From Thermoplasmata archaeon (lineage in GTDB: Archaea > Thermoplasmatota > Thermoplasmata > Lutacidiplasmatales > UBA184): a stretch of 64,000 nucleotides of DNA. Below are positions 1 through 64,000 of this stretch, one piece after another (position 1 is the stretch's first letter; each line of letters opens with the position of its first letter). The notes under the pieces are model-generated. The model searched no databases and had not been told where the DNA came from. It worked only from the letters and a program-made list of their open reading frames with translations. The stretch covers positions 9,009 through 73,008 of the forward strand of contig DAHUXZ010000004.1 in NCBI GenBank assembly GCA_027315455.1, given 5' to 3'. Both the position numbers and the translations under genes were made by a program.

Positions 1-2
1 GC

Positions 3-875
3 CTAGTCGTCCTTCTTCGGAGCGGACGTCGCCGGCTTCGCGCCGGCGGCCGCCGCGGGGGCCGGGGCCGCGGTCGCCTTCGGGGCCGCCGCCTCGGTGG
101 CAGCGCCCTTCTCGGCGGCCTTGGGCTTCTCGGCCTCCTTCTTGGGGACGGGGGTCACGTACTCCTCGACGATACGGATCGTCTGCGGCTTGAGGTGGGT
201 CCGTAGCTGGTCGATCACGCGCGGCTTGGCCGCGACCCACGCGAAGTCGAACTTCGATCGGTCCGGGACCTTCACGGTGACCTCGTGGTCGTGGACCTCG
301 ATGGTGAACTCCGGACCGTGTCCGTAGGTGAGGTCGACCACCGCCCTCGCCTGGTCGGCGGGAGCGCGCACGTGCTCGACGACCTTGAACGTGCCGCGGA
401 CCTTCCGTCCCGCGAACGGCGGGTTGAAGTCGACGCGGACCCGGGCCGCGGTGAGGCTTACGACCCGTCCCCTTCGCCCCTTGATCGTGAGGACCGTACC
501 GACGTCGAGGTGGGCGTCATCCCGACGCATCTCGGGCAGGCGGGAGACCTCGTGCATCGAGAACAGCTCGATCAGCTTCGGGTCCCGCTCCCCGAACGCC
601 TCCGAGGGAGCGAACTCCTTGACGAGCTCGGTGCCGGCCTTGAGGCCCTCGAGCGCCGCCTCGATCCCCGCGGGGAAGTACTCTCCCCCGATGAGGTGGG
701 CGTGCGGACCGAACCGGTGCCCCTCGGGCACCTCGAGCTTCGCCTGCTCGGCGACCTCCTCTCGGGTCGTGTCGATCAGATCGGTGCGGCCACCGCCTTC
801 GGCCCAGAGCTCGTAATCCAAGAGAACGATCTCCCCGCTCTTCGTCGGGGCATGGTCTTCGGCGTGGGGGGACAT
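3..875 (-). CDS. FKBP-type peptidyl-prolyl cis-trans isomerase (long archaeal type) with Ala/Pro/Lys-rich C-terminal tail
   Basis: Translation shows an FKBP core with an insert-in-flap region (GGEYFPAGIEAALEGLK, VDFNPPFAGR) plus a C-terminal domain. The ORF is complete, with its stop at the window edge. Confidence 0.8.
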   Translation of the reverse strand: MSPHAEDHAPTKSGEIVLLDYELWAEGGGRTDLIDTTREEVAEQAKLEVPEGHRFGPHAHLIGGEYFPAGIEAALEGLKAGTELVKEFAPSEAFGERDPKLIELFSMHEVSRLPEMRRDDAHLDVGTVLTIKGRRGRVVSLTAARVRVDFNPPFAGRKVRGTFKVVEHVRAPADQARAVVDLTYGHGPEFTIEVHDHEVTVKVPDRSKFDFAWVAAKPRVIDQLRTHLKPQTIRIVEEYVTPVPKKEAEKPKAAEKGAATEAAAPKATAAPAPAAAAGAKPATSAPKKDD

Positions 876-899
876 GGCCGCGCGGAGCCCGGGGCCCGC

Positions 900-1964
900 T
901 TAAGGTTTTGCGGCGCCGCTCTCGGCGGCGGAACCGCTGCCGCGGCGGCCGGACCAGCCGTAGGCCAGCAGGCCGTGGAAGGCCCCCCAGAGGGTCGCCC
1001 ACCGGCGGGGGATCTCGAGGACGGCCCATCGCAGCCCCGGGTAGCGGGCGTCCTCGCGCCGCCCCCAGACGGTGAGGCCGAGCGCGAGCGCCCCGAACCC
1101 CGCCCCGGCCAGCCCGAGGAGCCACAGCCCGAGCTCTCGGGTGGACGCCGGGACGAGGAGGACCGCCCCCGCGACGGCGAGGAGCGGGAGCGCGACGTAG
1201 GGGAAGAGCCGTTGGGCGCTCGCCTCGTAGGTGCTCCGGCGACGCCGCCAGACGACGAACCCGCCCTCGGCGTAGATCCGTTGCTTGCGCAGCAGGCCGA
1301 ACGTGGAGATGTCCGAGAAGTCGTGGTCGACGCTGGCCTCCGGGACGTAGACGCCCTTCCACCCGTTCTCGAGCGCGCGCACCGCGATCTCCTGGTCCTC
1401 GCTCGCGGCGCGCCGGTAGAGCGTCGTGTCGAGGAGACCCACGGACCGGAAGACCGCGGCGCGCCAGGCGGAGTTCCCCATCGGGAGCGCGTGGGGGTTC
1501 GCCCGGGCGACCCGGTCGTAGAAGCGGCGCAGGTAGCCGTCGTAGTAGCGCGCGCCGACGCTGCGGGCGGTCCCCTCGAGCGCCGGGGTGGGGCCGCCCG
1601 TGAACCCCACCCGGGGGTCGGCGAACGGGGCGAGCAGCGCCTTCAGCCAGCCGGGGGGGGCGATCTCGTCCGCGTCCAGGAAGGCGACGAACTCCCCCGA
1701 CGCGACGCGGAGGGCGATGTTGCGGCTCTCGGGGATGTTGCCGGGAGCCGGCAGGTGCCGGATCCTCGGGTCGCGGGCGGTGAAACCCGCCGTGATCCGC
1801 TCGACCCGGTCGTCCCCGCCGCCGTCGTCGACGAGGACCTCGTCGGCCGGCCGCTCCTGGTGAAGGAGGCTCTCGAGGGTCCGCGCAATGCGGGGGTCAC
1901 GCAGCACCGTAAGGATGACCGTGACGGTGCCGGGCACGACCGGACGGAGCGGGGGCGCCGCCAT
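900..1964 (-). CDS. Family 2 glycosyltransferase with C-terminal transmembrane segments
   Basis: GT-A/GT2 hallmarks are present (VTVILTV...VDDGG...FLDADE). I chose the ATG at 1964, just downstream of the upstream gene's stop at 1970-1972. The longer tracked ORF (to 2102) would overlap the epimerase. Confidence 0.8.
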   Translation of the reverse strand: MAAPPLRPVVPGTVTVILTVLRDPRIARTLESLLHQERPADEVLVDDGGGDDRVERITAGFTARDPRIRHLPAPGNIPESRNIALRVASGEFVAFLDADEIAPPGWLKALLAPFADPRVGFTGGPTPALEGTARSVGARYYDGYLRRFYDRVARANPHALPMGNSAWRAAVFRSVGLLDTTLYRRAASEDQEIAVRALENGWKGVYVPEASVDHDFSDISTFGLLRKQRIYAEGGFVVWRRRRSTYEASAQRLFPYVALPLLAVAGAVLLVPASTRELGLWLLGLAGAGFGALALGLTVWGRREDARYPGLRWAVLEIPRRWATLWGAFHGLLAYGWSGRRGSGSAAESGAAKP

Positions 1965-1969
1965 CGCCG

Positions 1970-2932
1970 CTACGCGCGGTACCTCTCGGCGAGCTCGCGG
2001 ATGGTGAGGTCGACCGCCTGCGCGCTCGAGTAGCGTGGGCTCCATCCGAGCGCCGAGATCCGGTCGATCGCGAGAAGTTGGACCGGCACGTCGCCCGCCC
2101 AACCCCGCTCCCCGCCGCGATACTCGATCCGCGCCTTGCCCCCGCGGGCGGCGACGACCTTCTCGGCGATCTCGCGGACGCTCGTCTGGTCCTTCGTTCC
2201 GAGGTTGAAGACGCCGACCGGCGCGTTCGACCGCGCCGCGGCGACGATCATGGCGGCGACGCAGTCCTCGACCCTCAGGTAGCTCTTCGCCTGGCGTCCG
2301 TCCCCGAGGACCTCGAGGTGGCTCGGGTCCCGCTTGAGCTTCTCGAAGAAGTCGAAGATGACCCCATGGGTCATCGTCGGGCCGATGATGTTCGCGAAGC
2401 GGAAGATCGCCGCGCGCAGCCCATAGGTGTACGCATAGGCGCTCAGGAGCCCCTCGGAGGCGAGCTTGGAGGCGCCGTAGAGCGACTCAGGGAGGAGCGG
2501 GCCGTAGTCCTCGGGGGTCGGGAGCGTCTTCGGGTATCCATAGACGACGCTCGAGGAGGCGAAGAGCACCTGGGGGACCTCGGCCCGCCGGGCGGCCTCG
2601 AGGACGTTGAAGGTCGCGATCGTGCCGTGCTCGAGGTCGAGGGTCGGGTCCTCGGTCCCGCGGCGGATGTCGGGGTTCGCCGCGAGGTGCCAGGCCGCCG
2701 ACGCCCCCCGGAACGTAGAGCGGATCTCGCTGAGGTGCCGGAGGTCGGCGTGGACGACCTTGAGGCGGCCCGGAGCCGGCGGTGCGGGAAGGCGGTCGCG
2801 CCGCCCCGAGGAGAAGTTGTCGACGACCCGGACCTCGTGGCCGGCCTTGAGAAGGGCGGCGACGAGATAGACCCCGATCGCCCCTGCGCCCCCCGTCACG
2901 ACCACCGGGCTCGCCGAGGAGGAGCTCGCCAT
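1970..2932 (-). CDS. NAD-dependent epimerase/dehydratase (UDP-sugar 4-epimerase family)
   Basis: Rossmann motif VVVTGGAGAIG near the N-terminus and YGASK catalytic motif. The ATG at 2932 lies about 28 nt from the TATA-like island at 2956-2965. Confidence 0.85.
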   Translation of the reverse strand: MASSSSASPVVVTGGAGAIGVYLVAALLKAGHEVRVVDNFSSGRRDRLPAPPAPGRLKVVHADLRHLSEIRSTFRGASAAWHLAANPDIRRGTEDPTLDLEHGTIATFNVLEAARRAEVPQVLFASSSVVYGYPKTLPTPEDYGPLLPESLYGASKLASEGLLSAYAYTYGLRAAIFRFANIIGPTMTHGVIFDFFEKLKRDPSHLEVLGDGRQAKSYLRVEDCVAAMIVAAARSNAPVGVFNLGTKDQTSVREIAEKVVAARGGKARIEYRGGERGWAGDVPVQLLAIDRISALGWSPRYSSAQAVDLTIRELAERYRA

Positions 2933-2955
2933 AGGGAACGTTCGGACAAGGGAAG

Positions 2956-2965
2956 CATATATAAG
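2956..2965. promoter_or_regulatory. AT-rich TATA-like island (CATATATAAG), possibly a bidirectional promoter
   Basis: Isolated AT-rich octamer in GC-rich DNA. It lies about 28 nt upstream of the minus-strand epimerase ATG (2932, leaderless-like spacing) and about 50 nt upstream of the plus-strand ATG at 3011. Confidence 0.45.
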
Positions 2966-3010
2966 AGAAAGGTCGCCTAAAGGCGACCGAGTCTGTTCTC
3001 GGACGGTACC

Positions 3011-3235
3011 ATGCGCACCTACGTTCGGATGATCTTCCACTCGGAGGGAGCCGACCCCCAGACGGTCCTGCGTGTCATGCGCGACCTGGGGTTCGAGGAG
3101 TCAATGGGCATGCACGACTTCGTCTACAAGTGGAAGGAGAAGGCGACCTTCGACGAAGTGATCAAGCTCATCACCGAGATGCACCGGCGCATGAAGGGTC
3201 TCGACGTGAACTACGAGATCACGACCATCTCGTAG
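3011..3235 (+). CDS. Small hypothetical protein (74 aa), alpha/beta-like composition
   Basis: ATG-initiated ORF with a balanced, non-Arg/Pro-rich composition, unlike the spurious ORFs here, and a promoter-like island upstream. I recognise no family. Confidence 0.55.
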   Translation: MRTYVRMIFHSEGADPQTVLRVMRDLGFEESMGMHDFVYKWKEKATFDEVIKLITEMHRRMKGLDVNYEITTIS

Positions 3236-3260
3236 CGCGAACCCCGCGCAAGGGGCGTTC

Positions 3261-3668
3261 ATGGCCAAGGAGGACCTCGAGCCGCTCGAGCGGTCCCTCC
3301 TCGTCCACCTCCTCGATCATCGCGGCCAGCAGGTCCGTTTCGAGGCCGACCAGTGGACCACGGAGTTCGGCATCTACCGCGCGTTCGCGCAGGTGCCGAA
3401 CGGCGCCGTGAAGAACGCGCTGCGCGCCCTCGAGATGAGCCGGTACGTCTACCGCCGGGTCCAGTACGTGATCGGCTACAGCGAGCCCAAGCTCGTCTTC
3501 TCGCTCACTCCGAGCGGCCACCGCAAGGCCCTCGACCTCCGCCGGGGGGAGACCCCCATCGGCGCGATCCCCCCCGGCGCGCTCGGCAACGGCGACCCGA
3601 ACCCGCCCCCCGATGCAGACCTTGTCCCGTGGGCCCCGAACCCAGGGCCGGCCGTCCGGGACGCCTGA
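3261..3668 (+). CDS. Putative winged-helix DNA-binding protein
   Basis: The N-terminal ~100 aa resemble a wHTH (LLVHLLD...GIYRAF...VKNALRALEMSRYVYRR...YSLTPSG). The C-terminal tail is Pro-rich. Confidence 0.5.
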   Translation: MAKEDLEPLERSLLVHLLDHRGQQVRFEADQWTTEFGIYRAFAQVPNGAVKNALRALEMSRYVYRRVQYVIGYSEPKLVFSLTPSGHRKALDLRRGETPIGAIPPGALGNGDPNPPPDADLVPWAPNPGPAVRDA

Positions 3669-3672
3669 GGCC

Positions 3673-4230
3673 GTGGCGCTCCCGACGCTCGAGGGGCCCC
3701 AGGTCCGCCTCCGGCCCCCGGCACCGGCCGACTACGACCTCCTGTTCGGCTGGTACAACGACCCGGAGGTGATCGCCCCGTTCGACCGGTTCACGGCCGA
3801 CACCTACGCGTCGTTCCGCGAGGGCGTCGAGTCGGCCCCGGACGACCCCGCGTCGCTCGCCCCGCGCTTCGTCGTCGAGCTCCGCGAGGACGGACGCGTG
3901 GTCGGGCTGGTCGGCTACTATCGGGCCCATCCGGTGCTGACGCTCACGGACGTCTGGTACGTCCTCGGCGACACCACGGTGCGCGGGCGCGGTCTCGGAC
4001 GCGAGGCGGTGGGGCTGCTGGTGGACTTCCTCTTCCATGACCAACCCCTCGAGCGGGTCGGCGCGACGACGGACGTCGAGAACGGTCCGTCCTCCCGGCT
4101 CCTCGAGGGCCTCGGGTTCCGGAAAGAGGGTACGATCCGGGCCGGCCTGTTCCATCACGCCCGCTGGCACGATGTCGCCGTCTACGGCGTCACGCGCTCG
4201 GAGTGGGCGGAGCGTCCCCGGTCCGTGTGA
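3673..4230 (+). CDS. GNAT family N-acetyltransferase (RimJ/RimL-like)
   Basis: GNAT core VGLVGYY...RGRGLGREAV...LGFRKEG. An in-frame GTG at 3673 avoids overlapping the previous gene. The ATG at 3613 is an alternative start. Confidence 0.75.
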   Translation: MALPTLEGPQVRLRPPAPADYDLLFGWYNDPEVIAPFDRFTADTYASFREGVESAPDDPASLAPRFVVELREDGRVVGLVGYYRAHPVLTLTDVWYVLGDTTVRGRGLGREAVGLLVDFLFHDQPLERVGATTDVENGPSSRLLEGLGFRKEGTIRAGLFHHARWHDVAVYGVTRSEWAERPRSV

Positions 4231-4945
4231 ACGGGAGTCGGGACGCCGGCCCGGGAAGCGGCACGGTGGCGTGGAGCTGGATCCCTCCGAGCTCGGCGGT
4301 CGAGCGGACGTGGGTGCCCCCGCACGGGCACACGTCCATCCCCTCGATCTCGATGACCCGTACCGGGTCGACCTGCGGCGCGAGCGGTACGAGCCCGGAC
4401 CTCGGCGACGGCGCGCGGTCCCACTGTGCCCGGGGGACGAACGCGATGCGGACCGACCGGGCCTCCCGGATCCGTTCCTCCACGTCGTGAGCGAGGGCGT
4501 CGAGGCTCTCCGTCGGGGGCCATGGACCGTCGAGGTCGATGGTCCCACTGTCCCCGGAGAACCGGGCGTGGTGCGTCCGCCGGCCGGTCCGCTCGAACAG
4601 CCGCGCGCTCAGGAGGTGCTGGAGGGTGTGTAGACGCATGTGACGGTAGCGCCGGTCCCAATCGATCGTGCCGGTGACCGCATCGCCCACGTGCAGGGCG
4701 GGCGCCGCACGGTCTCGGTCGAGACGGTGGACGACGTGGGGGCCGCTGCGCAGCACGTCGACGACCGCCCGTCGCCGTCCGTCCGCGAGCTCGAGGCTCC
4801 CGTGATCGGCCGGCTGACCGCCGCCCTCGGGGTAGAAGAAGGTCCGGTCGAGGACGACGCCTCCCGGCGGCAGCGCGGTCACCCGGGCACGAAAGGTGCG
4901 CTCGTAGGCGGCGTCGCTGCCGGCCAGGTAGGCGAGCTCGGTCAC
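4190..4945 (-). CDS. alaX: Alanyl-tRNA editing protein AlaX (AlaRS second additional domain family)
   Basis: Zinc/editing motifs HTLQHLL and CPCGGTH. GTG start at 4945. Confidence 0.85.
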   Translation of the reverse strand: MTELAYLAGSDAAYERTFRARVTALPPGGVVLDRTFFYPEGGGQPADHGSLELADGRRRAVVDVLRSGPHVVHRLDRDRAAPALHVGDAVTGTIDWDRRYRHMRLHTLQHLLSARLFERTGRRTHHARFSGDSGTIDLDGPWPPTESLDALAHDVEERIREARSVRIAFVPRAQWDRAPSPRSGLVPLAPQVDPVRVIEIEGMDVCPCGGTHVRSTAELGGIQLHATVPLPGPASRLPFTRTGDAPPTPSA

Positions 4946-5102
4946 CGTCCTGGACGAGCCGGGGTGGGACTAAGGCGTTGCCCCTGGGGACCGGCCGATC
5001 CGCCGTCGGGTCGGCCACCGGGGCGATCGAGGCCGGACGACGGGGGTCCGGGGCCGTCGCGGCGCCGGCACCGTTCCGCGGCGGCCGGGGCGGAGAAACC
5101 CC

Positions 5103-5108
5103 TTATAA
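5103..5108 (+). promoter_or_regulatory. TATA-like box (TTATAA) upstream of PCNA
   Basis: AT island about 35-40 nt upstream of the PCNA ATG (5143), followed by GGAGG. Confidence 0.4.
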
Positions 5109-5142
5109 GGAGGCCGCTTGTAGCGCCGCCCCGAGGGTTGCG

Positions 5143-5880
5143 ATGTTCAAGGCGAAGATCAAGATGGAGGTCCTCCGGGAGCTCGTCGAGGTCATCTCGA
5201 CGCTCGTCTCCGAGGTGAAGCTCTCGATCTCCAAGGACGGCATCGGCGTCAAGGCCGTCGACCCGTCCCACGTCGCGATGCTCGTCCTCGATCTCAACAA
5301 GAGCGCCTTCGAGGAGTTCGCCGGCGAGGCGACCGAGATCGGCGTCGACATCGAGAAGCTCAAGGAGGTCCTCCGGCTCTCGAAGCCCGGCGACCTCCTC
5401 GACCTCCAGTTCGACGGCGGGAAGAACCGCCTCGTGATCAAGGTCGGGAACGTCACCCGGCACATGTCGATCGTCGACCCCGCCGGGATCACGGACCCCA
5501 AGGTCCCGAACGTCTCGCCGCCGGGCGTCGCCACGGTCAAGATGGACGAGCTCCGCCAGGGCATCCGCGGCAGCGAGAGCATCAGCGACCACGTGACCCT
5601 CACGCTCGAGCCCGAGTCGTTCACGATGCACTCCGAGGGGGAGACCGACCGCGTCGACATGCGCCTCGGCAAGGAGGCGCTCACGCGCCTCGAGAGCAAG
5701 GAGTCGGTCAAGAGCATGTACCCGCTCGACTTCTTCTCGAGCATGGTGAAGTCGATCACCTCGAGCGACGAGGTGACGCTGCACGTCGGCAACGAGTACC
5801 CGCTCAAGATCGAGTTCGACGTCGCCGGTGGAAAGGGCAAGGGCCGCTTCCTTCTCGCCCCGCGGGTCGAGGAAGACTAG
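5143..5880 (+). CDS. pcn: DNA polymerase sliding clamp PCNA
   Basis: Typical archaeal PCNA sequence from MFKAKIK... to ...FLLAPRVEED, 245 aa. The tracked ORF starts earlier (4978), but that upstream portion is Arg/Gly-rich. Confidence 0.95.
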   Translation: MFKAKIKMEVLRELVEVISTLVSEVKLSISKDGIGVKAVDPSHVAMLVLDLNKSAFEEFAGEATEIGVDIEKLKEVLRLSKPGDLLDLQFDGGKNRLVIKVGNVTRHMSIVDPAGITDPKVPNVSPPGVATVKMDELRQGIRGSESISDHVTLTLEPESFTMHSEGETDRVDMRLGKEALTRLESKESVKSMYPLDFFSSMVKSITSSDEVTLHVGNEYPLKIEFDVAGGKGKGRFLLAPRVEED

Positions 5881-5951
5881 GGCGGTCGCACCGGGGCCTG
5901 CCCGGGGCGTCCGGGCGCCAGCGTCTTAATCGCGCCCCGGGTGGACCGTCC

Positions 5952-7154
5952 GTGTCCGCTTCCCTTCCACGCGTAGCGCTCCTCAGCGCCGCCCGCACCC
6001 CGATCGGCAAGTACGGAGGGGCCCTGCGCGCGGCTCCGGCGGTCGCCCTCGGGACCGTCGCCGCCCGCGCGGCGCTCGACCGGGCGCACGTGCCGCCGGC
6101 CGAGGCGCCGGCGCTCTTCTTCGGCCACTGCATCCAGGCCGGCACGGGGCAGAACCCCGCGCGTCAGGTCCTGCGCGGCGCGGGGCTCCCCGACACGGCC
6201 GGTGGGGTCACGATCAACATGGTCTGCGGCTCGGGGATGCAGGCGATCCTGAGCGCCACGGCCGCGGTCCGCTCCGGGGACTTCGACCTGGCCGTGGCCG
6301 GCGGGATGGAGAGCATGTCGTCGGCGCCGTACCTCGTTCCCGGGGCCGCCCGATGGGGGCTCCGCTACGGGTCCGTCCCGCTCGAGGACGCGGTGCTCCG
6401 CGACAGCCTCTGGGACGCGTACGGGGAGCACGAGCACATGGGACTCACGGGCGAGCGGATCGCCCTCGACTACCACCTCACGCGCGCCGACGTCGACGCC
6501 TTCGCCCTGCGCAGCCATCTCTCCGCGGCACGCGCGGGCCGGGACGGCTCCTTCCGCGCGGAGCTCGTCGAGGTGCCGGCGGCGCTCACCCCCGGCGGCC
6601 GGGGTCTCGTCGCCGACGAGGGACCGCGCGGGGACTCGACGCTCGAGGGCCTCACCCGGTTGCGGCCCGCGTTCCGCCCGGACGGGATCCTGACGGCGGG
6701 CAACTCCTCGCAGCTCTCCGACGGGGCGGCAGCGATCGTCCTCGCCTCGGAGGCCGAGGTCGCCCGTCGCGACCTAAGACCGCTCGCCTGGATCCACAGC
6801 GGCATGGTGAGCGGGGTCGACCCGTCGCACGTCATGGCCTCGCCGATCCCCACGGTCCGCCGCCACCTCGAGCGCACCGGGTTCTCGCCCGGCGACTTCG
6901 ACCGGATCGAGCACAACGAGGCGTTCGCCTCCGCGTCGCTCGCCGTCCAGCGGGCGTTCGGCTTCGCCGACGACCGGTTCAACGTGCACGGGGGCGCCGT
7001 CGCGCTCGGCCATCCGATCGGAGCGAGCGGGGCGCGGATCGTCGTCACGCTCGCCCACGAGCTGCTCCGCGCGAAGGGCCACCTCGGTCTCGCCACCCTG
7101 TGCATGGGCGGCGGGAACGGGCTCAGCCTGATCCTCGACCGGCGGGACCTGTAG
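5952..7154 (+). CDS. Acetyl-CoA C-acetyltransferase (bacterial-type thiolase II)
   Basis: Thiolase signatures NMVCGSGMQAI (active-site Cys), GMESMS, NEAFA, GGAVALGHPIGASGARI, CMGGGNG. GTG start. Confidence 0.9.
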   Translation: MSASLPRVALLSAARTPIGKYGGALRAAPAVALGTVAARAALDRAHVPPAEAPALFFGHCIQAGTGQNPARQVLRGAGLPDTAGGVTINMVCGSGMQAILSATAAVRSGDFDLAVAGGMESMSSAPYLVPGAARWGLRYGSVPLEDAVLRDSLWDAYGEHEHMGLTGERIALDYHLTRADVDAFALRSHLSAARAGRDGSFRAELVEVPAALTPGGRGLVADEGPRGDSTLEGLTRLRPAFRPDGILTAGNSSQLSDGAAAIVLASEAEVARRDLRPLAWIHSGMVSGVDPSHVMASPIPTVRRHLERTGFSPGDFDRIEHNEAFASASLAVQRAFGFADDRFNVHGGAVALGHPIGASGARIVVTLAHELLRAKGHLGLATLCMGGGNGLSLILDRRDL

Positions 7155-8373
7155 GCCCCGCGAGACGGATCCCGAGGACCCGCTCGATGCGGGCGATCGC
7201 ACGGCGAGCGGCCGGCCCTCCGCCCCGCGCGACGCGGGGGTTCGCCCGGCCGGCGAGCTCGGCGGAGAAGGCGCGAAGCCGGTCGAACGCCTCGGCGGTG
7301 CGGAAGCCGTCCTCGAGGTCCTCGAGCACGCCGTCCGCGAGGGCAGTGAACGCGCGGGGGTCGACCGAACCACCGGCACCGGGGGCGAGCGCAAAGCGGA
7401 ACCGGCGGGCGATCTCCTCCCGCTCGTCGCTCGCCGCGGCGAGGGCCTCGGCGCTCCAGCGCAACGGCCGGTAGAACGGCGGGGCGAGCAGGTACCAGCG
7501 CAGCGCGTCCCGGCCGTGGTCGGCGAGGGCCGAGCGCAGCGGCACCAGGTTGCCGATCGACTTCGACATCTTCCGGCCGCCCTCCAGGACGAACCCGGTG
7601 TGCACGAACGTCCGCGCGAACGGGGTATGGTCGAGGGTGAGCGCGATCTCGTTGCCGGCGTAGTGGTGGGGGTAGACCAGGTCGACGCCGCCGCCGTGGA
7701 GGTCCAGGGGGACGGCGACGAGGTCGCGGGCCATCGTGTAGCACTCGAGATGCCAGCCCGGGACGCCGCGCCCCCACGGGCTCGGCCAGGAGGGGAGCGG
7801 GGGCTCCTGCCGCTTCCAGACGAGGAACTCGCGCGGGATCTCGCCGGACGGCCCGAAGGGGTGGCCCGGCTCCGGGACGGCGTGGTCCTCGAGCTCCGAG
7901 CCGACGGAGAAGTTGCGCGGGTCGTGCGCGTCCTCGGGGAAGTACATCCACCCCTCCTCGCCGCGGCGCACCCGACCGTGGCGGTCGAGGGCCCGGGCGA
8001 CCTCGATCATGCGCGGGACGAAGTCGCTCGCCCGCGGCCGCAGGTGGGGGCGCAGCACGCCGAGGCCCGCGAGGTCCCGCCAGAAGGCGCGCTCCTCCTG
8101 GCGCGCGAGGTCCTTCCAGGCGAGGCCCAGGGCGTCGGCCCGGTGGGAGATCTTGTCCTCCACGTCGGTGATGTTGAGGACGTGGCGGACCGGCACGCCG
8201 CGCTCGCCCAGGAGGCGGCGGATCACGTCGAAGTAGAGGTAGGTCCGGGCGTGGCCGACGTGGGTCAGGTCGTAGACCGTCGGCCCGCAGACGTACAGGG
8301 CCAGCGGCCGGCCGGCCTCGGGCCGCACCTCGTGGGTGTCCCCGCTGAGGGAATCGCGGACCCGGAGGACCAT
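7123..8373 (-). CDS. cysS: Cysteinyl-tRNA synthetase
   Basis: Class I motifs HVGH (HIGH) and KMSKS, with the CGPTVYD context. ATG at 8373; the tracked ORF extends spuriously to 8745. Confidence 0.9.
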   Translation of the reverse strand: MVLRVRDSLSGDTHEVRPEAGRPLALYVCGPTVYDLTHVGHARTYLYFDVIRRLLGERGVPVRHVLNITDVEDKISHRADALGLAWKDLARQEERAFWRDLAGLGVLRPHLRPRASDFVPRMIEVARALDRHGRVRRGEEGWMYFPEDAHDPRNFSVGSELEDHAVPEPGHPFGPSGEIPREFLVWKRQEPPLPSWPSPWGRGVPGWHLECYTMARDLVAVPLDLHGGGVDLVYPHHYAGNEIALTLDHTPFARTFVHTGFVLEGGRKMSKSIGNLVPLRSALADHGRDALRWYLLAPPFYRPLRWSAEALAAASDEREEIARRFRFALAPGAGGSVDPRAFTALADGVLEDLEDGFRTAEAFDRLRAFSAELAGRANPRVARGGGPAARRAIARIERVLGIRLAGPTGPAGRGSG

Positions 8374-8490
8374 CGTAGGTCGTCGGCCCGCATCCGCGTT
8401 TAACGCTTTGGACCGCGCACGACGGCACCGACGGCTCGGCAGCTTCAAGTGCCGGGCGGGGCGTAGGCCGCCCGGGACCGGTCGTCGGCG

Positions 8491-8727
8491 ATGGAGACCC
8501 TCTACCTGCTCGTCGAGACCGAGGTCGGGGGCCTGGAGGAGGTCGCCCGGCGGATCCGCGGGTTCCCGAACGTCGTCGAGGTCGAGGGCGTCACGGGACC
8601 GTTCGACCTCATCGTGAAGATCCAGGCCGACCGGATCGACACGGCCCTCGACGTCGTCATGAACCGCGTCCGGCGGGTGCCGGGGATCAAGAGCACCGAG
8701 ACCCTCGTCACCGTGAGCGGCCCCTAG
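8491..8727 (+). CDS. Stand-alone Lrp/AsnC ligand-binding (RAM) domain protein
   Basis: 78-aa protein with the pattern LVETEVG...V...I...P.V.EV..VTGPFDLIVKI, typical of AsnC_trans_reg domains. Confidence 0.7.
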   Translation: METLYLLVETEVGGLEEVARRIRGFPNVVEVEGVTGPFDLIVKIQADRIDTALDVVMNRVRRVPGIKSTETLVTVSGP

Positions 8728-8743
8728 CGCCGCCCGCGGCCGC

Positions 8744-8750
8744 ATATATA
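8744..8750 (+). promoter_or_regulatory. TATA box (ATATATA) for the peroxiredoxin gene
   Basis: AT island 22-28 nt upstream of the ATG at 8772, which is leaderless-type spacing. Confidence 0.5.
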
Positions 8751-8771
8751 CCGGCGTCTCCCTTCCGCGGC

Positions 8772-9215
8772 ATGCCCGACATCGGCGAGCCCGCCCCGGA
8801 GTTCGACGCGACGATCGCCTCGGGAGCCTCCCTGCGCCTGTCCTCGTTGCGGGGGGCCCCCGTCGTCCTGTACTTCTACCCCGAGGCCGACACCCCGGGC
8901 TGCACGATCGAATCGAAGGGGTTCCGGGACCTCTACCCCGCGCTGCGCGCGAAGGGCGTCCATGTGATCGGCGTGAGCGTCGACCCGGTCGAGGCCCAGG
9001 CGGCCTTCGCGGGCAAGTACGGGCTGCCGTTCCCGCTCGTCGCCGACACCTCGAAGGAGGTCGCGCAGCACTTCGGCGCCCTGGGACGGAACGGGAAGGC
9101 GCGCCGCATGACCTTCTTCCTCTCGCCGGAGGGGACCATCGAGGAGGTCGTGAACTCGAGCAACGCCGACGTCCACGTCGGGCGCGCCCGCGCGCGCTAC
9201 CTCGGCGGCGCCTAG
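8772..9215 (+). CDS. bcp: Thiol peroxidase / peroxiredoxin Bcp
   Basis: AhpC/TSA fold with the peroxidatic motif FYPEADTPGCT. Confidence 0.9.
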   Translation: MPDIGEPAPEFDATIASGASLRLSSLRGAPVVLYFYPEADTPGCTIESKGFRDLYPALRAKGVHVIGVSVDPVEAQAAFAGKYGLPFPLVADTSKEVAQHFGALGRNGKARRMTFFLSPEGTIEEVVNSSNADVHVGRARARYLGGA

Positions 9216-12208
9216 GTCGACCCGGGCGGCCGCCGCGGCCGCCTCAGCCCGGCCCAGACCCGGTCGCCGAGGAGGAACAAGGTCGCCGGGACGAGGTAGG
9301 TCCGCACGACCATCGCGTCCAGGAGGACCGCCGCCGCGACGGAGAACCCGATCGCCTGGAGGATGTGGAAGTCGCCGGTGAGGAGGATCGCGAAGGCGCT
9401 CGCGAGGATGACGGCGGCCGCGGTGATGATCCCTCCGGTCGTCGCGATCGCTTCGACGGTCGCCTCGCTGGCCGAGCGGCCCCGGACCCGCTCCTCCCGG
9501 ACCCGGGTCAGGAGGAAGATGTTGTAGTCGATGCCGAGCCCGAGGATGAGGATGAACAGGACCGTCGGCACGAAGAAGAACAGGGGGATCCCGAACCCGA
9601 TAGTCAGGACGAGGTGCGTGACGGCCCAGGCCCAGGCGATCGAGAGCCCGATCGTCGCGACGGCCATCGGCGGGATGAGCCACGAGCGCAGCACGGCGAA
9701 TAGGACGACGACGAGGCCGATGGAGACGGCGATCGCCATGCGCTCCGTCGCGAGCGAGGTCTGCTGCTGGAGGTCGCTCGTGACCGCGGCCCCGCCGGCC
9801 CATCCCGTCGCGACGAGGTCGGGATGCGCGCTTGCGAAGGCGTCGGTGGTCGAGCGGAGCGTCGTGAGCAGGCCGACGGTCGAACCGGAAAGGCCGCTCG
9901 TTGCCGGCTGGACGGTGAGGAGGACCGTCCGCCCGTCGTGGCCCACGTAGCCCGCGAGGAGGCCGCGCAGGTTCACCTGACCGGCCGGTGGAAGGCTCGC
10001 GAAGGACAGCCAGTCGACGAGCGAGGCGCCGTACGGACCGACGGGAGACTGCACGGCCGTGACGCCCGGGGTCGCGTTGAGGGCCTCCCCGAGGGCGGCG
10101 AGGTCGGCGAACTCCGTCGCGTTGACCGCGCTGCCCACGACGAGCGGGCTCGCGAACGTCGCGAGGAGGATCGTCGGGAAGGCGAACCCCGGCCCGAAAT
10201 GGTCGCCGAGCGCCGTGAGCCCGTCGGTCGCCGAGCGCCCGGCCGGCAGCTGCGCGTAGAAGTCGTAGGAGATCGGCGCGGTGAACGCGAGGTAGAGCAG
10301 CGGGACCGACACGAGCAGCACGGCGGCCACGACCGCCTTCGGGTGGCGCTCGACCCGGCGGCCGACCCGGTGGAAGTACGTCCGCTCCTCGCGCCGCCGG
10401 ACCGCCGCGTCGGCGGCGTGGGCCCGAAGCCGCTCGCCCGTGTACGGCCAGAAGATCCGCGCGCCGAGGAGGGTGAGGAACGCCGGGACGATCGTGAGCG
10501 AGACGAGGAGGGCGAGGAGGACGGCGAGCGAGAGGACCATCCCCCACTGGGAGAGGAGGGCCACTCCCGAGAAGGCCAGCGCGAGCGTCGCGATCACGGC
10601 CGTCGCCCCGCTCGTCGCGATCGACTGGCCGGCCCAGGTGACCGTCGTGACGACGGCCTCCTTCGGGTCGGCGCCGCGGAGGATCTCCTCCTTGAACCGT
10701 GCGACGAGGAAGATCGAGTAGTCGGTCCCCACCCCGAGGACGAACGTGTCCTCGAGGGTCTGGGTCGTCGTGTCGACGTGCGTCACGAGCGTGCCCACGA
10801 GGACGAGCCCCCCGATCCCGAGGACGAGGGCGATCCCGAGCCCGCCAAAGGTGATCAGCGGGGCGAGGGGGGCGCGGAAGTAGAGGATCGTGATCGCGAC
10901 GAGCACGAGGACCGTGAGCGGCAGCACGATCGCGAGGCTCGCGCTCAGGTCGGCGCTCTGCGCCTGGTCGAGGGCGGCCGGCCCGGTCTGCCACAGCGCG
11001 ATCCCCCCCGCCGGGTCGGCGGCGACGAGCGCGAGCGGGGCGATGCGGTTGATCTCCACGACGTCGTCGTAGATCGGCTGGTCGCCCCCGGGCGAGGAGT
11101 AGCTCGACGGCTGCGAGAACGACACGATGACGAGGGTCGCGCTACCGCTCGGGTCGACGAACTGCCGCAGGAGGCCCGGCGGGACGGCGAGGGGCCACGC
11201 GGCGACGCTCGTGTTCTCGGCGAGGGAGAGCGTCCAGGCCCCGAGCGCCGCCCCAGCGGCCGCGCCCGTCGGCCAGGTCGACCAGACGAGCGCGATCCAC
11301 GCGGGGGGGAATCCGAGGGCCACGGCGAGCACCCCGATTGCGACGGCGTGCTGCGCGGAGACGTTCGAGAAGTTCCCGAGGTCGAGCCCGGCGAGCACGG
11401 CCGTCGGCACCGCCCGGTCGGACGGGTTCGGGGCGAGGACGTTTAGGACCGGGCCGAGCGTCGCGCGCGCCGTCGCCGTCGCGCACGCGCTCACGTTCGC
11501 CGGGTCCGCGGCGCAGTCGGCCGAGCCGTTGAAGCCGGTGTTGGCGTTCGGCGGGCCGGCGTAGAACGTCGTGAGGACGAAGAGCGCCGTCGCGTTGCCG
11601 CCGAGGCCGGCGGCGGTCGCGTTGTAGGCGGGGACGTTGAACGTCGCCGGGGGGGTCGTGGGATGGGCCGCCACGAGCGCCGACCAGGTGGCGACGTACG
11701 CGCCGGGGACTCCCCAGAGGAGCCCCGCCGTCGCGTTGACGCTGGCGGGCAGCGGGGTCGGTCCGGCGAGGGCGGGCGCGATCCCGCCGAGGGCGACCTG
11801 ACCCATCCCGTCCAAGTAGCCCCCGTAGGCGCTGTAGAGCGTGCTCACCCCGTTTACGTAGCGCAGGGAGGCGTCCGCGCCGACCGCCCGGGCGACGGCG
11901 AGGGTCGCCCCTTGACCGACGGGGCCGGTGATGTTCGGCCCGGCGAGGAGGAGGTAGCTCGCCGACCCTCCCGAGGCGTTCGGGAAGAGCCGGTCGAGCT
12001 CCGCCTGGGCGACGGTGCTCGGCGCGTCGCTGGGGAGGGTCGTCGCCGAGTTCTGGGTGACCGACGAGACCCGCGAGAGGAACGGCAGCGCGACGAGGAG
12101 CAGGACGATCCAGAAGAGGATGGGGTACCAGGGGTGGCGCACGATCCCCCGGCCGAGCCGCGCGAACGGCCCCGTGGGGGCCGGGCGAGCGCTCCCCGAC
12201 GCGGCCAT
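9212..12208 (-). CDS. MMPL/RND-superfamily membrane transporter (998 aa)
   Basis: Two repeated MMPL signature blocks (GTDYSIFLVARFKEE and GIDYNIFLLTRVREE), each followed by clustered TM helices, and large extracytoplasmic loops. Confidence 0.85.
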   Translation of the reverse strand: MAASGSARPAPTGPFARLGRGIVRHPWYPILFWIVLLLVALPFLSRVSSVTQNSATTLPSDAPSTVAQAELDRLFPNASGGSASYLLLAGPNITGPVGQGATLAVARAVGADASLRYVNGVSTLYSAYGGYLDGMGQVALGGIAPALAGPTPLPASVNATAGLLWGVPGAYVATWSALVAAHPTTPPATFNVPAYNATAAGLGGNATALFVLTTFYAGPPNANTGFNGSADCAADPANVSACATATARATLGPVLNVLAPNPSDRAVPTAVLAGLDLGNFSNVSAQHAVAIGVLAVALGFPPAWIALVWSTWPTGAAAGAALGAWTLSLAENTSVAAWPLAVPPGLLRQFVDPSGSATLVIVSFSQPSSYSSPGGDQPIYDDVVEINRIAPLALVAADPAGGIALWQTGPAALDQAQSADLSASLAIVLPLTVLVLVAITILYFRAPLAPLITFGGLGIALVLGIGGLVLVGTLVTHVDTTTQTLEDTFVLGVGTDYSIFLVARFKEEILRGADPKEAVVTTVTWAGQSIATSGATAVIATLALAFSGVALLSQWGMVLSLAVLLALLVSLTIVPAFLTLLGARIFWPYTGERLRAHAADAAVRRREERTYFHRVGRRVERHPKAVVAAVLLVSVPLLYLAFTAPISYDFYAQLPAGRSATDGLTALGDHFGPGFAFPTILLATFASPLVVGSAVNATEFADLAALGEALNATPGVTAVQSPVGPYGASLVDWLSFASLPPAGQVNLRGLLAGYVGHDGRTVLLTVQPATSGLSGSTVGLLTTLRSTTDAFASAHPDLVATGWAGGAAVTSDLQQQTSLATERMAIAVSIGLVVVLFAVLRSWLIPPMAVATIGLSIAWAWAVTHLVLTIGFGIPLFFFVPTVLFILILGLGIDYNIFLLTRVREERVRGRSASEATVEAIATTGGIITAAAVILASAFAILLTGDFHILQAIGFSVAAAVLLDAMVVRTYLVPATLFLLGDRVWAGLRRPRRPPGST

Positions 12209-12238
12209 CGCGCCCCCGTAGGGTGCGGGCGCAAAAGG

Positions 12239-13198
12239 CTAACCGGTCCCCGGGGCGGCGGCCGCGCCGCCGCCCGCCGGACGGCCCCAGCGCGGGGGGA
12301 ACCGGGACGATTCGGCGAGGACGCGCTCGAGGTCGATCGCCCAGCCGTGCCGCACCCGGTCGAGCTCGCCGGAGGCGGCCCGCGCGCGGCCGATGGCGAG
12401 CGCCTCGCCGGCGGCCGTCGTGAGGACGACGTGGGCGCCCGCCGCGAAGGGGCGCGAGACGCCGAGCACTCCTCCCGCGGCGAGCCCGGCCCCGTGGACG
12501 ACGGCCGAGGCGGCCGGCTCCTTCAGGCGGACGAGCGGGAACTCGCGCAGGACCTCGTCGATCGGGTGGAGGAGGGTGAGGAGCGCCGCCGCGTCGCCCT
12601 CGCGGGCGCGCGCCGCGGCATCGGCGACGGCCGTGAGGGGCACGGCCATCGCCTCGGTGAACGGCCCGGTCCCCGTGCGCCGCAGCTCCTCGAGGTGACC
12701 CCCGACGCCCAACGCCTCGCCGAGGTCGACGGCGAGGGTGCGCACGTAGGTGCCGGAATCGCACGTCACGTCGATAAGGCAGCGCGTGCCGTCGAACTCG
12801 AATAGCTCGAGGCGGTGGATCGTCCGCACGCGCCGCTCGCGCTTGACGGCCGAGCGGACCGGTGGGGTCTGGAAGATCGGCCCGGTGAACTCCGCGACCG
12901 CCCGGGCCATCTCCTCGGCCGCGACGCGCCCGTGGAGGACGACGACGCCGATGTAGCGCTTCGGGAACTCGAGGAGGAGGGGGAGAAGCTTGAGCGCCGG
13001 GCCCACGCCGACCCAGAGGATCCCCGAGACGTTCGGGTCGAGGGTCCCGGCGTGCCCGGCCCGCTCGACCCCGAGGAGGTCGCGCGCCCACGCCGTGGCC
13101 TGGTGCGAGGTCGGCCCGCGCGGCTTGTCGACGAGGAGGAACGCTCCCGCGGCGAGTCGCTCGCGGACCGGCTCCGGGAACGCCGCGGGGGCGCTCAC
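12239..13198 (-). CDS. cbf5: H/ACA RNP pseudouridine synthase Cbf5 (TruB family with PUA domain)
   Basis: TruB catalytic block HAGTLDPNVSGIL and a C-terminal PUA-like region. Canonical position downstream of cmk in archaeal clusters. Confidence 0.9.
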   Translation of the reverse strand: MSAPAAFPEPVRERLAAGAFLLVDKPRGPTSHQATAWARDLLGVERAGHAGTLDPNVSGILWVGVGPALKLLPLLLEFPKRYIGVVVLHGRVAAEEMARAVAEFTGPIFQTPPVRSAVKRERRVRTIHRLELFEFDGTRCLIDVTCDSGTYVRTLAVDLGEALGVGGHLEELRRTGTGPFTEAMAVPLTAVADAAARAREGDAAALLTLLHPIDEVLREFPLVRLKEPAASAVVHGAGLAAGGVLGVSRPFAAGAHVVLTTAAGEALAIGRARAASGELDRVRHGWAIDLERVLAESSRFPPRWGRPAGGGAAAAPGTG

Positions 13199-13737
13199 GG
13201 GTCCCCCCGGTGGGCGCGGACGAAGTCGGCGAGCGCTTCCGCGACGGCCTCGGGCGGCCGCTGCGTCGAGTCGACGACGAAATCGGCCGGCTCCGCGTCG
13301 AGGTCGATATCGTAGTAGCGGCGGTAGCGCTCCCGCTCGCTCGCCTCGCGCGCGAGGGTCCGCGCGCGCGCCTCGGCGACGTTGAGCCCGTCGCGCCCGG
13401 CGAGGCGGCGGTAGCGCTCCTCGTCACGCGCGGTCACGACCAGGTAGAGGACGGGGAGGCCGCGGCGGCGCAAGAGCGCCCCGGTGACCCGGCCCTCGAG
13501 CAGGCGCGACGGGGCGGCGAGCCCCAGCATGCGCTCGTCCAGGTCCCGGTCGACCTCGGGATGGGCCTCGGCGTACCGGCCGAGCTCGGCGAGGGTGAGC
13601 CCCCGCTCGGCCGCCTCGGCGCGGAACAGCTCCCCCGCGCTCACGTAGTCGACGCCGAGGAGGGCCGCCGCGCGCCGCCCGGCCGTGGTCTTCCCGCTCC
13701 CGGGCGGGCCGGTGAGCGTCGCGATGCGGCCCGTCAC
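13195..13737 (-). CDS. cmk: Cytidylate kinase (archaeal type)
   Basis: P-loop GPPGSGKTT near the N-terminus. GTG at 13737 overlaps the upstream stop (GTGA). The tracked ORF extends spuriously to 13998. Confidence 0.85.
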   Translation of the reverse strand: MTGRIATLTGPPGSGKTTAGRRAAALLGVDYVSAGELFRAEAAERGLTLAELGRYAEAHPEVDRDLDERMLGLAAPSRLLEGRVTGALLRRRGLPVLYLVVTARDEERYRRLAGRDGLNVAEARARTLAREASERERYRRYYDIDLDAEPADFVVDSTQRPPEAVAEALADFVRAHRGDP

Positions 13738-14501
13738 GCGCCCCCGGCCGGGCCGGCGTCCGCCCCCGGGGCGGCGCGGGCGGCCGCGTAGCGGCGCAGC
13801 GTCACGTGCTTGAGGAGCCGGCGCAGGACGACCGAGCTCGGGACGGTGTAGAGGGTGAAGACGAGGAACCAGAGCGGCGGGTACGACCAGCCGAACGGCC
13901 CCCGGTTGAGGTCGATGACGGCCCCGCCGATGTTGACGAACGGCGCCGCGGCGACGAACAGGCCCACCCAGGTGTAGATCGCGATGACGAGGAACCACGT
14001 CACCGCCATCCCCTTGAGCTGGGCCATCGACACCTCGCTCGAGAGCGCCGTCAGGCGCTGCTGGTGCGGGCGGAGCGCCTCGATGCGGTCCTTCTTGCCG
14101 GAGCGGATCGCCGTCATCTGGACCTTGCGGAACGCGGCCGACCAGCTCTGCACCCGCGCCGCCTTGACCCAGTCGGTCGTGAAGTTGTACGCGAGCGCCG
14201 TGAGCGCCATCTCGAAGACGGCGGCGAGCAGCATCGTCAAGAGGACGTAGCTCCCGCCGAAGCCGATCACGGGGCTCAGGAGCGAGCCGATGACGCCGGC
14301 GATGGCCTCCCGCGTGCTCGTCGAGAAGAGCATGTAGATGCCCATGACGAAGAGAAAGGTGTAGACGAACGTCGAGACCTTGAACGTGGGCGGCGGCGGG
14401 CGGACCGGGCCGGCGGCGGCCGCGGTGTCCGACTGCTCCGTCTCGGACGCCGACGGGAGCGGCGAGGCGTCCTCGGCGCCGTCCTCCGCGTCGTCGGCCA
14501 C
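13734..14501 (-). CDS. DUF106-family membrane protein (archaeal YidC/Oxa1/EMC3-like insertase candidate)
   Basis: Three hydrophobic segments plus a central charged helix (KVQMTAIRSGKKDRIEALRPHQQRL). Conserved position immediately downstream of secY. Acidic N-terminal tail. Confidence 0.7.
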   Translation of the reverse strand: MADDAEDGAEDASPLPSASETEQSDTAAAAGPVRPPPPTFKVSTFVYTFLFVMGIYMLFSTSTREAIAGVIGSLLSPVIGFGGSYVLLTMLLAAVFEMALTALAYNFTTDWVKAARVQSWSAAFRKVQMTAIRSGKKDRIEALRPHQQRLTALSSEVSMAQLKGMAVTWFLVIAIYTWVGLFVAAAPFVNIGGAVIDLNRGPFGWSYPPLWFLVFTLYTVPSSVVLRRLLKHVTLRRYAAARAAPGADAGPAGGA

Positions 14502-14502
14502 G

Positions 14503-16266
14503 CTACTCGCCTCCGAGGAAGCGCCGGAGGAGCGGGTTCATCTCCATCAGCTGCTCGCGGCCCATCGCCTCGTAGAGGTTGATGATGATCCCTACGGTGA
14601 GCAGGACCCCGGTTCCGCTGGCATTGCCGACGGTGCCGATGAGGTCCGCGCCGGCGGCGAGCGCCCCGACGGCCGCACCGGAGATGACGGTGATCACCGG
14701 GATGTAGCGCGCGAGGACCCGCCGGAGCACCCGCGGCTCGCGCCGGAACCCCGGGATCTGCATGCCGCTCGCCTCGATCTGGCGCGCGACGGCCTCGGGA
14801 CCCATGTTCGTCGTCTGGATCCAGAACTTCGCGAAGAGGATGGAGCCGAGGACCATGACGGAGAAGTAGATCCCGACGTGGGCGAGGTCCTGCCACCACG
14901 CGTGGCCGACCAGGAAGCTGCCGTACTGCTGCGGGTTGAGCAGGGGGAGGAGCCATGACTCGAGCCCGTTGACCGTCGACAGGTAGTACGCCCCGCCCAT
15001 GAGCGGCGTCGTCTGGCTGACGCCGAGCTGGGTCGCCTGGGCGCTCGTCGCGTAGGCCCCGATCCACCACTGGTGGCCGAGGAGCGGGAAGTGCGCGAGC
15101 GTCGAGTTGCCCCAGAGGAGGATCGAGAACATCGAGACGTTGGCGAGGAGCGCCGCCATCAGGATGACCGGGATGTTGGACGCGTAGATCAGGCGCAGCG
15201 GATAGCGGCCGCGCGCCCCGCGGGCCTCGGCGTGCGAGAGCGGCAGCTCGATGCGGGTGGACTCCGTCCAGGCCACCAGGAAGAAGATCGCCGCGGTGCC
15301 GGCGAGCGCCACGAGGGGGTTCGGCGCATGCAAGAGGACCTGCTCCCACCCTCCGCTCGCCATGTTGCCGGCGTTGTAGTTGGTGAAGAACCAGATCGTC
15401 TTCGGGATCGTCCCGCTCGGCGGGTTCGTCGCGCTCACGGGCAGCGCCGGGTTCGCCGGCAGCCAGTTGAGCGTCCCCTGGACGATTTGCTGGGAGACCC
15501 CCGCCGCGATGAACAGCGAGATCCCGCTGCCGATCCCCCACTTGGAGACGACCTCGTCCATCAGGAAGACGAGGTAGCTGCCGAAGACGAGCTGCGCGAC
15601 GATGATCGCATCGGCGAGGAGGATCCCGTTGCCCGGGGACGACGCGTTGAGCGATGAGACGAGCGTCTGGGACGGCGAGAGGTAGCCGAAGACCTGGGGG
15701 ATCGCCTCGACGAAGATCATCGCGACGACCATCACCTTCTGGGCCCCCTGGTACATCCCCTTGTCCTCGTCGTCGGTGAGGTCCAGGTTGATGATCTTGG
15801 CCCCGGTGAACAGCTGCATGATGATCGACCCCGTGACGATGGGGCCGATCCCGAGGTGCATGAGCGTCCCCTGCTGGCCGGCGAGGATCGCCCGGTAGCT
15901 CTGGAAGAGGTCGACGACCGTCTGCTGGTCGACGCCGTAGAGGAAGATGTTCGTCAGGAGGAAGTACAGGAGGAGGATGACCACCGTCCAGAACATCTTC
16001 TGGCGGAAGTGGACGTGGCCCTTCGGCTGGGAGACGGCCGGCATCCGGGAGGTGATCGGCTTGAGCCCGTACAGCTTCGACTTGGGCCCGTCGTACGAGA
16101 GACCCAGGAAGACGAGCCCCAGGACCCCGGCGATCGCTGCGGCGGTGAGGCCGAAGGCGATGAGCGTCGGGCGCCCCCAGAACCAATCGATGACCAATAG
16201 AACGAGGCCCACCAGGAGGACCGGGGCCGCCCAGCGGTAATCGCGGGGGATCTCCTCCTCGGCCAT
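14503..16266 (-). CDS. secY: Preprotein translocase subunit SecY (587 aa, N-terminally extended)
   Basis: SecY core starts around MPAVSQPKGHVHFRQKMFWTVVILLLYF and continues through 10 TM segments. An extra ~75 aa lies upstream, in frame from the ATG at 16266. Confidence 0.95.
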   Translation of the reverse strand: MAEEEIPRDYRWAAPVLLVGLVLLVIDWFWGRPTLIAFGLTAAAIAGVLGLVFLGLSYDGPKSKLYGLKPITSRMPAVSQPKGHVHFRQKMFWTVVILLLYFLLTNIFLYGVDQQTVVDLFQSYRAILAGQQGTLMHLGIGPIVTGSIIMQLFTGAKIINLDLTDDEDKGMYQGAQKVMVVAMIFVEAIPQVFGYLSPSQTLVSSLNASSPGNGILLADAIIVAQLVFGSYLVFLMDEVVSKWGIGSGISLFIAAGVSQQIVQGTLNWLPANPALPVSATNPPSGTIPKTIWFFTNYNAGNMASGGWEQVLLHAPNPLVALAGTAAIFFLVAWTESTRIELPLSHAEARGARGRYPLRLIYASNIPVILMAALLANVSMFSILLWGNSTLAHFPLLGHQWWIGAYATSAQATQLGVSQTTPLMGGAYYLSTVNGLESWLLPLLNPQQYGSFLVGHAWWQDLAHVGIYFSVMVLGSILFAKFWIQTTNMGPEAVARQIEASGMQIPGFRREPRVLRRVLARYIPVITVISGAAVGALAAGADLIGTVGNASGTGVLLTVGIIINLYEAMGREQLMEMNPLLRRFLGGE

Positions 16267-16294
16267 CCGACTCCGTTCGACCCGCGAGGCGCCC

Positions 16295-16300
16295 TATATA
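16295..16300 (-). promoter_or_regulatory. TATA box (TATATA) upstream of secY
   Basis: AT island in the uL15-secY spacer, 29-34 nt upstream of the secY ATG (16266). Confidence 0.5.
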
Positions 16301-16316
16301 CTCTGCGGGGGTCCCA

Positions 16317-16742
16317 TCACGCCGCCGCGGGCGGGGCGCTCAGGACCTCGACCTTCTCGCGGGCGTGGCGCGTCGCGTGGGGGACGAAGACCTTCCACCC
16401 GGCGGGGGCCTCGCCCTTGCCGAGCAGGCGGTCGACCCCGATCTTCGCGAGGTCCGCCTCGACGCGGTCGCCCTCCCGACGGATCGCCCCCGCGGCCTCG
16501 AGCAGCGGGACGAGGGCGCCCAGGTCGCCGACGTTCGCCGTCCGCGGCTCCGTCACGATCTCCGGCGGGCGCTTGAACCCGTGGCGGCCGAAGTGGTCCG
16601 GCGCGTAGATCAGCATCGACTTGAACTTGTACTTGTGGAGGCCGGCGTTCCCGCGCCCGCCCTGCTTGCCGGCGCCGCGGCCCGCCTTGATCCCCCGGCC
16701 GTGGGTGCGCAGTCCCCGGAACTTCCGCGTGCGGCTCGGCAT
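16317..16742 (-). CDS. rpl15: 50S ribosomal protein uL15
   Basis: N-terminus MPSRTRKFRGLRTHGRG...GRGNAG, and operon position. Confidence 0.95.
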   Translation of the reverse strand: MPSRTRKFRGLRTHGRGIKAGRGAGKQGGRGNAGLHKYKFKSMLIYAPDHFGRHGFKRPPEIVTEPRTANVGDLGALVPLLEAAGAIRREGDRVEADLAKIGVDRLLGKGEAPAGWKVFVPHATRHAREKVEVLSAPPAAA

Positions 16743-16748
16743 GGTATC

Positions 16749-17183
16749 CTACAGCATCCTCCGCGCGAGATCGTTGATGGCGCGTCCCCGGTAGCCCAGG
16801 GCCCCGCCGACCGCGAACGCCTTCTTGGTCGAGCGCCAGCCGCCCTTCGGGGCGCGCAGGCGGAACAGCGGGCGGACCGTATGGGTCGCGGGAAGCCCCG
16901 CGGAGAGGACCGTTCGGCCCACCGCCGCGACGTCCTCGCCGGCTCCGAGCGCCGAGCCGTCGGCCCGCACGCCCCGCTGCGCCAGGAGGAGCTCAACGGT
17001 CTCCGGCTCGACCTCCCCCCAGGTGACGTAGCCCTGGACCTTCGTGAGCATCCCCCGGTAGTCGGGGGCCTCGGGGACGACGGTCGCGTGGTTCGGCCGG
17101 TTGAGGTGGAGCGCGTGCAGCGTCGCGATGATGTCGTGGCGCGCATGGATCGAGCCCCGGACCCGGATGATCATCCACGCCAT
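16749..17183 (-). CDS. rpl30: 50S ribosomal protein uL30
   Basis: IRVRGSIHARHDIIATLHALHLNRPNHA pattern, and operon position. Confidence 0.95.
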   Translation of the reverse strand: MAWMIIRVRGSIHARHDIIATLHALHLNRPNHATVVPEAPDYRGMLTKVQGYVTWGEVEPETVELLLAQRGVRADGSALGAGEDVAAVGRTVLSAGLPATHTVRPLFRLRAPKGGWRSTKKAFAVGGALGYRGRAINDLARRML

Positions 17184-17186
17184 GGC

Positions 17187-18029
17187 CTACCTCCGCACCG
17201 GTGGGCGTCCGCCCCCCGGTCCCCGGCGCGGCGGGCCGCGCCCCGGTCCCCCGCGCCCGGGGCCGCCGCGGCCCCGGCCGCGTCCCCCGGGTCCGCCGCG
17301 CGGACCGGGCGGGAGATCCTCCTTCGGCGGGAGGATCGAGGCGCCGATGGCGCCCCGGACGATCTTGAGCCGCTCGGCGTCCGTCTCCGGGACCTTGAGC
17401 TCGCTCAGCGACGTGAGCGCGCGGAAGACCGCCTGGGCGTAATTGACCGTGGTCTTCGTGTGCCCCTCGGTGAATCCCCACGCGTCGGTGAACCCCGCGA
17501 AGCGCAGGATCGGCTTCGCGACGTCGCCGACGGCGAGGCCGACGCCGCGCGGGGCGGGCTTGAGCGAGACGACGACGCTGCCGGAGCGGCCGCGGACGAG
17601 GAACGGAACGGTGTGGGACCGGCCGCAGCCGCACTCCCAGCTGCCGCATCCCCGGAGGACCTCCATGACATGGAGCTTCGCGCGGTCGATGGCCCGGCGG
17701 ATCGTCGGCCCGACCTCCTTGCCCTTCGCGCGGCCGAGACCGACGAACCCGTCGCCGTTGCCGACGACGACGGTGACGGCGAACTTGAACCGCCGTCCCG
17801 AGTCGGTCATCCGCTGGACCATGTTGACGTCGAGGACCTCGTCATGGAGCCCCGGCAGCAGCTGGTCGACGATCCCCGCCTCGCGCAGCGGGAGGCCGGT
17901 GCGGAGTGCCTCGCCCATCGAGGTGATCTCGCCGGAGTGGACCCGGCGGCCCAGCTCGGTCTTCGGCACCCACGGCGGCGCGGCGGGGCCGGGGGGCCCG
18001 GAGGACGGCCGGCCCATCGACGCGCTCAT
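17187..18029 (-). CDS. rps5: 30S ribosomal protein uS5 with RG-rich C-terminal tail
   Basis: S5 dsRBD and C-terminal domains (FKFAVTVVVGNGDGFVGLGRAKGKEV...) followed by a ~40-aa PGPRGGPGGRGRGRGG... tail. Confidence 0.95.
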   Translation of the reverse strand: MSASMGRPSSGPPGPAAPPWVPKTELGRRVHSGEITSMGEALRTGLPLREAGIVDQLLPGLHDEVLDVNMVQRMTDSGRRFKFAVTVVVGNGDGFVGLGRAKGKEVGPTIRRAIDRAKLHVMEVLRGCGSWECGCGRSHTVPFLVRGRSGSVVVSLKPAPRGVGLAVGDVAKPILRFAGFTDAWGFTEGHTKTTVNYAQAVFRALTSLSELKVPETDAERLKIVRGAIGASILPPKEDLPPGPRGGPGGRGRGRGGPGRGGPGRGPPRRGPGGGRPPVRR

Positions 18030-18553
18030 GCCGTCTCCGCGGGGCGGGCGGTGATCGTCGGGAGCTTGGCCCGGTAGGACTCGAGCGGGGCGGGGAGCGG
18101 CGGCCTGAGGTGGGTGCCGTTGAGGCGGTCGGAGGAGGGAAGGCTGCCCTCGCCGTGGGGGATCGCAAGCCCCGCGTCGAGCAGCCCCTTGAGCGCGCTC
18201 TGGAGGCGGCCGCCCGGGACCGGGCGACGCAGTCCCGCGTCGAGGACCGCCCCGGTCTCGCCCGCCCCCTTCGCCCGAAGGCCGGCGAGGTACCCCGTGA
18301 GGTACGAGGCCGGGGTCGAGACGAGTCCGTGGGCGGGGAAGCCGACGCGCGTGAGCTCGTGGCTGTCGGCCGAGGCGACGATGCGGTCGCCGACCGGGTC
18401 GAACGCCGTCACGGCGACCCAGATGCGGCCGTGGGAGAAGCGGACGACGGCGCGGGGCAGGCCCGAGCTCAGGAGCTTCAGGCGGGAGCGGTAGTCGGTC
18501 CGTGCCTCGCGGCGGCGCCGGAAGGCGACCCGGTAGCGCGGTCCCGGCTTCAT
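18026..18553 (-). CDS. rpl18: 50S ribosomal protein uL18
   Basis: MKPGPRYRVAFRRRREARTDYRSRLKLL start. ATG at 18553 overlaps the eL19 stop. Confidence 0.95.
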   Translation of the reverse strand: MKPGPRYRVAFRRRREARTDYRSRLKLLSSGLPRAVVRFSHGRIWVAVTAFDPVGDRIVASADSHELTRVGFPAHGLVSTPASYLTGYLAGLRAKGAGETGAVLDAGLRRPVPGGRLQSALKGLLDAGLAIPHGEGSLPSSDRLNGTHLRPPLPAPLESYRAKLPTITARPAETA

Positions 18554-19011
18554 GGCGACGCCTCCGTAAGGGCGCCCGCGAGCCGAAGGTTCGCGAGGAG
18601 GTGCGCCCGGCTGCGGAACATGCCGCCCTTCGCCCGGCGGTAGAACTCGCGGTAGACGGCGGGGGTGATCTGGGTCGCCCCGCGGAGCGTGCGGAGCAGC
18701 TCCCGCTGCGGACGGATCCGCCGCATCCAGCGGGCCTTGCGCGTCACGCGGGAGAACGGGGTGCCCCGGCGCGACCCCGGGCCCTGGTGGCGACCTTTCG
18801 CGAGCTCTTTGGCATGGCGCCGCGCGCGGACGCGGCTCGTCCCGACGATGCGGTGGCGGCGAATCACGCCGGACTTGATGGCGCTGCGGATGTCGGCCCG
18901 GGTGACGGCATCGGCGAGCTCCTCTTGGCTCGCCGGGTCGATCCAGATGCGGTTCTCCCCGCACTTCAGGATCTCGCTCGCGAGCCGGCGCTGGTTCGAC
19001 AGGTCGGGCAT
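18550..19011 (-). CDS. rpl19e: 50S ribosomal protein eL19
   Basis: MPDLSNQRRLASEILKCGENRIWIDP is a typical L19e N-terminus. ATG at 19011. Confidence 0.95.
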   Translation of the reverse strand: MPDLSNQRRLASEILKCGENRIWIDPASQEELADAVTRADIRSAIKSGVIRRHRIVGTSRVRARRHAKELAKGRHQGPGSRRGTPFSRVTRKARWMRRIRPQRELLRTLRGATQITPAVYREFYRRAKGGMFRSRAHLLANLRLAGALTEASP

Positions 19012-19592
19012 TACGACTCCTCCCGCTCCCGGACGATCGGGTTGAGGACGTGGAGCCCGAGGCGGCGGCACGCCTCCTCGAGGGCGAGGCGGCGGCGCGT
19101 CCCGACGGTCCGCGCGATGACGACGGCGTCGCGGGCGGCGTCGAGCGGCGAGATCTCCGTCTCGGTGCGGACGACGACGGGCCGGAAGCCGGTGGGGGTG
19201 AGGCCCCGCGTCAGGCGGGGCGAGCGGTAGCCGATCGAGACGATCTGAGGGCGGTAGCCGTAGTGGCGGCGCTGCTTCGACTGCAGGCCCCGGGGGCGCC
19301 GCCAGGCGCCGTCGCGGCCGATGCGCCAGTAGCGGTTCGCCGCCTGCCGGCCGAAGATCGGCCGGTGGAGGTCCGTGGTGTCCCGGACCGAAAGGAGCCG
19401 GGCGACCTCGGGGTCGAGCGTCGGGCGGCGGGGCGCCCTCTTCTCGGGGGCGGCCTTCTTCGCCTTCGGGGCCGGCGGGGCTTCGGGAGCGGCGGCGGGA
19501 GCCGCGCGGCGCCGGCCGGCGGACTTCTTCGGCGTGGCCTCGCCGACGGGCGTGGCGGCGGGCTCGGCGGCCTTCGTCTCGTCCTCCGCCAT
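19011..19592 (-). CDS. rpl32e: 50S ribosomal protein eL32 with Ala/Pro/Lys-rich N-terminal extension
   Basis: Core RQAANRYWRIG...WRRPRGLQSKQR...GYRSP, preceded by a ~60-aa low-complexity N-terminus. Confidence 0.9.
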   Translation of the reverse strand: MAEDETKAAEPAATPVGEATPKKSAGRRRAAPAAAPEAPPAPKAKKAAPEKRAPRRPTLDPEVARLLSVRDTTDLHRPIFGRQAANRYWRIGRDGAWRRPRGLQSKQRRHYGYRPQIVSIGYRSPRLTRGLTPTGFRPVVVRTETEISPLDAARDAVVIARTVGTRRRLALEEACRRLGLHVLNPIVREREES

Positions 19593-20149
19593 CAGGCCTC
19601 CTTGAGCCGGGCGCGCTCGACGATGTAGATGCCGTCCTGGAAGACCCGGGGGTCGTAGTCGCGGATGTTCGTCGTCCGCTCCACGTTCGCCGCGCTCTGG
19701 CCGACGAGCTCGACGTCGGGTCCGGTGAGGGTGACGAAGTCGCCGTCGACGCTCGCCCGCACCCCGGGAACGAGCGGGGCGATGCGGGGGTGCTTCTCGC
19801 CGAGGAAGTTCTCGATGACGAGGGTGGCGTCCTTCGCGGAGACCTTCATCGGGAAGTGGGCGGCGACGATCTTCATCCGGGCCTCGCAGCCCTTCGTCAC
19901 TCCGCCGCTGAGGTTGCGCACGTGCGCCTCCCAGGTGTGGAGGAGCGCCTTCGCGCGCTTACGGTTCGGGGGAATGGTGAGCGTCAGCGTGATCTCCGTC
20001 CCGGCCTGCACGAGCGAGATCGCGTCGGCCGGGAACGGCCGGGCGACGGTGCCGAGCGGCCCCTTGACCGAGAGCGAGCGGCCCTCGACGCGGGTCGTCA
20101 CCCCGGCGGGCACGCGCACGACGGCCTGGGTGGTCGCCTCAGTAGACAT
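19592..20149 (-). CDS. rpl6: 50S ribosomal protein uL6
   Basis: Two-domain L6 pattern and operon position. Confidence 0.95.
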   Translation of the reverse strand: MSTEATTQAVVRVPAGVTTRVEGRSLSVKGPLGTVARPFPADAISLVQAGTEITLTLTIPPNRKRAKALLHTWEAHVRNLSGGVTKGCEARMKIVAAHFPMKVSAKDATLVIENFLGEKHPRIAPLVPGVRASVDGDFVTLTGPDVELVGQSAANVERTTNIRDYDPRVFQDGIYIVERARLKEA

Positions 20150-20528
20150 AGGCGAGCAGCTTCCCCCCGATCTTGAGCTCGCGCGCCTTCGCGTGGCTCA
20201 TCACGCCGGGGTTCGTCGAGAGGACGAGGAGACCGAAGTCCTGGGCGGGCAGGTAGCGGGACTCGTAGCGCTCGAGCTCGCGCCCCCGGACCGACAGGCG
20301 CGGCTTGATGACGCCGCAGGAGTTGATCCGTCGGGCCAGCGTGACATCGTACTTCCCCCCGCGTCCCCCGGGGACGAAGGCGAAGTCCTCGATGTAGTGG
20401 TGCTCACGGAAGATGCGGAGCACCTCTCCGATGAGGCGGCTCGTCGGCGCGATCTCGAGGCGGCCCTTCCCGTCCTGGTCGGCGTGGCGGAGGGCAAGGA
20501 GCGCATCGTTGAGCAGGTCGTGACGCAT
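20139..20528 (-). CDS. rps8: 30S ribosomal protein uS8
   Basis: MRHDLLNDALLALRHADQDGKGRLEI... is typical of S8. Operon position agrees. Confidence 0.95.
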   Translation of the reverse strand: MRHDLLNDALLALRHADQDGKGRLEIAPTSRLIGEVLRIFREHHYIEDFAFVPGGRGGKYDVTLARRINSCGVIKPRLSVRGRELERYESRYLPAQDFGLLVLSTNPGVMSHAKARELKIGGKLLAYVY

Positions 20529-20540
20529 CGTGGAACCTCC

Positions 20541-20687
20541 CTACTGGTACTTGCGGAACCCGAGGTCGGTCGCGACCTCGCGGAAGCACTGGCGGCAGAT
20601 GTGGAGCCCGTAGCGGCGGACGATCCCGCGCTTGCGGTCGCACCGCAGGCAGCCGACCTTCCTTCCGAACTGCTTCTTCGGCTTCAT
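20541..20687 (-). CDS. rps14: 30S ribosomal protein uS14 (zinc-ribbon short form, 48 aa)
   Basis: [37 protein letters not shown] has the CxxC...CxxC pattern. It is embedded at the 3' end of a longer spurious tracked ORF. Confidence 0.9.
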
Positions 20688-20692
20688 CTCCT

Positions 20693-21235
20693 TCACTCCA
20701 GGAACGTGACCTTGAGCTGCTCGGCCAAGAAGCGGCGCGTCTCGGCGGGGGTCACCCGCTCGCGGCGGGGAAGCGGCCGCGAGGCGATGCGGCGCTCGCG
20801 GACCCGGTAGCCCGCCCGCCCCATCTCGACGCAGATGTCCATGCCGCGGACGCCGATCTCGGGGTCGTACTTCATTCCGGCGAAATCGGTGTAGTCGGCG
20901 ATCCCGAAGGAGAAGTTGCCGGCCCGGTCGATCGACACCGGGTCGAACTGCCGGTCGCGGGCGGCGAAGGCCCGGTCGAGGAAATCGAGGGCGCGGGCCC
21001 CCCTGAGGGTGACCTTCGCCCCGATCTCCTGGCCCAGCCGGATGCCGAAGTCGCGGTTGGTCGCCCGCGAGCGGGTCGCGACGGGCTTCTGGAGGGTGAT
21101 CATGTGGAGGACCTTCTCGGCCTTCGTCCGCGGCTCGCCGGATTCCCCGACGCCCGCGTTGACGACGACCTTGAGGACCCGGACGGCCCGCCACCGGTTC
21201 GCGGCGGGCGGCGCAGCGGGGGCGGTCTCGCTCAT
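20693..21235 (-). CDS. rpl5: 50S ribosomal protein uL5
   Basis: L5 core ([11 protein letters not shown]..., [11 protein letters not shown]) and operon position. Confidence 0.95.
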
Positions 21236-21948
21236 CGCGCGAGGCCCTCCGGCAGCGTGATCTGCGGCGCGGCCTCTCCGATGACGAAGACGTACTCCTT
21301 CACCGTCGAGAAGCCTTCCTTGAAGTGGACCCGGTTCGGCTGGGGGGAGTTGAGGATCTCGATGCGGTCGACGCGCGCGACCTCCCCCACGTGGGAGCCC
21401 CCCGCGACGTAGGCGAGCTGGCCCGCGGCGAGCGGGAGATGGGCGAGCACGGCCTGCTCCGGGAGCTGGATCTTGAGCGAATCGCCGACCTTGTACGGGG
21501 TCGACGCCGGGACGAGGAGGTTCCGGCCGTCATGGAGGGTCACTTCGACGCGCCCCCCGCGGACGGCGTGCTTGAAGCGGACGCGGGCGATCTTGGTGCC
21601 GGCCTCCGTCGACGGGATCGGCACGAGGATGAGCTTGCCCCGCCGGTCCTTGAGGAGGCGGAAATGCTCGTCGAGCGGGGCGCCGAAGGAGACGGTGTCC
21701 ATGATCCCGACGCCGCGCTCGAGGTCGTGGACGACCTTCCGGTCGATCTGGAGGGCGCCCGAGTTCGCGAGCATCCGCGCCTCGCGGCCGGTCGCGGCGA
21801 GGTGCCGGAGGTCCCGGACGACGAGCAGGAGCGGGATCGACTCGGCCTGGGCGTGCGGCCCCGGGGCCGGGCGCTTGATCCATTTCGTCCCCTTGCGGGG
21901 GACGGTCCACGCCTTCGGGGCGGCGCGGCGCTTGAGGCGGAACGTCAT
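21232..21948 (-). CDS. rps4e: 30S ribosomal protein eS4
   Basis: [32 protein letters not shown] start with S4/KOW-containing architecture. The ATG at 21948 overlaps the uL24 stop (ATGA). Confidence 0.95.
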
Positions 21949-22394
21949 GGCGCGTCCTCCTTCGTCCCGGCGCGCGACGGTGCCTCGACGGTCGGCGCCG
22001 CGGTAGGTTCGGCCGCCGCCTCGGTCCCCTCCGCCTCGGCGACCCGGAGGATGCGCCGGCGCCACGGGTCGGAGAGGTTGAGCTTCGTGAGGAGCAGGTG
22101 CGCCGGCTTGAGGTTGAGCGGCTTGAGCTTCGCGTCGGCGGTCTTGCCGGTGACGTTGTCGAGGGTCACGGAGTAGGAGCGCAGGATGACCTTCGCGACC
22201 CGCTCCTCGCGGCCCTTGTAGCTGCCCGTGAGGATGCGGACGGTGTCGCCCTTGCGGACGGTGAGCTGCCGGCGGCCGTAGCGGCGGCGCAGCTCGCGGG
22301 AGAGCGGCACCGCCATGCGGCGGTGGCGCTCGAAGAGGTCGGCCGTGTAGAGCGCCTTCCGCTGGCGCCGCGGGAGATGGGAGGTGGTCGACAT
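21945..22394 (-). CDS. rpl24: 50S ribosomal protein uL24
   Basis: KOW block VRKGDTVRILTGSYKGREERV, with a low-complexity C-terminal tail. Confidence 0.95.
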   Translation of the reverse strand: MSTTSHLPRRQRKALYTADLFERHRRMAVPLSRELRRRYGRRQLTVRKGDTVRILTGSYKGREERVAKVILRSYSVTLDNVTGKTADAKLKPLNLKPAHLLLTKLNLSDPWRRRILRVAEAEGTEAAAEPTAAPTVEAPSRAGTKEDAP

Positions 22395-22407
22395 CGTCGT
22401 TGCCCTC

Positions 22408-22806
22408 CTACAGAATGATGGACGAGGCCGCCGCGATCCGCGGCCATCGCTCGGCCGCCTCCTTCGCGACCGGTCCCTTGATCTGCGAGCCCTTGATCTC
22501 GCCGGTCTCCGTCGTGATGACGGCGGCGTTGTCCTCGAACTGCAGCCGCGTCCCGTCGGCGCGGCGGATCGGCGCCCGGGAGCGCACGATCACGGCGTGG
22601 ACGACCTGGCGCCGCATCTCGGGAGTGCCCTTCTTGACCGAGACGATGATCAGGTCGGCGATCCCCGCCCGCGGGTAGCGGCGGTGGGTGCCGTGCCAGT
22701 TGCGGACGGCGATGATCTCGACCACCTTCGCACCGGTGTTGTCGACGCAGTCGAGGCGGGCTCCCTTCGGGAGGCCACGGCCGCGCCGGCCGGCCAGGCC
22801 CTTCAT
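22408..22806 (-). CDS. rpl14: 50S ribosomal protein uL14
   Basis: [17 protein letters not shown]... is typical of L14. ATG at 22806. Confidence 0.95.
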
Positions 22807-23231
22807 GGCCCCGCCTCCTCGGCGGGGGCGGGCGTCGGGGCGACCTCGGTCTCCTCGCCCCGGATCTTGCGGCGCGCCTCGCCGAGGTCCTGGACGATGC
22901 AGAAGCTCACGGTCTTCGACAGCGGGCGGGTCTCCGCGATGCGGACACGGTGCCCGATCGGCACGTGCAGGCACGGGGGGCTGTGCGCCAGGTACCGGCG
23001 CCGCCGCTTCTCGTAGCGTTCGTACTTCGAGACGAAATTGAGCAGGGTGCGCTCGACGACCGCGGTGCGCTGCATCGAGATCGAGACGACGGTCCCCTCG
23101 AGGATCTGGCCCCGCACCGACAGGTGGCCGTGGAAGGGGCAGTGCCGGTCGTCGCATCCCTCCTTCGGCGCGCGGACGTCGAGGCCGATGTCCCGGCCCC
23201 GGGGGGCCCGAGGCGCGCGAACGGGGGTCAT
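22803..23231 (-). CDS. rps17: 30S ribosomal protein uS17
   Basis: [25 protein letters not shown] archaeal S17 signature. Confidence 0.95.
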
Positions 23232-23542
23232 GGTAAGCTCCTTCGACCGCGACCGAGAAGGCGCTTCGTGCGGTCTTCGGGACGCACGCGAAGGGTGTCG
23301 CCATTTAAGGGTATCTCTCGGCCACCGAGGAGGATCGTCCCCTGCGCGCCGGTCTTCGAAATCCGGACGACGCGTTCGCTCCCAACGGGCCGGACCAGGA
23401 ACGTGTTAAGCGTCTCATCGACGATCGTCCCCTCGAGGGGGACCGTCGCGACGCCCGGGTGGCGCGTGAGGGAGAGCGCCGCCCCGATGATCTCCCCGGC
23501 GAGCGCCACCGTGGACTCCGGAGCCGGTCCGTCGCGCGACAC
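23228..23542 (-). CDS. rnp1: RNase P protein component 1 (Rpp29/Pop4)
   Basis: Sm-like core [35 protein letters not shown] at the conserved slot between uL29 and uS17. The start is the GTG at 23542, preceded by GGAGGC. Start position is uncertain. Confidence 0.75.
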
Positions 23543-23553
23543 TTGCCTGCCTC

Positions 23554-23787
23554 CTACGCCGCGGGCGCCGACGGGGTCGGCGTCGCGCCGCGCTCGCGCT
23601 CGGACAGTACGGTCAGGGCGCGCGCGACGTTCGTCCGGAGCGCGCGCATGCGACCGGGGCTCGGCGGGGCGCCGCCCATCGCGGCGATCCCGCGCTCCCG
23701 CAGAAGGTCGTTCTCGATCTCGGCGATGCGGCGGCGCAGCTCGTCCTCGGCGAGCGCGCGGAGGTCCTTCATCCGCAGCAGCGTCAT
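23554..23787 (-). CDS. rpl29: 50S ribosomal protein uL29
   Basis: LRALAEDELRRRIAEIENDLLRER pattern, and operon position. Confidence 0.9.
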   Translation of the reverse strand: MTLLRMKDLRALAEDELRRRIAEIENDLLRERGIAAMGGAPPSPGRMRALRTNVARALTVLSERERGATPTPSAPAA

Positions 23788-24473
23788 TGCGCCGGTCCCT
23801 CCGGTGCGGCGACCTCGGCCGCCGGGGCGGCCCCCACCTCGACGGCGGGGACCTCCACGGGCGGGGCGGGGTGCTCGACGGCGCCGCGGACGCGGATCTC
23901 GTCCGGCAGCTTCGCCGTCGGGGCCATGATCCAGACATTGACCCCGATGACACCGGGCTTGAGCCGCGCCTGGTAGAAGCCCTTGTCCATGTGCAGGCGC
24001 ACCGCGTCACCGCAGTACTTGATCGTGCCGGCCTTGAACCGCTCGGTCCGGTGGCGCTCGCCGGTGAGCTTTCCCGAGAGGATCACCTGGCAGCCCCGGG
24101 CCCCGGCCTCCATGATGCGGCGGACCGTCGAATGGCCCGCGCGTCGGAAGTGCCAGCCGCGCTCGAGGGTCGCGGCGAGCTTCTCCGCCATCAGCTGGGC
24201 ATTGAGCGACGGCTGGCGCTCCTCCTGCACCTCGATCTGGGGATTGTCGAGCGCGAAGCGGTTCGCGATGTCCTGGGTGAGCTGCTTGATGAGCTCGCCG
24301 CGGCGGCCGATGAGAATGCCGGGGCGCTCGCAGATGAGCGTGACGCGGGTGCCCATCGGGGTCCGCTGGATGTCGAGCCCGCCGAAGCCGGCCCGGGCGC
24401 TCTCGTGGACGAGGAAGTCCTTGAGGAGGACCCGGCGGGTCGCCTCCTGGATGACCTTGCGCTCGCTCGCCAT
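23784..24473 (-). CDS. rps3: 30S ribosomal protein uS3
   Basis: KH domain and S3 C-terminal domain (GLDIQRTPMGTRVTLICERPGILIGRRG). Confidence 0.95.
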   Translation of the reverse strand: MASERKVIQEATRRVLLKDFLVHESARAGFGGLDIQRTPMGTRVTLICERPGILIGRRGELIKQLTQDIANRFALDNPQIEVQEERQPSLNAQLMAEKLAATLERGWHFRRAGHSTVRRIMEAGARGCQVILSGKLTGERHRTERFKAGTIKYCGDAVRLHMDKGFYQARLKPGVIGVNVWIMAPTAKLPDEIRVRGAVEHPAPPVEVPAVEVGAAPAAEVAAPEGPAQ

Positions 24474-24476
24474 CGC

Positions 24477-24932
24477 CTACGCCTCCCCCCGCTCCGCGAG
24501 GACGATCTCGACGTTCGTGGTCTGCTCGTTCCAGGCCGTCGCGCGGCCGTGGGCACGGGGCATGCTCGCCTTCTGGATGCGGCCCCGCCCGCTCGCGGCG
24601 ACGCGGACGACGAGCTCGTCGGTGTCGAGCCCCTCGTACTCGGCGTTCGCCTCGGCGTTCTTGAGGACCTCGAGGACCTGCGCGGCGACCTTGCGCGGAA
24701 AGCGGCCCGGCCCCGTACGGGGCTTGTGGGCGGTCTCCTGGTTGTAGCGGCGGAACGGGACGGGACGCTCGAGCGCGACGACCTCCTCGAGGAAGATCCG
24801 CGCCCGGTCGAGCGGCAGGCCCCGGATCGCGTTCAGCACCTCGTAGGTCTTCTTCGGCGAGATGGGCAGCTCGATGCCCCGCGCGCGGGCCACCGTGACC
24901 CCCGACGCTTCCGTGTACGTGTACCCGCGCAT
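24477..24932 (-). CDS. rpl22: 50S ribosomal protein uL22
   Basis: Typical archaeal L22 sequence and operon position. Confidence 0.95.
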   Translation of the reverse strand: MRGYTYTEASGVTVARARGIELPISPKKTYEVLNAIRGLPLDRARIFLEEVVALERPVPFRRYNQETAHKPRTGPGRFPRKVAAQVLEVLKNAEANAEYEGLDTDELVVRVAASGRGRIQKASMPRAHGRATAWNEQTTNVEIVLAERGEA

Positions 24933-24945
24933 CGCACCGTCCTCC

Positions 24946-25371
24946 CTACTTCAGCGGCATGAACTTCGACGACCGCGTCGCGCCGACCCCGGGTCCGGAG
25001 TGCTTCTCGAAGCGCCGCGTGAGGGCGAACTCCCCGTAGTAGTGCCCGATCATCTCGGGGCGCACCTCGAACTCCTTGAACTCCTTGCCCGTGTACACCG
25101 AGACCCGGTGCCCGACGTGGTCGGGGAGGACCAGGGCGTCCCGGACGTGGGTGCGCAGCGCCTTCTCCCGGGGGAACTCGCGGATCTTCTCGAGGAAGCG
25201 GCGCTGCTCGTCGGTGAAGCCCCGCCGGATCGATCGGCGCGCGCGGGCGGTCAGGACCTTCGACAGCTCCTCGAGGCTCATCCCCTGCAGCTCGGGCAGC
25301 GTGCGCCCGTGGAGCGTGAACTCTCGCTTGCGGCGGACCTCGACCTTCTTCGCGCGACGCGCCTTCGCCAT
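24946..25371 (-). CDS. rps19: 30S ribosomal protein uS19
   Basis: GHRVSVYTGKEFKEFEVRPEMIGHYYGEF signature. Confidence 0.95.
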   Translation of the reverse strand: MAKARRAKKVEVRRKREFTLHGRTLPELQGMSLEELSKVLTARARRSIRRGFTDEQRRFLEKIREFPREKALRTHVRDALVLPDHVGHRVSVYTGKEFKEFEVRPEMIGHYYGEFALTRRFEKHSGPGVGATRSSKFMPLK

Positions 25372-25374
25372 GGC

Positions 25375-26100
25375 CTAGAGCCCCCCGCGCTTGCCGCGGC
25401 GTCGGCGCCGCTGGGATCGGGAGAACCGTCCGACCTTGGCCCCCGGCCACGTCCCCGACGACACGGTGCTCGGGCGGCCCACGTGCTGGTGGGCGCCGCC
25501 ACCGTGGGGGTGGTTGACGGGGTTCATCGCGACGCCGCGCACGGTGAACGGCGCGCGCGCGAGGGAGCGGTAGGCGAGGACCTTCTTGCCGGCCTTGATG
25601 ATCGGGCGCTCGGCCCGGCCGCCCCCGGCGACCGCGCCGACCTGGGCGCGGCACGTGGCGAGGACGACCTTGAAGACGCCCGACGGGAGCTGGAGGGTCA
25701 CCTCGCGACCGGAATGCGCGACGACGAGGGCGTTCGTTCCCGCGGCCCGGACGAGCCGGCCGCCGTCGAACGGGTTGACCTCGATGTTCGAGACGAGCGT
25801 CCCGTCCGGGATCTCCGCGAGCGGCAGGATCCCGCCGCGAACGACCGGGCCGGCGTTGAGGCTGATGCGGTCGCCCGTCGCGAGGCCGGCCGAGGCGATG
25901 ACCCGGACGTTGCCGCCCTGGGGATCGGTGACGTCGGCGACCGGCGCCGAGCGGCCGGGGGCCTGCGCGATCGCGACCACGACGCCCTCTCCCTGGACGG
26001 AGGGGGACGGCAGGTAGACGGCGCCGTGATGGCGGTGGCTCGGCGAGCGGTAGGGCCCGGTGCCGGCCCCGCGTCGCCGGGAGATGATGCGCTTCCCCAT
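25375..26100 (-). CDS. rpl2: 50S ribosomal protein uL2
   Basis: VRGVAMNPVNHPHGGG signature. Confidence 0.97.
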   Translation of the reverse strand: MGKRIISRRRGAGTGPYRSPSHRHHGAVYLPSPSVQGEGVVVAIAQAPGRSAPVADVTDPQGGNVRVIASAGLATGDRISLNAGPVVRGGILPLAEIPDGTLVSNIEVNPFDGGRLVRAAGTNALVVAHSGREVTLQLPSGVFKVVLATCRAQVGAVAGGGRAERPIIKAGKKVLAYRSLARAPFTVRGVAMNPVNHPHGGGAHQHVGRPSTVSSGTWPGAKVGRFSRSQRRRRRGKRGGL

Positions 26101-26363
26101 CAGAACACTCCCGCCCGGCTCCCGATGTCCTCAGCGGAGAACGGGGGCGCGAACTTCACGGTCGCGATCTTGCCGGTCCGTACGATCTTCACCGTGACCT
26201 TCGCGACCTTGCACTGGTAGACCTCCTCGACGGCCCGGCGGATCTCGGCGCGGTTGGCGCGCCGGTCGACGACGAACTCGAGCTTGTTCTGCCGCTCCAT
26301 CTCGTCCATCGACTTCTCCGTGACGTAGGCGTGCAGGAGGATGCGGTGGCGCAGGTTGGTCAT
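26100..26363 (-). CDS. rpl23: 50S ribosomal protein uL23
   Basis: 87-aa L23 sequence (LHAYVTEKSMDEMERQNKLEFVVDRRANRAEI). ATG at 26363 overlaps the uL4 stop. Confidence 0.93.
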   Translation of the reverse strand: MTNLRHRILLHAYVTEKSMDEMERQNKLEFVVDRRANRAEIRRAVEEVYQCKVAKVTVKIVRTGKIATVKFAPPFSAEDIGSRAGVF

Positions 26364-27193
26364 GCCGCACCTCCGGTCCCGCGCTCCCCGAGCGCGGCGA
26401 GGGCGGCCTGCGAGTAGAGGGTGAGGCGGCCCGCATCGCCCCCGGGGGCGAGGTCCTCGGCCCCGAGGCGGTGGACCCAGACGACATCGACGCCGGGAAA
26501 GTTGCGGAAGCCCCGGGCCTTTCCGGGGGCGCTCGTGACGAGGAGAAGGCTCCGCGGCTCGCGGCGGGGCCGCCCGCGGCGCCGGCCCCGGCCGGCCCGA
26601 AGGTGGACGCCGTCGCCGGCGCGTTCGACGTCGGCCCAGAGCTTGAGCCGGGTCAGAAGGTCGCGCGCCTGCGCGCTCGTCAGGATCTCCTCGACCTTCG
26701 CGTCGAGGACGACCGGGAAGTGGAGGTCGTCGGGGACCCGATGGCCCCGCGCCCGGACGAGCCGCCCCTCGCGGGTCGCCGCGAGGGCGCTCGCGAAGGC
26801 GAGGCGGCGCTCCTTGGTGTTGATCTTCTTCGTCCAGATCGTGTCGACGCGCGGAGGATGCGCCGGGCGCCCGCCCACGGTGTTCGGGGCCTGGGCGCCG
26901 GTCATGGAGTTCATCAGTCGGGGCGTTCGGGAGACCCCCTTCCCCTTCCCCGACCACTCGACGGAGTGGCGAAGGCCCGCCGTCAGGCTCGTCCCGTGCG
27001 GCTGCCGCCGGGCGGCCTGGGCGGAGACCACGGCCCGCCGGATGAGGTCGGGCCGTAGGGGGGCCGAGAAAGCGAGCGGGAGGCTCACGAGGTCGCCCGG
27101 GCTCCCCTGAAGGCTCAGGAGGTGGACGCGGTGATGCGGCGCGTGGTGCTCCGTGGGGGCCGGCTCGGCCCCCGTCTTCCTCGTGGCGCTCAT
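26360..27193 (-). CDS. rpl4: 50S ribosomal protein uL4
   Basis: L4 core (GKGKGVSRTPRL...GGRPAHPP). ATG at 27193 overlaps the uL3 stop (ATGA). Confidence 0.93.
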   Translation of the reverse strand: MSATRKTGAEPAPTEHHAPHHRVHLLSLQGSPGDLVSLPLAFSAPLRPDLIRRAVVSAQAARRQPHGTSLTAGLRHSVEWSGKGKGVSRTPRLMNSMTGAQAPNTVGGRPAHPPRVDTIWTKKINTKERRLAFASALAATREGRLVRARGHRVPDDLHFPVVLDAKVEEILTSAQARDLLTRLKLWADVERAGDGVHLRAGRGRRRGRPRREPRSLLLVTSAPGKARGFRNFPGVDVVWVHRLGAEDLAPGGDAGRLTLYSQAALAALGERGTGGAA

Positions 27194-28191
27194 GCTCCCT
27201 GCTTCGAGCGCGTGCTCAGATAGCGGATGTCGACCTTCTCGACGGCCGCCACATGGCCCCGCATGGGGGCGCGGAAGCGGAGCAGCCGCTTCGACGGGCC
27301 CGGGAGCGAACCGTGGAGGACGACGCACGCCGACCGTACCTCGCCGTAGTGGGGGAACCCTCCGGCCGGGGTCACGTTGTCGGTCCGGGGGTCCTTGACG
27401 ATCTTGAGGACGCGGAGGTTGTACTGGGTCCGGCGATGGTAGCCCATCTGGCCGGCCTGGGGGATGCGGTAGGAGACGAAGCTCGGATTGTGGGGACCGA
27501 GCGTGCCGATCATCCGGCGGTGCTTGGAGTTCTTCCGCGGCTGGAGCTTGACCCCCCAGCGCTGGATGTGGCCCTGGAACCCCTTGCCCTTGGTCACGCC
27601 GATGACGTCCAGGAACTCCCCTTCCTTGGTGAGCTGCTCGACGGGGGCCTCGCTGCCGATCTTCGCGAGCGCGAACTGCCGCCGCTCCTCGAACTTCTCG
27701 CCCGAGACCCGGACCTCGAACAGCTGCGGGCTCTTCGCCCCGACGCCGCTGACGAGCTGGGGCTGGGTATGGACGATCAGGCGCACCTCGTCCGCGGGCA
27801 CGGAGGTGAAGGCCTCTCGGGCCGCGTCCGGGCTCGCCGGGTGCGGCGGGATCCGCCGCGCGAGCTCCTCGGCGGGCTTGTCGGCCCAGACCTCGGCGAC
27901 GACGCGCGCGCCGTAGGGGTCGCGGCGATAGAGCCGCGCGCCGACGATGCGCAGCGGAGGGACCTCGACGACCGTCACGGGGACGGAGACCTCCTGACCC
28001 GCCGTCGTCGAGCGCTTGCGGTAATCGACGATGAAGGCGTGGGTCATGCCGACCTTGAAGCCGGCGAACCCCTCGATGGCCGGGGCCTTCGGACCCGCCG
28101 GCCAGGCGCGGATGCGGGGCACCGGTCGGGCGGAGCGGGAACGCGGGGAGAAGCCGAGGGAGCCTCGGCGGGGACGGTGACGTCGGGCCAT
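27190..28191 (-). CDS. rpl3: 50S ribosomal protein uL3
   Basis: MARRHRPRRGSLGFSPR... archaeal L3. First gene of the cluster. Confidence 0.97.
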   Translation of the reverse strand: MARRHRPRRGSLGFSPRSRSARPVPRIRAWPAGPKAPAIEGFAGFKVGMTHAFIVDYRKRSTTAGQEVSVPVTVVEVPPLRIVGARLYRRDPYGARVVAEVWADKPAEELARRIPPHPASPDAAREAFTSVPADEVRLIVHTQPQLVSGVGAKSPQLFEVRVSGEKFEERRQFALAKIGSEAPVEQLTKEGEFLDVIGVTKGKGFQGHIQRWGVKLQPRKNSKHRRMIGTLGPHNPSFVSYRIPQAGQMGYHRRTQYNLRVLKIVKDPRTDNVTPAGGFPHYGEVRSACVVLHGSLPGPSKRLLRFRAPMRGHVAAVEKVDIRYLSTRSKQGA

Positions 28192-28242
28192 GGGTCGATG
28201 GGGAGTGCTGCCTCCAGTGGGGGGGCCGGAGAAACGTGCTCT

Positions 28243-28249
28243 ATATAAC
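28243..28249 (-). promoter_or_regulatory. TATA box (TTATATA on the minus strand) of the r-protein supraoperon
   Basis: AT island 52-58 nt upstream of the uL3 ATG (28191). Confidence 0.5.
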
Positions 28250-28274
28250 GCTACGGACGAACACGGGCCGTCCT

Positions 28275-28301
28275 CCTCGAGAATTCACGTTTTTCTCGAG
28301 G
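28275..28301. promoter_or_regulatory. Perfect 9-bp inverted repeat CCTCGAGAA-N9-TTCTCGAGG upstream of the r-protein promoter
   Basis: Read directly from the sequence. AT-enriched palindrome with a T5 run, in the 286-bp divergent intergenic region. Confidence 0.4.
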
Positions 28302-28446
28302 GAGCGCGGGCACGGCCGGGCCCGCGGTCCCGAACGCGCGCGTAGAGGCGCCCCGCCCGGAGCGTCCTCCGCCCAACGCGCCCGGGCCGTCCCACGGGGG
28401 CGGTCGTCTCGCCGCCGCGGCATTGGCGCGCGCCGCGTCGAAGGTG

Positions 28447-28452
28447 TATATA
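28447..28452 (+). promoter_or_regulatory. TATA box (TATATA) for the DUF2203 gene
   Basis: 26-31 nt upstream of the ATG at 28478, which is leaderless-type spacing. Confidence 0.5.
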
Positions 28453-28477
28453 CTCCGCTCCACTAGGACGGGTGCCC

Positions 28478-28969
28478 ATGGACACCGACCGGGAAGGGGC
28501 CAGGGTCCCGTTCACCGAACCCGCCCGCCTCTGGAGCGTCGACGAGGCGAACCAGCGCCTTGACGATCTCCGCGAGCTCCTTCCCCAGCTGCGGGCGTGG
28601 GTCGTCCGCCTGCGCAAGGTCCACGACGAGATCCACCGCCTCTCGGCGTTCTGGGGCCGGGAGGTCGACGCCTCCGACCACCCCGACCGCGCCCTCAAGC
28701 GCCGCCTGGACGCCGAGTGGCGCGACCTGTCGCACCGCCTCGAGGAGAAGGTCGACGCGCTGCGCGACGAGGGGATCGAGGTCAAGGACCTCGAGAGCGG
28801 GCTCATCGACTTCTACGCCCTGCGGGACAACGAGGTCGTCTTCCTCTGCTGGCAGCGCGGGGAGGACGAGGTGGCCTTCTTCCACACCCTGGACGGCGGC
28901 TACACGACGCGGCGGTCCCTGACCGAGGGCCGGCACCGCACCCCGACGCGCTCCCACCGCGGCGCCTAG
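28478..28969 (+). CDS. DUF2203 family protein
   Basis: N-terminal coiled-coil region followed by GIEVKDLESGLIDFYAL.DNEVVFLCWQRGEDEVAFFH, which matches my recollection of DUF2203. The ATG at 28478 is preferred over the tracked GTG at 28472. Confidence 0.65.
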   Translation: MDTDREGARVPFTEPARLWSVDEANQRLDDLRELLPQLRAWVVRLRKVHDEIHRLSAFWGREVDASDHPDRALKRRLDAEWRDLSHRLEEKVDALRDEGIEVKDLESGLIDFYALRDNEVVFLCWQRGEDEVAFFHTLDGGYTTRRSLTEGRHRTPTRSHRGA

Positions 28970-28975
28970 GCGCCG

Positions 28976-29902
28976 TCAGAAGGGGTCGGGCGGCCGTCCG
29001 ACCCAGATCATCGCGCTCGCGGAAAGGAGGAAGGCGACGACCCCGAGGGCGGTCGCGGCGGTGATCGCCCAGTCGAGGAGAGGAAAGGCGGTCGTCGCGC
29101 CGAGCTCGACGAGGGCGATCGGCGCGACCATCGCGCCGACCCCCGCCGACGCGGCGACGACCGGCCGGCGCCCGCGGTAGGCGAAGAGCGCCCCCGCCGC
29201 GGCGAGGAAGCCGCCGATGGCGAGAAGGACCGTCGCCGACCAGAGGTTCGCGACGTACGTCTCGAGGTTGGCGAACGGGCTCTCCGCGATCTGGTCGGCG
29301 GGGTACGTCGCTCCCCCCGACATCGCGACGCTCACCTGCCCGCCGGGCCCGGCGCCGGTCGCCCGGTAGGACGCCGACAGGAACACCGCGATGTTCACCG
29401 TGCGGTAGCCCGGTGCGCTCACGTTGAGGACGGCGGCCCCGGCCGGGATGCCGCGGAATCCGAACTCGCCCGAGGCCGAGGTGGTCACGGTGGTGTTGTA
29501 GCCGGCCTCGGACCGGAGGTTGACGGTCGCTCCGGCGAGCGGAGCGCCGGAGGCGAGGACGACCTTCCCCCCCAGCGAGAACTGCCCCGGCGCGAGCGAG
29601 GAGGCCCCGCCCCAGAGGAGGAAGCCGGCGATCCCGAGGAGGAGCAGCGCGGTCGCGACGAGCGCGGCCGCGGTCACGCGGCCGATGGCCGGTGCGGGCC
29701 GCCGGGGGGCGGGGAGCGCGGGATAAAGGCCCGGGTACGCTTCCCAGCTGAACAGGGGGGGAGGGTCGCGGGGAGCCAGGACCGGAAAGGTCGCACCGCA
29801 CGCCGGGCAGATCACCCAGCCGGCCGCGGTGGTCATCGGCGGGGGGACCGCGACGGCCGCGGCGCATCGCGGGCAGCGCAGCGGGACCCACGGCGTCGCC
29901 AC
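28976..29902 (-). CDS. Membrane protein: N-terminal zinc ribbon, TM, CarboxypepD_reg-like beta-sandwich, C-terminal TM bundle
   Basis: CPRC...CPAC ribbon, then a hydrophobic helix, then GGKVVLASGAPLAGATVNLRS...TSASGEFGFRGIPAG...VSAPGY (carboxypeptidase-regulatory-like pattern), then 3-4 hydrophobic segments. Confidence 0.6.
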   Translation of the reverse strand: MATPWVPLRCPRCAAAVAVPPPMTTAAGWVICPACGATFPVLAPRDPPPLFSWEAYPGLYPALPAPRRPAPAIGRVTAAALVATALLLLGIAGFLLWGGASSLAPGQFSLGGKVVLASGAPLAGATVNLRSEAGYNTTVTTSASGEFGFRGIPAGAAVLNVSAPGYRTVNIAVFLSASYRATGAGPGGQVSVAMSGGATYPADQIAESPFANLETYVANLWSATVLLAIGGFLAAAGALFAYRGRRPVVAASAGVGAMVAPIALVELGATTAFPLLDWAITAATALGVVAFLLSASAMIWVGRPPDPF

Positions 29903-29935
29903 GGCGCTCCCCAGAGGGCGGGGGGCGGATTAGGC

Positions 29936-30535
29936 TTGAGGCGGGCCCTCGCGAAGGTCCATCTGCGCGTCGCGGCGGTCGATGACGGGGCGTTCACCCG
30001 CCGCCACCGCAGCGCCCCCATCGCGGCGGTCATCGTCTCGGTGCCGGGGACGATCGAGGCGGTCCTCCTCGACCGGGTCGAGGTCGACGGGAACGACGCC
30101 ACGGATCGCATCGCGCACCTCCTGAAGGGCTCCGACCACCTCGAGGGGGTCCGCGCGGTGCTGCTCGACGGGGTCGTCGTCGGTGGCTTCAACGTCATCG
30201 ACCTCCCCGCGCTCGCCCGGCGCCTTAACCGTCCGCTCGTCGCCGTCACCCGGCGGCGGCCGGACCTTCCCCGCCTCCGGGCGGCGATCGGGAAGTACTT
30301 CCCGCAGGATGCGGCGCGACGGTGGCGCCGGCTCACCGCCCGACCGCTGTTCCGGGTGCCGACCGCCGGGGCCCCGATCTACGCCGCGTGCGTCGGCTGC
30401 ACCCGGGCCGAGGCGATCGAGCTCGTGCGCCGCACGACGGTCCGCGGCTTTTGGCCGGAGCCGCTCAAGGTCGCGCATCTCATCGCGAGCGCCGCCGGGA
30501 CCCCGGGCGCCCGACGCGTACGGACGAACGCTTAA
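29936..30535 (+). CDS. DUF99/UPF0215 family protein (endonuclease-V-like fold)
   Basis: AAVDDGAF..., VDGNDATD, LLDGVVVGGFNVIDL and PEPLKVAHLIASA blocks are typical of archaeal UPF0215. A non-ATG (TTG) start is inferred. Confidence 0.75.
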   Translation: MRRALAKVHLRVAAVDDGAFTRRHRSAPIAAVIVSVPGTIEAVLLDRVEVDGNDATDRIAHLLKGSDHLEGVRAVLLDGVVVGGFNVIDLPALARRLNRPLVAVTRRRPDLPRLRAAIGKYFPQDAARRWRRLTARPLFRVPTAGAPIYAACVGCTRAEAIELVRRTTVRGFWPEPLKVAHLIASAAGTPGARRVRTNA

Positions 30536-30560
30536 GGGGGCGGCCGGGGATGTGGAGGCC

Positions 30561-30668
30561 GGGCCTGTAGCTTAGCTTGGACAAAGTACTGGCCTTCTAA
30601 GCCAGCAATCTCGGGTTCAAACGCCGCCGGGGGACGGACCCTCGCGGGGGAGACTCCCGACAGGCCCG
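30561..30668 (+). tRNA. tRNA-Arg (anticodon UCU) interrupted by a 33-nt insertion in the T-loop
   Basis: Manual cloverleaf:
- Acceptor GGGCCTG/CAGGCCC.
- D-arm GCTT-AGCTTGGACA-AAGT.
- Anticodon arm CTGGC-CTTCTAA-GCCAG.
- Variable loop CAATC.
- T-stem TCGGG/CCCGA, all paired.
The T-loop TTCAAA is separated from T+CCCGA by 33 nt. No CCA is encoded. Confidence 0.85.
30622..30654 (+). other. Putative non-canonical tRNA intron (T-loop, position about 59/60)
   Basis: Sequence CGCCGCCGGGGGACGGACCCTCGCGGGGGAGAC. Removing it restores the 7-nt T-loop TTCAAAT. It contains an internal hairpin (GGGGG-ACGGA-CCCTC). Confidence 0.7.
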
Positions 30669-30669
30669 T

Positions 30670-31746
30670 CTACGCCGGTCCGGCCCCTGCGCTCCCTTGG
30701 ACCTCCGCGTCGCAGCGGGCGCACACGATCCCCTTCCAGTTCGGGGGGAGGGCGTCGCCGCAGAGCGGGCAGGTGGCGCGGGCGTCGGCCGCCGCGATGA
30801 GCTCGAGGACGCTCGTCCGCAACTGGGGGTTCGGCAGCGGGGGAAGGGCGTCGTCCCGCGGCGCCGGCACGAGGGGAAGGACCGGGTCGAAGCGCGGGCG
30901 GTAGATCCCCGTCCGCCGGTCGAGGGTCGCGAGCCCCCGGGCGGCCAGCGCGTCGAGCGCCGAGGCCGCCAGCTCGCGGACCCCCCCGAGGACCTGGCCG
31001 AGCTCGAGCGGGCTTATCCCGTGCGTCTCGCTCAGCACCTCGAGCGCACGGGCGGTGATCGGGGAGAGCTCGCCCCGGGCGACGAGGCTGTCGAGGGCGT
31101 AGGCGAGGCGCGGGGGCCGCCGGACGCGGCGGGACAGGGCGAGGCGGCCGGCGCGCCGGTCCCTCAGGAGGTGGCCGCTGACCAGGTCGAGGTCGTAGCG
31201 CAGCCGGTCGTCGGAGCGGTAGACGAGCAGGGTCGTCGAGAGCGGGACGATCCCCGTCGTCCGGACCAGCTCGGCGACCTCGGGGAGCGTGAGCAGGCGG
31301 TCGATGCGGCCCCGCGCGGCGGCGACCGGGTCGCCGGCCTCCTCCTCGACGCGGGAGCGGGGCACGTACAGCTCCCGGAGGGCGAAGCGGCCGATCGCCC
31401 GGCGGGCCGGGGCCGATCCGAGGGGGGTGATGTCGGCGCTCCCGTCGGCGTTGAGCTCGATCGACCGGAACGGCACGAGCCAGTCCCACGCGCTCCCGTC
31501 GGGCGGGGGCGCGGCGAGGAAGATCTTCCCCCGGTCGAACGGCGCCGAGTCGTCGCCGAGGGCGTCGAAGACGGACCAGACCGGACGCCCGCCGAACTCG
31601 AGCGAGAGCTCGGCGAGCGGCGGCGGACGATGGGCGAGGTACTCCTGGACCGTCCGCCCGAGCGCGGACTCGGAGTAGGCGTCGTGGCTGGCCGGGCTGC
31701 GCCGCCGCGCGAAGGCGTTGAGCTCATCGAGCGACGCGCCGGGCAC
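30670..31746 (-). CDS. Hypothetical protein with central wHTH-like segment and C-terminal zinc ribbon
   Basis: 358-aa ORF overlapping the upstream GT4 gene by 23 nt (coupled). C-terminus CPLCGDALPPNWKGIVCARC. I recognise no family for the N-terminal ~200 aa. Confidence 0.6.
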   Translation of the reverse strand: MPGASLDELNAFARRRSPASHDAYSESALGRTVQEYLAHRPPPLAELSLEFGGRPVWSVFDALGDDSAPFDRGKIFLAAPPPDGSAWDWLVPFRSIELNADGSADITPLGSAPARRAIGRFALRELYVPRSRVEEEAGDPVAAARGRIDRLLTLPEVAELVRTTGIVPLSTTLLVYRSDDRLRYDLDLVSGHLLRDRRAGRLALSRRVRRPPRLAYALDSLVARGELSPITARALEVLSETHGISPLELGQVLGGVRELAASALDALAARGLATLDRRTGIYRPRFDPVLPLVPAPRDDALPPLPNPQLRTSVLELIAAADARATCPLCGDALPPNWKGIVCARCDAEVQGSAGAGPA

Positions 31747-32929
31747 CTTGAGCTCGCTCCCCCAAGAGCAACTCGTAGAGAGAGATAAACCGTCGGGCGG
31801 TCGCGTCGATCGAGGCGGTGCGGCCCACGTAGCGTCGCGCCGCCTCGCCGAGCCGCCGGCGCCCGTCCGGGTCGGTCAAGAGGCCGGCGATCGCCGACGC
31901 GAGGCCGGCGGAAGACCGCGGGTCGACGACGCGACCGGTCGTCCCGTCCTCGACGATGTCCGCGGGCCCGCCGACGCTCGACACGACGCACGCGGCGCCG
32001 GCCGCCATCGCCTCGAGCAGCGCGACGGAGGAGGTGTCCGAGGTCGACGGAAGGACGAAGACCGAGGTCTGGGCGAGGAGCGCCGGCTTCTCCTCCTCGG
32101 CGACGGGTCCCAGGTAGCGGACCCGGCGCGCGAGCACCGCCTCGTCGCGCAGGCGCGCGCGGACCCGGTCGGCCTCGGGGCCGCTGCCGGCGACGACCGC
32201 CCGGAACGGCGGGTCCCCGGGGATCGCCGCGACGGCGTCCAGGAAGCGGTGGACGCCCTTGTCCACCGTCAGGCGGCCGAGGTAGGTGACGAGCGGGGCG
32301 TCGGGGAGCCCGCAGCGCTCCCTCCAGTCGGGGACCGAGATCCCCGGGCGGAAGCGGTCGACCTCGATGCCGTTCGGGACGACCTCCACGGCCCGCCGGA
32401 ACGGCTTGCCGGCGCTCCCGAGGAGGGCGCGCCGGGCGGCGTCGGTCGGGGCGGTCGTGATATCGCACCTCCAGTAGGTGCCGAGGGTGTACCACCGGGC
32501 GGCCGCGAAGAACAACCCGACGAGCGGGTTCGCCGGGAAGCTCGAGCGCATCTCCCAGACGTTCGTGTGGAACGTGCCCACGAGGGGCTTGCCGTAACGG
32601 CGGGCGGACAAGAAGCCGGCGCTCCCCATCATCCCCGGGGTGTGGACGTGGACGACATCCACCCCGGCCAGGTGCTCGCCGCGGAGCCGAAGGAACGGGA
32701 ACAGGGCCCAGCGGTACTCGGCGTAGAGCGGGACCGGGAGCGAGCGCACGCGGACGACGGGGATCCCGTCGACCACGTCCCGGCGGCTCGGCGCGCCGAC
32801 GGTGGGATGCGTCGTGAAGACGCGGACCCCATGGCCGAGGCGCACGAGCGCGCGGGCGAGATCGCTCACCTCGACGGCGACGCCATCGCGGGTGGGGGGG
32901 AAGGTCTCCGTGAAGAACGCGATCTCCAT
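31724..32929 (-). CDS. Family 4 glycosyltransferase (GT-B, GT4)
   Basis: MEIAFFTETFPPTRDGVAVEV N-terminus and the C-terminal EX7E-type region (PSTSDTSSVALLEAMAAGAACV). Confidence 0.85.
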   Translation of the reverse strand: MEIAFFTETFPPTRDGVAVEVSDLARALVRLGHGVRVFTTHPTVGAPSRRDVVDGIPVVRVRSLPVPLYAEYRWALFPFLRLRGEHLAGVDVVHVHTPGMMGSAGFLSARRYGKPLVGTFHTNVWEMRSSFPANPLVGLFFAAARWYTLGTYWRCDITTAPTDAARRALLGSAGKPFRRAVEVVPNGIEVDRFRPGISVPDWRERCGLPDAPLVTYLGRLTVDKGVHRFLDAVAAIPGDPPFRAVVAGSGPEADRVRARLRDEAVLARRVRYLGPVAEEEKPALLAQTSVFVLPSTSDTSSVALLEAMAAGAACVVSSVGGPADIVEDGTTGRVVDPRSSAGLASAIAGLLTDPDGRRRLGEAARRYVGRTASIDATARRFISLYELLLGERAQGARRVAR

Positions 32930-32944
32930 CGGTGCGGCCCGCCG

Positions 32945-33718
32945 TCAGAGTAGGTTGGTGAAGGAACGCTGGAGCAGGCTCAACGTCCGGTCCTCGACGC
33001 CCTTCGGGTCGACGGAGAGGACCACCGTCGACCCCGTCGCCTGCGCCGTCTGGGTCGCCCAGGCGACGAACCGCAGCATCGGGTCGACGCCGTGCTCCGT
33101 CGCCATGATCTCGAAGACGTCGAGGTAGACGAGGGCGCCGCCGGGTCCCTCCATCGCGGCGCGCAGACGGCCCGAGAGGTCCGTCGGCGAGGTCGGGCCG
33201 GTCGCGCCGGGGCCGACCCGCAGGACGGTGAGACGCCCCGGGTCGATGCCCGGAAGCGCGGGGGGCCGGAAGCTCGCGACCAGGAGACGGGGGTAGGCGG
33301 CCCCGTTCGCCTCGACGAACGCGACGGCGCGCAGGGGGCGCTCCTCCCGGAAGAGATAGCTCTCCCCGGGGGAGAGGACGGGGACGACCCGCTCCCCGGG
33401 GGCGGGACGCGCGGCCGCGGGGACGAGGGGGGCCGGAGCCGGGGGCCGGAAAAGGGCGCTCCAGCTCGGCTGGCGGGGGGGACCGGTGAGGCTGCGGCGC
33501 TTGAGCTCGACGTCGTCCCGGAGGCGGGCGAGCCGGCTCTCGATGAGCATCCGGAGCTCCTGGACGGTGTGGCCGCGCGCGGCGTGCCCGAGGACCTCGC
33601 GCAGCGCCTCCCGTAGGCCTTCGCCGTACCCGTCCGCGTACGCCCGGGCGAACTCATCGTCGGCCCCGGGGTCGGGCCGGCGGGGGCCGTTCCCGTTCGA
33701 CGGGGACGGGCCGCTCAC
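32945..33718 (-). CDS. DUF835 domain-containing protein
   Basis: The C-terminal ~140 aa (SPGESYLFREERP...VYLDVFEIMATEHGVDPMLRFVAWATQTAQATGSTVVLSVDPKGVE) resemble the archaeal DUF835 pattern. The call rests on my recollection of the family. Confidence 0.5.
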   Translation of the reverse strand: MSGPSPSNGNGPRRPDPGADDEFARAYADGYGEGLREALREVLGHAARGHTVQELRMLIESRLARLRDDVELKRRSLTGPPRQPSWSALFRPPAPAPLVPAAARPAPGERVVPVLSPGESYLFREERPLRAVAFVEANGAAYPRLLVASFRPPALPGIDPGRLTVLRVGPGATGPTSPTDLSGRLRAAMEGPGGALVYLDVFEIMATEHGVDPMLRFVAWATQTAQATGSTVVLSVDPKGVEDRTLSLLQRSFTNLL

Positions 33719-34206
33719 GCCCGCGCGGCCCCGGCCCCGGGACCCGGGGCTACCGGGGCCGTCCCGCGGGGCCCGCGGGGCGCCGGGGCCGCGCCGCCGC
33801 TGTCCGCCGGGGCGAACTTGTAGCCGTAGTGGATGACGCCGGCCCGGCCGTCCTCGCGCAGCTTGCGGAAGGTGGCCCGTACCTTGAGGCCGATCCGGAC
33901 CGTGTGCGGGTCGACGTCGACGACCTGACCGGTGAGCGTCGGGCCTTCGCGGGTCCGCACGAGGGCGACCACGTACGGGACCTGCATCTCGAAGCCCTCG
34001 GCGGCGTCGTGGACGACGGAATAGGTGATGACCTCGCCCTCACCCGAAAGCTGGAACGGCTCGAGCTTGCCGATCGACTGGCGGTGCGTCGAGCAGGTCG
34101 GGCAGACCGACCGGGGCGGGAAGTACACCGTCCGGCAGTTCGTGCAGCGCGACCCGCCGAGGTTGTAGCGTCGGGGCGTCTCTCTCCAGAATCGTGCGAT
34201 CGCCAT
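33715..34206 (-). CDS. DUF35 OB-fold/zinc-ribbon protein (scaffold of the archaeal thiolase/HMGCS complex)
   Basis: CTNCRTVYFPPRSVCPTC ribbon plus an OB fold. It sits immediately downstream of the thiolase and HMG-CoA synthase genes. Confidence 0.85.
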   Translation of the reverse strand: MAIARFWRETPRRYNLGGSRCTNCRTVYFPPRSVCPTCSTHRQSIGKLEPFQLSGEGEVITYSVVHDAAEGFEMQVPYVVALVRTREGPTLTGQVVDVDPHTVRIGLKVRATFRKLREDGRAGVIHYGYKFAPADSGGAAPAPRGPRGTAPVAPGPGAGAARA

Positions 34207-34219
34207 GACACTCCTCCGT

Positions 34220-35389
34220 TCAGTTGACCCTCTCGAGCAGGTGGACGACGCTCGTCGCCCCCGTGCCTCCCACGTCGTGGAGGAGGCCGAGGTTCGTCGC
34301 GGGGGCCTGCCGTTCCTTCGCCTCGCCCCTCAGCTGGCGGACGACCTCGACGGCCTGGGCGACGCCCACGGCCCCGAACGGGCAGCCCTGCGCCTTGAGC
34401 CCACCGGACGGGTTGACGGTGAGCTTCTGGCCCAGGGCGAACTGGCCCGCGGCGAACGCGGGTCCGCTCTGGCCCTTCGGCACGAAGCCGAGGTCCTCGA
34501 GCGCGAGCAGCGCCGAGATCGTGAAGCCATCGTGGACCTCGGCGACCCCGACGTCCTCCGGCGCCCGCCGCGCCTGGGCGAACGCCCGCTTCGCGGCGAC
34601 GACCGTCGAATCGATCGTCGTGAGGTCCCGGCGATGATGGAGCGCCATCGTATCGCAGGCGACCTGGCTGGCCACGATGCGGATGGGGGTATCGGTGAAC
34701 TTGCGCGCCCGCTCGAGCGGGCCGAGGACGACCGCGGCCGCCCCGTCGGAGAGCGGGGCGCAGTCGAGCATCCCGAGCGGTTCCGCGACCGGCGTCGCCC
34801 GGAGGACCTGGTCGAGCGTGAGGCGGTTGCGGTAGTGGGCGTTCGGGTTCTTCGCCCCCATCTCGTGCGCCTGGACGGCGACGCTCGCGAGCGCCTCGCG
34901 GGTGGTGCCGTAGTCGTGCATGTGGCGACGGGCCATCATCGCCCAGAGGGCGGGCAGGGTCGCCCCGAAGACCTCCTCCCACTCGTGGTCCGCCGTCGAA
35001 TTGATGATGCGGTTCGCCTCGGTGTCGGCGACATCGGTGAGCTTCTCCGCCCCGCCGACGACGACGAAGTCGTGCGCCCCGCTCGCCACGGCGAGGTATC
35101 CCTGGTGGAGGGCGAGCGCCCCGGAGGCGCCGCCGCCCTCGATCCGGACCGCCTCGAGGTGGTGGCCGGCGAGGCCGGCGTAGTCGAGGATGAGGGGCGC
35201 GATGTGCTCCTGGTCGATCAGCGAGCCGCTGGCCATGTTGCCCATGTAGAGCGCGCCGAGGTCCCCGCTCGAGAGCTTCGCGTCGACGAGCGCCTGGAAG
35301 CCGGCTTCGATCCCGATCTCCCGGAACGACCGGTCCCAGAGCTCGCCGAACCGCGTCATCCCGGCGCCGAGGATCGCGACCTCGCGCAT
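34220..35389 (-). CDS. Archaeal-type acetoacetyl-CoA thiolase
   Basis: SCP-x-like thiolase fold. C-terminal block GGLKAQGCPFGAVGVAQAVEVVRQLRGEA. Confidence 0.9.
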   Translation of the reverse strand: MREVAILGAGMTRFGELWDRSFREIGIEAGFQALVDAKLSSGDLGALYMGNMASGSLIDQEHIAPLILDYAGLAGHHLEAVRIEGGGASGALALHQGYLAVASGAHDFVVVGGAEKLTDVADTEANRIINSTADHEWEEVFGATLPALWAMMARRHMHDYGTTREALASVAVQAHEMGAKNPNAHYRNRLTLDQVLRATPVAEPLGMLDCAPLSDGAAAVVLGPLERARKFTDTPIRIVASQVACDTMALHHRRDLTTIDSTVVAAKRAFAQARRAPEDVGVAEVHDGFTISALLALEDLGFVPKGQSGPAFAAGQFALGQKLTVNPSGGLKAQGCPFGAVGVAQAVEVVRQLRGEAKERQAPATNLGLLHDVGGTGATSVVHLLERVN

Positions 35390-35391
35390 CG

Positions 35392-36444
35392 TTACGTCCC
35401 CCCCATGTGGATCTTCCCGCGGTACTTCGCGTACGTCGCGTAGTTCAGCTCGATGCCCTGGTCGAGATACTCCTGGACCGGAAGACCGTAGCTCCGGTCG
35501 AACCGGGCGATCTCGTCCGTCGTCTCGATGTCGAACGCGTCCGAGCCGGCGCCGCTCCCGTAGCCGACGACGAGGATCCGCTGGCCGGGGGCGGCGCGGT
35601 CGAGGACGTTCGCGAGGCCGAGGAGGGCGGCCCCGGAGTAGGTGTTGCCGATGTAGGGGGTGACGAGGCCGTAGCGCATCTGCTCGTCGGTGAACCCGAG
35701 CTGCTTACCGATGCGCTGGGGGAACTTCCCGTTCGGCTGGTGGAAGACGACGTGGGCGTAGTCGCGCGGCGTCGTGCCGACCTCCTCCATGATGCGCCGG
35801 GCGCACTCGCCGACGTGGCGGAAGTAGGCCGGCTCGCCGGTGAAGCGGCCGCCATGGCTCGGGTAGCGCTGGCCCTCGCGGCGCCAGAAGTCGGGCGTGT
35901 CGGTCGTGTAGGAGAGGGTGCGGTGCACCTGCGCGATCACCCGTTCCCTCCCGATGACGAGCGCCGCGCCGCCCGCGCTCGCGCTGTACTCGAGCGCGTC
36001 TCCCGGGGCGCCCTGCGACGTGTCGGAGCCGATGGCGACCCCGTAGCGGATCATCCCCGAGGCGACGAGGCCGAGGCACGTCTGGATCGCCGCCGTCCCC
36101 GCCTTGCAGGCGAACTCGAAGTCGGCCGCCGTCAGGTTCGGGGTCGCCCCCACGGCCTGCGCCACCACGGAGGCCGTCGGCTTGACCGCGTAGGGGTGGG
36201 ACTCGCTCCCCACGTAGATCGCCCCGAGCTCCTGCGGGTCGATGGCCCCGCGGAGGAGCGCCGTCCGCAGCGCCTCGGTGCTGATCGTGATCGTGTCCTC
36301 GTCCGGCGCCGGCACGCTCTTGCGGTGGACGTTCAGGCCCTGGCCCATCGCCGTCCCGTCGGTCCCCCAGACCTTCCCGATCTCCTCCGGCGTGATCCGG
36401 TAGCGCGGCACGTAGGCGCCGTAACTCACGATCCCTGCGTCCAT
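35392..36444 (-). CDS. Hydroxymethylglutaryl-CoA synthase (archaeal)
   Basis: Conserved blocks [20 protein letters not shown] and HQPNGKFP. First gene of the HMGCS-thiolase-DUF35 trio. Confidence 0.9.
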
Positions 36445-36466
36445 GGCTGCTTCACTCCCCCTTCGC

Positions 36467-37144
36467 CTAGAGCTCCTCGAGGCGCTCGAGCACCTCGGCG
36501 GCGCCGTACGGCGTGGTCAGGAGAGGGATGTTCTCGACCTCACTGAGCCGGACCGCGAGCGGGTCGACGCGGCCGGGGTTAGAGAGGACGACGGCCGCCG
36601 GCTTGAGCGGGTGGGCGCGGATCGCCACCATCGGGGAGCGGCCGTACTTGACGTTGGCGAAGATCAGCGCCCGCTGGGTCGTCCAGCCGTACATCTCCAC
36701 GAAGTGGGAGGCGTCGATCGACAGGATCGCCCGGGGGGCATCGACCAGGGTAAACCCATGGATGTCCCGGTGAAGGTCGACGCGGCTCGCCATCTTCGCC
36801 TCGAGGGCGTCGGCGAGGGATTTGAGCGGCACCGCGACGGAGAACTCGCGCATCCCCAGGATCCCCTCGGAGTGCGGGCGCCGCCCGAGCCGCGCCGACA
36901 CCTTCCCGCCGCTCTGCTGGTCGAGCGCGAGGAGGGCGTGGACGTACTTCCGGATGAAGCCGGCACCGGGACTCGCCCGGCGCTCCGCCTCGTAGTCGCT
37001 GACGACCGACGGGACGGTCGAGAGGGACCGGGCCAGGTCCCGCTGCGAGACCCCGAAGTCCTCGCGCCACTTGCGAAGGGTGCGTCCCGGGTGGGCCGAG
37101 AGGACGACCTCCCCGGCGATCTTCTCCTCGATGGTGGTGTCCAC
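36467..37144 (-). CDS. Archaeal HTH (XRE-type) transcriptional regulator, COG1395-like
   Basis: [37 protein letters not shown]...[14 protein letters not shown]. The GTG at 37144 lies 25-30 nt downstream of TTTATA (leaderless spacing). An in-frame ATG at 37189 is the alternative start. Confidence 0.7.
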
Positions 37145-37168
37145 GGGTCCCTCGGAGGAGGGGTGCGG

Positions 37169-37174
37169 TATAAA
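37169..37174 (-). promoter_or_regulatory. TATA box (TTTATA on the minus strand) for the COG1395-like regulator
   Basis: AT island 25-30 nt upstream of the GTG at 37144. Confidence 0.45.
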
Positions 37175-37247
37175 GCGGTGCCTCCGCATGTCGTCCGGGG
37201 GGTTCGACACCGGACGAACTCGCCCGCGATCCGGGCGAGCGGAGGAG

Positions 37248-37354
37248 TGGACCGGGCGAGAGTTTCCGGCGCGGGGGGAGGTCCCCCGCGTCCGTTTGAA
37301 CTCGCGGCCTCTACCTTGCCAAGGTAGCGATCTTCCGGACTGATCTACCGGCCC
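37248..37354 (-). tRNA. tRNA-Ala (anticodon GGC) interrupted by a 33-nt insertion in the T-loop
   Basis: Manual cloverleaf on the minus strand:
- Acceptor GGGCCGG/CCGGTCC, with the G3:U70 Ala identity pair and A73.
- D-arm GATC-AGTCCGGAA-GATC.
- Anticodon arm CTACC-TTGGCAA-GGTAG.
- T-stem GCGAG/CTCGC.
The T-loop TTCAAA is separated from T+CTCGC by 33 nt. Confidence 0.85.
37262..37294 (-). other. Putative non-canonical tRNA intron (T-loop, position about 59/60)
   Basis: Minus-strand sequence CGGACGCGGGGGACCTCCCCCCGCGCCGGAAAC. It has the same length and position as the tRNA-Arg insert and a 7-bp internal hairpin GCGGGGG/CCCCCGC. Confidence 0.7.
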
Positions 37355-37459
37355 ACGCCGACTCGGCGACGCGGCTCGACACATAACCGTTGTCACCCGT
37401 CCGAGCCGGCGCTCCGGCCCCCGACGAGGGTTTGAACGCGGCCGGGCCTGAGGGGCGGC

Positions 37460-37999
37460 ATGGCCCGCACGCACGCCGCGGGGCGCCCCCGCTACCGGCT
37501 GCGGCGGGTCGCCTTGACCGACCTCGAGCTCCTCGGCAAGCACCGCGCGGGAATGTGGCGGGACATCGGGGGCCGGTCCGAGCGGGCGATCGCCGGCCAC
37601 CTGCCCGCGTACCGCCGGTGGCTGCGCACGGCATTCGCGCGTCGCCGGGTGACCGGGTTCGTCGCCGAGGATGCGGACGGTGCTCCGGTCGCGAGCGGTC
37701 TCGTCTGGTTCCAGGACGCCCAGCCCCGGCCCGGGGAGCTCGCGCCGCAGGCGCCGTACATCCTCTCGATGTACACCGAACCCGCGCATCGGGGCCACGG
37801 TCTCGCCACCCAGATCGTCCGGGCCCTCATCGCCCTCTGCCGGTCGCGGGGCTACCGGCGGGTGACCCTCCACGCGAGCGAAGCCGGGCGGCCCGTCTAC
37901 GCACGCCTCGGGTTCGTCCCCACCCGCGAGATGCGCCGGTTCCTTTCGGCCCGGACCCGGTCGGCGGCCCGCGCCCCGGCGGTCCGCCGGTCCCGATAG
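37460..37999 (+). CDS. GNAT family N-acetyltransferase
   Basis: Acetyl-CoA binding block HRGHGLATQIVRALIALCRSRGYRRVTLHASEAGRPVYARLGF. Confidence 0.75.
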   Translation: MARTHAAGRPRYRLRRVALTDLELLGKHRAGMWRDIGGRSERAIAGHLPAYRRWLRTAFARRRVTGFVAEDADGAPVASGLVWFQDAQPRPGELAPQAPYILSMYTEPAHRGHGLATQIVRALIALCRSRGYRRVTLHASEAGRPVYARLGFVPTREMRRFLSARTRSAARAPAVRRSR

Positions 38000-38053
38000 C
38001 CCTCGGCGTGCCGACGCAAACTGTTATGCCCCGGGGGCCGCTCAGCGCCCGGG

Positions 38054-38413
38054 ATGACCGAGGACTCCTCCGGAACGGAACCCCTCGAGGTGCTCCTGAA
38101 GAGCACCCAGGACCTCCTGAAGCCCGAGGTCCTTGTCCGCGAGGCGACGCGGGACATCGTCAAGGAGGAGATCCGCCGCCACCTCGAAAAGACCCTCCAC
38201 GAAGACCCTTCGCTCGAGCACGATCTGAAGGACGCGGTCCGGGCCCTTCTCGAGGCGCGGGCCCTCGAGTACGCCGCGGTCCTCCGGGTCGGCACCGTCA
38301 CGGCCCGGCTCGGGATGGCCGCGATCCCGCCGGAGCTGCGCAGCGCGCTGACCCGCGACGTCGTCGACCTGATCAGCAAGGAGCTCGGACAGATTGTCGA
38401 GAAATCCCTCTAG
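38054..38413 (+). CDS. Hypothetical helical protein (119 aa)
   Basis: ATG-initiated ORF with balanced composition that overlaps the start of the downstream PAC2 gene by 20 nt. I recognise no family. Confidence 0.5.
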   Translation: MTEDSSGTEPLEVLLKSTQDLLKPEVLVREATRDIVKEEIRRHLEKTLHEDPSLEHDLKDAVRALLEARALEYAAVLRVGTVTARLGMAAIPPELRSALTRDVVDLISKELGQIVEKSL

Positions 38414-39227
38414 CGCCTCCCTCGCGCCCGATGAGGTCCGGATCTACGAGCTCAAGCGGATCGACGTCGAGGGGGCCATCGTCATCGACGGCTTCCCGTC
38501 CGTCGGGCTCGTGAGCTCGATCGTCGCGAACTACCTGATCGATACCCTCCAGATGGAGCAGATCGGGATCGTCGAATCTCCCGCGTTCCCGACCGTCTCG
38601 CTCGTCCGTAACGGGAACCCGCACCATCCGGTGCGCATCTACGCCGGTCGGCCGGCGGCCGACCGCACCGGCCGCGTGGCCGACCGGATCGTCGCCTTCG
38701 TTTCGGAGTTCCATCCGGCGCCGACGGTGATCCACCCGCTCGCGACGACGATCATGGACTGGATCCAGGAGCAGCGCTGCGGGCTCCTCGTCTCCCCCGA
38801 GGGCCTCGTCGTCGACCGCCCCGAGGGCGAGCCCCGGGGCCGGCCGACGAAGCTCGCCGACGTCAAGGTCTACGGCGTCGCAAGCACCCGGAAGGCGAGC
38901 GAGCTCTACATCGAGCCGAACACGCTCCCGTTCATCGAGGGGGTCATCACCGGGATCGCCGGGGTCCTGCTCAACGAGGGCCGGCGCCGGGGCTTTGACG
39001 TCCTGACGTTCCTCGCCGAGGCCCAGTCCGACTACCCCGACGCCCGCGCGGCGGCGAAGGTGATCGAGACGATCAATCGCATCCTGCTGCGGACCCCGCT
39101 CGACCCGGTCCCGCTCTACCACGAGGCGGAGCGGATCGAGCAGCAGCTCCTGTCGATCCAGCGGCATGCCTCCGACAAGGGCCACACCGAGCGCCCGCCG
39201 GCCGCCTCTCCCCCCATGTACCGGTAG
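38394..39227 (+). CDS. PAC2-family proteasome assembly chaperone (PbaA/PbaB-like) with C-terminal HbYX motif
   Basis: COG1938/PAC2-like N-terminus (AIVIDGFPSVGLVSSIVANYLI) and a C-terminus ending ...PPMYR (hydrophobic-Tyr-X). A TTG start is inferred. Confidence 0.7.
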   Translation: MSRNPSSASLAPDEVRIYELKRIDVEGAIVIDGFPSVGLVSSIVANYLIDTLQMEQIGIVESPAFPTVSLVRNGNPHHPVRIYAGRPAADRTGRVADRIVAFVSEFHPAPTVIHPLATTIMDWIQEQRCGLLVSPEGLVVDRPEGEPRGRPTKLADVKVYGVASTRKASELYIEPNTLPFIEGVITGIAGVLLNEGRRRGFDVLTFLAEAQSDYPDARAAAKVIETINRILLRTPLDPVPLYHEAERIEQQLLSIQRHASDKGHTERPPAASPPMYR

Positions 39228-39233
39228 CCCGGC

Positions 39234-40511
39234 TCAGCGTCGGCGGCGACCCACCGCCCGCGGACGGGGCGCGACCTTCGGAGGGCGAGGGCCCTTTCCC
39301 TCCGTGCGCCGGAGCAGCTCCCGGACACCGCGGACGAGCGCGTCGACGTCCGTCCCGTCGTTGTAGAGATAGAACGAGGCGCGGACGTTGCCCGTGAGGC
39401 CGCGTCGGTCGTACCAGGAGTGCACGCAGTGCCGGCCCGAGCGGACCAGGACCGAGTGCCCCGCGTCCAGGAAGAGGGCGGCGTCGTGGCTGTCGACCCC
39501 GTCGAGCGCGAAGGCGAGGATGCTCGGTCGGTCGGCGGGGTCCGCCGGTCCGAGCGGGTGGAACCGGTCCTCGCCGGCGAGGGCGGCCGTCGCGCGCGCG
39601 TTGAGGCGGCGGTCGTGGTCGGCGATCGTGTCCCGGCCGGCCGCCTCGAGGTAGCGGACCGCCGCGTGGCTTCCGAGGACGCCGGCGTAGTTCTGGAGGC
39701 CGGCCTCGAAGCGGTGGGGCGGGGGCCGGAGGGCGTGCTCGGTCAGCGTCGTCCATTCGACCGTCTCCCCGCCCACCAAAAGCGGCTCGAGCGTGTCGAG
39801 GGCGCCGGGGGCGGCCGCAAGGACCCCGGTGCCGGTCGGCCCGAGCATCTTGTGGCCGGAGAGGGCGTAGAAATCCGCGCCGAGGCGGGCGAGGTCGATG
39901 GGGACGTGCGGCGCCGCCTGGCATCCATCCAACAGGACGCGCGCGCCGTGGGCATGGGCGCGCTCGACGATCTCGGCGACGGGCAACGAGCGCCCGTCGA
40001 GGTTCGAGGTGTGGAACAGGCTCACCAGCGTCACGCCGCGCGCGACGCGCTCCTCGAACGCCTCGAGGTCGAACGACCCGTCCTCCGGGAGCGGGAGGAC
40101 GTCGAGGCCGACGCCCCGCTCGGTGCCCAGGCGTTGCCAGAGCACGAGGTTGGAGTTGTGCTCCTGGTCGGAGACGAGCACGCGGTCGCCCCGCCCCAGC
40201 GAGAGCCCCCGGCCCACGAGGTTGATCGCTTCGGTCGCGTTGCGGACAAAGACGATGGACGCGGCGTCCCGGGTCCCCAGGAACCGGGCGAACCCCTCCC
40301 TCGCCGCCTCGAAGCGGTGGGAGACCTCCTCGGAGAACCGATGGAGGCTGCGCCCGGCGCAGCCCGGAAAGTCCCGGTAGTACTCCTCCATCGCCCGGAG
40401 CACCGGGCGCGGGACGAGCGACATGCACGCCGAATCGAGATAGTGGATCATCGGGCGGCCGGGACGGCGCGCGAGCGCCGGAAAGTCGGCCCGACACCCG
40501 GCCCGGGGCAT
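39234..40511 (-). CDS. Cysteine desulfurase, SufS-like (class V aminotransferase)
   Basis: PLP-lysine block ALSGHKMLGPTGTG and the catalytic-Cys block RSGRHC. ATG at 40511; the tracked ORF extends spuriously to 41387. Confidence 0.9.
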   Translation of the reverse strand: MPRAGCRADFPALARRPGRPMIHYLDSACMSLVPRPVLRAMEEYYRDFPGCAGRSLHRFSEEVSHRFEAAREGFARFLGTRDAASIVFVRNATEAINLVGRGLSLGRGDRVLVSDQEHNSNLVLWQRLGTERGVGLDVLPLPEDGSFDLEAFEERVARGVTLVSLFHTSNLDGRSLPVAEIVERAHAHGARVLLDGCQAAPHVPIDLARLGADFYALSGHKMLGPTGTGVLAAAPGALDTLEPLLVGGETVEWTTLTEHALRPPPHRFEAGLQNYAGVLGSHAAVRYLEAAGRDTIADHDRRLNARATAALAGEDRFHPLGPADPADRPSILAFALDGVDSHDAALFLDAGHSVLVRSGRHCVHSWYDRRGLTGNVRASFYLYNDGTDVDALVRGVRELLRRTEGKGPRPPKVAPRPRAVGRRRR

Positions 40512-40513
40512 CG

Positions 40514-41806
40514 TCAGGCCCCCTGGAGCGCGACGGTGGCGGCGGCGAGGCCCGCCGAACCCATGACCAGCGCGGCGTCGGTCGGGGCGAACGTGGCGCT
40601 GTGGAGGGTGGCCGGAGCGGCGGCGGTCCCGGTCCCGAGGAACAGGAGCGTTCCGGGAACCCGCTCGAGGTAGCGCGAGAAGTCCTCCGCGCCGAGGACG
40701 GGCCGCTCGAGCTCGCGGACCGCCCGCTCGCCGAACTCCTCGGCGAGCCCGCTCACGACCACTTCGGTCGCGGCGGGGGAATTGACGGTCACCGGGTAGC
40801 CCCGCCGGTAGACGATGCGGACCCGCGCGCCCAACCCGGCGGCAAGGGCGCGGACGCGGCGACGGAACGCGCGTTCCATGAGGTCGCGGGTCCCCGGGCT
40901 CAGCGTGCGGACCGTGCCCTCGATGACCACCTCGTCCGGGAGGATGTTGTGCCGGGTGCCCCCGTGCACCGACCCGACGCTCACCACGACCGGGTCGAGC
41001 GGGTCGCGCACGCGGCTCACGAGCGCCGGAAGACCCGCCACGATCTCGGCCGCGGCGAGGATCGCGTCCGGACCGCGATGGGGGTAGGCCGCATGCCCGC
41101 CGCGGCCGAGGACGGTGACGCGGAAGCGGTCCGCGGCCGCCATGATCGGTCCCTTGCGCCAGCCGTAGCTGCCGAGGGGGAGGCCCGGCTCGACGTGCTG
41201 GCCGAGGACGTAGTCGACCGGGGGGTCGTCGAACGCCCCCCGCTCGAGGAACGGCGCCGCGCCGCCCCGTTCGCCATCCTCCTCCGCGGGCTGGAAGATC
41301 AGCTTGACCGGGCCGGCGAGCGAGGAACGGCGGGCGAGGAGCGCGGCCGCGCCGAGGAGACAGGTCATGTGGACGTCGTGGCCGCACGCGTGCATGCGCC
41401 CCCGGCGGGTCGAGGTGAACGGAAGTCCCGTCGCCTCGGTGACCGGGAGGGCATCCATGTCGGCCCGGACGGCGACCACCGGCCCCCGCCGGTCGCGGCC
41501 GATCACCCCGAGGACGCCGGTGAAATCCGGGTACGTCGTCGCGGGGATCCCGAGCTCGCCCAGGATGCGCACGAGGCGGTCCCGGGTCCGTCGCTCCTCG
41601 TTCGCGAGCTCCGGGTCGCGGTGGAACTCTTCGCGCCAGCGCTTGAGCCGCGGAAGGAGGCGACGCGCTTCGCGCGAGAATGGGCCGGACCGCGGCGGCA
41701 CGCTCGGGTGGGAGACCCCGAACGGTATATGACGGGAGGCGGCGATGGGCCCCACGGTCTCCGCACGGCGGTGGGCCCGGCGCCGGAGCGGGGGGGCAAA
41801 ATACAT
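40514..41806 (-). CDS. M20D-family amidohydrolase (N-acyl-amino acid amidohydrolase/hippuricase-like)
   Basis: Metal-binding block MHACGHDVH and the typical HRDPELANEE start region. The start is uncertain: the ATG at 41806 sits only a few nt from the TATA-like island, and the GTG at 41755 is an alternative. Confidence 0.8.
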   Translation of the reverse strand: MYFAPPLRRRAHRRAETVGPIAASRHIPFGVSHPSVPPRSGPFSREARRLLPRLKRWREEFHRDPELANEERRTRDRLVRILGELGIPATTYPDFTGVLGVIGRDRRGPVVAVRADMDALPVTEATGLPFTSTRRGRMHACGHDVHMTCLLGAAALLARRSSLAGPVKLIFQPAEEDGERGGAAPFLERGAFDDPPVDYVLGQHVEPGLPLGSYGWRKGPIMAAADRFRVTVLGRGGHAAYPHRGPDAILAAAEIVAGLPALVSRVRDPLDPVVVSVGSVHGGTRHNILPDEVVIEGTVRTLSPGTRDLMERAFRRRVRALAAGLGARVRIVYRRGYPVTVNSPAATEVVVSGLAEEFGERAVRELERPVLGAEDFSRYLERVPGTLLFLGTGTAAAPATLHSATFAPTDAALVMGSAGLAAATVALQGA

Positions 41807-41808
41807 AG

Positions 41809-41818
41809 TTATTTATAG
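41809..41818. promoter_or_regulatory. AT-rich island (TTATTTATAG) in the divergent amidohydrolase/dnaK spacer
   Basis: The longest AT-rich stretch I noticed in the window (about 41797-41820). It lies about 75-80 nt upstream of the dnaK ATG, which is itself preceded by GGAG. Confidence 0.45.
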
Positions 41819-41891
41819 TAACGCAGGCTTACACTTGCTGTAAAGTCGGGTGCGAGGGCTCTGTCCCTCCTCGCCCGCCGGAGTTCACCGT

Positions 41892-43790
41892 ATGGCCAAG
41901 ATCATCGGAATCGACCTCGGAACGAGCAACTCGGCCGCCGCCGTGCTGGAGGCAGGACGCCCCGTCATCATCCCTAGCGCCGAAGGGACGACCGTGGGGG
42001 GCGGGAAGGCGTTCCCGTCCTACGTCGCCTTCACGAAGGACGGCCAGCTCATCGTCGGAGAGCCCGCGCGGCGCCAGGCGATCTCGAATCCCGAGGGGAC
42101 CATCACCGCGTTCAAGCGGAAGATGGGCACCGACCACAAGTACCACATCCTCGGAAAGGAGTACACGCCCCAGCAGCTGAGCGCCTTCCTCCTGCAGAAG
42201 ATCAAGCGGGACGCGGAGGCGTTCCTCGGCGAGAAGGTCGAGAAGGCCGTCATCACCGTCCCCGCCTACTTCAACGACAACCAGCGCCAGGCGACCAAGG
42301 ATGCGGGCGCGATCGCCGGTCTCGAGGTCGTCCGCATCATCAACGAGCCCACGGCCGCGTCGCTCGCCTACGGACTCGACAAGGGGGCGAAGTCGCAGAA
42401 GATCCTCGTCTTCGACCTCGGCGGAGGAACCCTCGATGTCACGATCATGGAGTTCGGCGAGGGGGTCTTCGAGGTCATCTCGACGAGCGGGGACACCCAG
42501 CTCGGCGGGACCGACATGGACAGCTCGCTCAGCGAGTTCATCGCCGCCGAGTTCCAGAAGGAGAGCGGCATCGACGTCCGTCGCGACAAGATGGCGATGC
42601 AGCGGGTCCGCGACGCCGCGGAGAAGGCGAAGATCGAGCTCTCCTCGACGCTCGAGACGCAGATCAACCTGCCGTTCCTGACCGCGACCCAGGACGGGCC
42701 GAAGCATCTAGCCCTTCCGCTCTCGCGCGCGAAGCTCGAGGAGCTCATCCGCCCGATCATCGAGCGGTGCCGGGGGCCGGTCGACCAGTCGATCCGCGAC
42801 GCGAAGCTCGCGAAGGAGCAGATCGACCGGATCGTCCTGGTCGGAGGGCCGACGCGGATGCCGATCGTCCAGCGGTTCGTCGAGCAGTCGGTCGGCCGCC
42901 CCATCGAGCGCGGCGTCGACCCGATGGAGTGCGTCGCCATGGGCGCGGCGATCCAGGGTGGCGTCCTCGCCGGCGAGGTCAAGGACGTCCTCCTCCTCGA
43001 CGTGACGCCGCTGTCCCTCGGGGTCGAGACGCTCGGCGGCGTCTTCACCAAGCTCATCGAGCGCAACACGACGATCCCGACGCGCAAGAGCCAGATCTTC
43101 ACCACGGCCAGCGACAGCCAGAGCTCCGTCGAGATCAAGGTCTACCAGGGCGAGCGGCCGATCGCGGTGGACAACGTCGCCCTCGGCGACTTCATGCTCA
43201 CCGGCATCCCGCCGGCCCCCCGCGGCACCCCGCAGATCGAGGTGTCGTTCGACATCGACGCGAACGGCATCCTCAACGTCTCGGCGAAGGACCTCGCGAC
43301 GGGGAAGAAGCAGGGCATCACGATCACGGCGTCGACGAAGCTGTCGAAGGACGAGGTCGCGAAGATGGTCCATCAGGCGGAGGAGTTCGCCGACCGGGAC
43401 CGCGAGCGGGCCCAGTCGATCGAGGCGCGGAACCGCGCCGAGTCGCTCTCGTACGAGGCCGAGCGTCTCATCGCCGAGAACAAGGACAAGATCCCCGAGC
43501 CCGACCAGGCCGAGGTCCGCGAGAAGGTCGCGGCGCTACGGACCGCGCTCGAGGGGAAGGACGCCGGCGCGGTGACGTCACGGGCCGATGAGCTCACGAA
43601 GACCCTCCACCGGATCTCCCAGCGGATGTACGAATCCGCCCGCGCCTCGGGCGGCGGCGCTCCCGGGGAGGCCCAGGGCGGGGCTCCGCCGGGCGAGGGC
43701 TCCCCGACGGGTCGCGGCTCCGCCTCGGGCCCCGTCGACGCCGACTTCAAGGTCGTCGACAAGGAACCCGGCGAGGAGAAGGGCGCGTAG
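41892..43790 (+). CDS. dnaK: Molecular chaperone DnaK (Hsp70)
   Basis: [33 protein letters not shown] signatures. 632 aa. Confidence 0.97.
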
Positions 43791-43808
43791 GCCCGGCCCC
43801 GCGGGCGG

Positions 43809-44942
43809 CTACCCCCGGGCGACCTCGGCCGGCCACGCGCGGCCGGTCGGCGGGCCGACGTAGCGGACGTCGGGCCGGATGAGGCGGTTGTCGCCGACCT
43901 GCTCGAGCGCGTGCGCGGCCCATCCGGCCGTGCGCGCGACGGCGAAGGTCGGCGTGAAGAGCGCCGGAGGGAGTCCGACGGACTCGAGGGCGACGGCGCC
44001 GTAGTACTCGACGTTCGTGTAGAGCCGGCGCCCCGCCCGCTGCCGCTCGAGCGCGGCGAGCGCCTCGCGCTCCACGGCCTCCGCGAGGGCGAGGCGATCC
44101 GACGACGCGATCGCTCGGGCGATGGCGTGGAGCACGATCGCCCGGGGGTCCTCGGTCTTGTAGGCACGGTGCCCGAAACCGTAGAGCCGCTCCTTCCGTG
44201 CGAGGGTCGCCTCGATCCACCCGGGCGCCGCGGACGCGCGGCCGATCGCGTCGAGCATCGCCGCGACGCGGGCGGGGGCGCCGCCGTGCGCCGGCCCCTT
44301 GAGGGCCCCGAGGGCCGCGGTGGCCGCCGAGACGAGGTCCGAGCCGGTGGAGAGCACGACCCGGAGGGCGAAGGTCGAGGCGTTCATGCCGTGGTCGGCG
44401 AGCAGGATGAGGTACTGCTCGAGGGCGCGCGACGCGGCGGCCGAAGGTTCTTCGCCGGTCAGCATCCACAGGTAGTTCGCGGCGTGCCCGAGGTCCGGGC
44501 GCGGGGCGACCGGGGCGAGGCCGCGGGACCGGCGGACGTGGCGCGCGAGGAGGGTCGGTGCCTGGGCGATCAGGGTGAGCCCCTGCTCCCGGGTCGGCGG
44601 GGCCGGGAACGTCCCGTCCCCGAGGGCGCTCAGGCCGGTCCGCATCGCCTCGAGCGGGTCGAGGCCGGGGGGGAGGGCGTCGAGGACCCGGAGCACCCCC
44701 GCCGGTAGCGCTCGCCGCGAGGCGAGGTCGGCCGTGAGCCGGTCGAGCTCGGCCGGCCCGGGCGGGCGGCCCTGGACCAGCAGATGGACGACGCCCTCGA
44801 ACGACGCCGAGCGGGCGAGGGTGTCGATCGCGAAGCCCCGGTAGTGGAGCTCCCCCGTCTCGCCGCCGACGTACGCGATCGTAGAGTCGCCCATGACGAC
44901 ATGCTCGAGCCCCTTCTGGGGGACCGACCGTGGTGCTTCCAT
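43809..44942 (-). CDS. Citrate synthase (small archaeal/type I-like form)
   Basis: LLADHGMNASTF, GPAHGGA and GFGHRAYKTEDPR signatures. ATG at 44942. Confidence 0.9.
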   Translation of the reverse strand: MEAPRSVPQKGLEHVVMGDSTIAYVGGETGELHYRGFAIDTLARSASFEGVVHLLVQGRPPGPAELDRLTADLASRRALPAGVLRVLDALPPGLDPLEAMRTGLSALGDGTFPAPPTREQGLTLIAQAPTLLARHVRRSRGLAPVAPRPDLGHAANYLWMLTGEEPSAAASRALEQYLILLADHGMNASTFALRVVLSTGSDLVSAATAALGALKGPAHGGAPARVAAMLDAIGRASAAPGWIEATLARKERLYGFGHRAYKTEDPRAIVLHAIARAIASSDRLALAEAVEREALAALERQRAGRRLYTNVEYYGAVALESVGLPPALFTPTFAVARTAGWAAHALEQVGDNRLIRPDVRYVGPPTGRAWPAEVARG

Positions 44943-45021
44943 CGCCGCGGGGAGAGTCGCCCGTGAGATAGCGTTGTGCGCGCGACAAAGCTTATTGGAG
45001 CCGCCCGGGTCCTCCTCGGAG

Positions 45022-45267
45022 ATGGCCGTTCCGCCCGCCCAGCTGCTCGAGCGCATGGTCCAGCAGAAGGTCGCCCTCCGGCTGAAGGACGGCCGTGAGC
45101 TGGTGGGGCGCCTCGTCGCCGCCGATGAGCACATGAACGTCGTCCTGGACGAGGCCGAGGAGGTCCAGTCCGACTCCCGCCGTCGGCTCGGCCGGGTCGT
45201 CCTGCGCGGGTCGAACGTCGTGAGCCTGAACGCTCCCGGGGGCGCCTCCGCGCCGTCGCGCGGATGA
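45022..45267 (+). CDS. Sm-like archaeal protein (SmAP/LSm)
   Basis: Sm1/Sm2 motifs VALRLKDGRELVGRLVAADEHMNVVLDEAEE...LGRVVLRGSNVVSL. Confidence 0.9.
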   Translation: MAVPPAQLLERMVQQKVALRLKDGRELVGRLVAADEHMNVVLDEAEEVQSDSRRRLGRVVLRGSNVVSLNAPGGASAPSRG

Positions 45268-45974
45268 CGGCCGTGACCCCCGCGACCTCCGCGACCCCCG
45301 CCCCCCGCACGCGTCCCCGGGGGGAGGAGCGGGAGCTCCTCAAGCTCCTCGCGCTCGCCGGGGCGCACCATACCCCGGCCGTCCTCACGAGCGGAGAGCT
45401 CGGTCGTCGCCTGGGCGTGAGCCAGCAGGCCGCCGACCGCTACCTGGTCGCTCTCGAGAAGCGCGGCCTCCTCACCCGGCAGTTCGCGGCGCGCCGCCAG
45501 CGGATCACCCTCACCCCGCCCGCCCTCGAGCTCCTCCGGGCCGACTACCACGTCTACCGGCGCATCTTCGAGGGACCGGCGTCGATGCGCTTCTCCGGGG
45601 TCGTCACGAGCGGGCTCGGGGAAGGCCGCTACTACCTGAGCCAGCCGGGCTACGTGGTCCAGTTCAGCGAGCGCCTCGGCTACGCGCCGTACCCCGGGAC
45701 CCTCAACGTGAAGCTCCGGCCCGAGGACCTGGCGCGCGTCTCATCGGTCCGGGGGTGGAACGGCCTCCGGATCGACGGCTTCCAGGCGGCCGGGAGGACG
45801 TTCGGCGGCGCGACGTGCCACGCCGCCCGCCTGTCGGGCCGGCCCTGCCACCTCATCGTCCCCGACCGCACGAGCCACCAGGACGTGGTCGAGTTCGTCG
45901 CTCCGGAGTTCCTCCGCGAGGCGCTCCACCTCAAGGACGGCGATCCCCTCGACGTCGAGATCCAGGAGGCCTAG
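45264..45974 (+). CDS. ribK: CTP-dependent riboflavin kinase fused to an N-terminal wHTH (RbkR-like)
   Basis: The C-terminal domain VVTSGLGEGRYYLS...YPGTLNVKL... matches the archaeal riboflavin kinase family. The N-terminal half contains HTH-like LTSGELGRRLGVSQQAADRYLVALEKRGLL. Confidence 0.85.
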   Translation: MTAVTPATSATPAPRTRPRGEERELLKLLALAGAHHTPAVLTSGELGRRLGVSQQAADRYLVALEKRGLLTRQFAARRQRITLTPPALELLRADYHVYRRIFEGPASMRFSGVVTSGLGEGRYYLSQPGYVVQFSERLGYAPYPGTLNVKLRPEDLARVSSVRGWNGLRIDGFQAAGRTFGGATCHAARLSGRPCHLIVPDRTSHQDVVEFVAPEFLREALHLKDGDPLDVEIQEA

Positions 45975-45976
45975 CC

Positions 45977-46996
45977 GTGGGCGGTTCGGTGGCCCGGGTC
46001 GTCGCGCGCGATCGCCGCCCCGACCCCGCCCCGCCCGGCTCGGCCCGCCGCTACGTCAACCAGTGGACCGAGGACGAGGCGCTCGACGGCGCGCGGGTCC
46101 GCGCGTTCGTGCTGATCCTCCGGACCCGGGGCTGCTACTGGGCGGACGTCAAGGGCTGCTCGATGTGCGGCTACGCGCGTGACACCCTCGGCCGCTCGGC
46201 GACGGCCGCCGAGATCGCCGCCCAGGTCGAGTCGGCGCTCCGCGATTACCGCGGCGAGCCGTACGTGAAGATCTACACCTCGGGAAGCTTCCTGGACGAC
46301 CGGGAGGTCGACCCGGGAAGCCGGGTCGCGATCGCCCAGGCGTTCCACGGCCGCGCCCGCCGGCTCCTGTTCGAGACGCTCCCCGAGTTCGTCCGGGACG
46401 ACACGCTTCTCCCGCTCCGGGAGGCGTTCGGGGGCGAGGTCGAGGTCGCCCAGGGCCTCGAGTCGACGCAGCCCGAGGTGCTGAACCGGCTGATCAACAA
46501 GGGCTCCACTCCGGCCGAGTACCTGGCGGCGGGCGACCGCATCCGCGCCCTCGGCCTCCGGGCGAAGGCCTACCTACTGCTCAAGCCGCCGTACCTGACC
46601 GAGGCCGAGGCCGTCGAGGACGTCGTCCGCTCGGTGGAGGTCGCGGCCGGGCACTTCGACGCGTTCTCGATCAACCCCGTCCACATCCAGGGGGGCACCG
46701 TCGTCGAATGGCTCTACCAGCGGGGGCGCTACCGACCCCCCTGGCTGTGGAGCCTCGTGAGCGCGATGGAGCGGTCCGCGTCGTTGCGCGGGGCCGCCCG
46801 GCTCGTGACGTTCCCGACGGCCGGCGGGCTGCCCCGCGGGCCGCACAACTGCGGGTCGTGCGACGCCCGGGTCCTCGCCGCGCTCGAGAGCGCGTCGCTC
46901 GACCAGCGCTTCGATGGCTTGGCCGCCCTCGACTGCACGTGCCGGGCCGACTGGCGCGCCCTGGGCGAGCTCGAGCCGATCGGGGTCGAGGCATGA
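45977..46996 (+). CDS. Radical-SAM protein of the COG1244/TIGR01210 type (archaeosine synthesis RaSEA-like)
   Basis: Cys cluster RTRGCYWADVKGCSMCGY near the N-terminus. GTG start 2 nt after the ribK stop. The family assignment is from memory of the motif. Confidence 0.65.
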   Translation: MGGSVARVVARDRRPDPAPPGSARRYVNQWTEDEALDGARVRAFVLILRTRGCYWADVKGCSMCGYARDTLGRSATAAEIAAQVESALRDYRGEPYVKIYTSGSFLDDREVDPGSRVAIAQAFHGRARRLLFETLPEFVRDDTLLPLREAFGGEVEVAQGLESTQPEVLNRLINKGSTPAEYLAAGDRIRALGLRAKAYLLLKPPYLTEAEAVEDVVRSVEVAAGHFDAFSINPVHIQGGTVVEWLYQRGRYRPPWLWSLVSAMERSASLRGAARLVTFPTAGGLPRGPHNCGSCDARVLAALESASLDQRFDGLAALDCTCRADWRALGELEPIGVEA

Positions 46997-47799
46997 GCCT
47001 CGCCCCGCGGCTCCCCGCGCACGCCGAGGCGACGATCCACCAGTTCCTGCGCGCCCACATCCGCCCGCCCGTCGCCGAAGGGGTCGTCGTCGGGTTGAGC
47101 GGCGGCATCGACTCGGCGCTCGTCGCCCGCCTCGCCGCCGACGCGCTCGGTCCCGGCCGGGTCCTCGGCGTCCTGTTGCCCGACCGCGCGTTCCCGGCGG
47201 AGCTGCGGACGGAGACCGAGGGGTACGCGCGGGAGCTCGGCATCGCGACGCGGACCCTTCCGATCGCCGAGGTCGAGGACGCGGTCCACGGGATGTTCCC
47301 CGAGGTTCACGACCTCGCGACGTGGGGCAACGTGAAGTCCCGCGTCCGGATGATGGTCCTCTACACGCTCGCCCGCGAGCTCCGCCGTCTCGTCGTCGGC
47401 ACGGGGAACAAGTCGGAGCTCCTCCTCGGCTACTTCACGAAGCACGGCGATGGCGGGGTCGACCTCCTCCCGATCGGCGACCTGTACAAGACCGAGGTCC
47501 GCGCCCTCGCCCGCCACCTCGGCCTCCCGGCGCCGATCCTCGAGCGGGCCCCGACGGCCGGCCTGTGGGAGGGTCAGACCGACGAGGCGGAGCTCGGCGC
47601 GCCGTACGAGGACCTCGACCGGGTCCTCCGGGGGCTCGAGGAGCTCCGCCCGCCGGACGACATCGCACGCGCGACGGGGCTCCCGCTCGAGGAGGTCCGC
47701 CGCATCGAGGCGCGGGTGGCGGTTCACCGCCACAAGCGGCGCCCGCCCCCGATCCCGAAGATCGGCCTGCGGACCGTGGGGATCGACTGGCGCGACTGA
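46993..47799 (+). CDS. nadE: NH3-dependent NAD+ synthetase
   Basis: PP-loop GLSGGIDSA plus the GTGNKSELLLGYFTKHGDGG block. The ATG overlaps the upstream stop (ATGA). Confidence 0.9.
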   Translation: MSLAPRLPAHAEATIHQFLRAHIRPPVAEGVVVGLSGGIDSALVARLAADALGPGRVLGVLLPDRAFPAELRTETEGYARELGIATRTLPIAEVEDAVHGMFPEVHDLATWGNVKSRVRMMVLYTLARELRRLVVGTGNKSELLLGYFTKHGDGGVDLLPIGDLYKTEVRALARHLGLPAPILERAPTAGLWEGQTDEAELGAPYEDLDRVLRGLEELRPPDDIARATGLPLEEVRRIEARVAVHRHKRRPPPIPKIGLRTVGIDWRD

Positions 47800-47889
47800 T
47801 CGCGGGGCGGCGCGAAAGGTTTTAGCGCCCCACCGCTCGGCGTAGTCACAGTTCTCGGGGGCGGGAGCCGTCCCCCCGACCGCATCCAC

Positions 47890-48819
47890 ATGGACCGCGC
47901 CACCTACCAGCGCCTCTACGAAGCCCTCCCGACCATGGACGACGTGCGCCGCGTCGCGAACGAGGAGGCGCTTGACGAGGAGCTGCTGTTCGTCATCCAC
48001 ACCCATCGCGTCACGCGCGACGCGACCCGGCGCTTCTACGTGGTGAAGCGCCAGATCCCGCGCCTGGTCCGCGACTGGCACCATGGGCGCACGATCCTCG
48101 ACATCGCGCGCGAGTGGCGCTTCCCGCCGGTCCTCATGGGCCAGATGATGCTCGGGGAGCTCAAGATCCCGAGGAAGAAGGTCTGGCAGACGTTCCTCCA
48201 CCCGGACACGGCCCCCGACGCGCGCCTGAGGACCGAGGTCCACGCGCTCCTCGACGCGGACCCGATCTACTCCCCCCGCGGGATGGAGCTGCAGCGCGAG
48301 CGCGGCCGCCGCGGCGAGGAGCGGCTCTACCACTGGCTCGAGCGCCACGGGATCGGCTACCGGACCGAGAAGGACCTCCGCGGGAAGTACGCGAAGACGC
48401 CGGACGCCCTGCTCGACCATCCGATCATCTTCTACGGCCAGAAGCTCGCGTGGATCGAGTCGAAGGCGAACTTCGGCGACGACGTCGAGCTGCGCAAGAA
48501 CCTCAAGCGCCAGCTCGCCCCGTACACCGAGCTCTTCGGCGAGGGGGCCGTCGTCTACTGGTACGGGTTCGTGGACGGCGCGGAGTCGCCGGCCGGCATC
48601 CTTTTGTGGGACGCTCCGACGCTCGAGTCGATCACTCCGACGCTCGCCCCGAAGGGCGCGACGGCGCACCCGGCCCATCGACCCCCGGCAGGAGCTCCGA
48701 CCGCGGAATCTCCCGCTGAGCCCCCGTCGCGAGATCCCGCTCGACGACCGCACCCCGCGCGAGCTCCCTCGGACCCACGATCAGGGCCCGACGAGCCTTC
48801 CGACGGGCTGCCTCTTTGA
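47890..48819 (+). CDS. PD-(D/E)XK-type nuclease-like protein with TPD motif (CDIN1/C15orf41-like), Pro-rich C-terminal tail
   Basis: The block YAKTPDALLDHPIIFYGQKLAWIESKANFGDD matches my recollection of the TPD-motif domain. The N-terminal half is helical. Confidence 0.55.
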   Translation: MDRATYQRLYEALPTMDDVRRVANEEALDEELLFVIHTHRVTRDATRRFYVVKRQIPRLVRDWHHGRTILDIAREWRFPPVLMGQMMLGELKIPRKKVWQTFLHPDTAPDARLRTEVHALLDADPIYSPRGMELQRERGRRGEERLYHWLERHGIGYRTEKDLRGKYAKTPDALLDHPIIFYGQKLAWIESKANFGDDVELRKNLKRQLAPYTELFGEGAVVYWYGFVDGAESPAGILLWDAPTLESITPTLAPKGATAHPAHRPPAGAPTAESPAEPPSRDPARRPHPARAPSDPRSGPDEPSDGLPL

Positions 48820-49978
48820 GCTGGCGGGAGAGCGACCGTTCCATGAGGTCCGCGTCGGCCGCGACGCCGGCGCGGCGCAGGCCCTCGACGAGCTCCCGGG
48901 CGACCGGGGCCTCGGCCGGGGAGACCGCGACCACGTAGGTGTCGAGCGCGGGCTCCCCGTCCGGCCAGCGCCCGTGGCGGCGCAGAAGGAGCTCGAGCGT
49001 CTGGTCGCCGATCGCGAGCCCGACGGCGGGCGTCGCCGGCCCGCCGAACAGCTCGATGAGGTGGTCGTAGCGGCCGCCGCCGAACAGCGCCCGGCTGTCC
49101 CCGGCCCGGTCGAACGCCTCGAAGACCGTCGAGGTGTAGTAGGCGAGGCCCCGGACGACCGTGGGGTCGAAGACGATGCGGTCGCCGAGCCCGAGGCGGT
49201 CAAGCTCGGCGAGGAGGCGCGAGATCCGGGCGGCGCCGGCCTGGCCGTCGGCATCGAGCGAGCCCGCGTCGAGCGCCGCGAGGACGTCGCCCATCTCCGA
49301 CGGGGCCACGCCGCGGCCGACGCGCTCAAGCAGCTCCGATAGCGCCGCGATCCCCTCCTCGGCCGCCCCGGCGGCGGCGAGCTCCGACCGGAACTCGGCC
49401 GGGGCGCTCTTGCGGTAGCGGTCGAGGGCGCGGAAGAACCCGTCGCGGTCCGCCACCCCGAGCCGGCGGCCGAGGCTTTCGGCGAGCGCCCGGTCGTTGA
49501 CCCGGAAGGCGTAGAGGCCCTCGGCCCCGGCCTCGTCGAGCACCAGCGCGGCCGAAGCGAGGACCTCGACCTCGGCGGCCGGCCCCGCGACCCCGAGGAT
49601 GTCGAGGTTGAACTGGGCGAACTCGCGCGTGCGGCCCGACTGCGGCTCCTCGTAGCGCCAGAGCCGCGAGATGGTGAACCACTTCACGGGGAGCGGCTCG
49701 GCCTTCGCCCGGTCGACGAAGACGCGGGCGAGCGACGGGGTCGTCTCGGCGACGAGCGTCACGTCCCGACCGGATTTGTCCGCGAACGCCCAGAGCTGCT
49801 GGGAGATCTCCTCCCCGCTCTTGACGCGGAAGAGGTCGAGGCTCTCGAGGCTCGGCGTCTCGAGCTCGGCGAAGCCGCAGCGCCGCGCGACGGAGCGCAT
49901 CCGTCGCAGGATCTCCGAGCGGGCCCCGGCGTCCGGAGGGGCGTAGTCGCGGAATCCGCGGAGCGGCGCGAACGGCAC
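48632..49978 (-). CDS. hisS: Histidyl-tRNA synthetase
   Basis: Class II motifs, including LWRYEEPQSGRTREFAQFNLDILG and GGGRYD, plus a C-terminal anticodon-binding domain. Confidence 0.9.
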   Translation of the reverse strand: MPFAPLRGFRDYAPPDAGARSEILRRMRSVARRCGFAELETPSLESLDLFRVKSGEEISQQLWAFADKSGRDVTLVAETTPSLARVFVDRAKAEPLPVKWFTISRLWRYEEPQSGRTREFAQFNLDILGVAGPAAEVEVLASAALVLDEAGAEGLYAFRVNDRALAESLGRRLGVADRDGFFRALDRYRKSAPAEFRSELAAAGAAEEGIAALSELLERVGRGVAPSEMGDVLAALDAGSLDADGQAGAARISRLLAELDRLGLGDRIVFDPTVVRGLAYYTSTVFEAFDRAGDSRALFGGGRYDHLIELFGGPATPAVGLAIGDQTLELLLRRHGRWPDGEPALDTYVVAVSPAEAPVARELVEGLRRAGVAADADLMERSLSRQLKEAARRKARRALIVGPRELARGAVVERDLATGAQREIPRSELLPGVDGPGAPSRPSGRASE

Positions 49979-50003
49979 GGGCGGCGAAGCGGGCTCCCCT
50001 CTC

Positions 50004-51110
50004 TTAAGTGCTCCCCCGGGGCGTGCCGGGAGGGGCCGCTGCGGCGTCGTCGATCCCCGGCGCGAGCGTGGCGGCCGGCCCGTCGGCCAGGGGGCGCAGC
50101 CGGCGGTAGGCGGCGATCGCCGCCGCGAAGTTCCGATGCTTGAGCTCCAGCGCGAGGCCCCGCAGCTCGTGGACCCACGGGCCCACCTCGGTGCCCGCGG
50201 CCCGCTCGCGCAGGAGGGCGTCCTTGACCCGTCCGAGCTCGGCGAGGAGCCGGGGGGCGAGGACGGCCCAGAGGGCGACGGCGGACCGCGCCAGGACCGG
50301 CTCGGCGGCCGAGCGCTGGCCGGCGCGCGCGAGACGCCGCCCCTCGGCGAGGGGGCCGAGGGCCGGCTCCGGGTCGCCGCCGAGCTCCCGGATCGTCGCG
50401 GCCATGAGGTCGCACTCGGCGATGAGGATCTGGACCGTGGCCCACTGGTCCTCGAGGTCGCCCAGCTCCTGCTCGATGTGGCGGAGGCGGCGCTGCGCGC
50501 CGGCGAGGTCCCCCATGCCGAGGGCGGCCCGGCACGCCTCGAGCTCGACGTCCGGGCTCGCCGTCGGCACGAGGGCGCTCAGCTCGTTGCGCCGGGCGAC
50601 GACGGTGTCGTACTCCTCGGTGAGGACCGCCGCCAGGTGGACGAACAGCTCCCGGGCGAGCGATTCGAGGGCGTCCCGGTCGCGGGCCCCCGCGGCCGCC
50701 TGGACCCGGTCGGCGAACGCGCCGAGGTCGACGCCCTGGCGCCGGCCGACCTGGAGGAAGTCATTGACCTGCCGAAGGAGGATCGGCACGTCGCCCGCCG
50801 GCGGGAGCGCCGGCAGCCCGACCGCGCCCGCGGGGGGCGGGGGGGGTGCCGCCGGGCGGCCGGCGGGGCGCAGGGACGGAAAGCGCCCGGCCGAGGACAG
50901 CACGGCCTCTTCCGGACCGGACGGCTCCGACGCGGGGTCGGCCTCGACGGCGGTGAGCAGCTCGCTCACGGCCCGCACGTACTGCGGGTCGGAGGCGGCG
51001 TCGCCGGCCGCCTCGCGGACCGCGTCGAACAGGCCGAGCGCGAGGTGGCAGCGCCCGCATTCGGTCGCGTCATCGGGCGACACGAACCCGCAGACCGGAC
51101 AGGAGGACAC
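50004..51110 (-). CDS. Hypothetical protein: N-terminal zinc ribbon, Pro-rich linker, long helical domain
   Basis: CPVCGF...CGRCH at the N-terminus. The remainder is Ala/Leu/Glu/Arg-rich and helical. I recognise no family. Confidence 0.55.
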   Translation of the reverse strand: MSSCPVCGFVSPDDATECGRCHLALGLFDAVREAAGDAASDPQYVRAVSELLTAVEADPASEPSGPEEAVLSSAGRFPSLRPAGRPAAPPPPPAGAVGLPALPPAGDVPILLRQVNDFLQVGRRQGVDLGAFADRVQAAAGARDRDALESLARELFVHLAAVLTEEYDTVVARRNELSALVPTASPDVELEACRAALGMGDLAGAQRRLRHIEQELGDLEDQWATVQILIAECDLMAATIRELGGDPEPALGPLAEGRRLARAGQRSAAEPVLARSAVALWAVLAPRLLAELGRVKDALLRERAAGTEVGPWVHELRGLALELKHRNFAAAIAAYRRLRPLADGPAATLAPGIDDAAAAPPGTPRGST

Positions 51111-51123
51111 GCCGGCCCCTCGG

Positions 51124-52059
51124 TCAGTTCCTCAGGGTGCGGCCGACGGCCGGCGCGCGGAAGGTCGGGGAGCGGATCTCGGGGTCGTAGCGGTGGTCCG
51201 CCGCCATCGCCCGGAGCGCCTCGATCCGCCGCTCGATGGGCGGATGCGTCGAGAACAGCGCCGTGAGCGAGCTGCCCCGGAACGGATTGACGATGAACAG
51301 GCTCGACGAGGCCGGCGAGCCGAACGGCATCGGGCGGCGCTCGTTGTAGTGCTCGAGCTTGACGAGGGCGTCGGCGAGGGCGTTCGGGTCCCGGATCGTC
51401 CGTGCCCCGACCTCGTCGGCCCGCGACTCCCGGGCCCGGGAGATCCCGAGCTGGATCAGCAGCGCGGCGATCGGCGCCGTGACCGCCGCCACGAGGATGA
51501 GCCAGCCGTTGCCCTGGCCCCGGTTCGACCCGCCCCCGAAGATCGAGGAGAAGATCACCCACTGCGAGACGTAGGAGATCGCGCCGGCGAGGGTCGCGGC
51601 GAACGTCATGACGAGAATGTCGTGGTCCTTGATGTGGGCGAGCTCGTGCGCGAGGACGCCCGTGAGCTCCCGGTCGTTGAGGAGGCGGAGGGCGCCTTCC
51701 GTCGCCGCGACGACCGCGTGGGCGGAGTCGCGCCCGGTCGCGAAGGCGTTGGGGGTCTGCGTCGGGACGATCGCGAGGCGGGGGCTCGTCAACCCGAAGC
51801 GCGGGGCGAGGTCGCGCACGATCTTCGCGAGGCGCGGTGCCTCGGCCTCGGTGACGAGCTGCGCCCGGTTCGCCCAGAGGACGAACCGGTCGCAGAGGAA
51901 GTAGGAGACGAGGTTGAGGACGAGCGACAGGCCGAGGGCGATGACCAGCCCGCCGAGGAAGCTTCCGAGGAGGTACTCGCCGAGCAGGCCTCCGATCACG
52001 ACGAACAGGCCGATGATGGCGGCGAAGAGCACCGCCGTCCTGACGCGGGGTCCGACCAT
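51124..52059 (-). CDS. htpX: Zinc metalloprotease HtpX (peptidase M48)
   Basis: HELAHIKDHD zinc motif flanked by TM segments. Confidence 0.9.
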   Translation of the reverse strand: MVGPRVRTAVLFAAIIGLFVVIGGLLGEYLLGSFLGGLVIALGLSLVLNLVSYFLCDRFVLWANRAQLVTEAEAPRLAKIVRDLAPRFGLTSPRLAIVPTQTPNAFATGRDSAHAVVAATEGALRLLNDRELTGVLAHELAHIKDHDILVMTFAATLAGAISYVSQWVIFSSIFGGGSNRGQGNGWLILVAAVTAPIAALLIQLGISRARESRADEVGARTIRDPNALADALVKLEHYNERRPMPFGSPASSSLFIVNPFRGSSLTALFSTHPPIERRIEALRAMAADHRYDPEIRSPTFRAPAVGRTLRN

Positions 52060-52080
52060 CGGCTGCGGCTCCGGCCCCCT

Positions 52081-53436
52081 TCAGCCGCCGCCGGTATAAA
52101 TCCGTCCCCCGGCGCGGCCCCGCCAGGGCACCTCGGGTCCGCGCGGGGCGAGGTGGCGCCTCGCCGACGGGGTGGGGTGGTACTCTCCCGGCGCGGGCGC
52201 GGACGGCGGGGGCCCCGACCGCGCGTGCTCCGGGGCGAAGCGGCGTCGGCAGCCCTCGCAGCGGAACCCGCGCGACGCGCCGAGCGAGTGGGCCGGCCGC
52301 TGACAGCCGGGGCAGAGGGGGGGGAGCCGGGGGCCCCGACGCGGCGCGACGCGCGAGAGGACGATCCCCTCGAGCCGGAACGTCGGGTCCTCGGCCCGAC
52401 CTCCCCAGACCTCGACCCGGTCCCCCGGGGCGAGCTGGCGGGCGATCTGCGGTAGGGTCTTCGTCGGCTCAAACGCGATGCAGTCGAGCCGGTCCCCCGC
52501 CCGGTCCTGGACCGTGAAGGCGATGTGACCACCCGCCAGCGGCCGCGGCGTCCCGACGACCGTCCCGCGGACCCGGCCGGCCGAGTAGGGGGCGAGCGTG
52601 CCGGCGGCGCGACGAAGGAGATGGTCGCCGGTCCCTTGATTGGTCCGGAAGATGACCCAGCGGTCGACCGCCTCGGAGCGCACCGACCGACGGGCCCGGG
52701 GGAGCACCGCGGGGTCGGTCGAGCGAAGTCCGTAGAGGATCGGGCACGCCGTGTGCGGGGCGACGAGCAGACGCCGCGTCCGCCCGTCCGCGCAGAGGAA
52801 GAGCTCCGGGTGCGCCGCCTGCGCCGCGAGCACGCTCGCCCGGCTGACCCGCCGGGGCCGCCCCGTCGTCTCGGGTCGGCGGTAGGCGATGAGCTCCCAG
52901 GTCGACCGGCGGGCCGGCCAGGCGATCGCGGCGGCCGCCCCCACGAGGCCCCGACGCGAACCGGACGTGCGGGATTCGACCCCGGCCGTCGCCACCCACG
53001 GCTCGACCTCGCCGAGCGCCACCTCGTCGCGTACGGCCTTCCAGTACAGACGCTCCGGAAGCCGGCGGGGGCTCACCACCATCGCCGGGTCGACCCGATC
53101 CTCGCCCGTCCGTGCCGTCGCGAGCACCGTCGCCCACGCTTCCTGCGCGAACCCGGCGCGCGCCGACGCGGTCGGCGGGCGGCCGCGCGCGAAGGCGAGG
53201 ACCGGACGGCCGGCGATCCGACCGACGACGCGGGAGGGGCCGACCCCGTGGCCGAACCGGGCCGCCAGCGCCGCGTTCCCCCGGGTCTTCCAGGGGACGT
53301 TGGGGTTGAGCCGGACCAGGCGCGGCTCCCCGAGGAGGTCCAGGCCGCGACCGCGGGCGACGCGCAGCAGCTCGGTGAGGACGTAGGTCGTGCATCCGCC
53401 GCGCGGGCTGTCGGTGTCGTCGATCCCGACCCACAC
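52081..53436 (-). CDS. tiaS: tRNA(Ile2) 2-agmatinylcytidine synthetase TiaS
   Basis: N-terminus MWVGIDDTDSPRGGCTTYV and a C-terminal zinc ribbon CPGC...CEGC. Confidence 0.85.
   Translation of the reverse strand: MWVGIDDTDSPRGGCTTYVLTELLRVARGRGLDLLGEPRLVRLNPNVPWKTRGNAALAARFGHGVGPSRVVGRIAGRPVLAFARGRPPTASARAGFAQEAWATVLATARTGEDRVDPAMVVSPRRLPERLYWKAVRDEVALGEVEPWVATAGVESRTSGSRRGLVGAAAAIAWPARRSTWELIAYRRPETTGRPRRVSRASVLAAQAAHPELFLCADGRTRRLLVAPHTACPILYGLRSTDPAVLPRARRSVRSEAVDRWVIFRTNQGTGDHLLRRAAGTLAPYSAGRVRGTVVGTPRPLAGGHIAFTVQDRAGDRLDCIAFEPTKTLPQIARQLAPGDRVEVWGGRAEDPTFRLEGIVLSRVAPRRGPRLPPLCPGCQRPAHSLGASRGFRCEGCRRRFAPEHARSGPPPSAPAPGEYHPTPSARRHLAPRGPEVPWRGRAGGRIYTGGG
52095..52100 (-). promoter_or_regulatory. 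TATA box (TTTATA on the minus strand) upstream of htpX, inside the 3' end of tiaS
   Basis: AT island 36-41 nt upstream of the htpX ATG (52059). Confidence 0.4.
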
Positions 53437-53438
53437 GG

Positions 53439-54305
53439 CTACCGCCGGGCGCGCCGACGGCGCCTCCAGAGGAGGAGGGCGCCGAGCAGAACGAGCGCGG
53501 CTACGGCCGCCCCGAGCGCCACGTAGGCCGTGGGGAACGCCGGCCCGAACGCGATCGAGACGGGGTGGCCGGAGCTCGAGTCGTAGGTGCCGGAGAAGTG
53601 GGCCGGCCCGAGGCCCCAGAGGTCGTTCGCGACCGACGTGGTGTTGAAGCCGGTCGCCCCCGTGACCGCGGTGGCGGCGGGGGTCGTCAGCGATACCGTG
53701 ACGGAGACCTCGCCGCCCGCGGGAACGAGCCCTGTAGAGGAGTTGTTGAACGTCAGGGCCAGCGAATGGGACCCCGAACCGTAGGTGAACTGGTAGGAGA
53801 GCGCCGACGTGACGAGGATCGGTTGGCTCGAGCTGACCGGGCCGGTCGCGTTCGCGAAACTGACGGAGTCGAGGTGGGCCGAGGTCGGCGGCGCGCCGTC
53901 GAGCACCAATCCGACCCCCCCGCCGCCCGTGAGGCTGCTCGCCGGCAGCAGCTGGACCTGCTGCTCGATGAGGCTCTCGAAGAGCGTCACTTCGCTCGGC
54001 TCGACGGTCCCGTCGCGGTTGCCGAAGAACGCGCCGATGATCGGGGTCGACTCGGCCGTCGCGATCTGAGCCAGGATCGTCGCGCGCTGCGTGGCGTTCG
54101 TGACGAGGGCGTCGACGAGGGGCGTGAAGTTCCCGTCCATCGCATAGCGGAGCGCGGAGCCGTTCGGATCCGTGAACGCCACGGTGGCGTTGAGCGCGCC
54201 GGAGGCGCCGAGCGTGAGGGATACCGAGCCACCGGGCGACCCTGCCGCCGGGGCCGTGGCGGCGGCGACCAGGAGGAGGACCGCCGCCATCGGGGCAACG
54301 CGCAT
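53439..54305 (-). CDS. Secreted, C-terminally membrane-anchored protein rich in N-glycosylation sequons
   Basis: Signal-peptide-like MRVAPMAAVLLLVAAATAPAAG, at least seven N-x-S/T sequons, and a C-terminal hydrophobic helix followed by RRRRRARR. Confidence 0.6.
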   Translation of the reverse strand: MRVAPMAAVLLLVAAATAPAAGSPGGSVSLTLGASGALNATVAFTDPNGSALRYAMDGNFTPLVDALVTNATQRATILAQIATAESTPIIGAFFGNRDGTVEPSEVTLFESLIEQQVQLLPASSLTGGGGVGLVLDGAPPTSAHLDSVSFANATGPVSSSQPILVTSALSYQFTYGSGSHSLALTFNNSSTGLVPAGGEVSVTVSLTTPAATAVTGATGFNTTSVANDLWGLGPAHFSGTYDSSSGHPVSIAFGPAFPTAYVALGAAVAALVLLGALLLWRRRRRARR

Positions 54306-54340
54306 CTGCGGGCCGTCCGGACGAGGGGGTCCTCTCTCCC

Positions 54341-55213
54341 CTACGTGACGCTCTGGATCAGCCGTTCGTAGGCGGCGCGGTTCGGCTCGAGCGCGATGTC
54401 GGTCACCGCGGGCCCCACCCGGTCGGGGAGGAGCTTGAGCTCCAGGGCGGCCGTCTCCGGGTCGACGCTCTTCGGGCGGTGCATCACACCGACCGGGATG
54501 CGCCCGGACTCCATCGTCTCGAGGCAGAGCCGGAAGACCGTCTTGCGGTCCGTGGCGTCGTAGCCCGGCAGCTTGGCCACGTCGACGATCTTCTCGCGCC
54601 AGAGCTTGAACGTGTCATTGTACGTCACGCAGGGTGAGAGGTCCTCGACGAACGCGAAGCCCCCGTTGGCCCGATTGAAGCGGATCGCCTCGGCCAGGAC
54701 CTGCATCATCCCCTTCGGGTCCCCCGAGAACGTCCGGGCGATGAAGTTCGGGACCGGGATCGACAGCGCGGTCAAGATGGCGTCGAACGGGTGCTCGATG
54801 TTCCCTTCGAACCCGATCTGGCTGGTGGGAGACGCCTGGCCCTTCGTGAGCCCATAGGTCTCGTTGTTCATGACGATGTAGAGGATCGAGGCGTTCTTCT
54901 TGAACGCGTGCATGAAGTGGCCCATGCCGATGGCGTAGCCGTCGCCGTCCCCTCCGGCCGCGATCACGGTCAGCCGCGGGTTGGCAAGCTTCACGCCGAT
55001 GGCCTGCGCGAGCAGGCGGCCGTGGAGCGCGTGGATGCCGTTGATCTCGATGAAATTGTGGATCCCTCCCGAGCAGCCGATCCCGCCGACGAGGACCTGC
55101 TCGTGCACCGGGACCCCGACCTCGGCCGCGGCCTTCTTCACCGCCGCGAGGACACCGAAGTCGCCGCACCCGGGGCACCAGGTCGAGGGGATCGGCTTGA
55201 CCGATTGCACCAT
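54341..55213 (-). CDS. 2-oxoacid:ferredoxin oxidoreductase, beta (TPP-binding) subunit
   Basis: WCPGCGDFG N-terminal block and the GGDGDGYAIG TPP motif. Confidence 0.9.
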   Translation of the reverse strand: MVQSVKPIPSTWCPGCGDFGVLAAVKKAAAEVGVPVHEQVLVGGIGCSGGIHNFIEINGIHALHGRLLAQAIGVKLANPRLTVIAAGGDGDGYAIGMGHFMHAFKKNASILYIVMNNETYGLTKGQASPTSQIGFEGNIEHPFDAILTALSIPVPNFIARTFSGDPKGMMQVLAEAIRFNRANGGFAFVEDLSPCVTYNDTFKLWREKIVDVAKLPGYDATDRKTVFRLCLETMESGRIPVGVMHRPKSVDPETAALELKLLPDRVGPAVTDIALEPNRAAYERLIQSVT

Positions 55214-55215
55214 CG

Positions 55216-57003
55216 TCAGGCCTCCGTGACGCGGCCGACGATCTCGGGGGCGCGGAAGGAATGGCCGTCGTACTTGAGGATCGAGCGGAGCTTGCCATGC
55301 TGCTCCGGGAGCGCCTCGCGGATGAGCCGGCCGAACTGGCCGGTGAAGTTGTGCTCGACCACGTAGGCGGCGTCGACGCTGTCCAGGAACGGACGGAGCG
55401 TCTCGGTCGGCACCGGGAAGAGGGTCCGCGCCTGGTAGAACTTCGAGCGGACCCCGCGACGCTCGAGCAGGGACTGGGCCTCCCGGATCGGTCCCCAGGT
55501 GCTGCCGAACCCGATGAGCCCGATGCGCGCCGAATCGTCACCGAAGAGCCGTGGGGAGGGAAGGTCCTCGCGCGCCTGGAGCATCTTGTCCATGCGCTTG
55601 TGCATCATCTTCACCCGGTTCGCCGGGTTCACGGAGACGTGCCCCCACTCGTCGTGCTCGTTGCCCGTGACCTGGGCGAAGGCGCCGGGGGTCCCGGGCG
55701 GCACGTGCGGGGAGATCCCGTCGGGCGTGAACTGGTAGTACTTGTACGTCTCGAGCTTCGCGAACTCCTCCGCGGTCAGCAGCTTGCCGCGATCGAGGCG
55801 CACGCGGGCGAGGTCGACCGGTGCGCTGGTGACCGTGTTCTGCGACAGGGCCTGGTCCAGCAGGAGGAGCACCGGCACGCGCCACTTGTCGGCGAGGTTG
55901 AGCGCGTCGATCGTGAGGTAGAAGCAGTCCTCGACGGTCCCCGGGGCGAGGATGAAGCGCGGGTACTCGCCGTGGCCCAGGTTCGCGAGATGCGACAGGT
56001 CGGACTGCTCGTGGCGTGTCGGCTCGCCCGTCGACGGACCGACCCGCGCGCAATCGGCGACGACGATCGGGAGCTCGGCGGTGCCGGCGTGGCCGATCCC
56101 CTCGGTCATGAGCGAGAGTCCCGGGCCGCTCGTGCTCGTCATGGCGCGGGCGCCGGCGTAGGCCGCCCCGATCACCATGTTGATCGCCGCGAGCTCGTCC
56201 TCGGCTTGGCGGACGATGCCGTGGAACGGCGGAAGGTAGCGCATCAGGTACTCCATGATCTCCGTGGCCGGGGTGATCGGGTAGCCGGCGAAGAACCGAC
56301 CGCCGCCGACGACGAACCCGAGGGCGACCATCTGGTTGCCGGTGGTGAGCACCTGGTCGCGGGCCTCACCGTCGAGGACCACGCTGCGCGGTCCCATGCC
56401 CGCGTCGATCGCCGCCTGGCGGCCGATCTCGAGGGCCTTGAGGTTCTTCTCGAGGGCTTCCGGGCTCCGCCGGCGGAACCGGCCCTCGATCACCTGCCGC
56501 GTGAGCGCCGGGTCGAAACCCAGCATGACCGAGATGGCGCCGTACGCCGCGGTGTTCTTGTAGATCGGGGCACCGAGCTGGCCACCGGCGAGGGTGGCGA
56601 ACGGAAAGCCGACGGCGTTCGGCAGGTCCGAATGGAAGACGGAGGAATCGTAGAGGATCGTCCCGTCCGGCGCGAGCTCCGCGCGGCTCACGTCGACGGC
56701 CTCGCTATCGAACGCGACGATGAGGTCGACCTGCGACTTCATGGCGGCGATCGGTTCCCGGGAGGCGCGAATGGAGGCGTCCGCGTGTCCTCCCCGGATG
56801 CGGGAGAGCACGTTGCGGGAAGTGTAGATGTACAGGCCCTTGAGGCGGAAGTAGCGACCGAGGAGGTCCGAGACGGTCAGCGTCCCGTCGCCGCCCTGGC
56901 CGCCGATCAGCACGGCCAGGTCGCTGAGCTCCTTCGGCCGACGCGCTTCGCCGGGTCCGGATTCCGCAGGGAGGGCCGTGGTGCGGGCAGCAGGGGTCGT
57001 CAT
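55216..57003 (-). CDS. 2-oxoacid:ferredoxin oxidoreductase, alpha subunit (fused gamma+alpha domains)
   Basis: N-terminal gamma-like GGQGGDG block followed by the alpha-domain blocks AGYPITPATEI and TSGPGLSLM. Confidence 0.9.
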   Translation of the reverse strand: MTTPAARTTALPAESGPGEARRPKELSDLAVLIGGQGGDGTLTVSDLLGRYFRLKGLYIYTSRNVLSRIRGGHADASIRASREPIAAMKSQVDLIVAFDSEAVDVSRAELAPDGTILYDSSVFHSDLPNAVGFPFATLAGGQLGAPIYKNTAAYGAISVMLGFDPALTRQVIEGRFRRRSPEALEKNLKALEIGRQAAIDAGMGPRSVVLDGEARDQVLTTGNQMVALGFVVGGGRFFAGYPITPATEIMEYLMRYLPPFHGIVRQAEDELAAINMVIGAAYAGARAMTSTSGPGLSLMTEGIGHAGTAELPIVVADCARVGPSTGEPTRHEQSDLSHLANLGHGEYPRFILAPGTVEDCFYLTIDALNLADKWRVPVLLLLDQALSQNTVTSAPVDLARVRLDRGKLLTAEEFAKLETYKYYQFTPDGISPHVPPGTPGAFAQVTGNEHDEWGHVSVNPANRVKMMHKRMDKMLQAREDLPSPRLFGDDSARIGLIGFGSTWGPIREAQSLLERRGVRSKFYQARTLFPVPTETLRPFLDSVDAAYVVEHNFTGQFGRLIREALPEQHGKLRSILKYDGHSFRAPEIVGRVTEA

Positions 57004-57238
57004 CGGTTTCGTCGCGTCCGGCCCTCGAGAGCCGACCGCGTCCGTTCGATTCGATGCGCGTATTTAACGGTGGGGGCGCGCGGTCCCGGTCGGTGTAAAT
57101 TCCCGCCGGTTCCGGCGCGCCGTCTCCGCGCCTCCCCGAACGGTGGGCGTCGGATGGAGCGGTCGACGACGTACGCTATCGTGGGCCGGCCGTCGGCGCC
57201 GACAAGCCTTATGTCGCATTCACCGTTTCGCCGGCCGA

Positions 57239-58486
57239 ATGGCGGACGCGCCCCTCGTCGAGGACTATCACCGGGCGACGGCGCAGGAGCGACACGTCGT
57301 TGAGCACCTCGAGATCTGGGACGAAACGCTCCGGGACGGCGAGCAGATGCCCGGGGTGCATTTCTCCCCCGAGGAGAAGCTCCGCATCGCCGAGGCGCTG
57401 AGCGACGCGGGCGTCGGCCTGCTGAACGCCGGCATCCCGGTCGTGTCGGAGGAGGAGACCCGGGCCGTGAAGCTCCTCGTGGACGCCGGCCTTCGCGCCA
57501 AGGTCCTCGCCGCCGGCCGCACCGTCCCCGGGGACGTCGACGCGATCATCCGCAGCGGGGCGAAACACGCGGCGATCTTCGTCGCCGCGAGCGACGTCCA
57601 TCTGCGCTACAAGCTCAAGATGACCCGGGAGGCGGTCCTCGACGCGTCGGTCCGGGCGGTGCGGCAGGCGAAGGCGGCCGGGCTCCACGTGGCGTTCGTG
57701 ACGGAGGACACGACCCGGGCGCCGTTCGATTTCGTCGAGCGGTTGTACGCGGCCGTGGTCGAGGAAGGTGCGGACCGTCTCGTGATCGCCGACACGGTCG
57801 GCGTCATGACCCCGCTGACCTTCCGCTGGTTCCTCCGGGAGTTCGCGCGTCGGGTCCATCCCCGGGACTGGTCCGTCCACTGCCACAACGACTTCGGCCT
57901 CGCGGTCGCCAACACGCTCACCGCGCTCGAGGAGGGCGTGACGAGCCCCCAGGTCTGCGTCAACGGCCTCGGCGAGCGCGCCGGCAACGCGTCGCTCGAG
58001 GAGGTCGTGATGGGGCTCGAGGTTCTCTACGGGGTGCGCACCGGCATCGCGACGGAGAAGCTCTACGGCCTCTCCCGGCTCGTGGAGGAGATCGCCGGGG
58101 TGCCCCTGCCCCCCAACAAGGCGCTCGTGGGGTACAATTCCTTCTCGCACGAGGCCGGTATCCACACCCACGGAATCCTCCAGCACACCCTCACCTACGA
58201 GCCGCTCCAGCCGGGGATGGTCGGCCGCGAGCGGCAGATGATCCTAGGTAAGCACACCGGCAAGGCGGCCCTCGTCGAGAAGCTCAAGGAGCGCAAGGCG
58301 AACCCGAGCGACGAACTGCTGGGCCAGCTTCTGCGTCGCCTCAAGCGGGCGAGCGAGAACCACGGTAAGGAGGAGCTGCAGCGCTTCCTCGAGCAGTACC
58401 GGCGGATCTACGCCCGGCCGGGGATCTCCGACGAGGAGTTCTGGCGCTTGGTGGACGACCTCGGGATCCGGACGGAGCGATCATGA
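57239..58486 (+). CDS. Homocitrate / 2-isopropylmalate / citramalate synthase family enzyme (short form, no LeuA-dimer domain)
   Basis: HMGL-like barrel with TLRDGEQ and HCHNDFGLAVANT motifs. Substrate cannot be assigned from sequence alone. Confidence 0.85.
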   Translation: MADAPLVEDYHRATAQERHVVEHLEIWDETLRDGEQMPGVHFSPEEKLRIAEALSDAGVGLLNAGIPVVSEEETRAVKLLVDAGLRAKVLAAGRTVPGDVDAIIRSGAKHAAIFVAASDVHLRYKLKMTREAVLDASVRAVRQAKAAGLHVAFVTEDTTRAPFDFVERLYAAVVEEGADRLVIADTVGVMTPLTFRWFLREFARRVHPRDWSVHCHNDFGLAVANTLTALEEGVTSPQVCVNGLGERAGNASLEEVVMGLEVLYGVRTGIATEKLYGLSRLVEEIAGVPLPPNKALVGYNSFSHEAGIHTHGILQHTLTYEPLQPGMVGRERQMILGKHTGKAALVEKLKERKANPSDELLGQLLRRLKRASENHGKEELQRFLEQYRRIYARPGISDEEFWRLVDDLGIRTERS

Positions 58487-59766
58487 ACCGAAACAACGGG
58501 AACGGCCAGACCTTGGCCGAGAAGATACTGGCCCGCGCCGCGGGCCGCGAAACGCTGGCGCCCGGCGAGATCGTCGAGGGCCGGGTCGACCTGGCCATGA
58601 TGCACGAGGCCGGCGCGCAGACCGTGGGGCCGTTCCACGAGATGGGCGCGCCGCGGGTCTGGGATCCGGACCGGGTGGTCATCGCCATCGACCACTGGGT
58701 TCCGGCCTCGACGGAGAGCGCTGCGGTCCTCCACCGCATCCTGCGGCGGTTCGCGGCGGAACAGCACCTCCCGCACTTCTACGATGTCGGCCAGCACGGC
58801 ATCTGCCATCAGATCCTGGCCGAGAACGGATGGGTCGTGCCGGGCGACCTGGCCGTCGGGACGGACTCCCACACGAACATGCTCGGGGCGGTCGGGGCGG
58901 TCGCCGCGGGGATCGGTCCCACGGAGATGGCCGCGGTCCTCGCCCTGGGCCGCCTCTGGCTCAAGGTCCCGCCGACGCTCCGCATCCGCGTCCGGGGCCG
59001 GCTCGGAAAGGGCGTCACGGCGAAGGACGTCATCCTCCGCATCCTCGGTGAGGTCAAGACGACCGGGGCGACGTACAAGGCGGTCGAGTTCAGCGGGCCG
59101 ACGATCGAAGGGCTCTCGATGCCCGAGCGGTTCACGCTCTGCAACATGACGACGGAGATGGGGGCGAAGTGCGGCATGGTCGCGCCCGATCCGCGGACGT
59201 TCGAGTACCTCGCGTCGACGGCGAAGCATCCGATGCACCCGCTCACGCCCGATGCCGATGCCCGCTACGAGCGCACGGTCGAGATCGACGTCGAGGGGAT
59301 GCCACCGATGGTGGCCTGCCCGTACTCCCCGGACAACGTCCGGCCCCTCCCGGACGTGGCGCGCGAGCACGTGCGGGTCGACCAGGTCTTCCTTGGTTCC
59401 TGCACGAACGCCCGCATCGAGGACCTGCGCGAGGCCGCCGCCCTCATGAAGGGGGCCAAGGTCCATCCCTCGGTCCGTTACATCGTCTCGCCGGCGTCGA
59501 CCGCGATCTATCAGCAGTGCCTGCGGGAAGGGATCATCGACATCTTCACCGAGGCGGGGGCGGTCTTCACGAACTCGAGCTGCTCGGCCTGCTTCGGGGG
59601 GAACATGGGCATCATCGCGCCGGACGAGGTGTGCGCCTCCTCCTCCAACCGCAACTTCCCCGGCCGCATGGGCGCGAAGAACGGACGGATCTACCTGATG
59701 TCGCCGGCCGCGACGGCGGCGGCGGCGATCCGCGGCGAGATCGCCGACCCGAGGGAGCTGCTCTAG
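58483..59766 (+). CDS. 3-isopropylmalate dehydratase / homoaconitase large subunit
   Basis: Aconitase-family blocks, including the Fe-S Cys ligands (GSCTNARIEDL, SSCSACFGG). The ATG overlaps the upstream stop (ATGA). Confidence 0.9.
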   Translation: MNRNNGNGQTLAEKILARAAGRETLAPGEIVEGRVDLAMMHEAGAQTVGPFHEMGAPRVWDPDRVVIAIDHWVPASTESAAVLHRILRRFAAEQHLPHFYDVGQHGICHQILAENGWVVPGDLAVGTDSHTNMLGAVGAVAAGIGPTEMAAVLALGRLWLKVPPTLRIRVRGRLGKGVTAKDVILRILGEVKTTGATYKAVEFSGPTIEGLSMPERFTLCNMTTEMGAKCGMVAPDPRTFEYLASTAKHPMHPLTPDADARYERTVEIDVEGMPPMVACPYSPDNVRPLPDVAREHVRVDQVFLGSCTNARIEDLREAAALMKGAKVHPSVRYIVSPASTAIYQQCLREGIIDIFTEAGAVFTNSSCSACFGGNMGIIAPDEVCASSSNRNFPGRMGAKNGRIYLMSPAATAAAAIRGEIADPRELL

Positions 59767-59779
59767 GCGAGGTCAGGCC

Positions 59780-60292
59780 ATGCAGGATGTCATCACCGGA
59801 CGCGTGTGGGTCCTCGGCAAGGACGTCGACACGGACCAGATCATCCAGGGGAAGTATCTCACGATCATCGACCCGAACGAGCTCGCCCAACACGTGCTCG
59901 AACTCGTCATGCCCGAGTTTGCCAAGGAGGCGAAGCCCGGGGACATCGTCATTGCGGACGAGAACTTCGGGTGCGGCTCGAGCCGCGAGCACGCCCCCGC
60001 GGGCTTCAAGGCCCTCGGGATCGGGGCGATCGTCGCGGACTCCTTCGCGCGGATCTTCTTCCGCAATACCATCAACCTCGGGGTCCCGGCGATCGAGGCG
60101 CGGGGCGTGCGCGCGATGTTCGAGGCCGGGGACTCGGCCCGCATCGAGCTGAAGGCGGGCCGCATCACGAACCCGCGGACGGGCGCTACCCTGGCGTTCT
60201 CCCCCCTGCCCGAGCATCTCCTCGGGCTCCTCGAGGCGGGCGGGCTCGTCGAGAAGGTCCGCGCCGAGCTCCGGGCGAAGGCCGACGCATGA
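59780..60292 (+). CDS. 3-isopropylmalate dehydratase / homoaconitase small subunit
   Basis: GKDVDTDQIIQGKYL... and ENFGCGSSREHAP blocks. Confidence 0.9.
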   Translation: MQDVITGRVWVLGKDVDTDQIIQGKYLTIIDPNELAQHVLELVMPEFAKEAKPGDIVIADENFGCGSSREHAPAGFKALGIGAIVADSFARIFFRNTINLGVPAIEARGVRAMFEAGDSARIELKAGRITNPRTGATLAFSPLPEHLLGLLEAGGLVEKVRAELRAKADA

Positions 60293-61422
60293 GCTCCGCC
60301 GGCTACCGCATCGTGCTCCTTCCCGGCGACGGCACCGGGCCCGAGGTCATCGCCGAAGGGCGAAAGATCCTGGACACCCTCGCCGAGGGGGACGCCGCGC
60401 CCTGGCGGCTCGAGGAGCACGCGGGCGGGGGGCAGTACTACCTTGCCCACGGGCGGGAGTGGGAACCTGAGGCGGAGGCCGCGACGCGGGCGGCCGACGC
60501 GATCCTCCTCGGGGCTGTCGGGTGGCCCGGCGCGCGGCTCCCCAACGGGGACATGGCGGGCGGGGCGCTCGTGCTCGGTCTGCGCTCGCGCCTCGACCTC
60601 TTCGCGAACGTTCGCCCCTGTCGTCTCTACCCGGGCGTCCTCCACCGCATCAGCGGGGAGTACCGCCAGGTGTGGGACCCGAAGCACGTGGACATGGTCA
60701 TCGTGCGGGAGAACACCGAAGGGCTCTACACCCCCGCCCGGGGGGTGCTCCGGAGGGCCGACGAGACCGAGGTCGCCGTCGACACCCGGATCATCACGAA
60801 GAAGGGCGCCGAGCGGGTGATCCGCTACGCCTTCGACCTCGCGCGCGCCCGGCCCCGGGGCGCCCCCGAGGACGGCACGCGGCGGGTGACGTGCGTCGAC
60901 AAGTCGAACGTCCTCGAGGGCTGCCGCTTCTTCCGCTCGACGTTCGACCGGATCGCGAAGGAGTATCCCGAGATCGAACTCGACTATGCCTACGTGGACG
61001 CGTTCACCCAGTGGATCGTCCGCAATCCCGAGCGCTACGACGTCGTCGTCTCGACGAACATGATGGGGGACATCATCACCGACCTCGCCAGCGTTCTGCA
61101 GGGCGGCATGGGGTTCGCGGCCGGCGGGAACATCGGCACCGACCACGCCATGTTCGAACCGGTGCACGGGAGCGCGCCGAAGTACGCGGGCCAGCACCGT
61201 GTCAACCCGTTCGCGACGTTCTTCGCCGTTGAGATGCTCCTCCGGTGGCTCGGGGAGCGGCGCGCGGACGGCCGCCTCGTCCGCCAGGCCGACCGTCTCG
61301 AGGCCGCGATCGCCTCGACCCTGGCCCGGGGCGACGCCCGGACCTACGACCAGGGCGGCGCGGTCACGACGACCGGGGCGGGGGACCGGCTCGCTGAGGC
61401 GATCCGGGGGATCCCCCGATGA
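60289..61422 (+). CDS. Isopropylmalate / homoisocitrate / tartrate dehydrogenase family enzyme
   Basis: [20 protein letters not shown] and [12 protein letters not shown] blocks. The ATG overlaps the upstream stop. Confidence 0.85.
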
Positions 61423-62600
61423 GCGCCCGCCGGGACGTCGCGGTCGTCGGCGGCGCCACGGTGAAGTTCGGGATCCGGCCGGCGACGTGGCCCGAGCTCG
61501 CCCAGGAGGCCGGGCTCGCGCTCTTCCGCGCGGTCCCCGCGCTCGCGTCGGCCGACGTCGACTCGTTGTTCGTCGGCGCGGCCGAGCCCGAGCGCTTCGC
61601 GTTCCAGTCGCATGTCGCCCCGCTCGCCGCCGAGCAGATGGGGCTCACCCCTCACCGCATCCTGCAGCGGACCGAGCTCGCGTGCGCGTCGGGCCAGTCG
61701 GCGATCCGCAGCGCCTACGCGGCGATCGCCTCCGGGCTCAGCGACGTGGCCGTCGCCGTCGGGGTCGAGAAGATGAACCTCCCCTCGATGGCCGAGGCGA
61801 ACACCGCGATGGCCTGCGTGATGGACCGCCCGTGGGACGGCGTCCACGGGGCGACGGCGCCCCCGTTCTTCGCGATGGTCGCGCAGCGCCACATGCTCGA
61901 GTACGGGACGACCGAGGACCAGCTCGCGGCGGTGTCGGAGAAGAACCATCGGTTCGCGAACGCGAACCCGACGGCCCAGTTTCACGAGAAGACGTTCGCG
62001 CGGGAGAAGCTCCTTAGCCTTCCGCTCGTCGCCCCGCCGCTGCGCCTCGGCGACTGCTCGTCGATGACCGACGGGGCGGCCGCCGTCGTCCTCACGTCCG
62101 GCGAGCTCGCCCGGCGCTACACCGACTCGCCGGCGTGGATCCGCGGCTCCGGCCAGTACTCCGACTTCCACAATCTGGCGAACGCCGGCTCCCTGACCGA
62201 CTGGGTCGGCCTCCGCCGGGCGGGCGCCGAGGCGTTCCGGTCGGCCGGGATCACCCCGGGCGACCTCGACATGGCCGAGCTCCACGACTGCTTCACGATC
62301 TCGGAGATCGTGGAGTACGAGGCGCTCGGCCTCTGCCCGAAGGGCGAGGGGGGGCGCTTCGTGGCCGACGGGCGGTCGGACCTCGGCGGCGACCTCGTGG
62401 TGAACCCGCGCGGGGGTCTCCTCGGCTGCGGGCACCCGCTCGGGGCAACGGGGGTCGCGCAGGCCGTCGAGGTCTTCGAGCAGTTCGCGCAGAAGGTCGA
62501 CCCGCGGCGCCAGGTGCCCGACCCCCACTGGGCGCTCGTCCACAACCTGAGCGGGAGCGCCAACGTCCATTCGTTGATGGTCTACGAGCGGGGAGGCTAG
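61419..62600 (+). CDS. SCP-x/archaeal-type thiolase-like protein
   Basis: Thiolase fold (ACASGQSAI active-site Cys region; GGLLGCGHPLGATGVAQAVEVFEQ). The ATG overlaps the dehydrogenase stop (ATGA). Confidence 0.85.
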   Translation: MSARRDVAVVGGATVKFGIRPATWPELAQEAGLALFRAVPALASADVDSLFVGAAEPERFAFQSHVAPLAAEQMGLTPHRILQRTELACASGQSAIRSAYAAIASGLSDVAVAVGVEKMNLPSMAEANTAMACVMDRPWDGVHGATAPPFFAMVAQRHMLEYGTTEDQLAAVSEKNHRFANANPTAQFHEKTFAREKLLSLPLVAPPLRLGDCSSMTDGAAAVVLTSGELARRYTDSPAWIRGSGQYSDFHNLANAGSLTDWVGLRRAGAEAFRSAGITPGDLDMAELHDCFTISEIVEYEALGLCPKGEGGRFVADGRSDLGGDLVVNPRGGLLGCGHPLGATGVAQAVEVFEQFAQKVDPRRQVPDPHWALVHNLSGSANVHSLMVYERGG

Positions 62601-62601
62601 C

Positions 62602-63105
62602 ATGACCGAGGCGGCCGTCGAGCTGGCGAAGAAGAAGCGACCGGTCGAGGCGGCGCCGTCGGCGACCGGGGCGGCGTCCGTCCCGTTCCTGCTCGACTTC
62701 TATCCCCTCGAGCGCGACGATCAGACCCGCCTCGCCCGGTTCTACGCGGCGCTCCGGGACGGCCGACTCACGACCACCCGCTGCCGCCGCGATGGCGGCC
62801 TCCTCTGGCCCCCGAGGACCGTCTGCCCCCGGTGCCACGACGACGCCCTCGACTGGGTCGACCTGCCGATGCGCGGGCAGATCTACGCGTTCAGCGCGGT
62901 CCTCGCCGGTGCCCCCCTCGGCATGGAGGGCGAGGTCCCGTTCGTCGTGGGCCTGGTCGACCTCGACGGAGCGCCGTTGCGCCTCTTCGGCCGGATCGAG
63001 GGCACGCCGTGGACCGGGGTGCGGATCGGCCAGGCGGTGCGGGTCGAGGCCTACACGATCCCGGACGGCCGCGTCTTCTACCGCTTCCGGATGGACGGCC
63101 GCTGA
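62602..63105 (+). CDS. DUF35 OB-fold/zinc-ribbon protein
   Basis: C...CPRC ribbon (CRRDGGLLWPPRTVCPRC) plus an OB-fold region. It starts 1 nt after the thiolase stop. Confidence 0.8.
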   Translation: MTEAAVELAKKKRPVEAAPSATGAASVPFLLDFYPLERDDQTRLARFYAALRDGRLTTTRCRRDGGLLWPPRTVCPRCHDDALDWVDLPMRGQIYAFSAVLAGAPLGMEGEVPFVVGLVDLDGAPLRLFGRIEGTPWTGVRIGQAVRVEAYTIPDGRVFYRFRMDGR

Positions 63106-63140
63106 GCCCGGGCGCCGTCGCGGGCCGTCCGAGTGAAGTC

Positions 63141-63148
63141 TATTTATA
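63141..63148 (+). promoter_or_regulatory. TATA box (TATTTATA) upstream of the AglB-like gene
   Basis: AT island 48-55 nt upstream of the ATG at 63196. Confidence 0.45.
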
Positions 63149-63195
63149 GACCCCCTTGGTCTCGCGCGCCGCCGTCAGGGGAAGGTCTCTCATCG

Positions 63196-64000
63196 ATGGT
63201 CTCCGCCAGTTCGGATTGGTGGCGCCGCCACGGCTGGACGGTCGTCCTGCTGCTGTCGGCCTTCGGCATCGCCCTGCTCATTCGCACGGTCTTCATGGCC
63301 CCGGTGATCGAGCTGTTCGGGCCGCTCAACGTCTACGGCGGCGGCTCGGACTCGTTCTACCACAGCCGGGTGATGACCTACATCATCCAGACCCACACGA
63401 ACCTCGTCCGGGACCCCGGCCTCCACTACCCGTTCGGGGCCGTCAACCCGCGCGAGCCGCTGTTCGACTGGATGAACGCGATCCTCGGGATCCTCTTCGC
63501 GCCGCTCTTCGGCGGCAACGCGGTCGTGGCCGGCGCGTGGTGGCTCGACTTCCAGGGCCCGCTCTGGGCCGCGCTCGGCGTCTTCCCCGTCTACCTGATC
63601 GGCCGCGAGGTCAGCTCGCGGCGGATGGCCCTCGTCGCGGCGCTCCTCTACCCCTTCCTCGTCGCGAACATCGACTCCTCGACGTTCGGCTACGCGAACT
63701 ACCTGTCGTTCTACACCTTCTTCATCCTCCTCACGCTCTACGGCTACCTGCGCACGATCAAGGCGACGGGGAACCGGCGCTGGGTCGATAGCTACCGGCA
63801 CCCGCGGCAGATCCCCGGCGCGCTCCGGGCCTTCGCGCGGACCGAGCGGCAATCGGTCAAGTGGGCGGTCTTCACCGGGGTTTCCTTCGGCGCGCTCGCG
63901 CTCGCCTGGCAGGGGTACACGTACGCGGTGGCCGCGATCGTGGTCTTCCTCGTCGTGACGCTCATCGTCGAGCGCATCCGGCGCGTCGACTCCTTCGGCC
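63196..64000 (+). CDS. aglB: Oligosaccharyltransferase AglB/STT3-family protein, 5' partial (runs off the window)
   Basis: My own translation of frame 1 from the ATG at 63196 gives 268 codons with no stop. It is multi-TM with the N-terminal loop GGGSDSFYHSR, like the first acidic loop of STT3/AglB. It is absent from the supplied ORF track because no stop falls in the window. Confidence 0.7.
   Translation, partial: MVSASSDWWRRHGWTVVLLLSAFGIALLIRTVFMAPVIELFGPLNVYGGGSDSFYHSRVMTYIIQTHTNLVRDPGLHYPFGAVNPREPLFDWMNAILGILFAPLFGGNAVVAGAWWLDFQGPLWAALGVFPVYLIGREVSSRRMALVAALLYPFLVANIDSSTFGYANYLSFYTFFILLTLYGYLRTIKATGNRRWVDSYRHPRQIPGALRAFARTERQSVKWAVFTGVSFGALALAWQGYTYAVAAIVVFLVVTLIVERIRRVDSFG

Follow-up and report, generated by a model that had tools for sequence, protein, structure and literature searches.

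A conserved, translationally coupled unit of six plus-strand genes, g1-g6 (57239-63105), joins a 2-oxoacid elongation module (g1-g4) to a thiolase/DUF35 pair (g5-g6) in an uncultured archaeon of the Thermoplasmata (Lutacidiplasmatales type) found in mine drainage and acid soil (Table 1). The window that we analyzed is the whole 64-kb stretch of DNA carrying these genes. Our preferred explanation, to which we give just short of an even chance, is that the genes form one real operon in which two independent units, linked by acetyl-CoA, were fused in the ancestor of one Thermoplasmata family.

Table 1. Features of the six-gene locus, its flanks and a paralogous gene set within the window
Feature	Coordinates	Strand	Basis or remark
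Second thiolase/DUF35 pair	33715-35389	-	Placed behind HMG-CoA-synthase-like gene 35392-36444
2-oxoacid:ferredoxin oxidoreductase (OFOR) beta subunit	54341-55213	-	Pfam TPP_enzyme_C + PFO_beta_C
OFOR alpha subunit (gamma-alpha fusion), divergent from g1	55216-57003	-	Pfam POR + POR_N + PFOR_II
Divergent spacer, AT-rich TATA-like boxes at 57060-57068 and 57094-57101	57004-57238	.	A/T-stretch scan
g1, LeuA/CimA/HCS-family 2-alkylmalate synthase, short form without regulatory domain	57239-58486	+	HMGL-like + HCS_D2
g2, isopropylmalate/homoaconitate-type dehydratase large subunit	58483-59766	+	Pfam Aconitase
g3, dehydratase small subunit, isopropylmalate/citramalate-isomerase-like	59780-60292	+	Aconitase_C
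g4, beta-decarboxylating dehydrogenase, LeuB/TtuC type	60289-61422	+	Iso_dh
g5, archaeal SCP-x-type 3-ketoacyl-CoA/acetoacetyl-CoA thiolase	61419-62600	+	Thiolase_N + Thiolase_C_1
g6, DUF35 (zinc ribbon + OB fold), thiolase partner	62602-63105	+	zf-ChsH2 + OB_ChsH2_C
AT-rich TATA-like box TATTTATA between g6 and AglB/STT3 gene	63139-63150	+	A/T-stretch scan

Pfam domains and direct reading of the junctions bear out the gene content, order and boundaries given by an earlier sequence-only reading: ATGA overlaps lie at 58483, 60289 and 61419, g2 and g3 are separated by a 13-nt gap containing a GAGGT motif, and g5 and g6 by a single nucleotide. The g1-g6 order is present in 80/80 species-level relative loci and is shared by five genera of the host family, and the 4-nt overlaps are retained at g1/g2 (70 of 73 loci), g3/g4 (78 of 81) and g4/g5 (80 of 81); the arrangement is therefore real and not due to chance. 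Conserved synteny had been named as a check on the original claim, and this check does not refute it, as the thiolase/DUF35 pair is in place in all 80 close-relative loci. The statement that no described pathway joins the two gene sets is supported: a literature text search found no paper linking 2-oxoacid elongation genes with thiolase/DUF35 genes.

Scanning the 64-kb window revealed AT-rich promoter-like boxes on both flanks and none within 57239-63105, a pattern that, together with the conserved overlaps, indirectly supports a single transcript spanning g1-g6. Stretches with at least 7/8 A/T number 11 in the window; two of these fall in the divergent spacer upstream of g1, where the boxes may function as promoters, and the box downstream of g6 likely marks the operon's 3' limit. 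Transcribed divergently from the g1-side spacer is an OFOR that the first reading overlooked, syntenic with g1-g6 in 62/80 loci and likewise in further genera of the host family. Its alpha subunit exceeds the cut-off of NCBIfam OAFO_sf (591 bits) and has as its top PDB match 6N2N, which we take to be a 2-oxoglutarate enzyme; PorB_KorB-type NCBIfam matches to the beta subunit fall below cut-off.

By their domains, g1-g4 belong, as first proposed, to the LeuA/LeuCD/LeuB-family module, with the same four enzyme families in the same order as the LeuA-LeuCD-LeuB pathway and the Methanocaldococcus jannaschii citramalate route (CimA, MJ0499/MJ1277 and LeuB). Unlike the synthases of those routes, g1 (415 aa) carries the catalytic HMGL-like TIM barrel (PF00682, E 4e-73) and post-barrel subdomain (PF22617, E 2e-20) with no LeuA_dimer (PF08502) match in the Pfam search, an absence that does not by itself exclude IPMS activity since short forms exist among archaeal relatives. 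It also misses all NCBIfam equivalog cut-offs (best NF002085, 433 vs 517 bits, and TIGR02090, 421 vs 485). Aligned with Neisseria meningitidis LeuA (3RMJ), its pocket reads A/A/V/V/A at the equivalents of what we take to be E. coli LeuA L73/H97/S139/N167/P169, a combination matching no characterized LeuA, CimA or HCS. Among the other genes, g2 exceeds the cut-off of NCBIfam PRK00402 (556 bits), the genome having just one further aconitase-family gene, on contig C14, and g4 has a below-cut-off top NCBIfam match to PRK03437 (3-isopropylmalate dehydrogenase).

An alternative that we consider very unlikely is that g1-g4 encode homocitrate synthase, homoaconitase and homoisocitrate dehydrogenase, making 2-oxoadipate for LysW-type lysine synthesis or for catabolism through glutaryl-CoA (by the OFOR), crotonyl-CoA and acetoacetyl-CoA to two acetyl-CoA (by the thiolase). 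In the Thermus thermophilus enzyme, the distal carboxylate of 2-oxoglutarate is bound by His72 and Arg133; these columns hold His and Arg in Sulfolobus acidocaldarius HCS (6KTQ), whereas g1 has Ala at both positions and 19 g1 orthologues likewise have A or S in these columns. The LVLGLR motif of g4 places Leu, an IPMDH-type hydrophobic residue as in LeuB, at the position that we take to be Arg85 of T. thermophilus HICDH. Nearest to g3 is MJ1277, the M. jannaschii IPM/citramalate isomerase small subunit (3VBA, 172.7 bits), well ahead of the homoaconitase small subunit 2PKP (112 bits), and its recognition loop is YLTI, as opposed to YLVY and the homoaconitase-type YLRT; lack of the loop Arg does not, however, keep a Pyrococcus horikoshii small subunit from serving homoaconitase (PMC7308503). 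The small-subunit loop had been singled out for checking in the sequence-only reading. Overall, the specificity residues of the module are non-polar, resembling the isopropylmalate/citramalate rather than the homocitrate/lysine type.

Genomic context gives the homocitrate alternative some support: LysA of the DAP route scores above cut-off in just 4/31 family genomes, and 16/18 genomes of the genus carry a LysW-LysX-LysY-LysZ-LysJ cluster, with g1 as their sole LeuA/HCS-family gene. The OFOR's closest solved relative, 6N2N, and the thiolase's ancestral partners, HBD and crotonase, would also suit it, the latter through the crotonyl-CoA branch. Yet the LysW cluster adjoins argininosuccinate lyase, suggesting arginine synthesis, and LysX was not found in 7/7 genomes of genera g15-g18 nor in this genome, all of which keep the module. 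A separate leu-type set elsewhere in the genome, raised as a possibility at the outset, was not found: g1-g4 are the sole LeuA/LeuCD/LeuB-type set and g1 the sole LeuA-like copy, with one LeuA-like gene per genome in the relatives examined. In contrast to the leucine and citramalate routes, the module is fused to thiolase/DUF35 genes, and the family genomes searched gave no above-cut-off matches to AHAS (0/31), IlvC (0/31) or IlvD (0/25), the enzymes that would supply or use the module's substrates. The module therefore cannot make leucine from pyruvate; branched-chain aminotransferase (BCAT) is present in 5/5 family genomes. The absence of AHAS, IlvC and IlvD had escaped the first reading.

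The best solved relative of g5 and g6 is the archaeal thiolase/HMG-CoA synthase/DUF35 complex (6ESQ/6ET9), which shares their thiolase-DUF35 order: the acetoacetyl-CoA thiolase 6ESQ is the top PDB match of g5, and g6 matches the DUF35 chain 6ESQ_E (E 8e-8). Aligned to 6ESQ_A, g5 keeps the ACASG, HDCF and GHPLGATG motifs with the nucleophilic Cys and His, invariant in 25 orthologues, and is predicted to be a catalytically intact beta-oxidation-type 3-ketoacyl-CoA/acetoacetyl-CoA thiolase; g6 follows the g5 orthologue in every locus examined. Membership of a mevalonate complex is rejected, as g5/g6 adjoin no HMG-CoA synthase; the true trio is the paralogous set already recognized at 33.7-36.4 kb, whose thiolase (34220-35389) sits in a different tree clade. 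The BbsAB benzoylsuccinyl-CoA thiolase is likewise a two-gene thiolase and DUF35 unit, but g5 and g6 are not members by NCBIfam score (204 and 39 bits vs cut-offs of 750 and 250). Sulfolobus ketothiolase/DUF35 pairs offer a possible analogy, in that such a pair works outside mevalonate synthesis and a genome holds several of them, though the g1-g6 operon, unlike that system, has no reductase or dehydratase gene.

Phylogenetically, g5 groups with thiolases heading HBD-ECH clusters (clade support 100/99). Its orthologues and those of g6, 55-64% identical, lead thiolase-DUF35-3-hydroxyacyl-CoA dehydrogenase-crotonase clusters in the Thermoplasmatota families f16, f22 and f30 and in families of other classes (counted as five; named f37, f54, f60 and f67), and in f24 are followed by a crotonase (hydratase) alone. 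These arrangements, which span eight or more further families of the phylum, appear to represent a beta-oxidation pattern, whereas host-family g5/g6 have lost their HBD/ECH neighbors and are translationally coupled to a LeuB-type gene. The module is present and the g5 orthologue absent in f27, and g5/g6 are present and g4 absent in f16 and f30; the two halves are thus phylogenetically separable and evolve independently. Their direct fusion is restricted to one family. The tight coupling noted by the sequence-only reading is real, but its inference of a shared pathway is weaker than it looks, given the beta-oxidation-type orthologue clusters, the separable distributions and the confinement of the fusion to one family.

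These independent distributions would also fit an absence of any functional link, with g5/g6 moved behind g4 by rearrangement or by loss of the genes between them in a streamlined genome of ~1.8 Mb and kept by inheritance and read-through. Collinearity within the family extends to the whole neighborhood, the OFOR and the unrelated AglB gene included, so synteny alone is weak evidence. In f22, f24, f47 and f56, g4-like genes lie 1.4-15 kb away from g5/g6 orthologues; this variable linkage, with unrelated intervening genes, resembles a decaying ancestral neighborhood, and equally hints at an older, possibly selected association. We nonetheless consider the absence of a link unlikely, if the least improbable of the alternatives: the g4/g5 start/stop overlap persists across genera just 64-70% identical in these proteins, and in genus g15, where a 1.9-kb insertion parted g3 from g4, g4 and g5 remain coupled. 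The spacing between g6 and the AglB/STT3 gene (ATG at 63196), by contrast, varies freely among relatives (median ~65 nt, maximum 881 nt).

At the other extreme, the operon might encode a dedicated, undescribed route, in which the module's 2-oxoacid would be converted to an acyl-CoA by the OFOR and then condensed with acetyl-CoA by the thiolase/DUF35 pair, or a downstream product cleaved; examples would be pyruvate to 2-oxobutyrate, propionyl-CoA and 3-oxovaleryl-CoA, or primers for thiolase-based fatty-acid synthesis. This we also judge improbable, although several observations that favor it sit uneasily with our preferred fusion of independent units. The g4/g5 overlap in 80/81 species exceeds the coupling usually needed for mere co-regulation, and the g4-like genes near g5/g6 orthologues in four other families also weigh against that fusion. 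An OFOR adjoins the module in both f1 and f22, as a hand-over from 2-oxoacid to acyl-CoA would predict; in the host family it is transcribed away from g1 and its synteny is conserved, and f22 has the same-strand order module, acetate-CoA ligase, four-subunit POR-type OFOR and thiolase-DUF35-HBD-ECH. The OFORs of f1 and f22 differ in type, however, so the association is not orthologous. The unmatched g1 pocket is unusually hydrophobic and built of small residues, but an identical pocket occurs in families without the fused thiolase. Scaffolding of thiolases to other enzymes is a known role of DUF35 (bioRxiv 10.1101/2024.07.05.601840), and the module is kept despite the missing ilv genes; against this, the halves occur separately in f27, f16 and f30, the operon lacks a ketoreductase or dehydratase gene, and all of the enzymes center on acetyl-CoA, so that their clustering may be generic.

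We propose that, in the fused operon that we favor, g1-g4 would most likely lengthen a salvaged 2-oxoacid by one carbon, a role suggested by the missing AHAS, IlvC and IlvD, the presence of BCAT and the non-polar substrate determinants. The likeliest reaction would take valine-derived 2-oxoisovalerate to 2-oxoisocaproate and leucine, with pyruvate to 2-oxobutyrate a possible alternative; retention of a valine-to-leucine route would, however, be surprising in a lineage that scavenges peptides and does not make valine. A new pathway common to both halves is possible. In the fusion that we prefer, g5 with its DUF35 partner g6 would carry out beta-oxidation-type thiolysis, and no intermediate would pass directly between g1-g4 and g5-g6. 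Instead, acetyl-CoA released by thiolysis may be used by the g1 synthase, linking the two units through this shared metabolite and through co-regulation.

The six-gene coupled operon is confirmed: domain searches bore out six plus-strand genes of the families claimed in the sequence-only reading at 57239-63105, and the sequence itself bore out the junctions it had listed: ATGA overlaps at 58483, 60289 and 61419, plus gaps of 13 nt before g3 and 1 nt before g6. The 13-nt gap contains a GAGGT motif. Gene order is also conserved in relatives: it is the same in the 80 species-level loci found via the thiolase, as far as contigs reach, and across five genera of the host family. The 4-nt start/stop overlaps are kept at g1/g2 in 70 of 73 loci, at g3/g4 in 78 of 81 and at g4/g5 in 80 of 81, and the spacer between g6 and the gene after it, AglB/STT3, has no fixed length among relatives. 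In one genus, an insertion of ~1.9 kb splits g3 from g4 and leaves the g4-g5-g6 coupling intact (loci L171:6124-8038 and L173:9175-11163). Two further loci from relatives' genomes show split alignments, of the g1 orthologue in G099 (two pieces with overlapping query ranges; L172:11050-12494) and of the g4 orthologue in G013 (two pieces in different frames; L021:361-1495), which frameshifts, small duplications or errors of assembly might explain.

Features of the operon and of the divergent 2-oxoacid:ferredoxin oxidoreductase (OFOR)
Feature	Position	Strand or orientation	Description
g1	within 57239-63105	+	HMGL-like + HCS_D2 synthase, 415 aa, without LeuA_dimer domain
g2	within 57239-63105	+	aconitase-family, large subunit
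g3	within 57239-63105	+	dehydratase small subunit
g4	within 57239-63105	+	dehydrogenase, Iso_dh family
g5	within 57239-63105	+	thiolase
g6	within 57239-63105	+	DUF35 (zinc ribbon + OB fold)
OFOR alpha subunit	55216-57003	divergent from g1	
OFOR beta subunit	54341-55213	divergent from g1	

Promoter-like boxes were sought by counting stretches in which 7 or more of 8 bases are A/T, which are rare in the 64-kb window (only 11; G+C ~72%). Two lie in the 235-nt spacer 5' of g1, another, TATTTATA, lies between g6 and AglB, and the same count finds none inside the operon; we infer from the sequence that g1-g6 would be read as one transcript. Several of these stretches sit just 5' of gene starts (for example 41798-41821, 52094-52102, 57060-57101 and 63139-63150), and they may provide a usable TATA-box map for this G+C-rich archaeon. 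AglB/STT3 most likely starts at ATG 63196, ~45 nt 3' of its box, and not at GTG 63133 of the ORF list. The spacer 5' of g1 is common to a divergent two-subunit OFOR, overlooked in the sequence-only reading and syntenic throughout the host family. A second alpha-beta OFOR, 37% identical to the operon-side enzyme, is encoded elsewhere in the host genome (G000 contig C1:44292-49833; L188:4292-9833), after a fused ADP-forming acyl-CoA synthetase; such a synthetase with an OFOR is the arrangement by which archaea gain ATP from 2-oxoacids.

A check for separate leu-type genes revealed that g1-g4, the elongation module, form the genome's sole LeuA-type, LeuCD-type and LeuB-type set; all further aconitase-family and Iso_dh-family genes are distant paralogues. 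By predicted specificity, several lines place the module in the non-polar (isopropylmalate/citramalate) class, not the homocitrate/lysine class. In the synthase g1, Ala stands at both of the columns that are occupied by His and Arg in Sulfolobus acidocaldarius homocitrate synthase (6KTQ), which we take to be Thermus thermophilus His72 and Arg133, binders of the distal carboxylate. At the LeuA-pocket columns, presumably L73/H97/S139/N167/P169 in E. coli numbering, g1 reads A/A/V/V/A, a pocket unlike that of any characterised enzyme and common to g1 orthologues in four families. The dehydrogenase g4 carries Leu, as in LeuB, at the homoisocitrate dehydrogenase specificity position, which we assume to be T. 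thermophilus Arg85. The small subunit g3 scores 172.7 bits against that of Methanocaldococcus jannaschii isopropylmalate/citramalate isomerase (3VBA) versus 112 bits against that of homoaconitase (2PKP), and its recognition loop reads YLTI (YLVY in 3VBA, YLRT in 2PKP), with the caveat that a Pyrococcus horikoshii small subunit without the loop Arg is still able to serve homoaconitase (PMC7308503).

These residues of g1, g3 and g4 speak against assigning the module to the lysine (AAA) route, a reading that draws on the presence of LysW/LysX genes in most of the genus (a LysW-LysX-LysY-LysZ-LysJ cluster in 16 of 18 genomes) and on the rarity of LysA (4 of 31 genomes). The Lys cluster also has argininosuccinate lyase (ArgH) as its neighbour, and genomes in which no LysX turned up still keep the module: searches found no LysW/LysX cluster in the host genome's assembly (1.98 Mb, 94% complete) or in any of seven genomes from four sister genera. 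Since the operon is kept in these genomes, a lysine role is argued against as the reason for keeping the module; we down-weight the AAA reading, and consider a 2-oxoadipate role for the module highly unlikely. The relatives' cluster, in G002 (contig C1; L125:4391-10236), runs ArgH-LysW-LysX-LysY(ArgC)-LysZ(ArgB)-LysJ(ArgD), and its LysW is 53 aa long with C-terminal EDWGE.

Leucine synthesis starting from pyruvate fares no better as an explanation. With all controls positive, searches of 25 family genomes and of another six from the genus turned up no IlvD, IlvC was found in 0 of 31 genomes, and AHAS above cut-off in 0 of 31; leucine from pyruvate via the module is therefore impossible, and 2-oxobutyrate is not convertible to isoleucine. 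Branched-chain aminotransferase is present in all five of five genomes, making valine-derived 2-oxoisovalerate an available substrate. What remains puzzling, and is the most interesting part of these data, is that a lineage without ilv genes conserves a sole-copy ‘leucine’ module whose synthase pocket is unmatched.

The second half of the operon, the thiolase/DUF35 pair g5/g6, has a different set of relatives. The catalytic Cys and His motifs are preserved in the thiolase g5, which among solved structures comes closest to the archaeal acetoacetyl-CoA thiolase from the thiolase/HMG-CoA synthase/DUF35 complex, and g6 matches the DUF35 subunit of that complex. The host genome encodes six or seven thiolase paralogues, and the HMG-CoA synthase trio previously noted at 33.7-36.4 kb is indeed a separate set. 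In a maximum-likelihood tree, the operon thiolases form one clade (support 100/99) with those of four other families of the phylum (f16, f22, f24 and f30), separate from the mevalonate-linked clade. The g5 orthologues in these four families are 55-64% identical and always precede a DUF35 orthologue; 3-hydroxyacyl-CoA dehydrogenase (HBD) and enoyl-CoA hydratase (ECH) genes follow in f16, f22 and f30 and, among 14 orthologue loci in other classes, at five, and ECH alone follows in f24. The orthologue context of g5/g6 is thus of beta-oxidation type, in agreement with the fatty-acid and branched-chain amino-acid catabolism described for the order in the Lutacidiplasmatales genome paper (PMC9287336), which mentions beta-oxidation and propionate use as well. 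Of other candidate identities, BbsAB is ruled out for the pair by NCBIfam scores far under cut-off, and a steroid Ltp2-type aldolase is set aside for g5, whose catalytic Cys is present. In family f24, two thiolase genes lie no more than ~10 kb upstream of the module (L157:2-2480, L166:184-1335, L186:1043-2218), and at least one of them precedes a DUF35-like ORF; one is the g5 orthologue, and the other is a 41-43% paralogue 3.6 kb from g1.

Are the two halves linked? An obligate link is counted against by their separation elsewhere (family f27 has the module in 6 of 7 genomes and the thiolase orthologue in 0 of 7; the thiolase pair occurs in f16 and f30, which lack a g4 orthologue), by the restriction of direct module-thiolase fusion to the host family, and by the collinearity of the whole neighbourhood there, unrelated AglB gene included. 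Some link is nevertheless favoured by the near-universal g4/g5 overlap, by g4-like genes on the same strand near the thiolase orthologue in four other families (at 1.4 kb in f47 and 2.7 kb in f56, with unrelated intervening genes, ~7 kb in f22 and ~15 kb in f24), and by the gene string of f22, in which acetate-CoA ligase, a four-subunit POR-type oxidoreductase and then thiolase-DUF35-HBD-ECH come after the module. We regard a neutral fusion of halves without a link as unlikely. The f22 cluster in G075 (L164:5007-17201 with L181:2553-6073) spans ~19 kb, mostly on one strand, in the order LeuA-like, LeuC, LeuD, LeuB-like, acetate-CoA ligase, POR gamma/delta/alpha/beta, GNAT, methyltransferase, thiolase, DUF35, HBD, crotonase, with one methyltransferase on the opposite strand; it looks like an ‘acetyl-CoA hub’.

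A link could run through a single, undescribed route, in which the host-family module would lengthen a 2-oxoacid, the adjacent OFOR would convert it to acyl-CoA, and thiolase/DUF35 would extend or cleave the product (Claisen/retro-Claisen). Module, oxidoreductase and thiolase enzymes all turn around acetyl-CoA, and the oxidoreductases of the host family and f22 are of different types; we consider this route about as unlikely as the neutral fusion. Complex prediction for thiolase, DUF35 and g4 (an alignment each, g4 as partner) gave no support and is not evidence either way. A literature search for isopropylmalate synthase with DUF35 returned nothing related to the operon, and the Lutacidiplasmatales genome paper (PMC9287336) does not mention the operon or its genes. 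As the most economical reading we tentatively propose, at a little under an even chance, a family-specific fusion of an isopropylmalate/citramalate-type module acting on salvaged 2-oxoacids with a beta-oxidation-type thiolase/DUF35, linked by acetyl-CoA that one half would make and the other would use.

The enzyme families of the operon are ordinary; the sole-copy module and its coupling are the points of note. Archaea of the host family are widespread in soil and mine drainage: the relatives of the host genome are MAGs labelled ‘Thermoplasmata archaeon’ that come from acid-sulfate soils, from peat and from mine drainage, and the region was found in nine runs, all DNA, from mine-drainage and soil metagenomes. 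Genome-based metabolic models would mis-score the module as ‘leucine biosynthesis’. If module, OFOR and thiolase do act in sequence, they would form a new connection of 2-oxoacid and acyl-CoA metabolism, bearing on how short acyl chains are made or remodelled in archaea; otherwise, the operon would be a clear example of conserved translational coupling between separate pathways with only acetyl-CoA in common.
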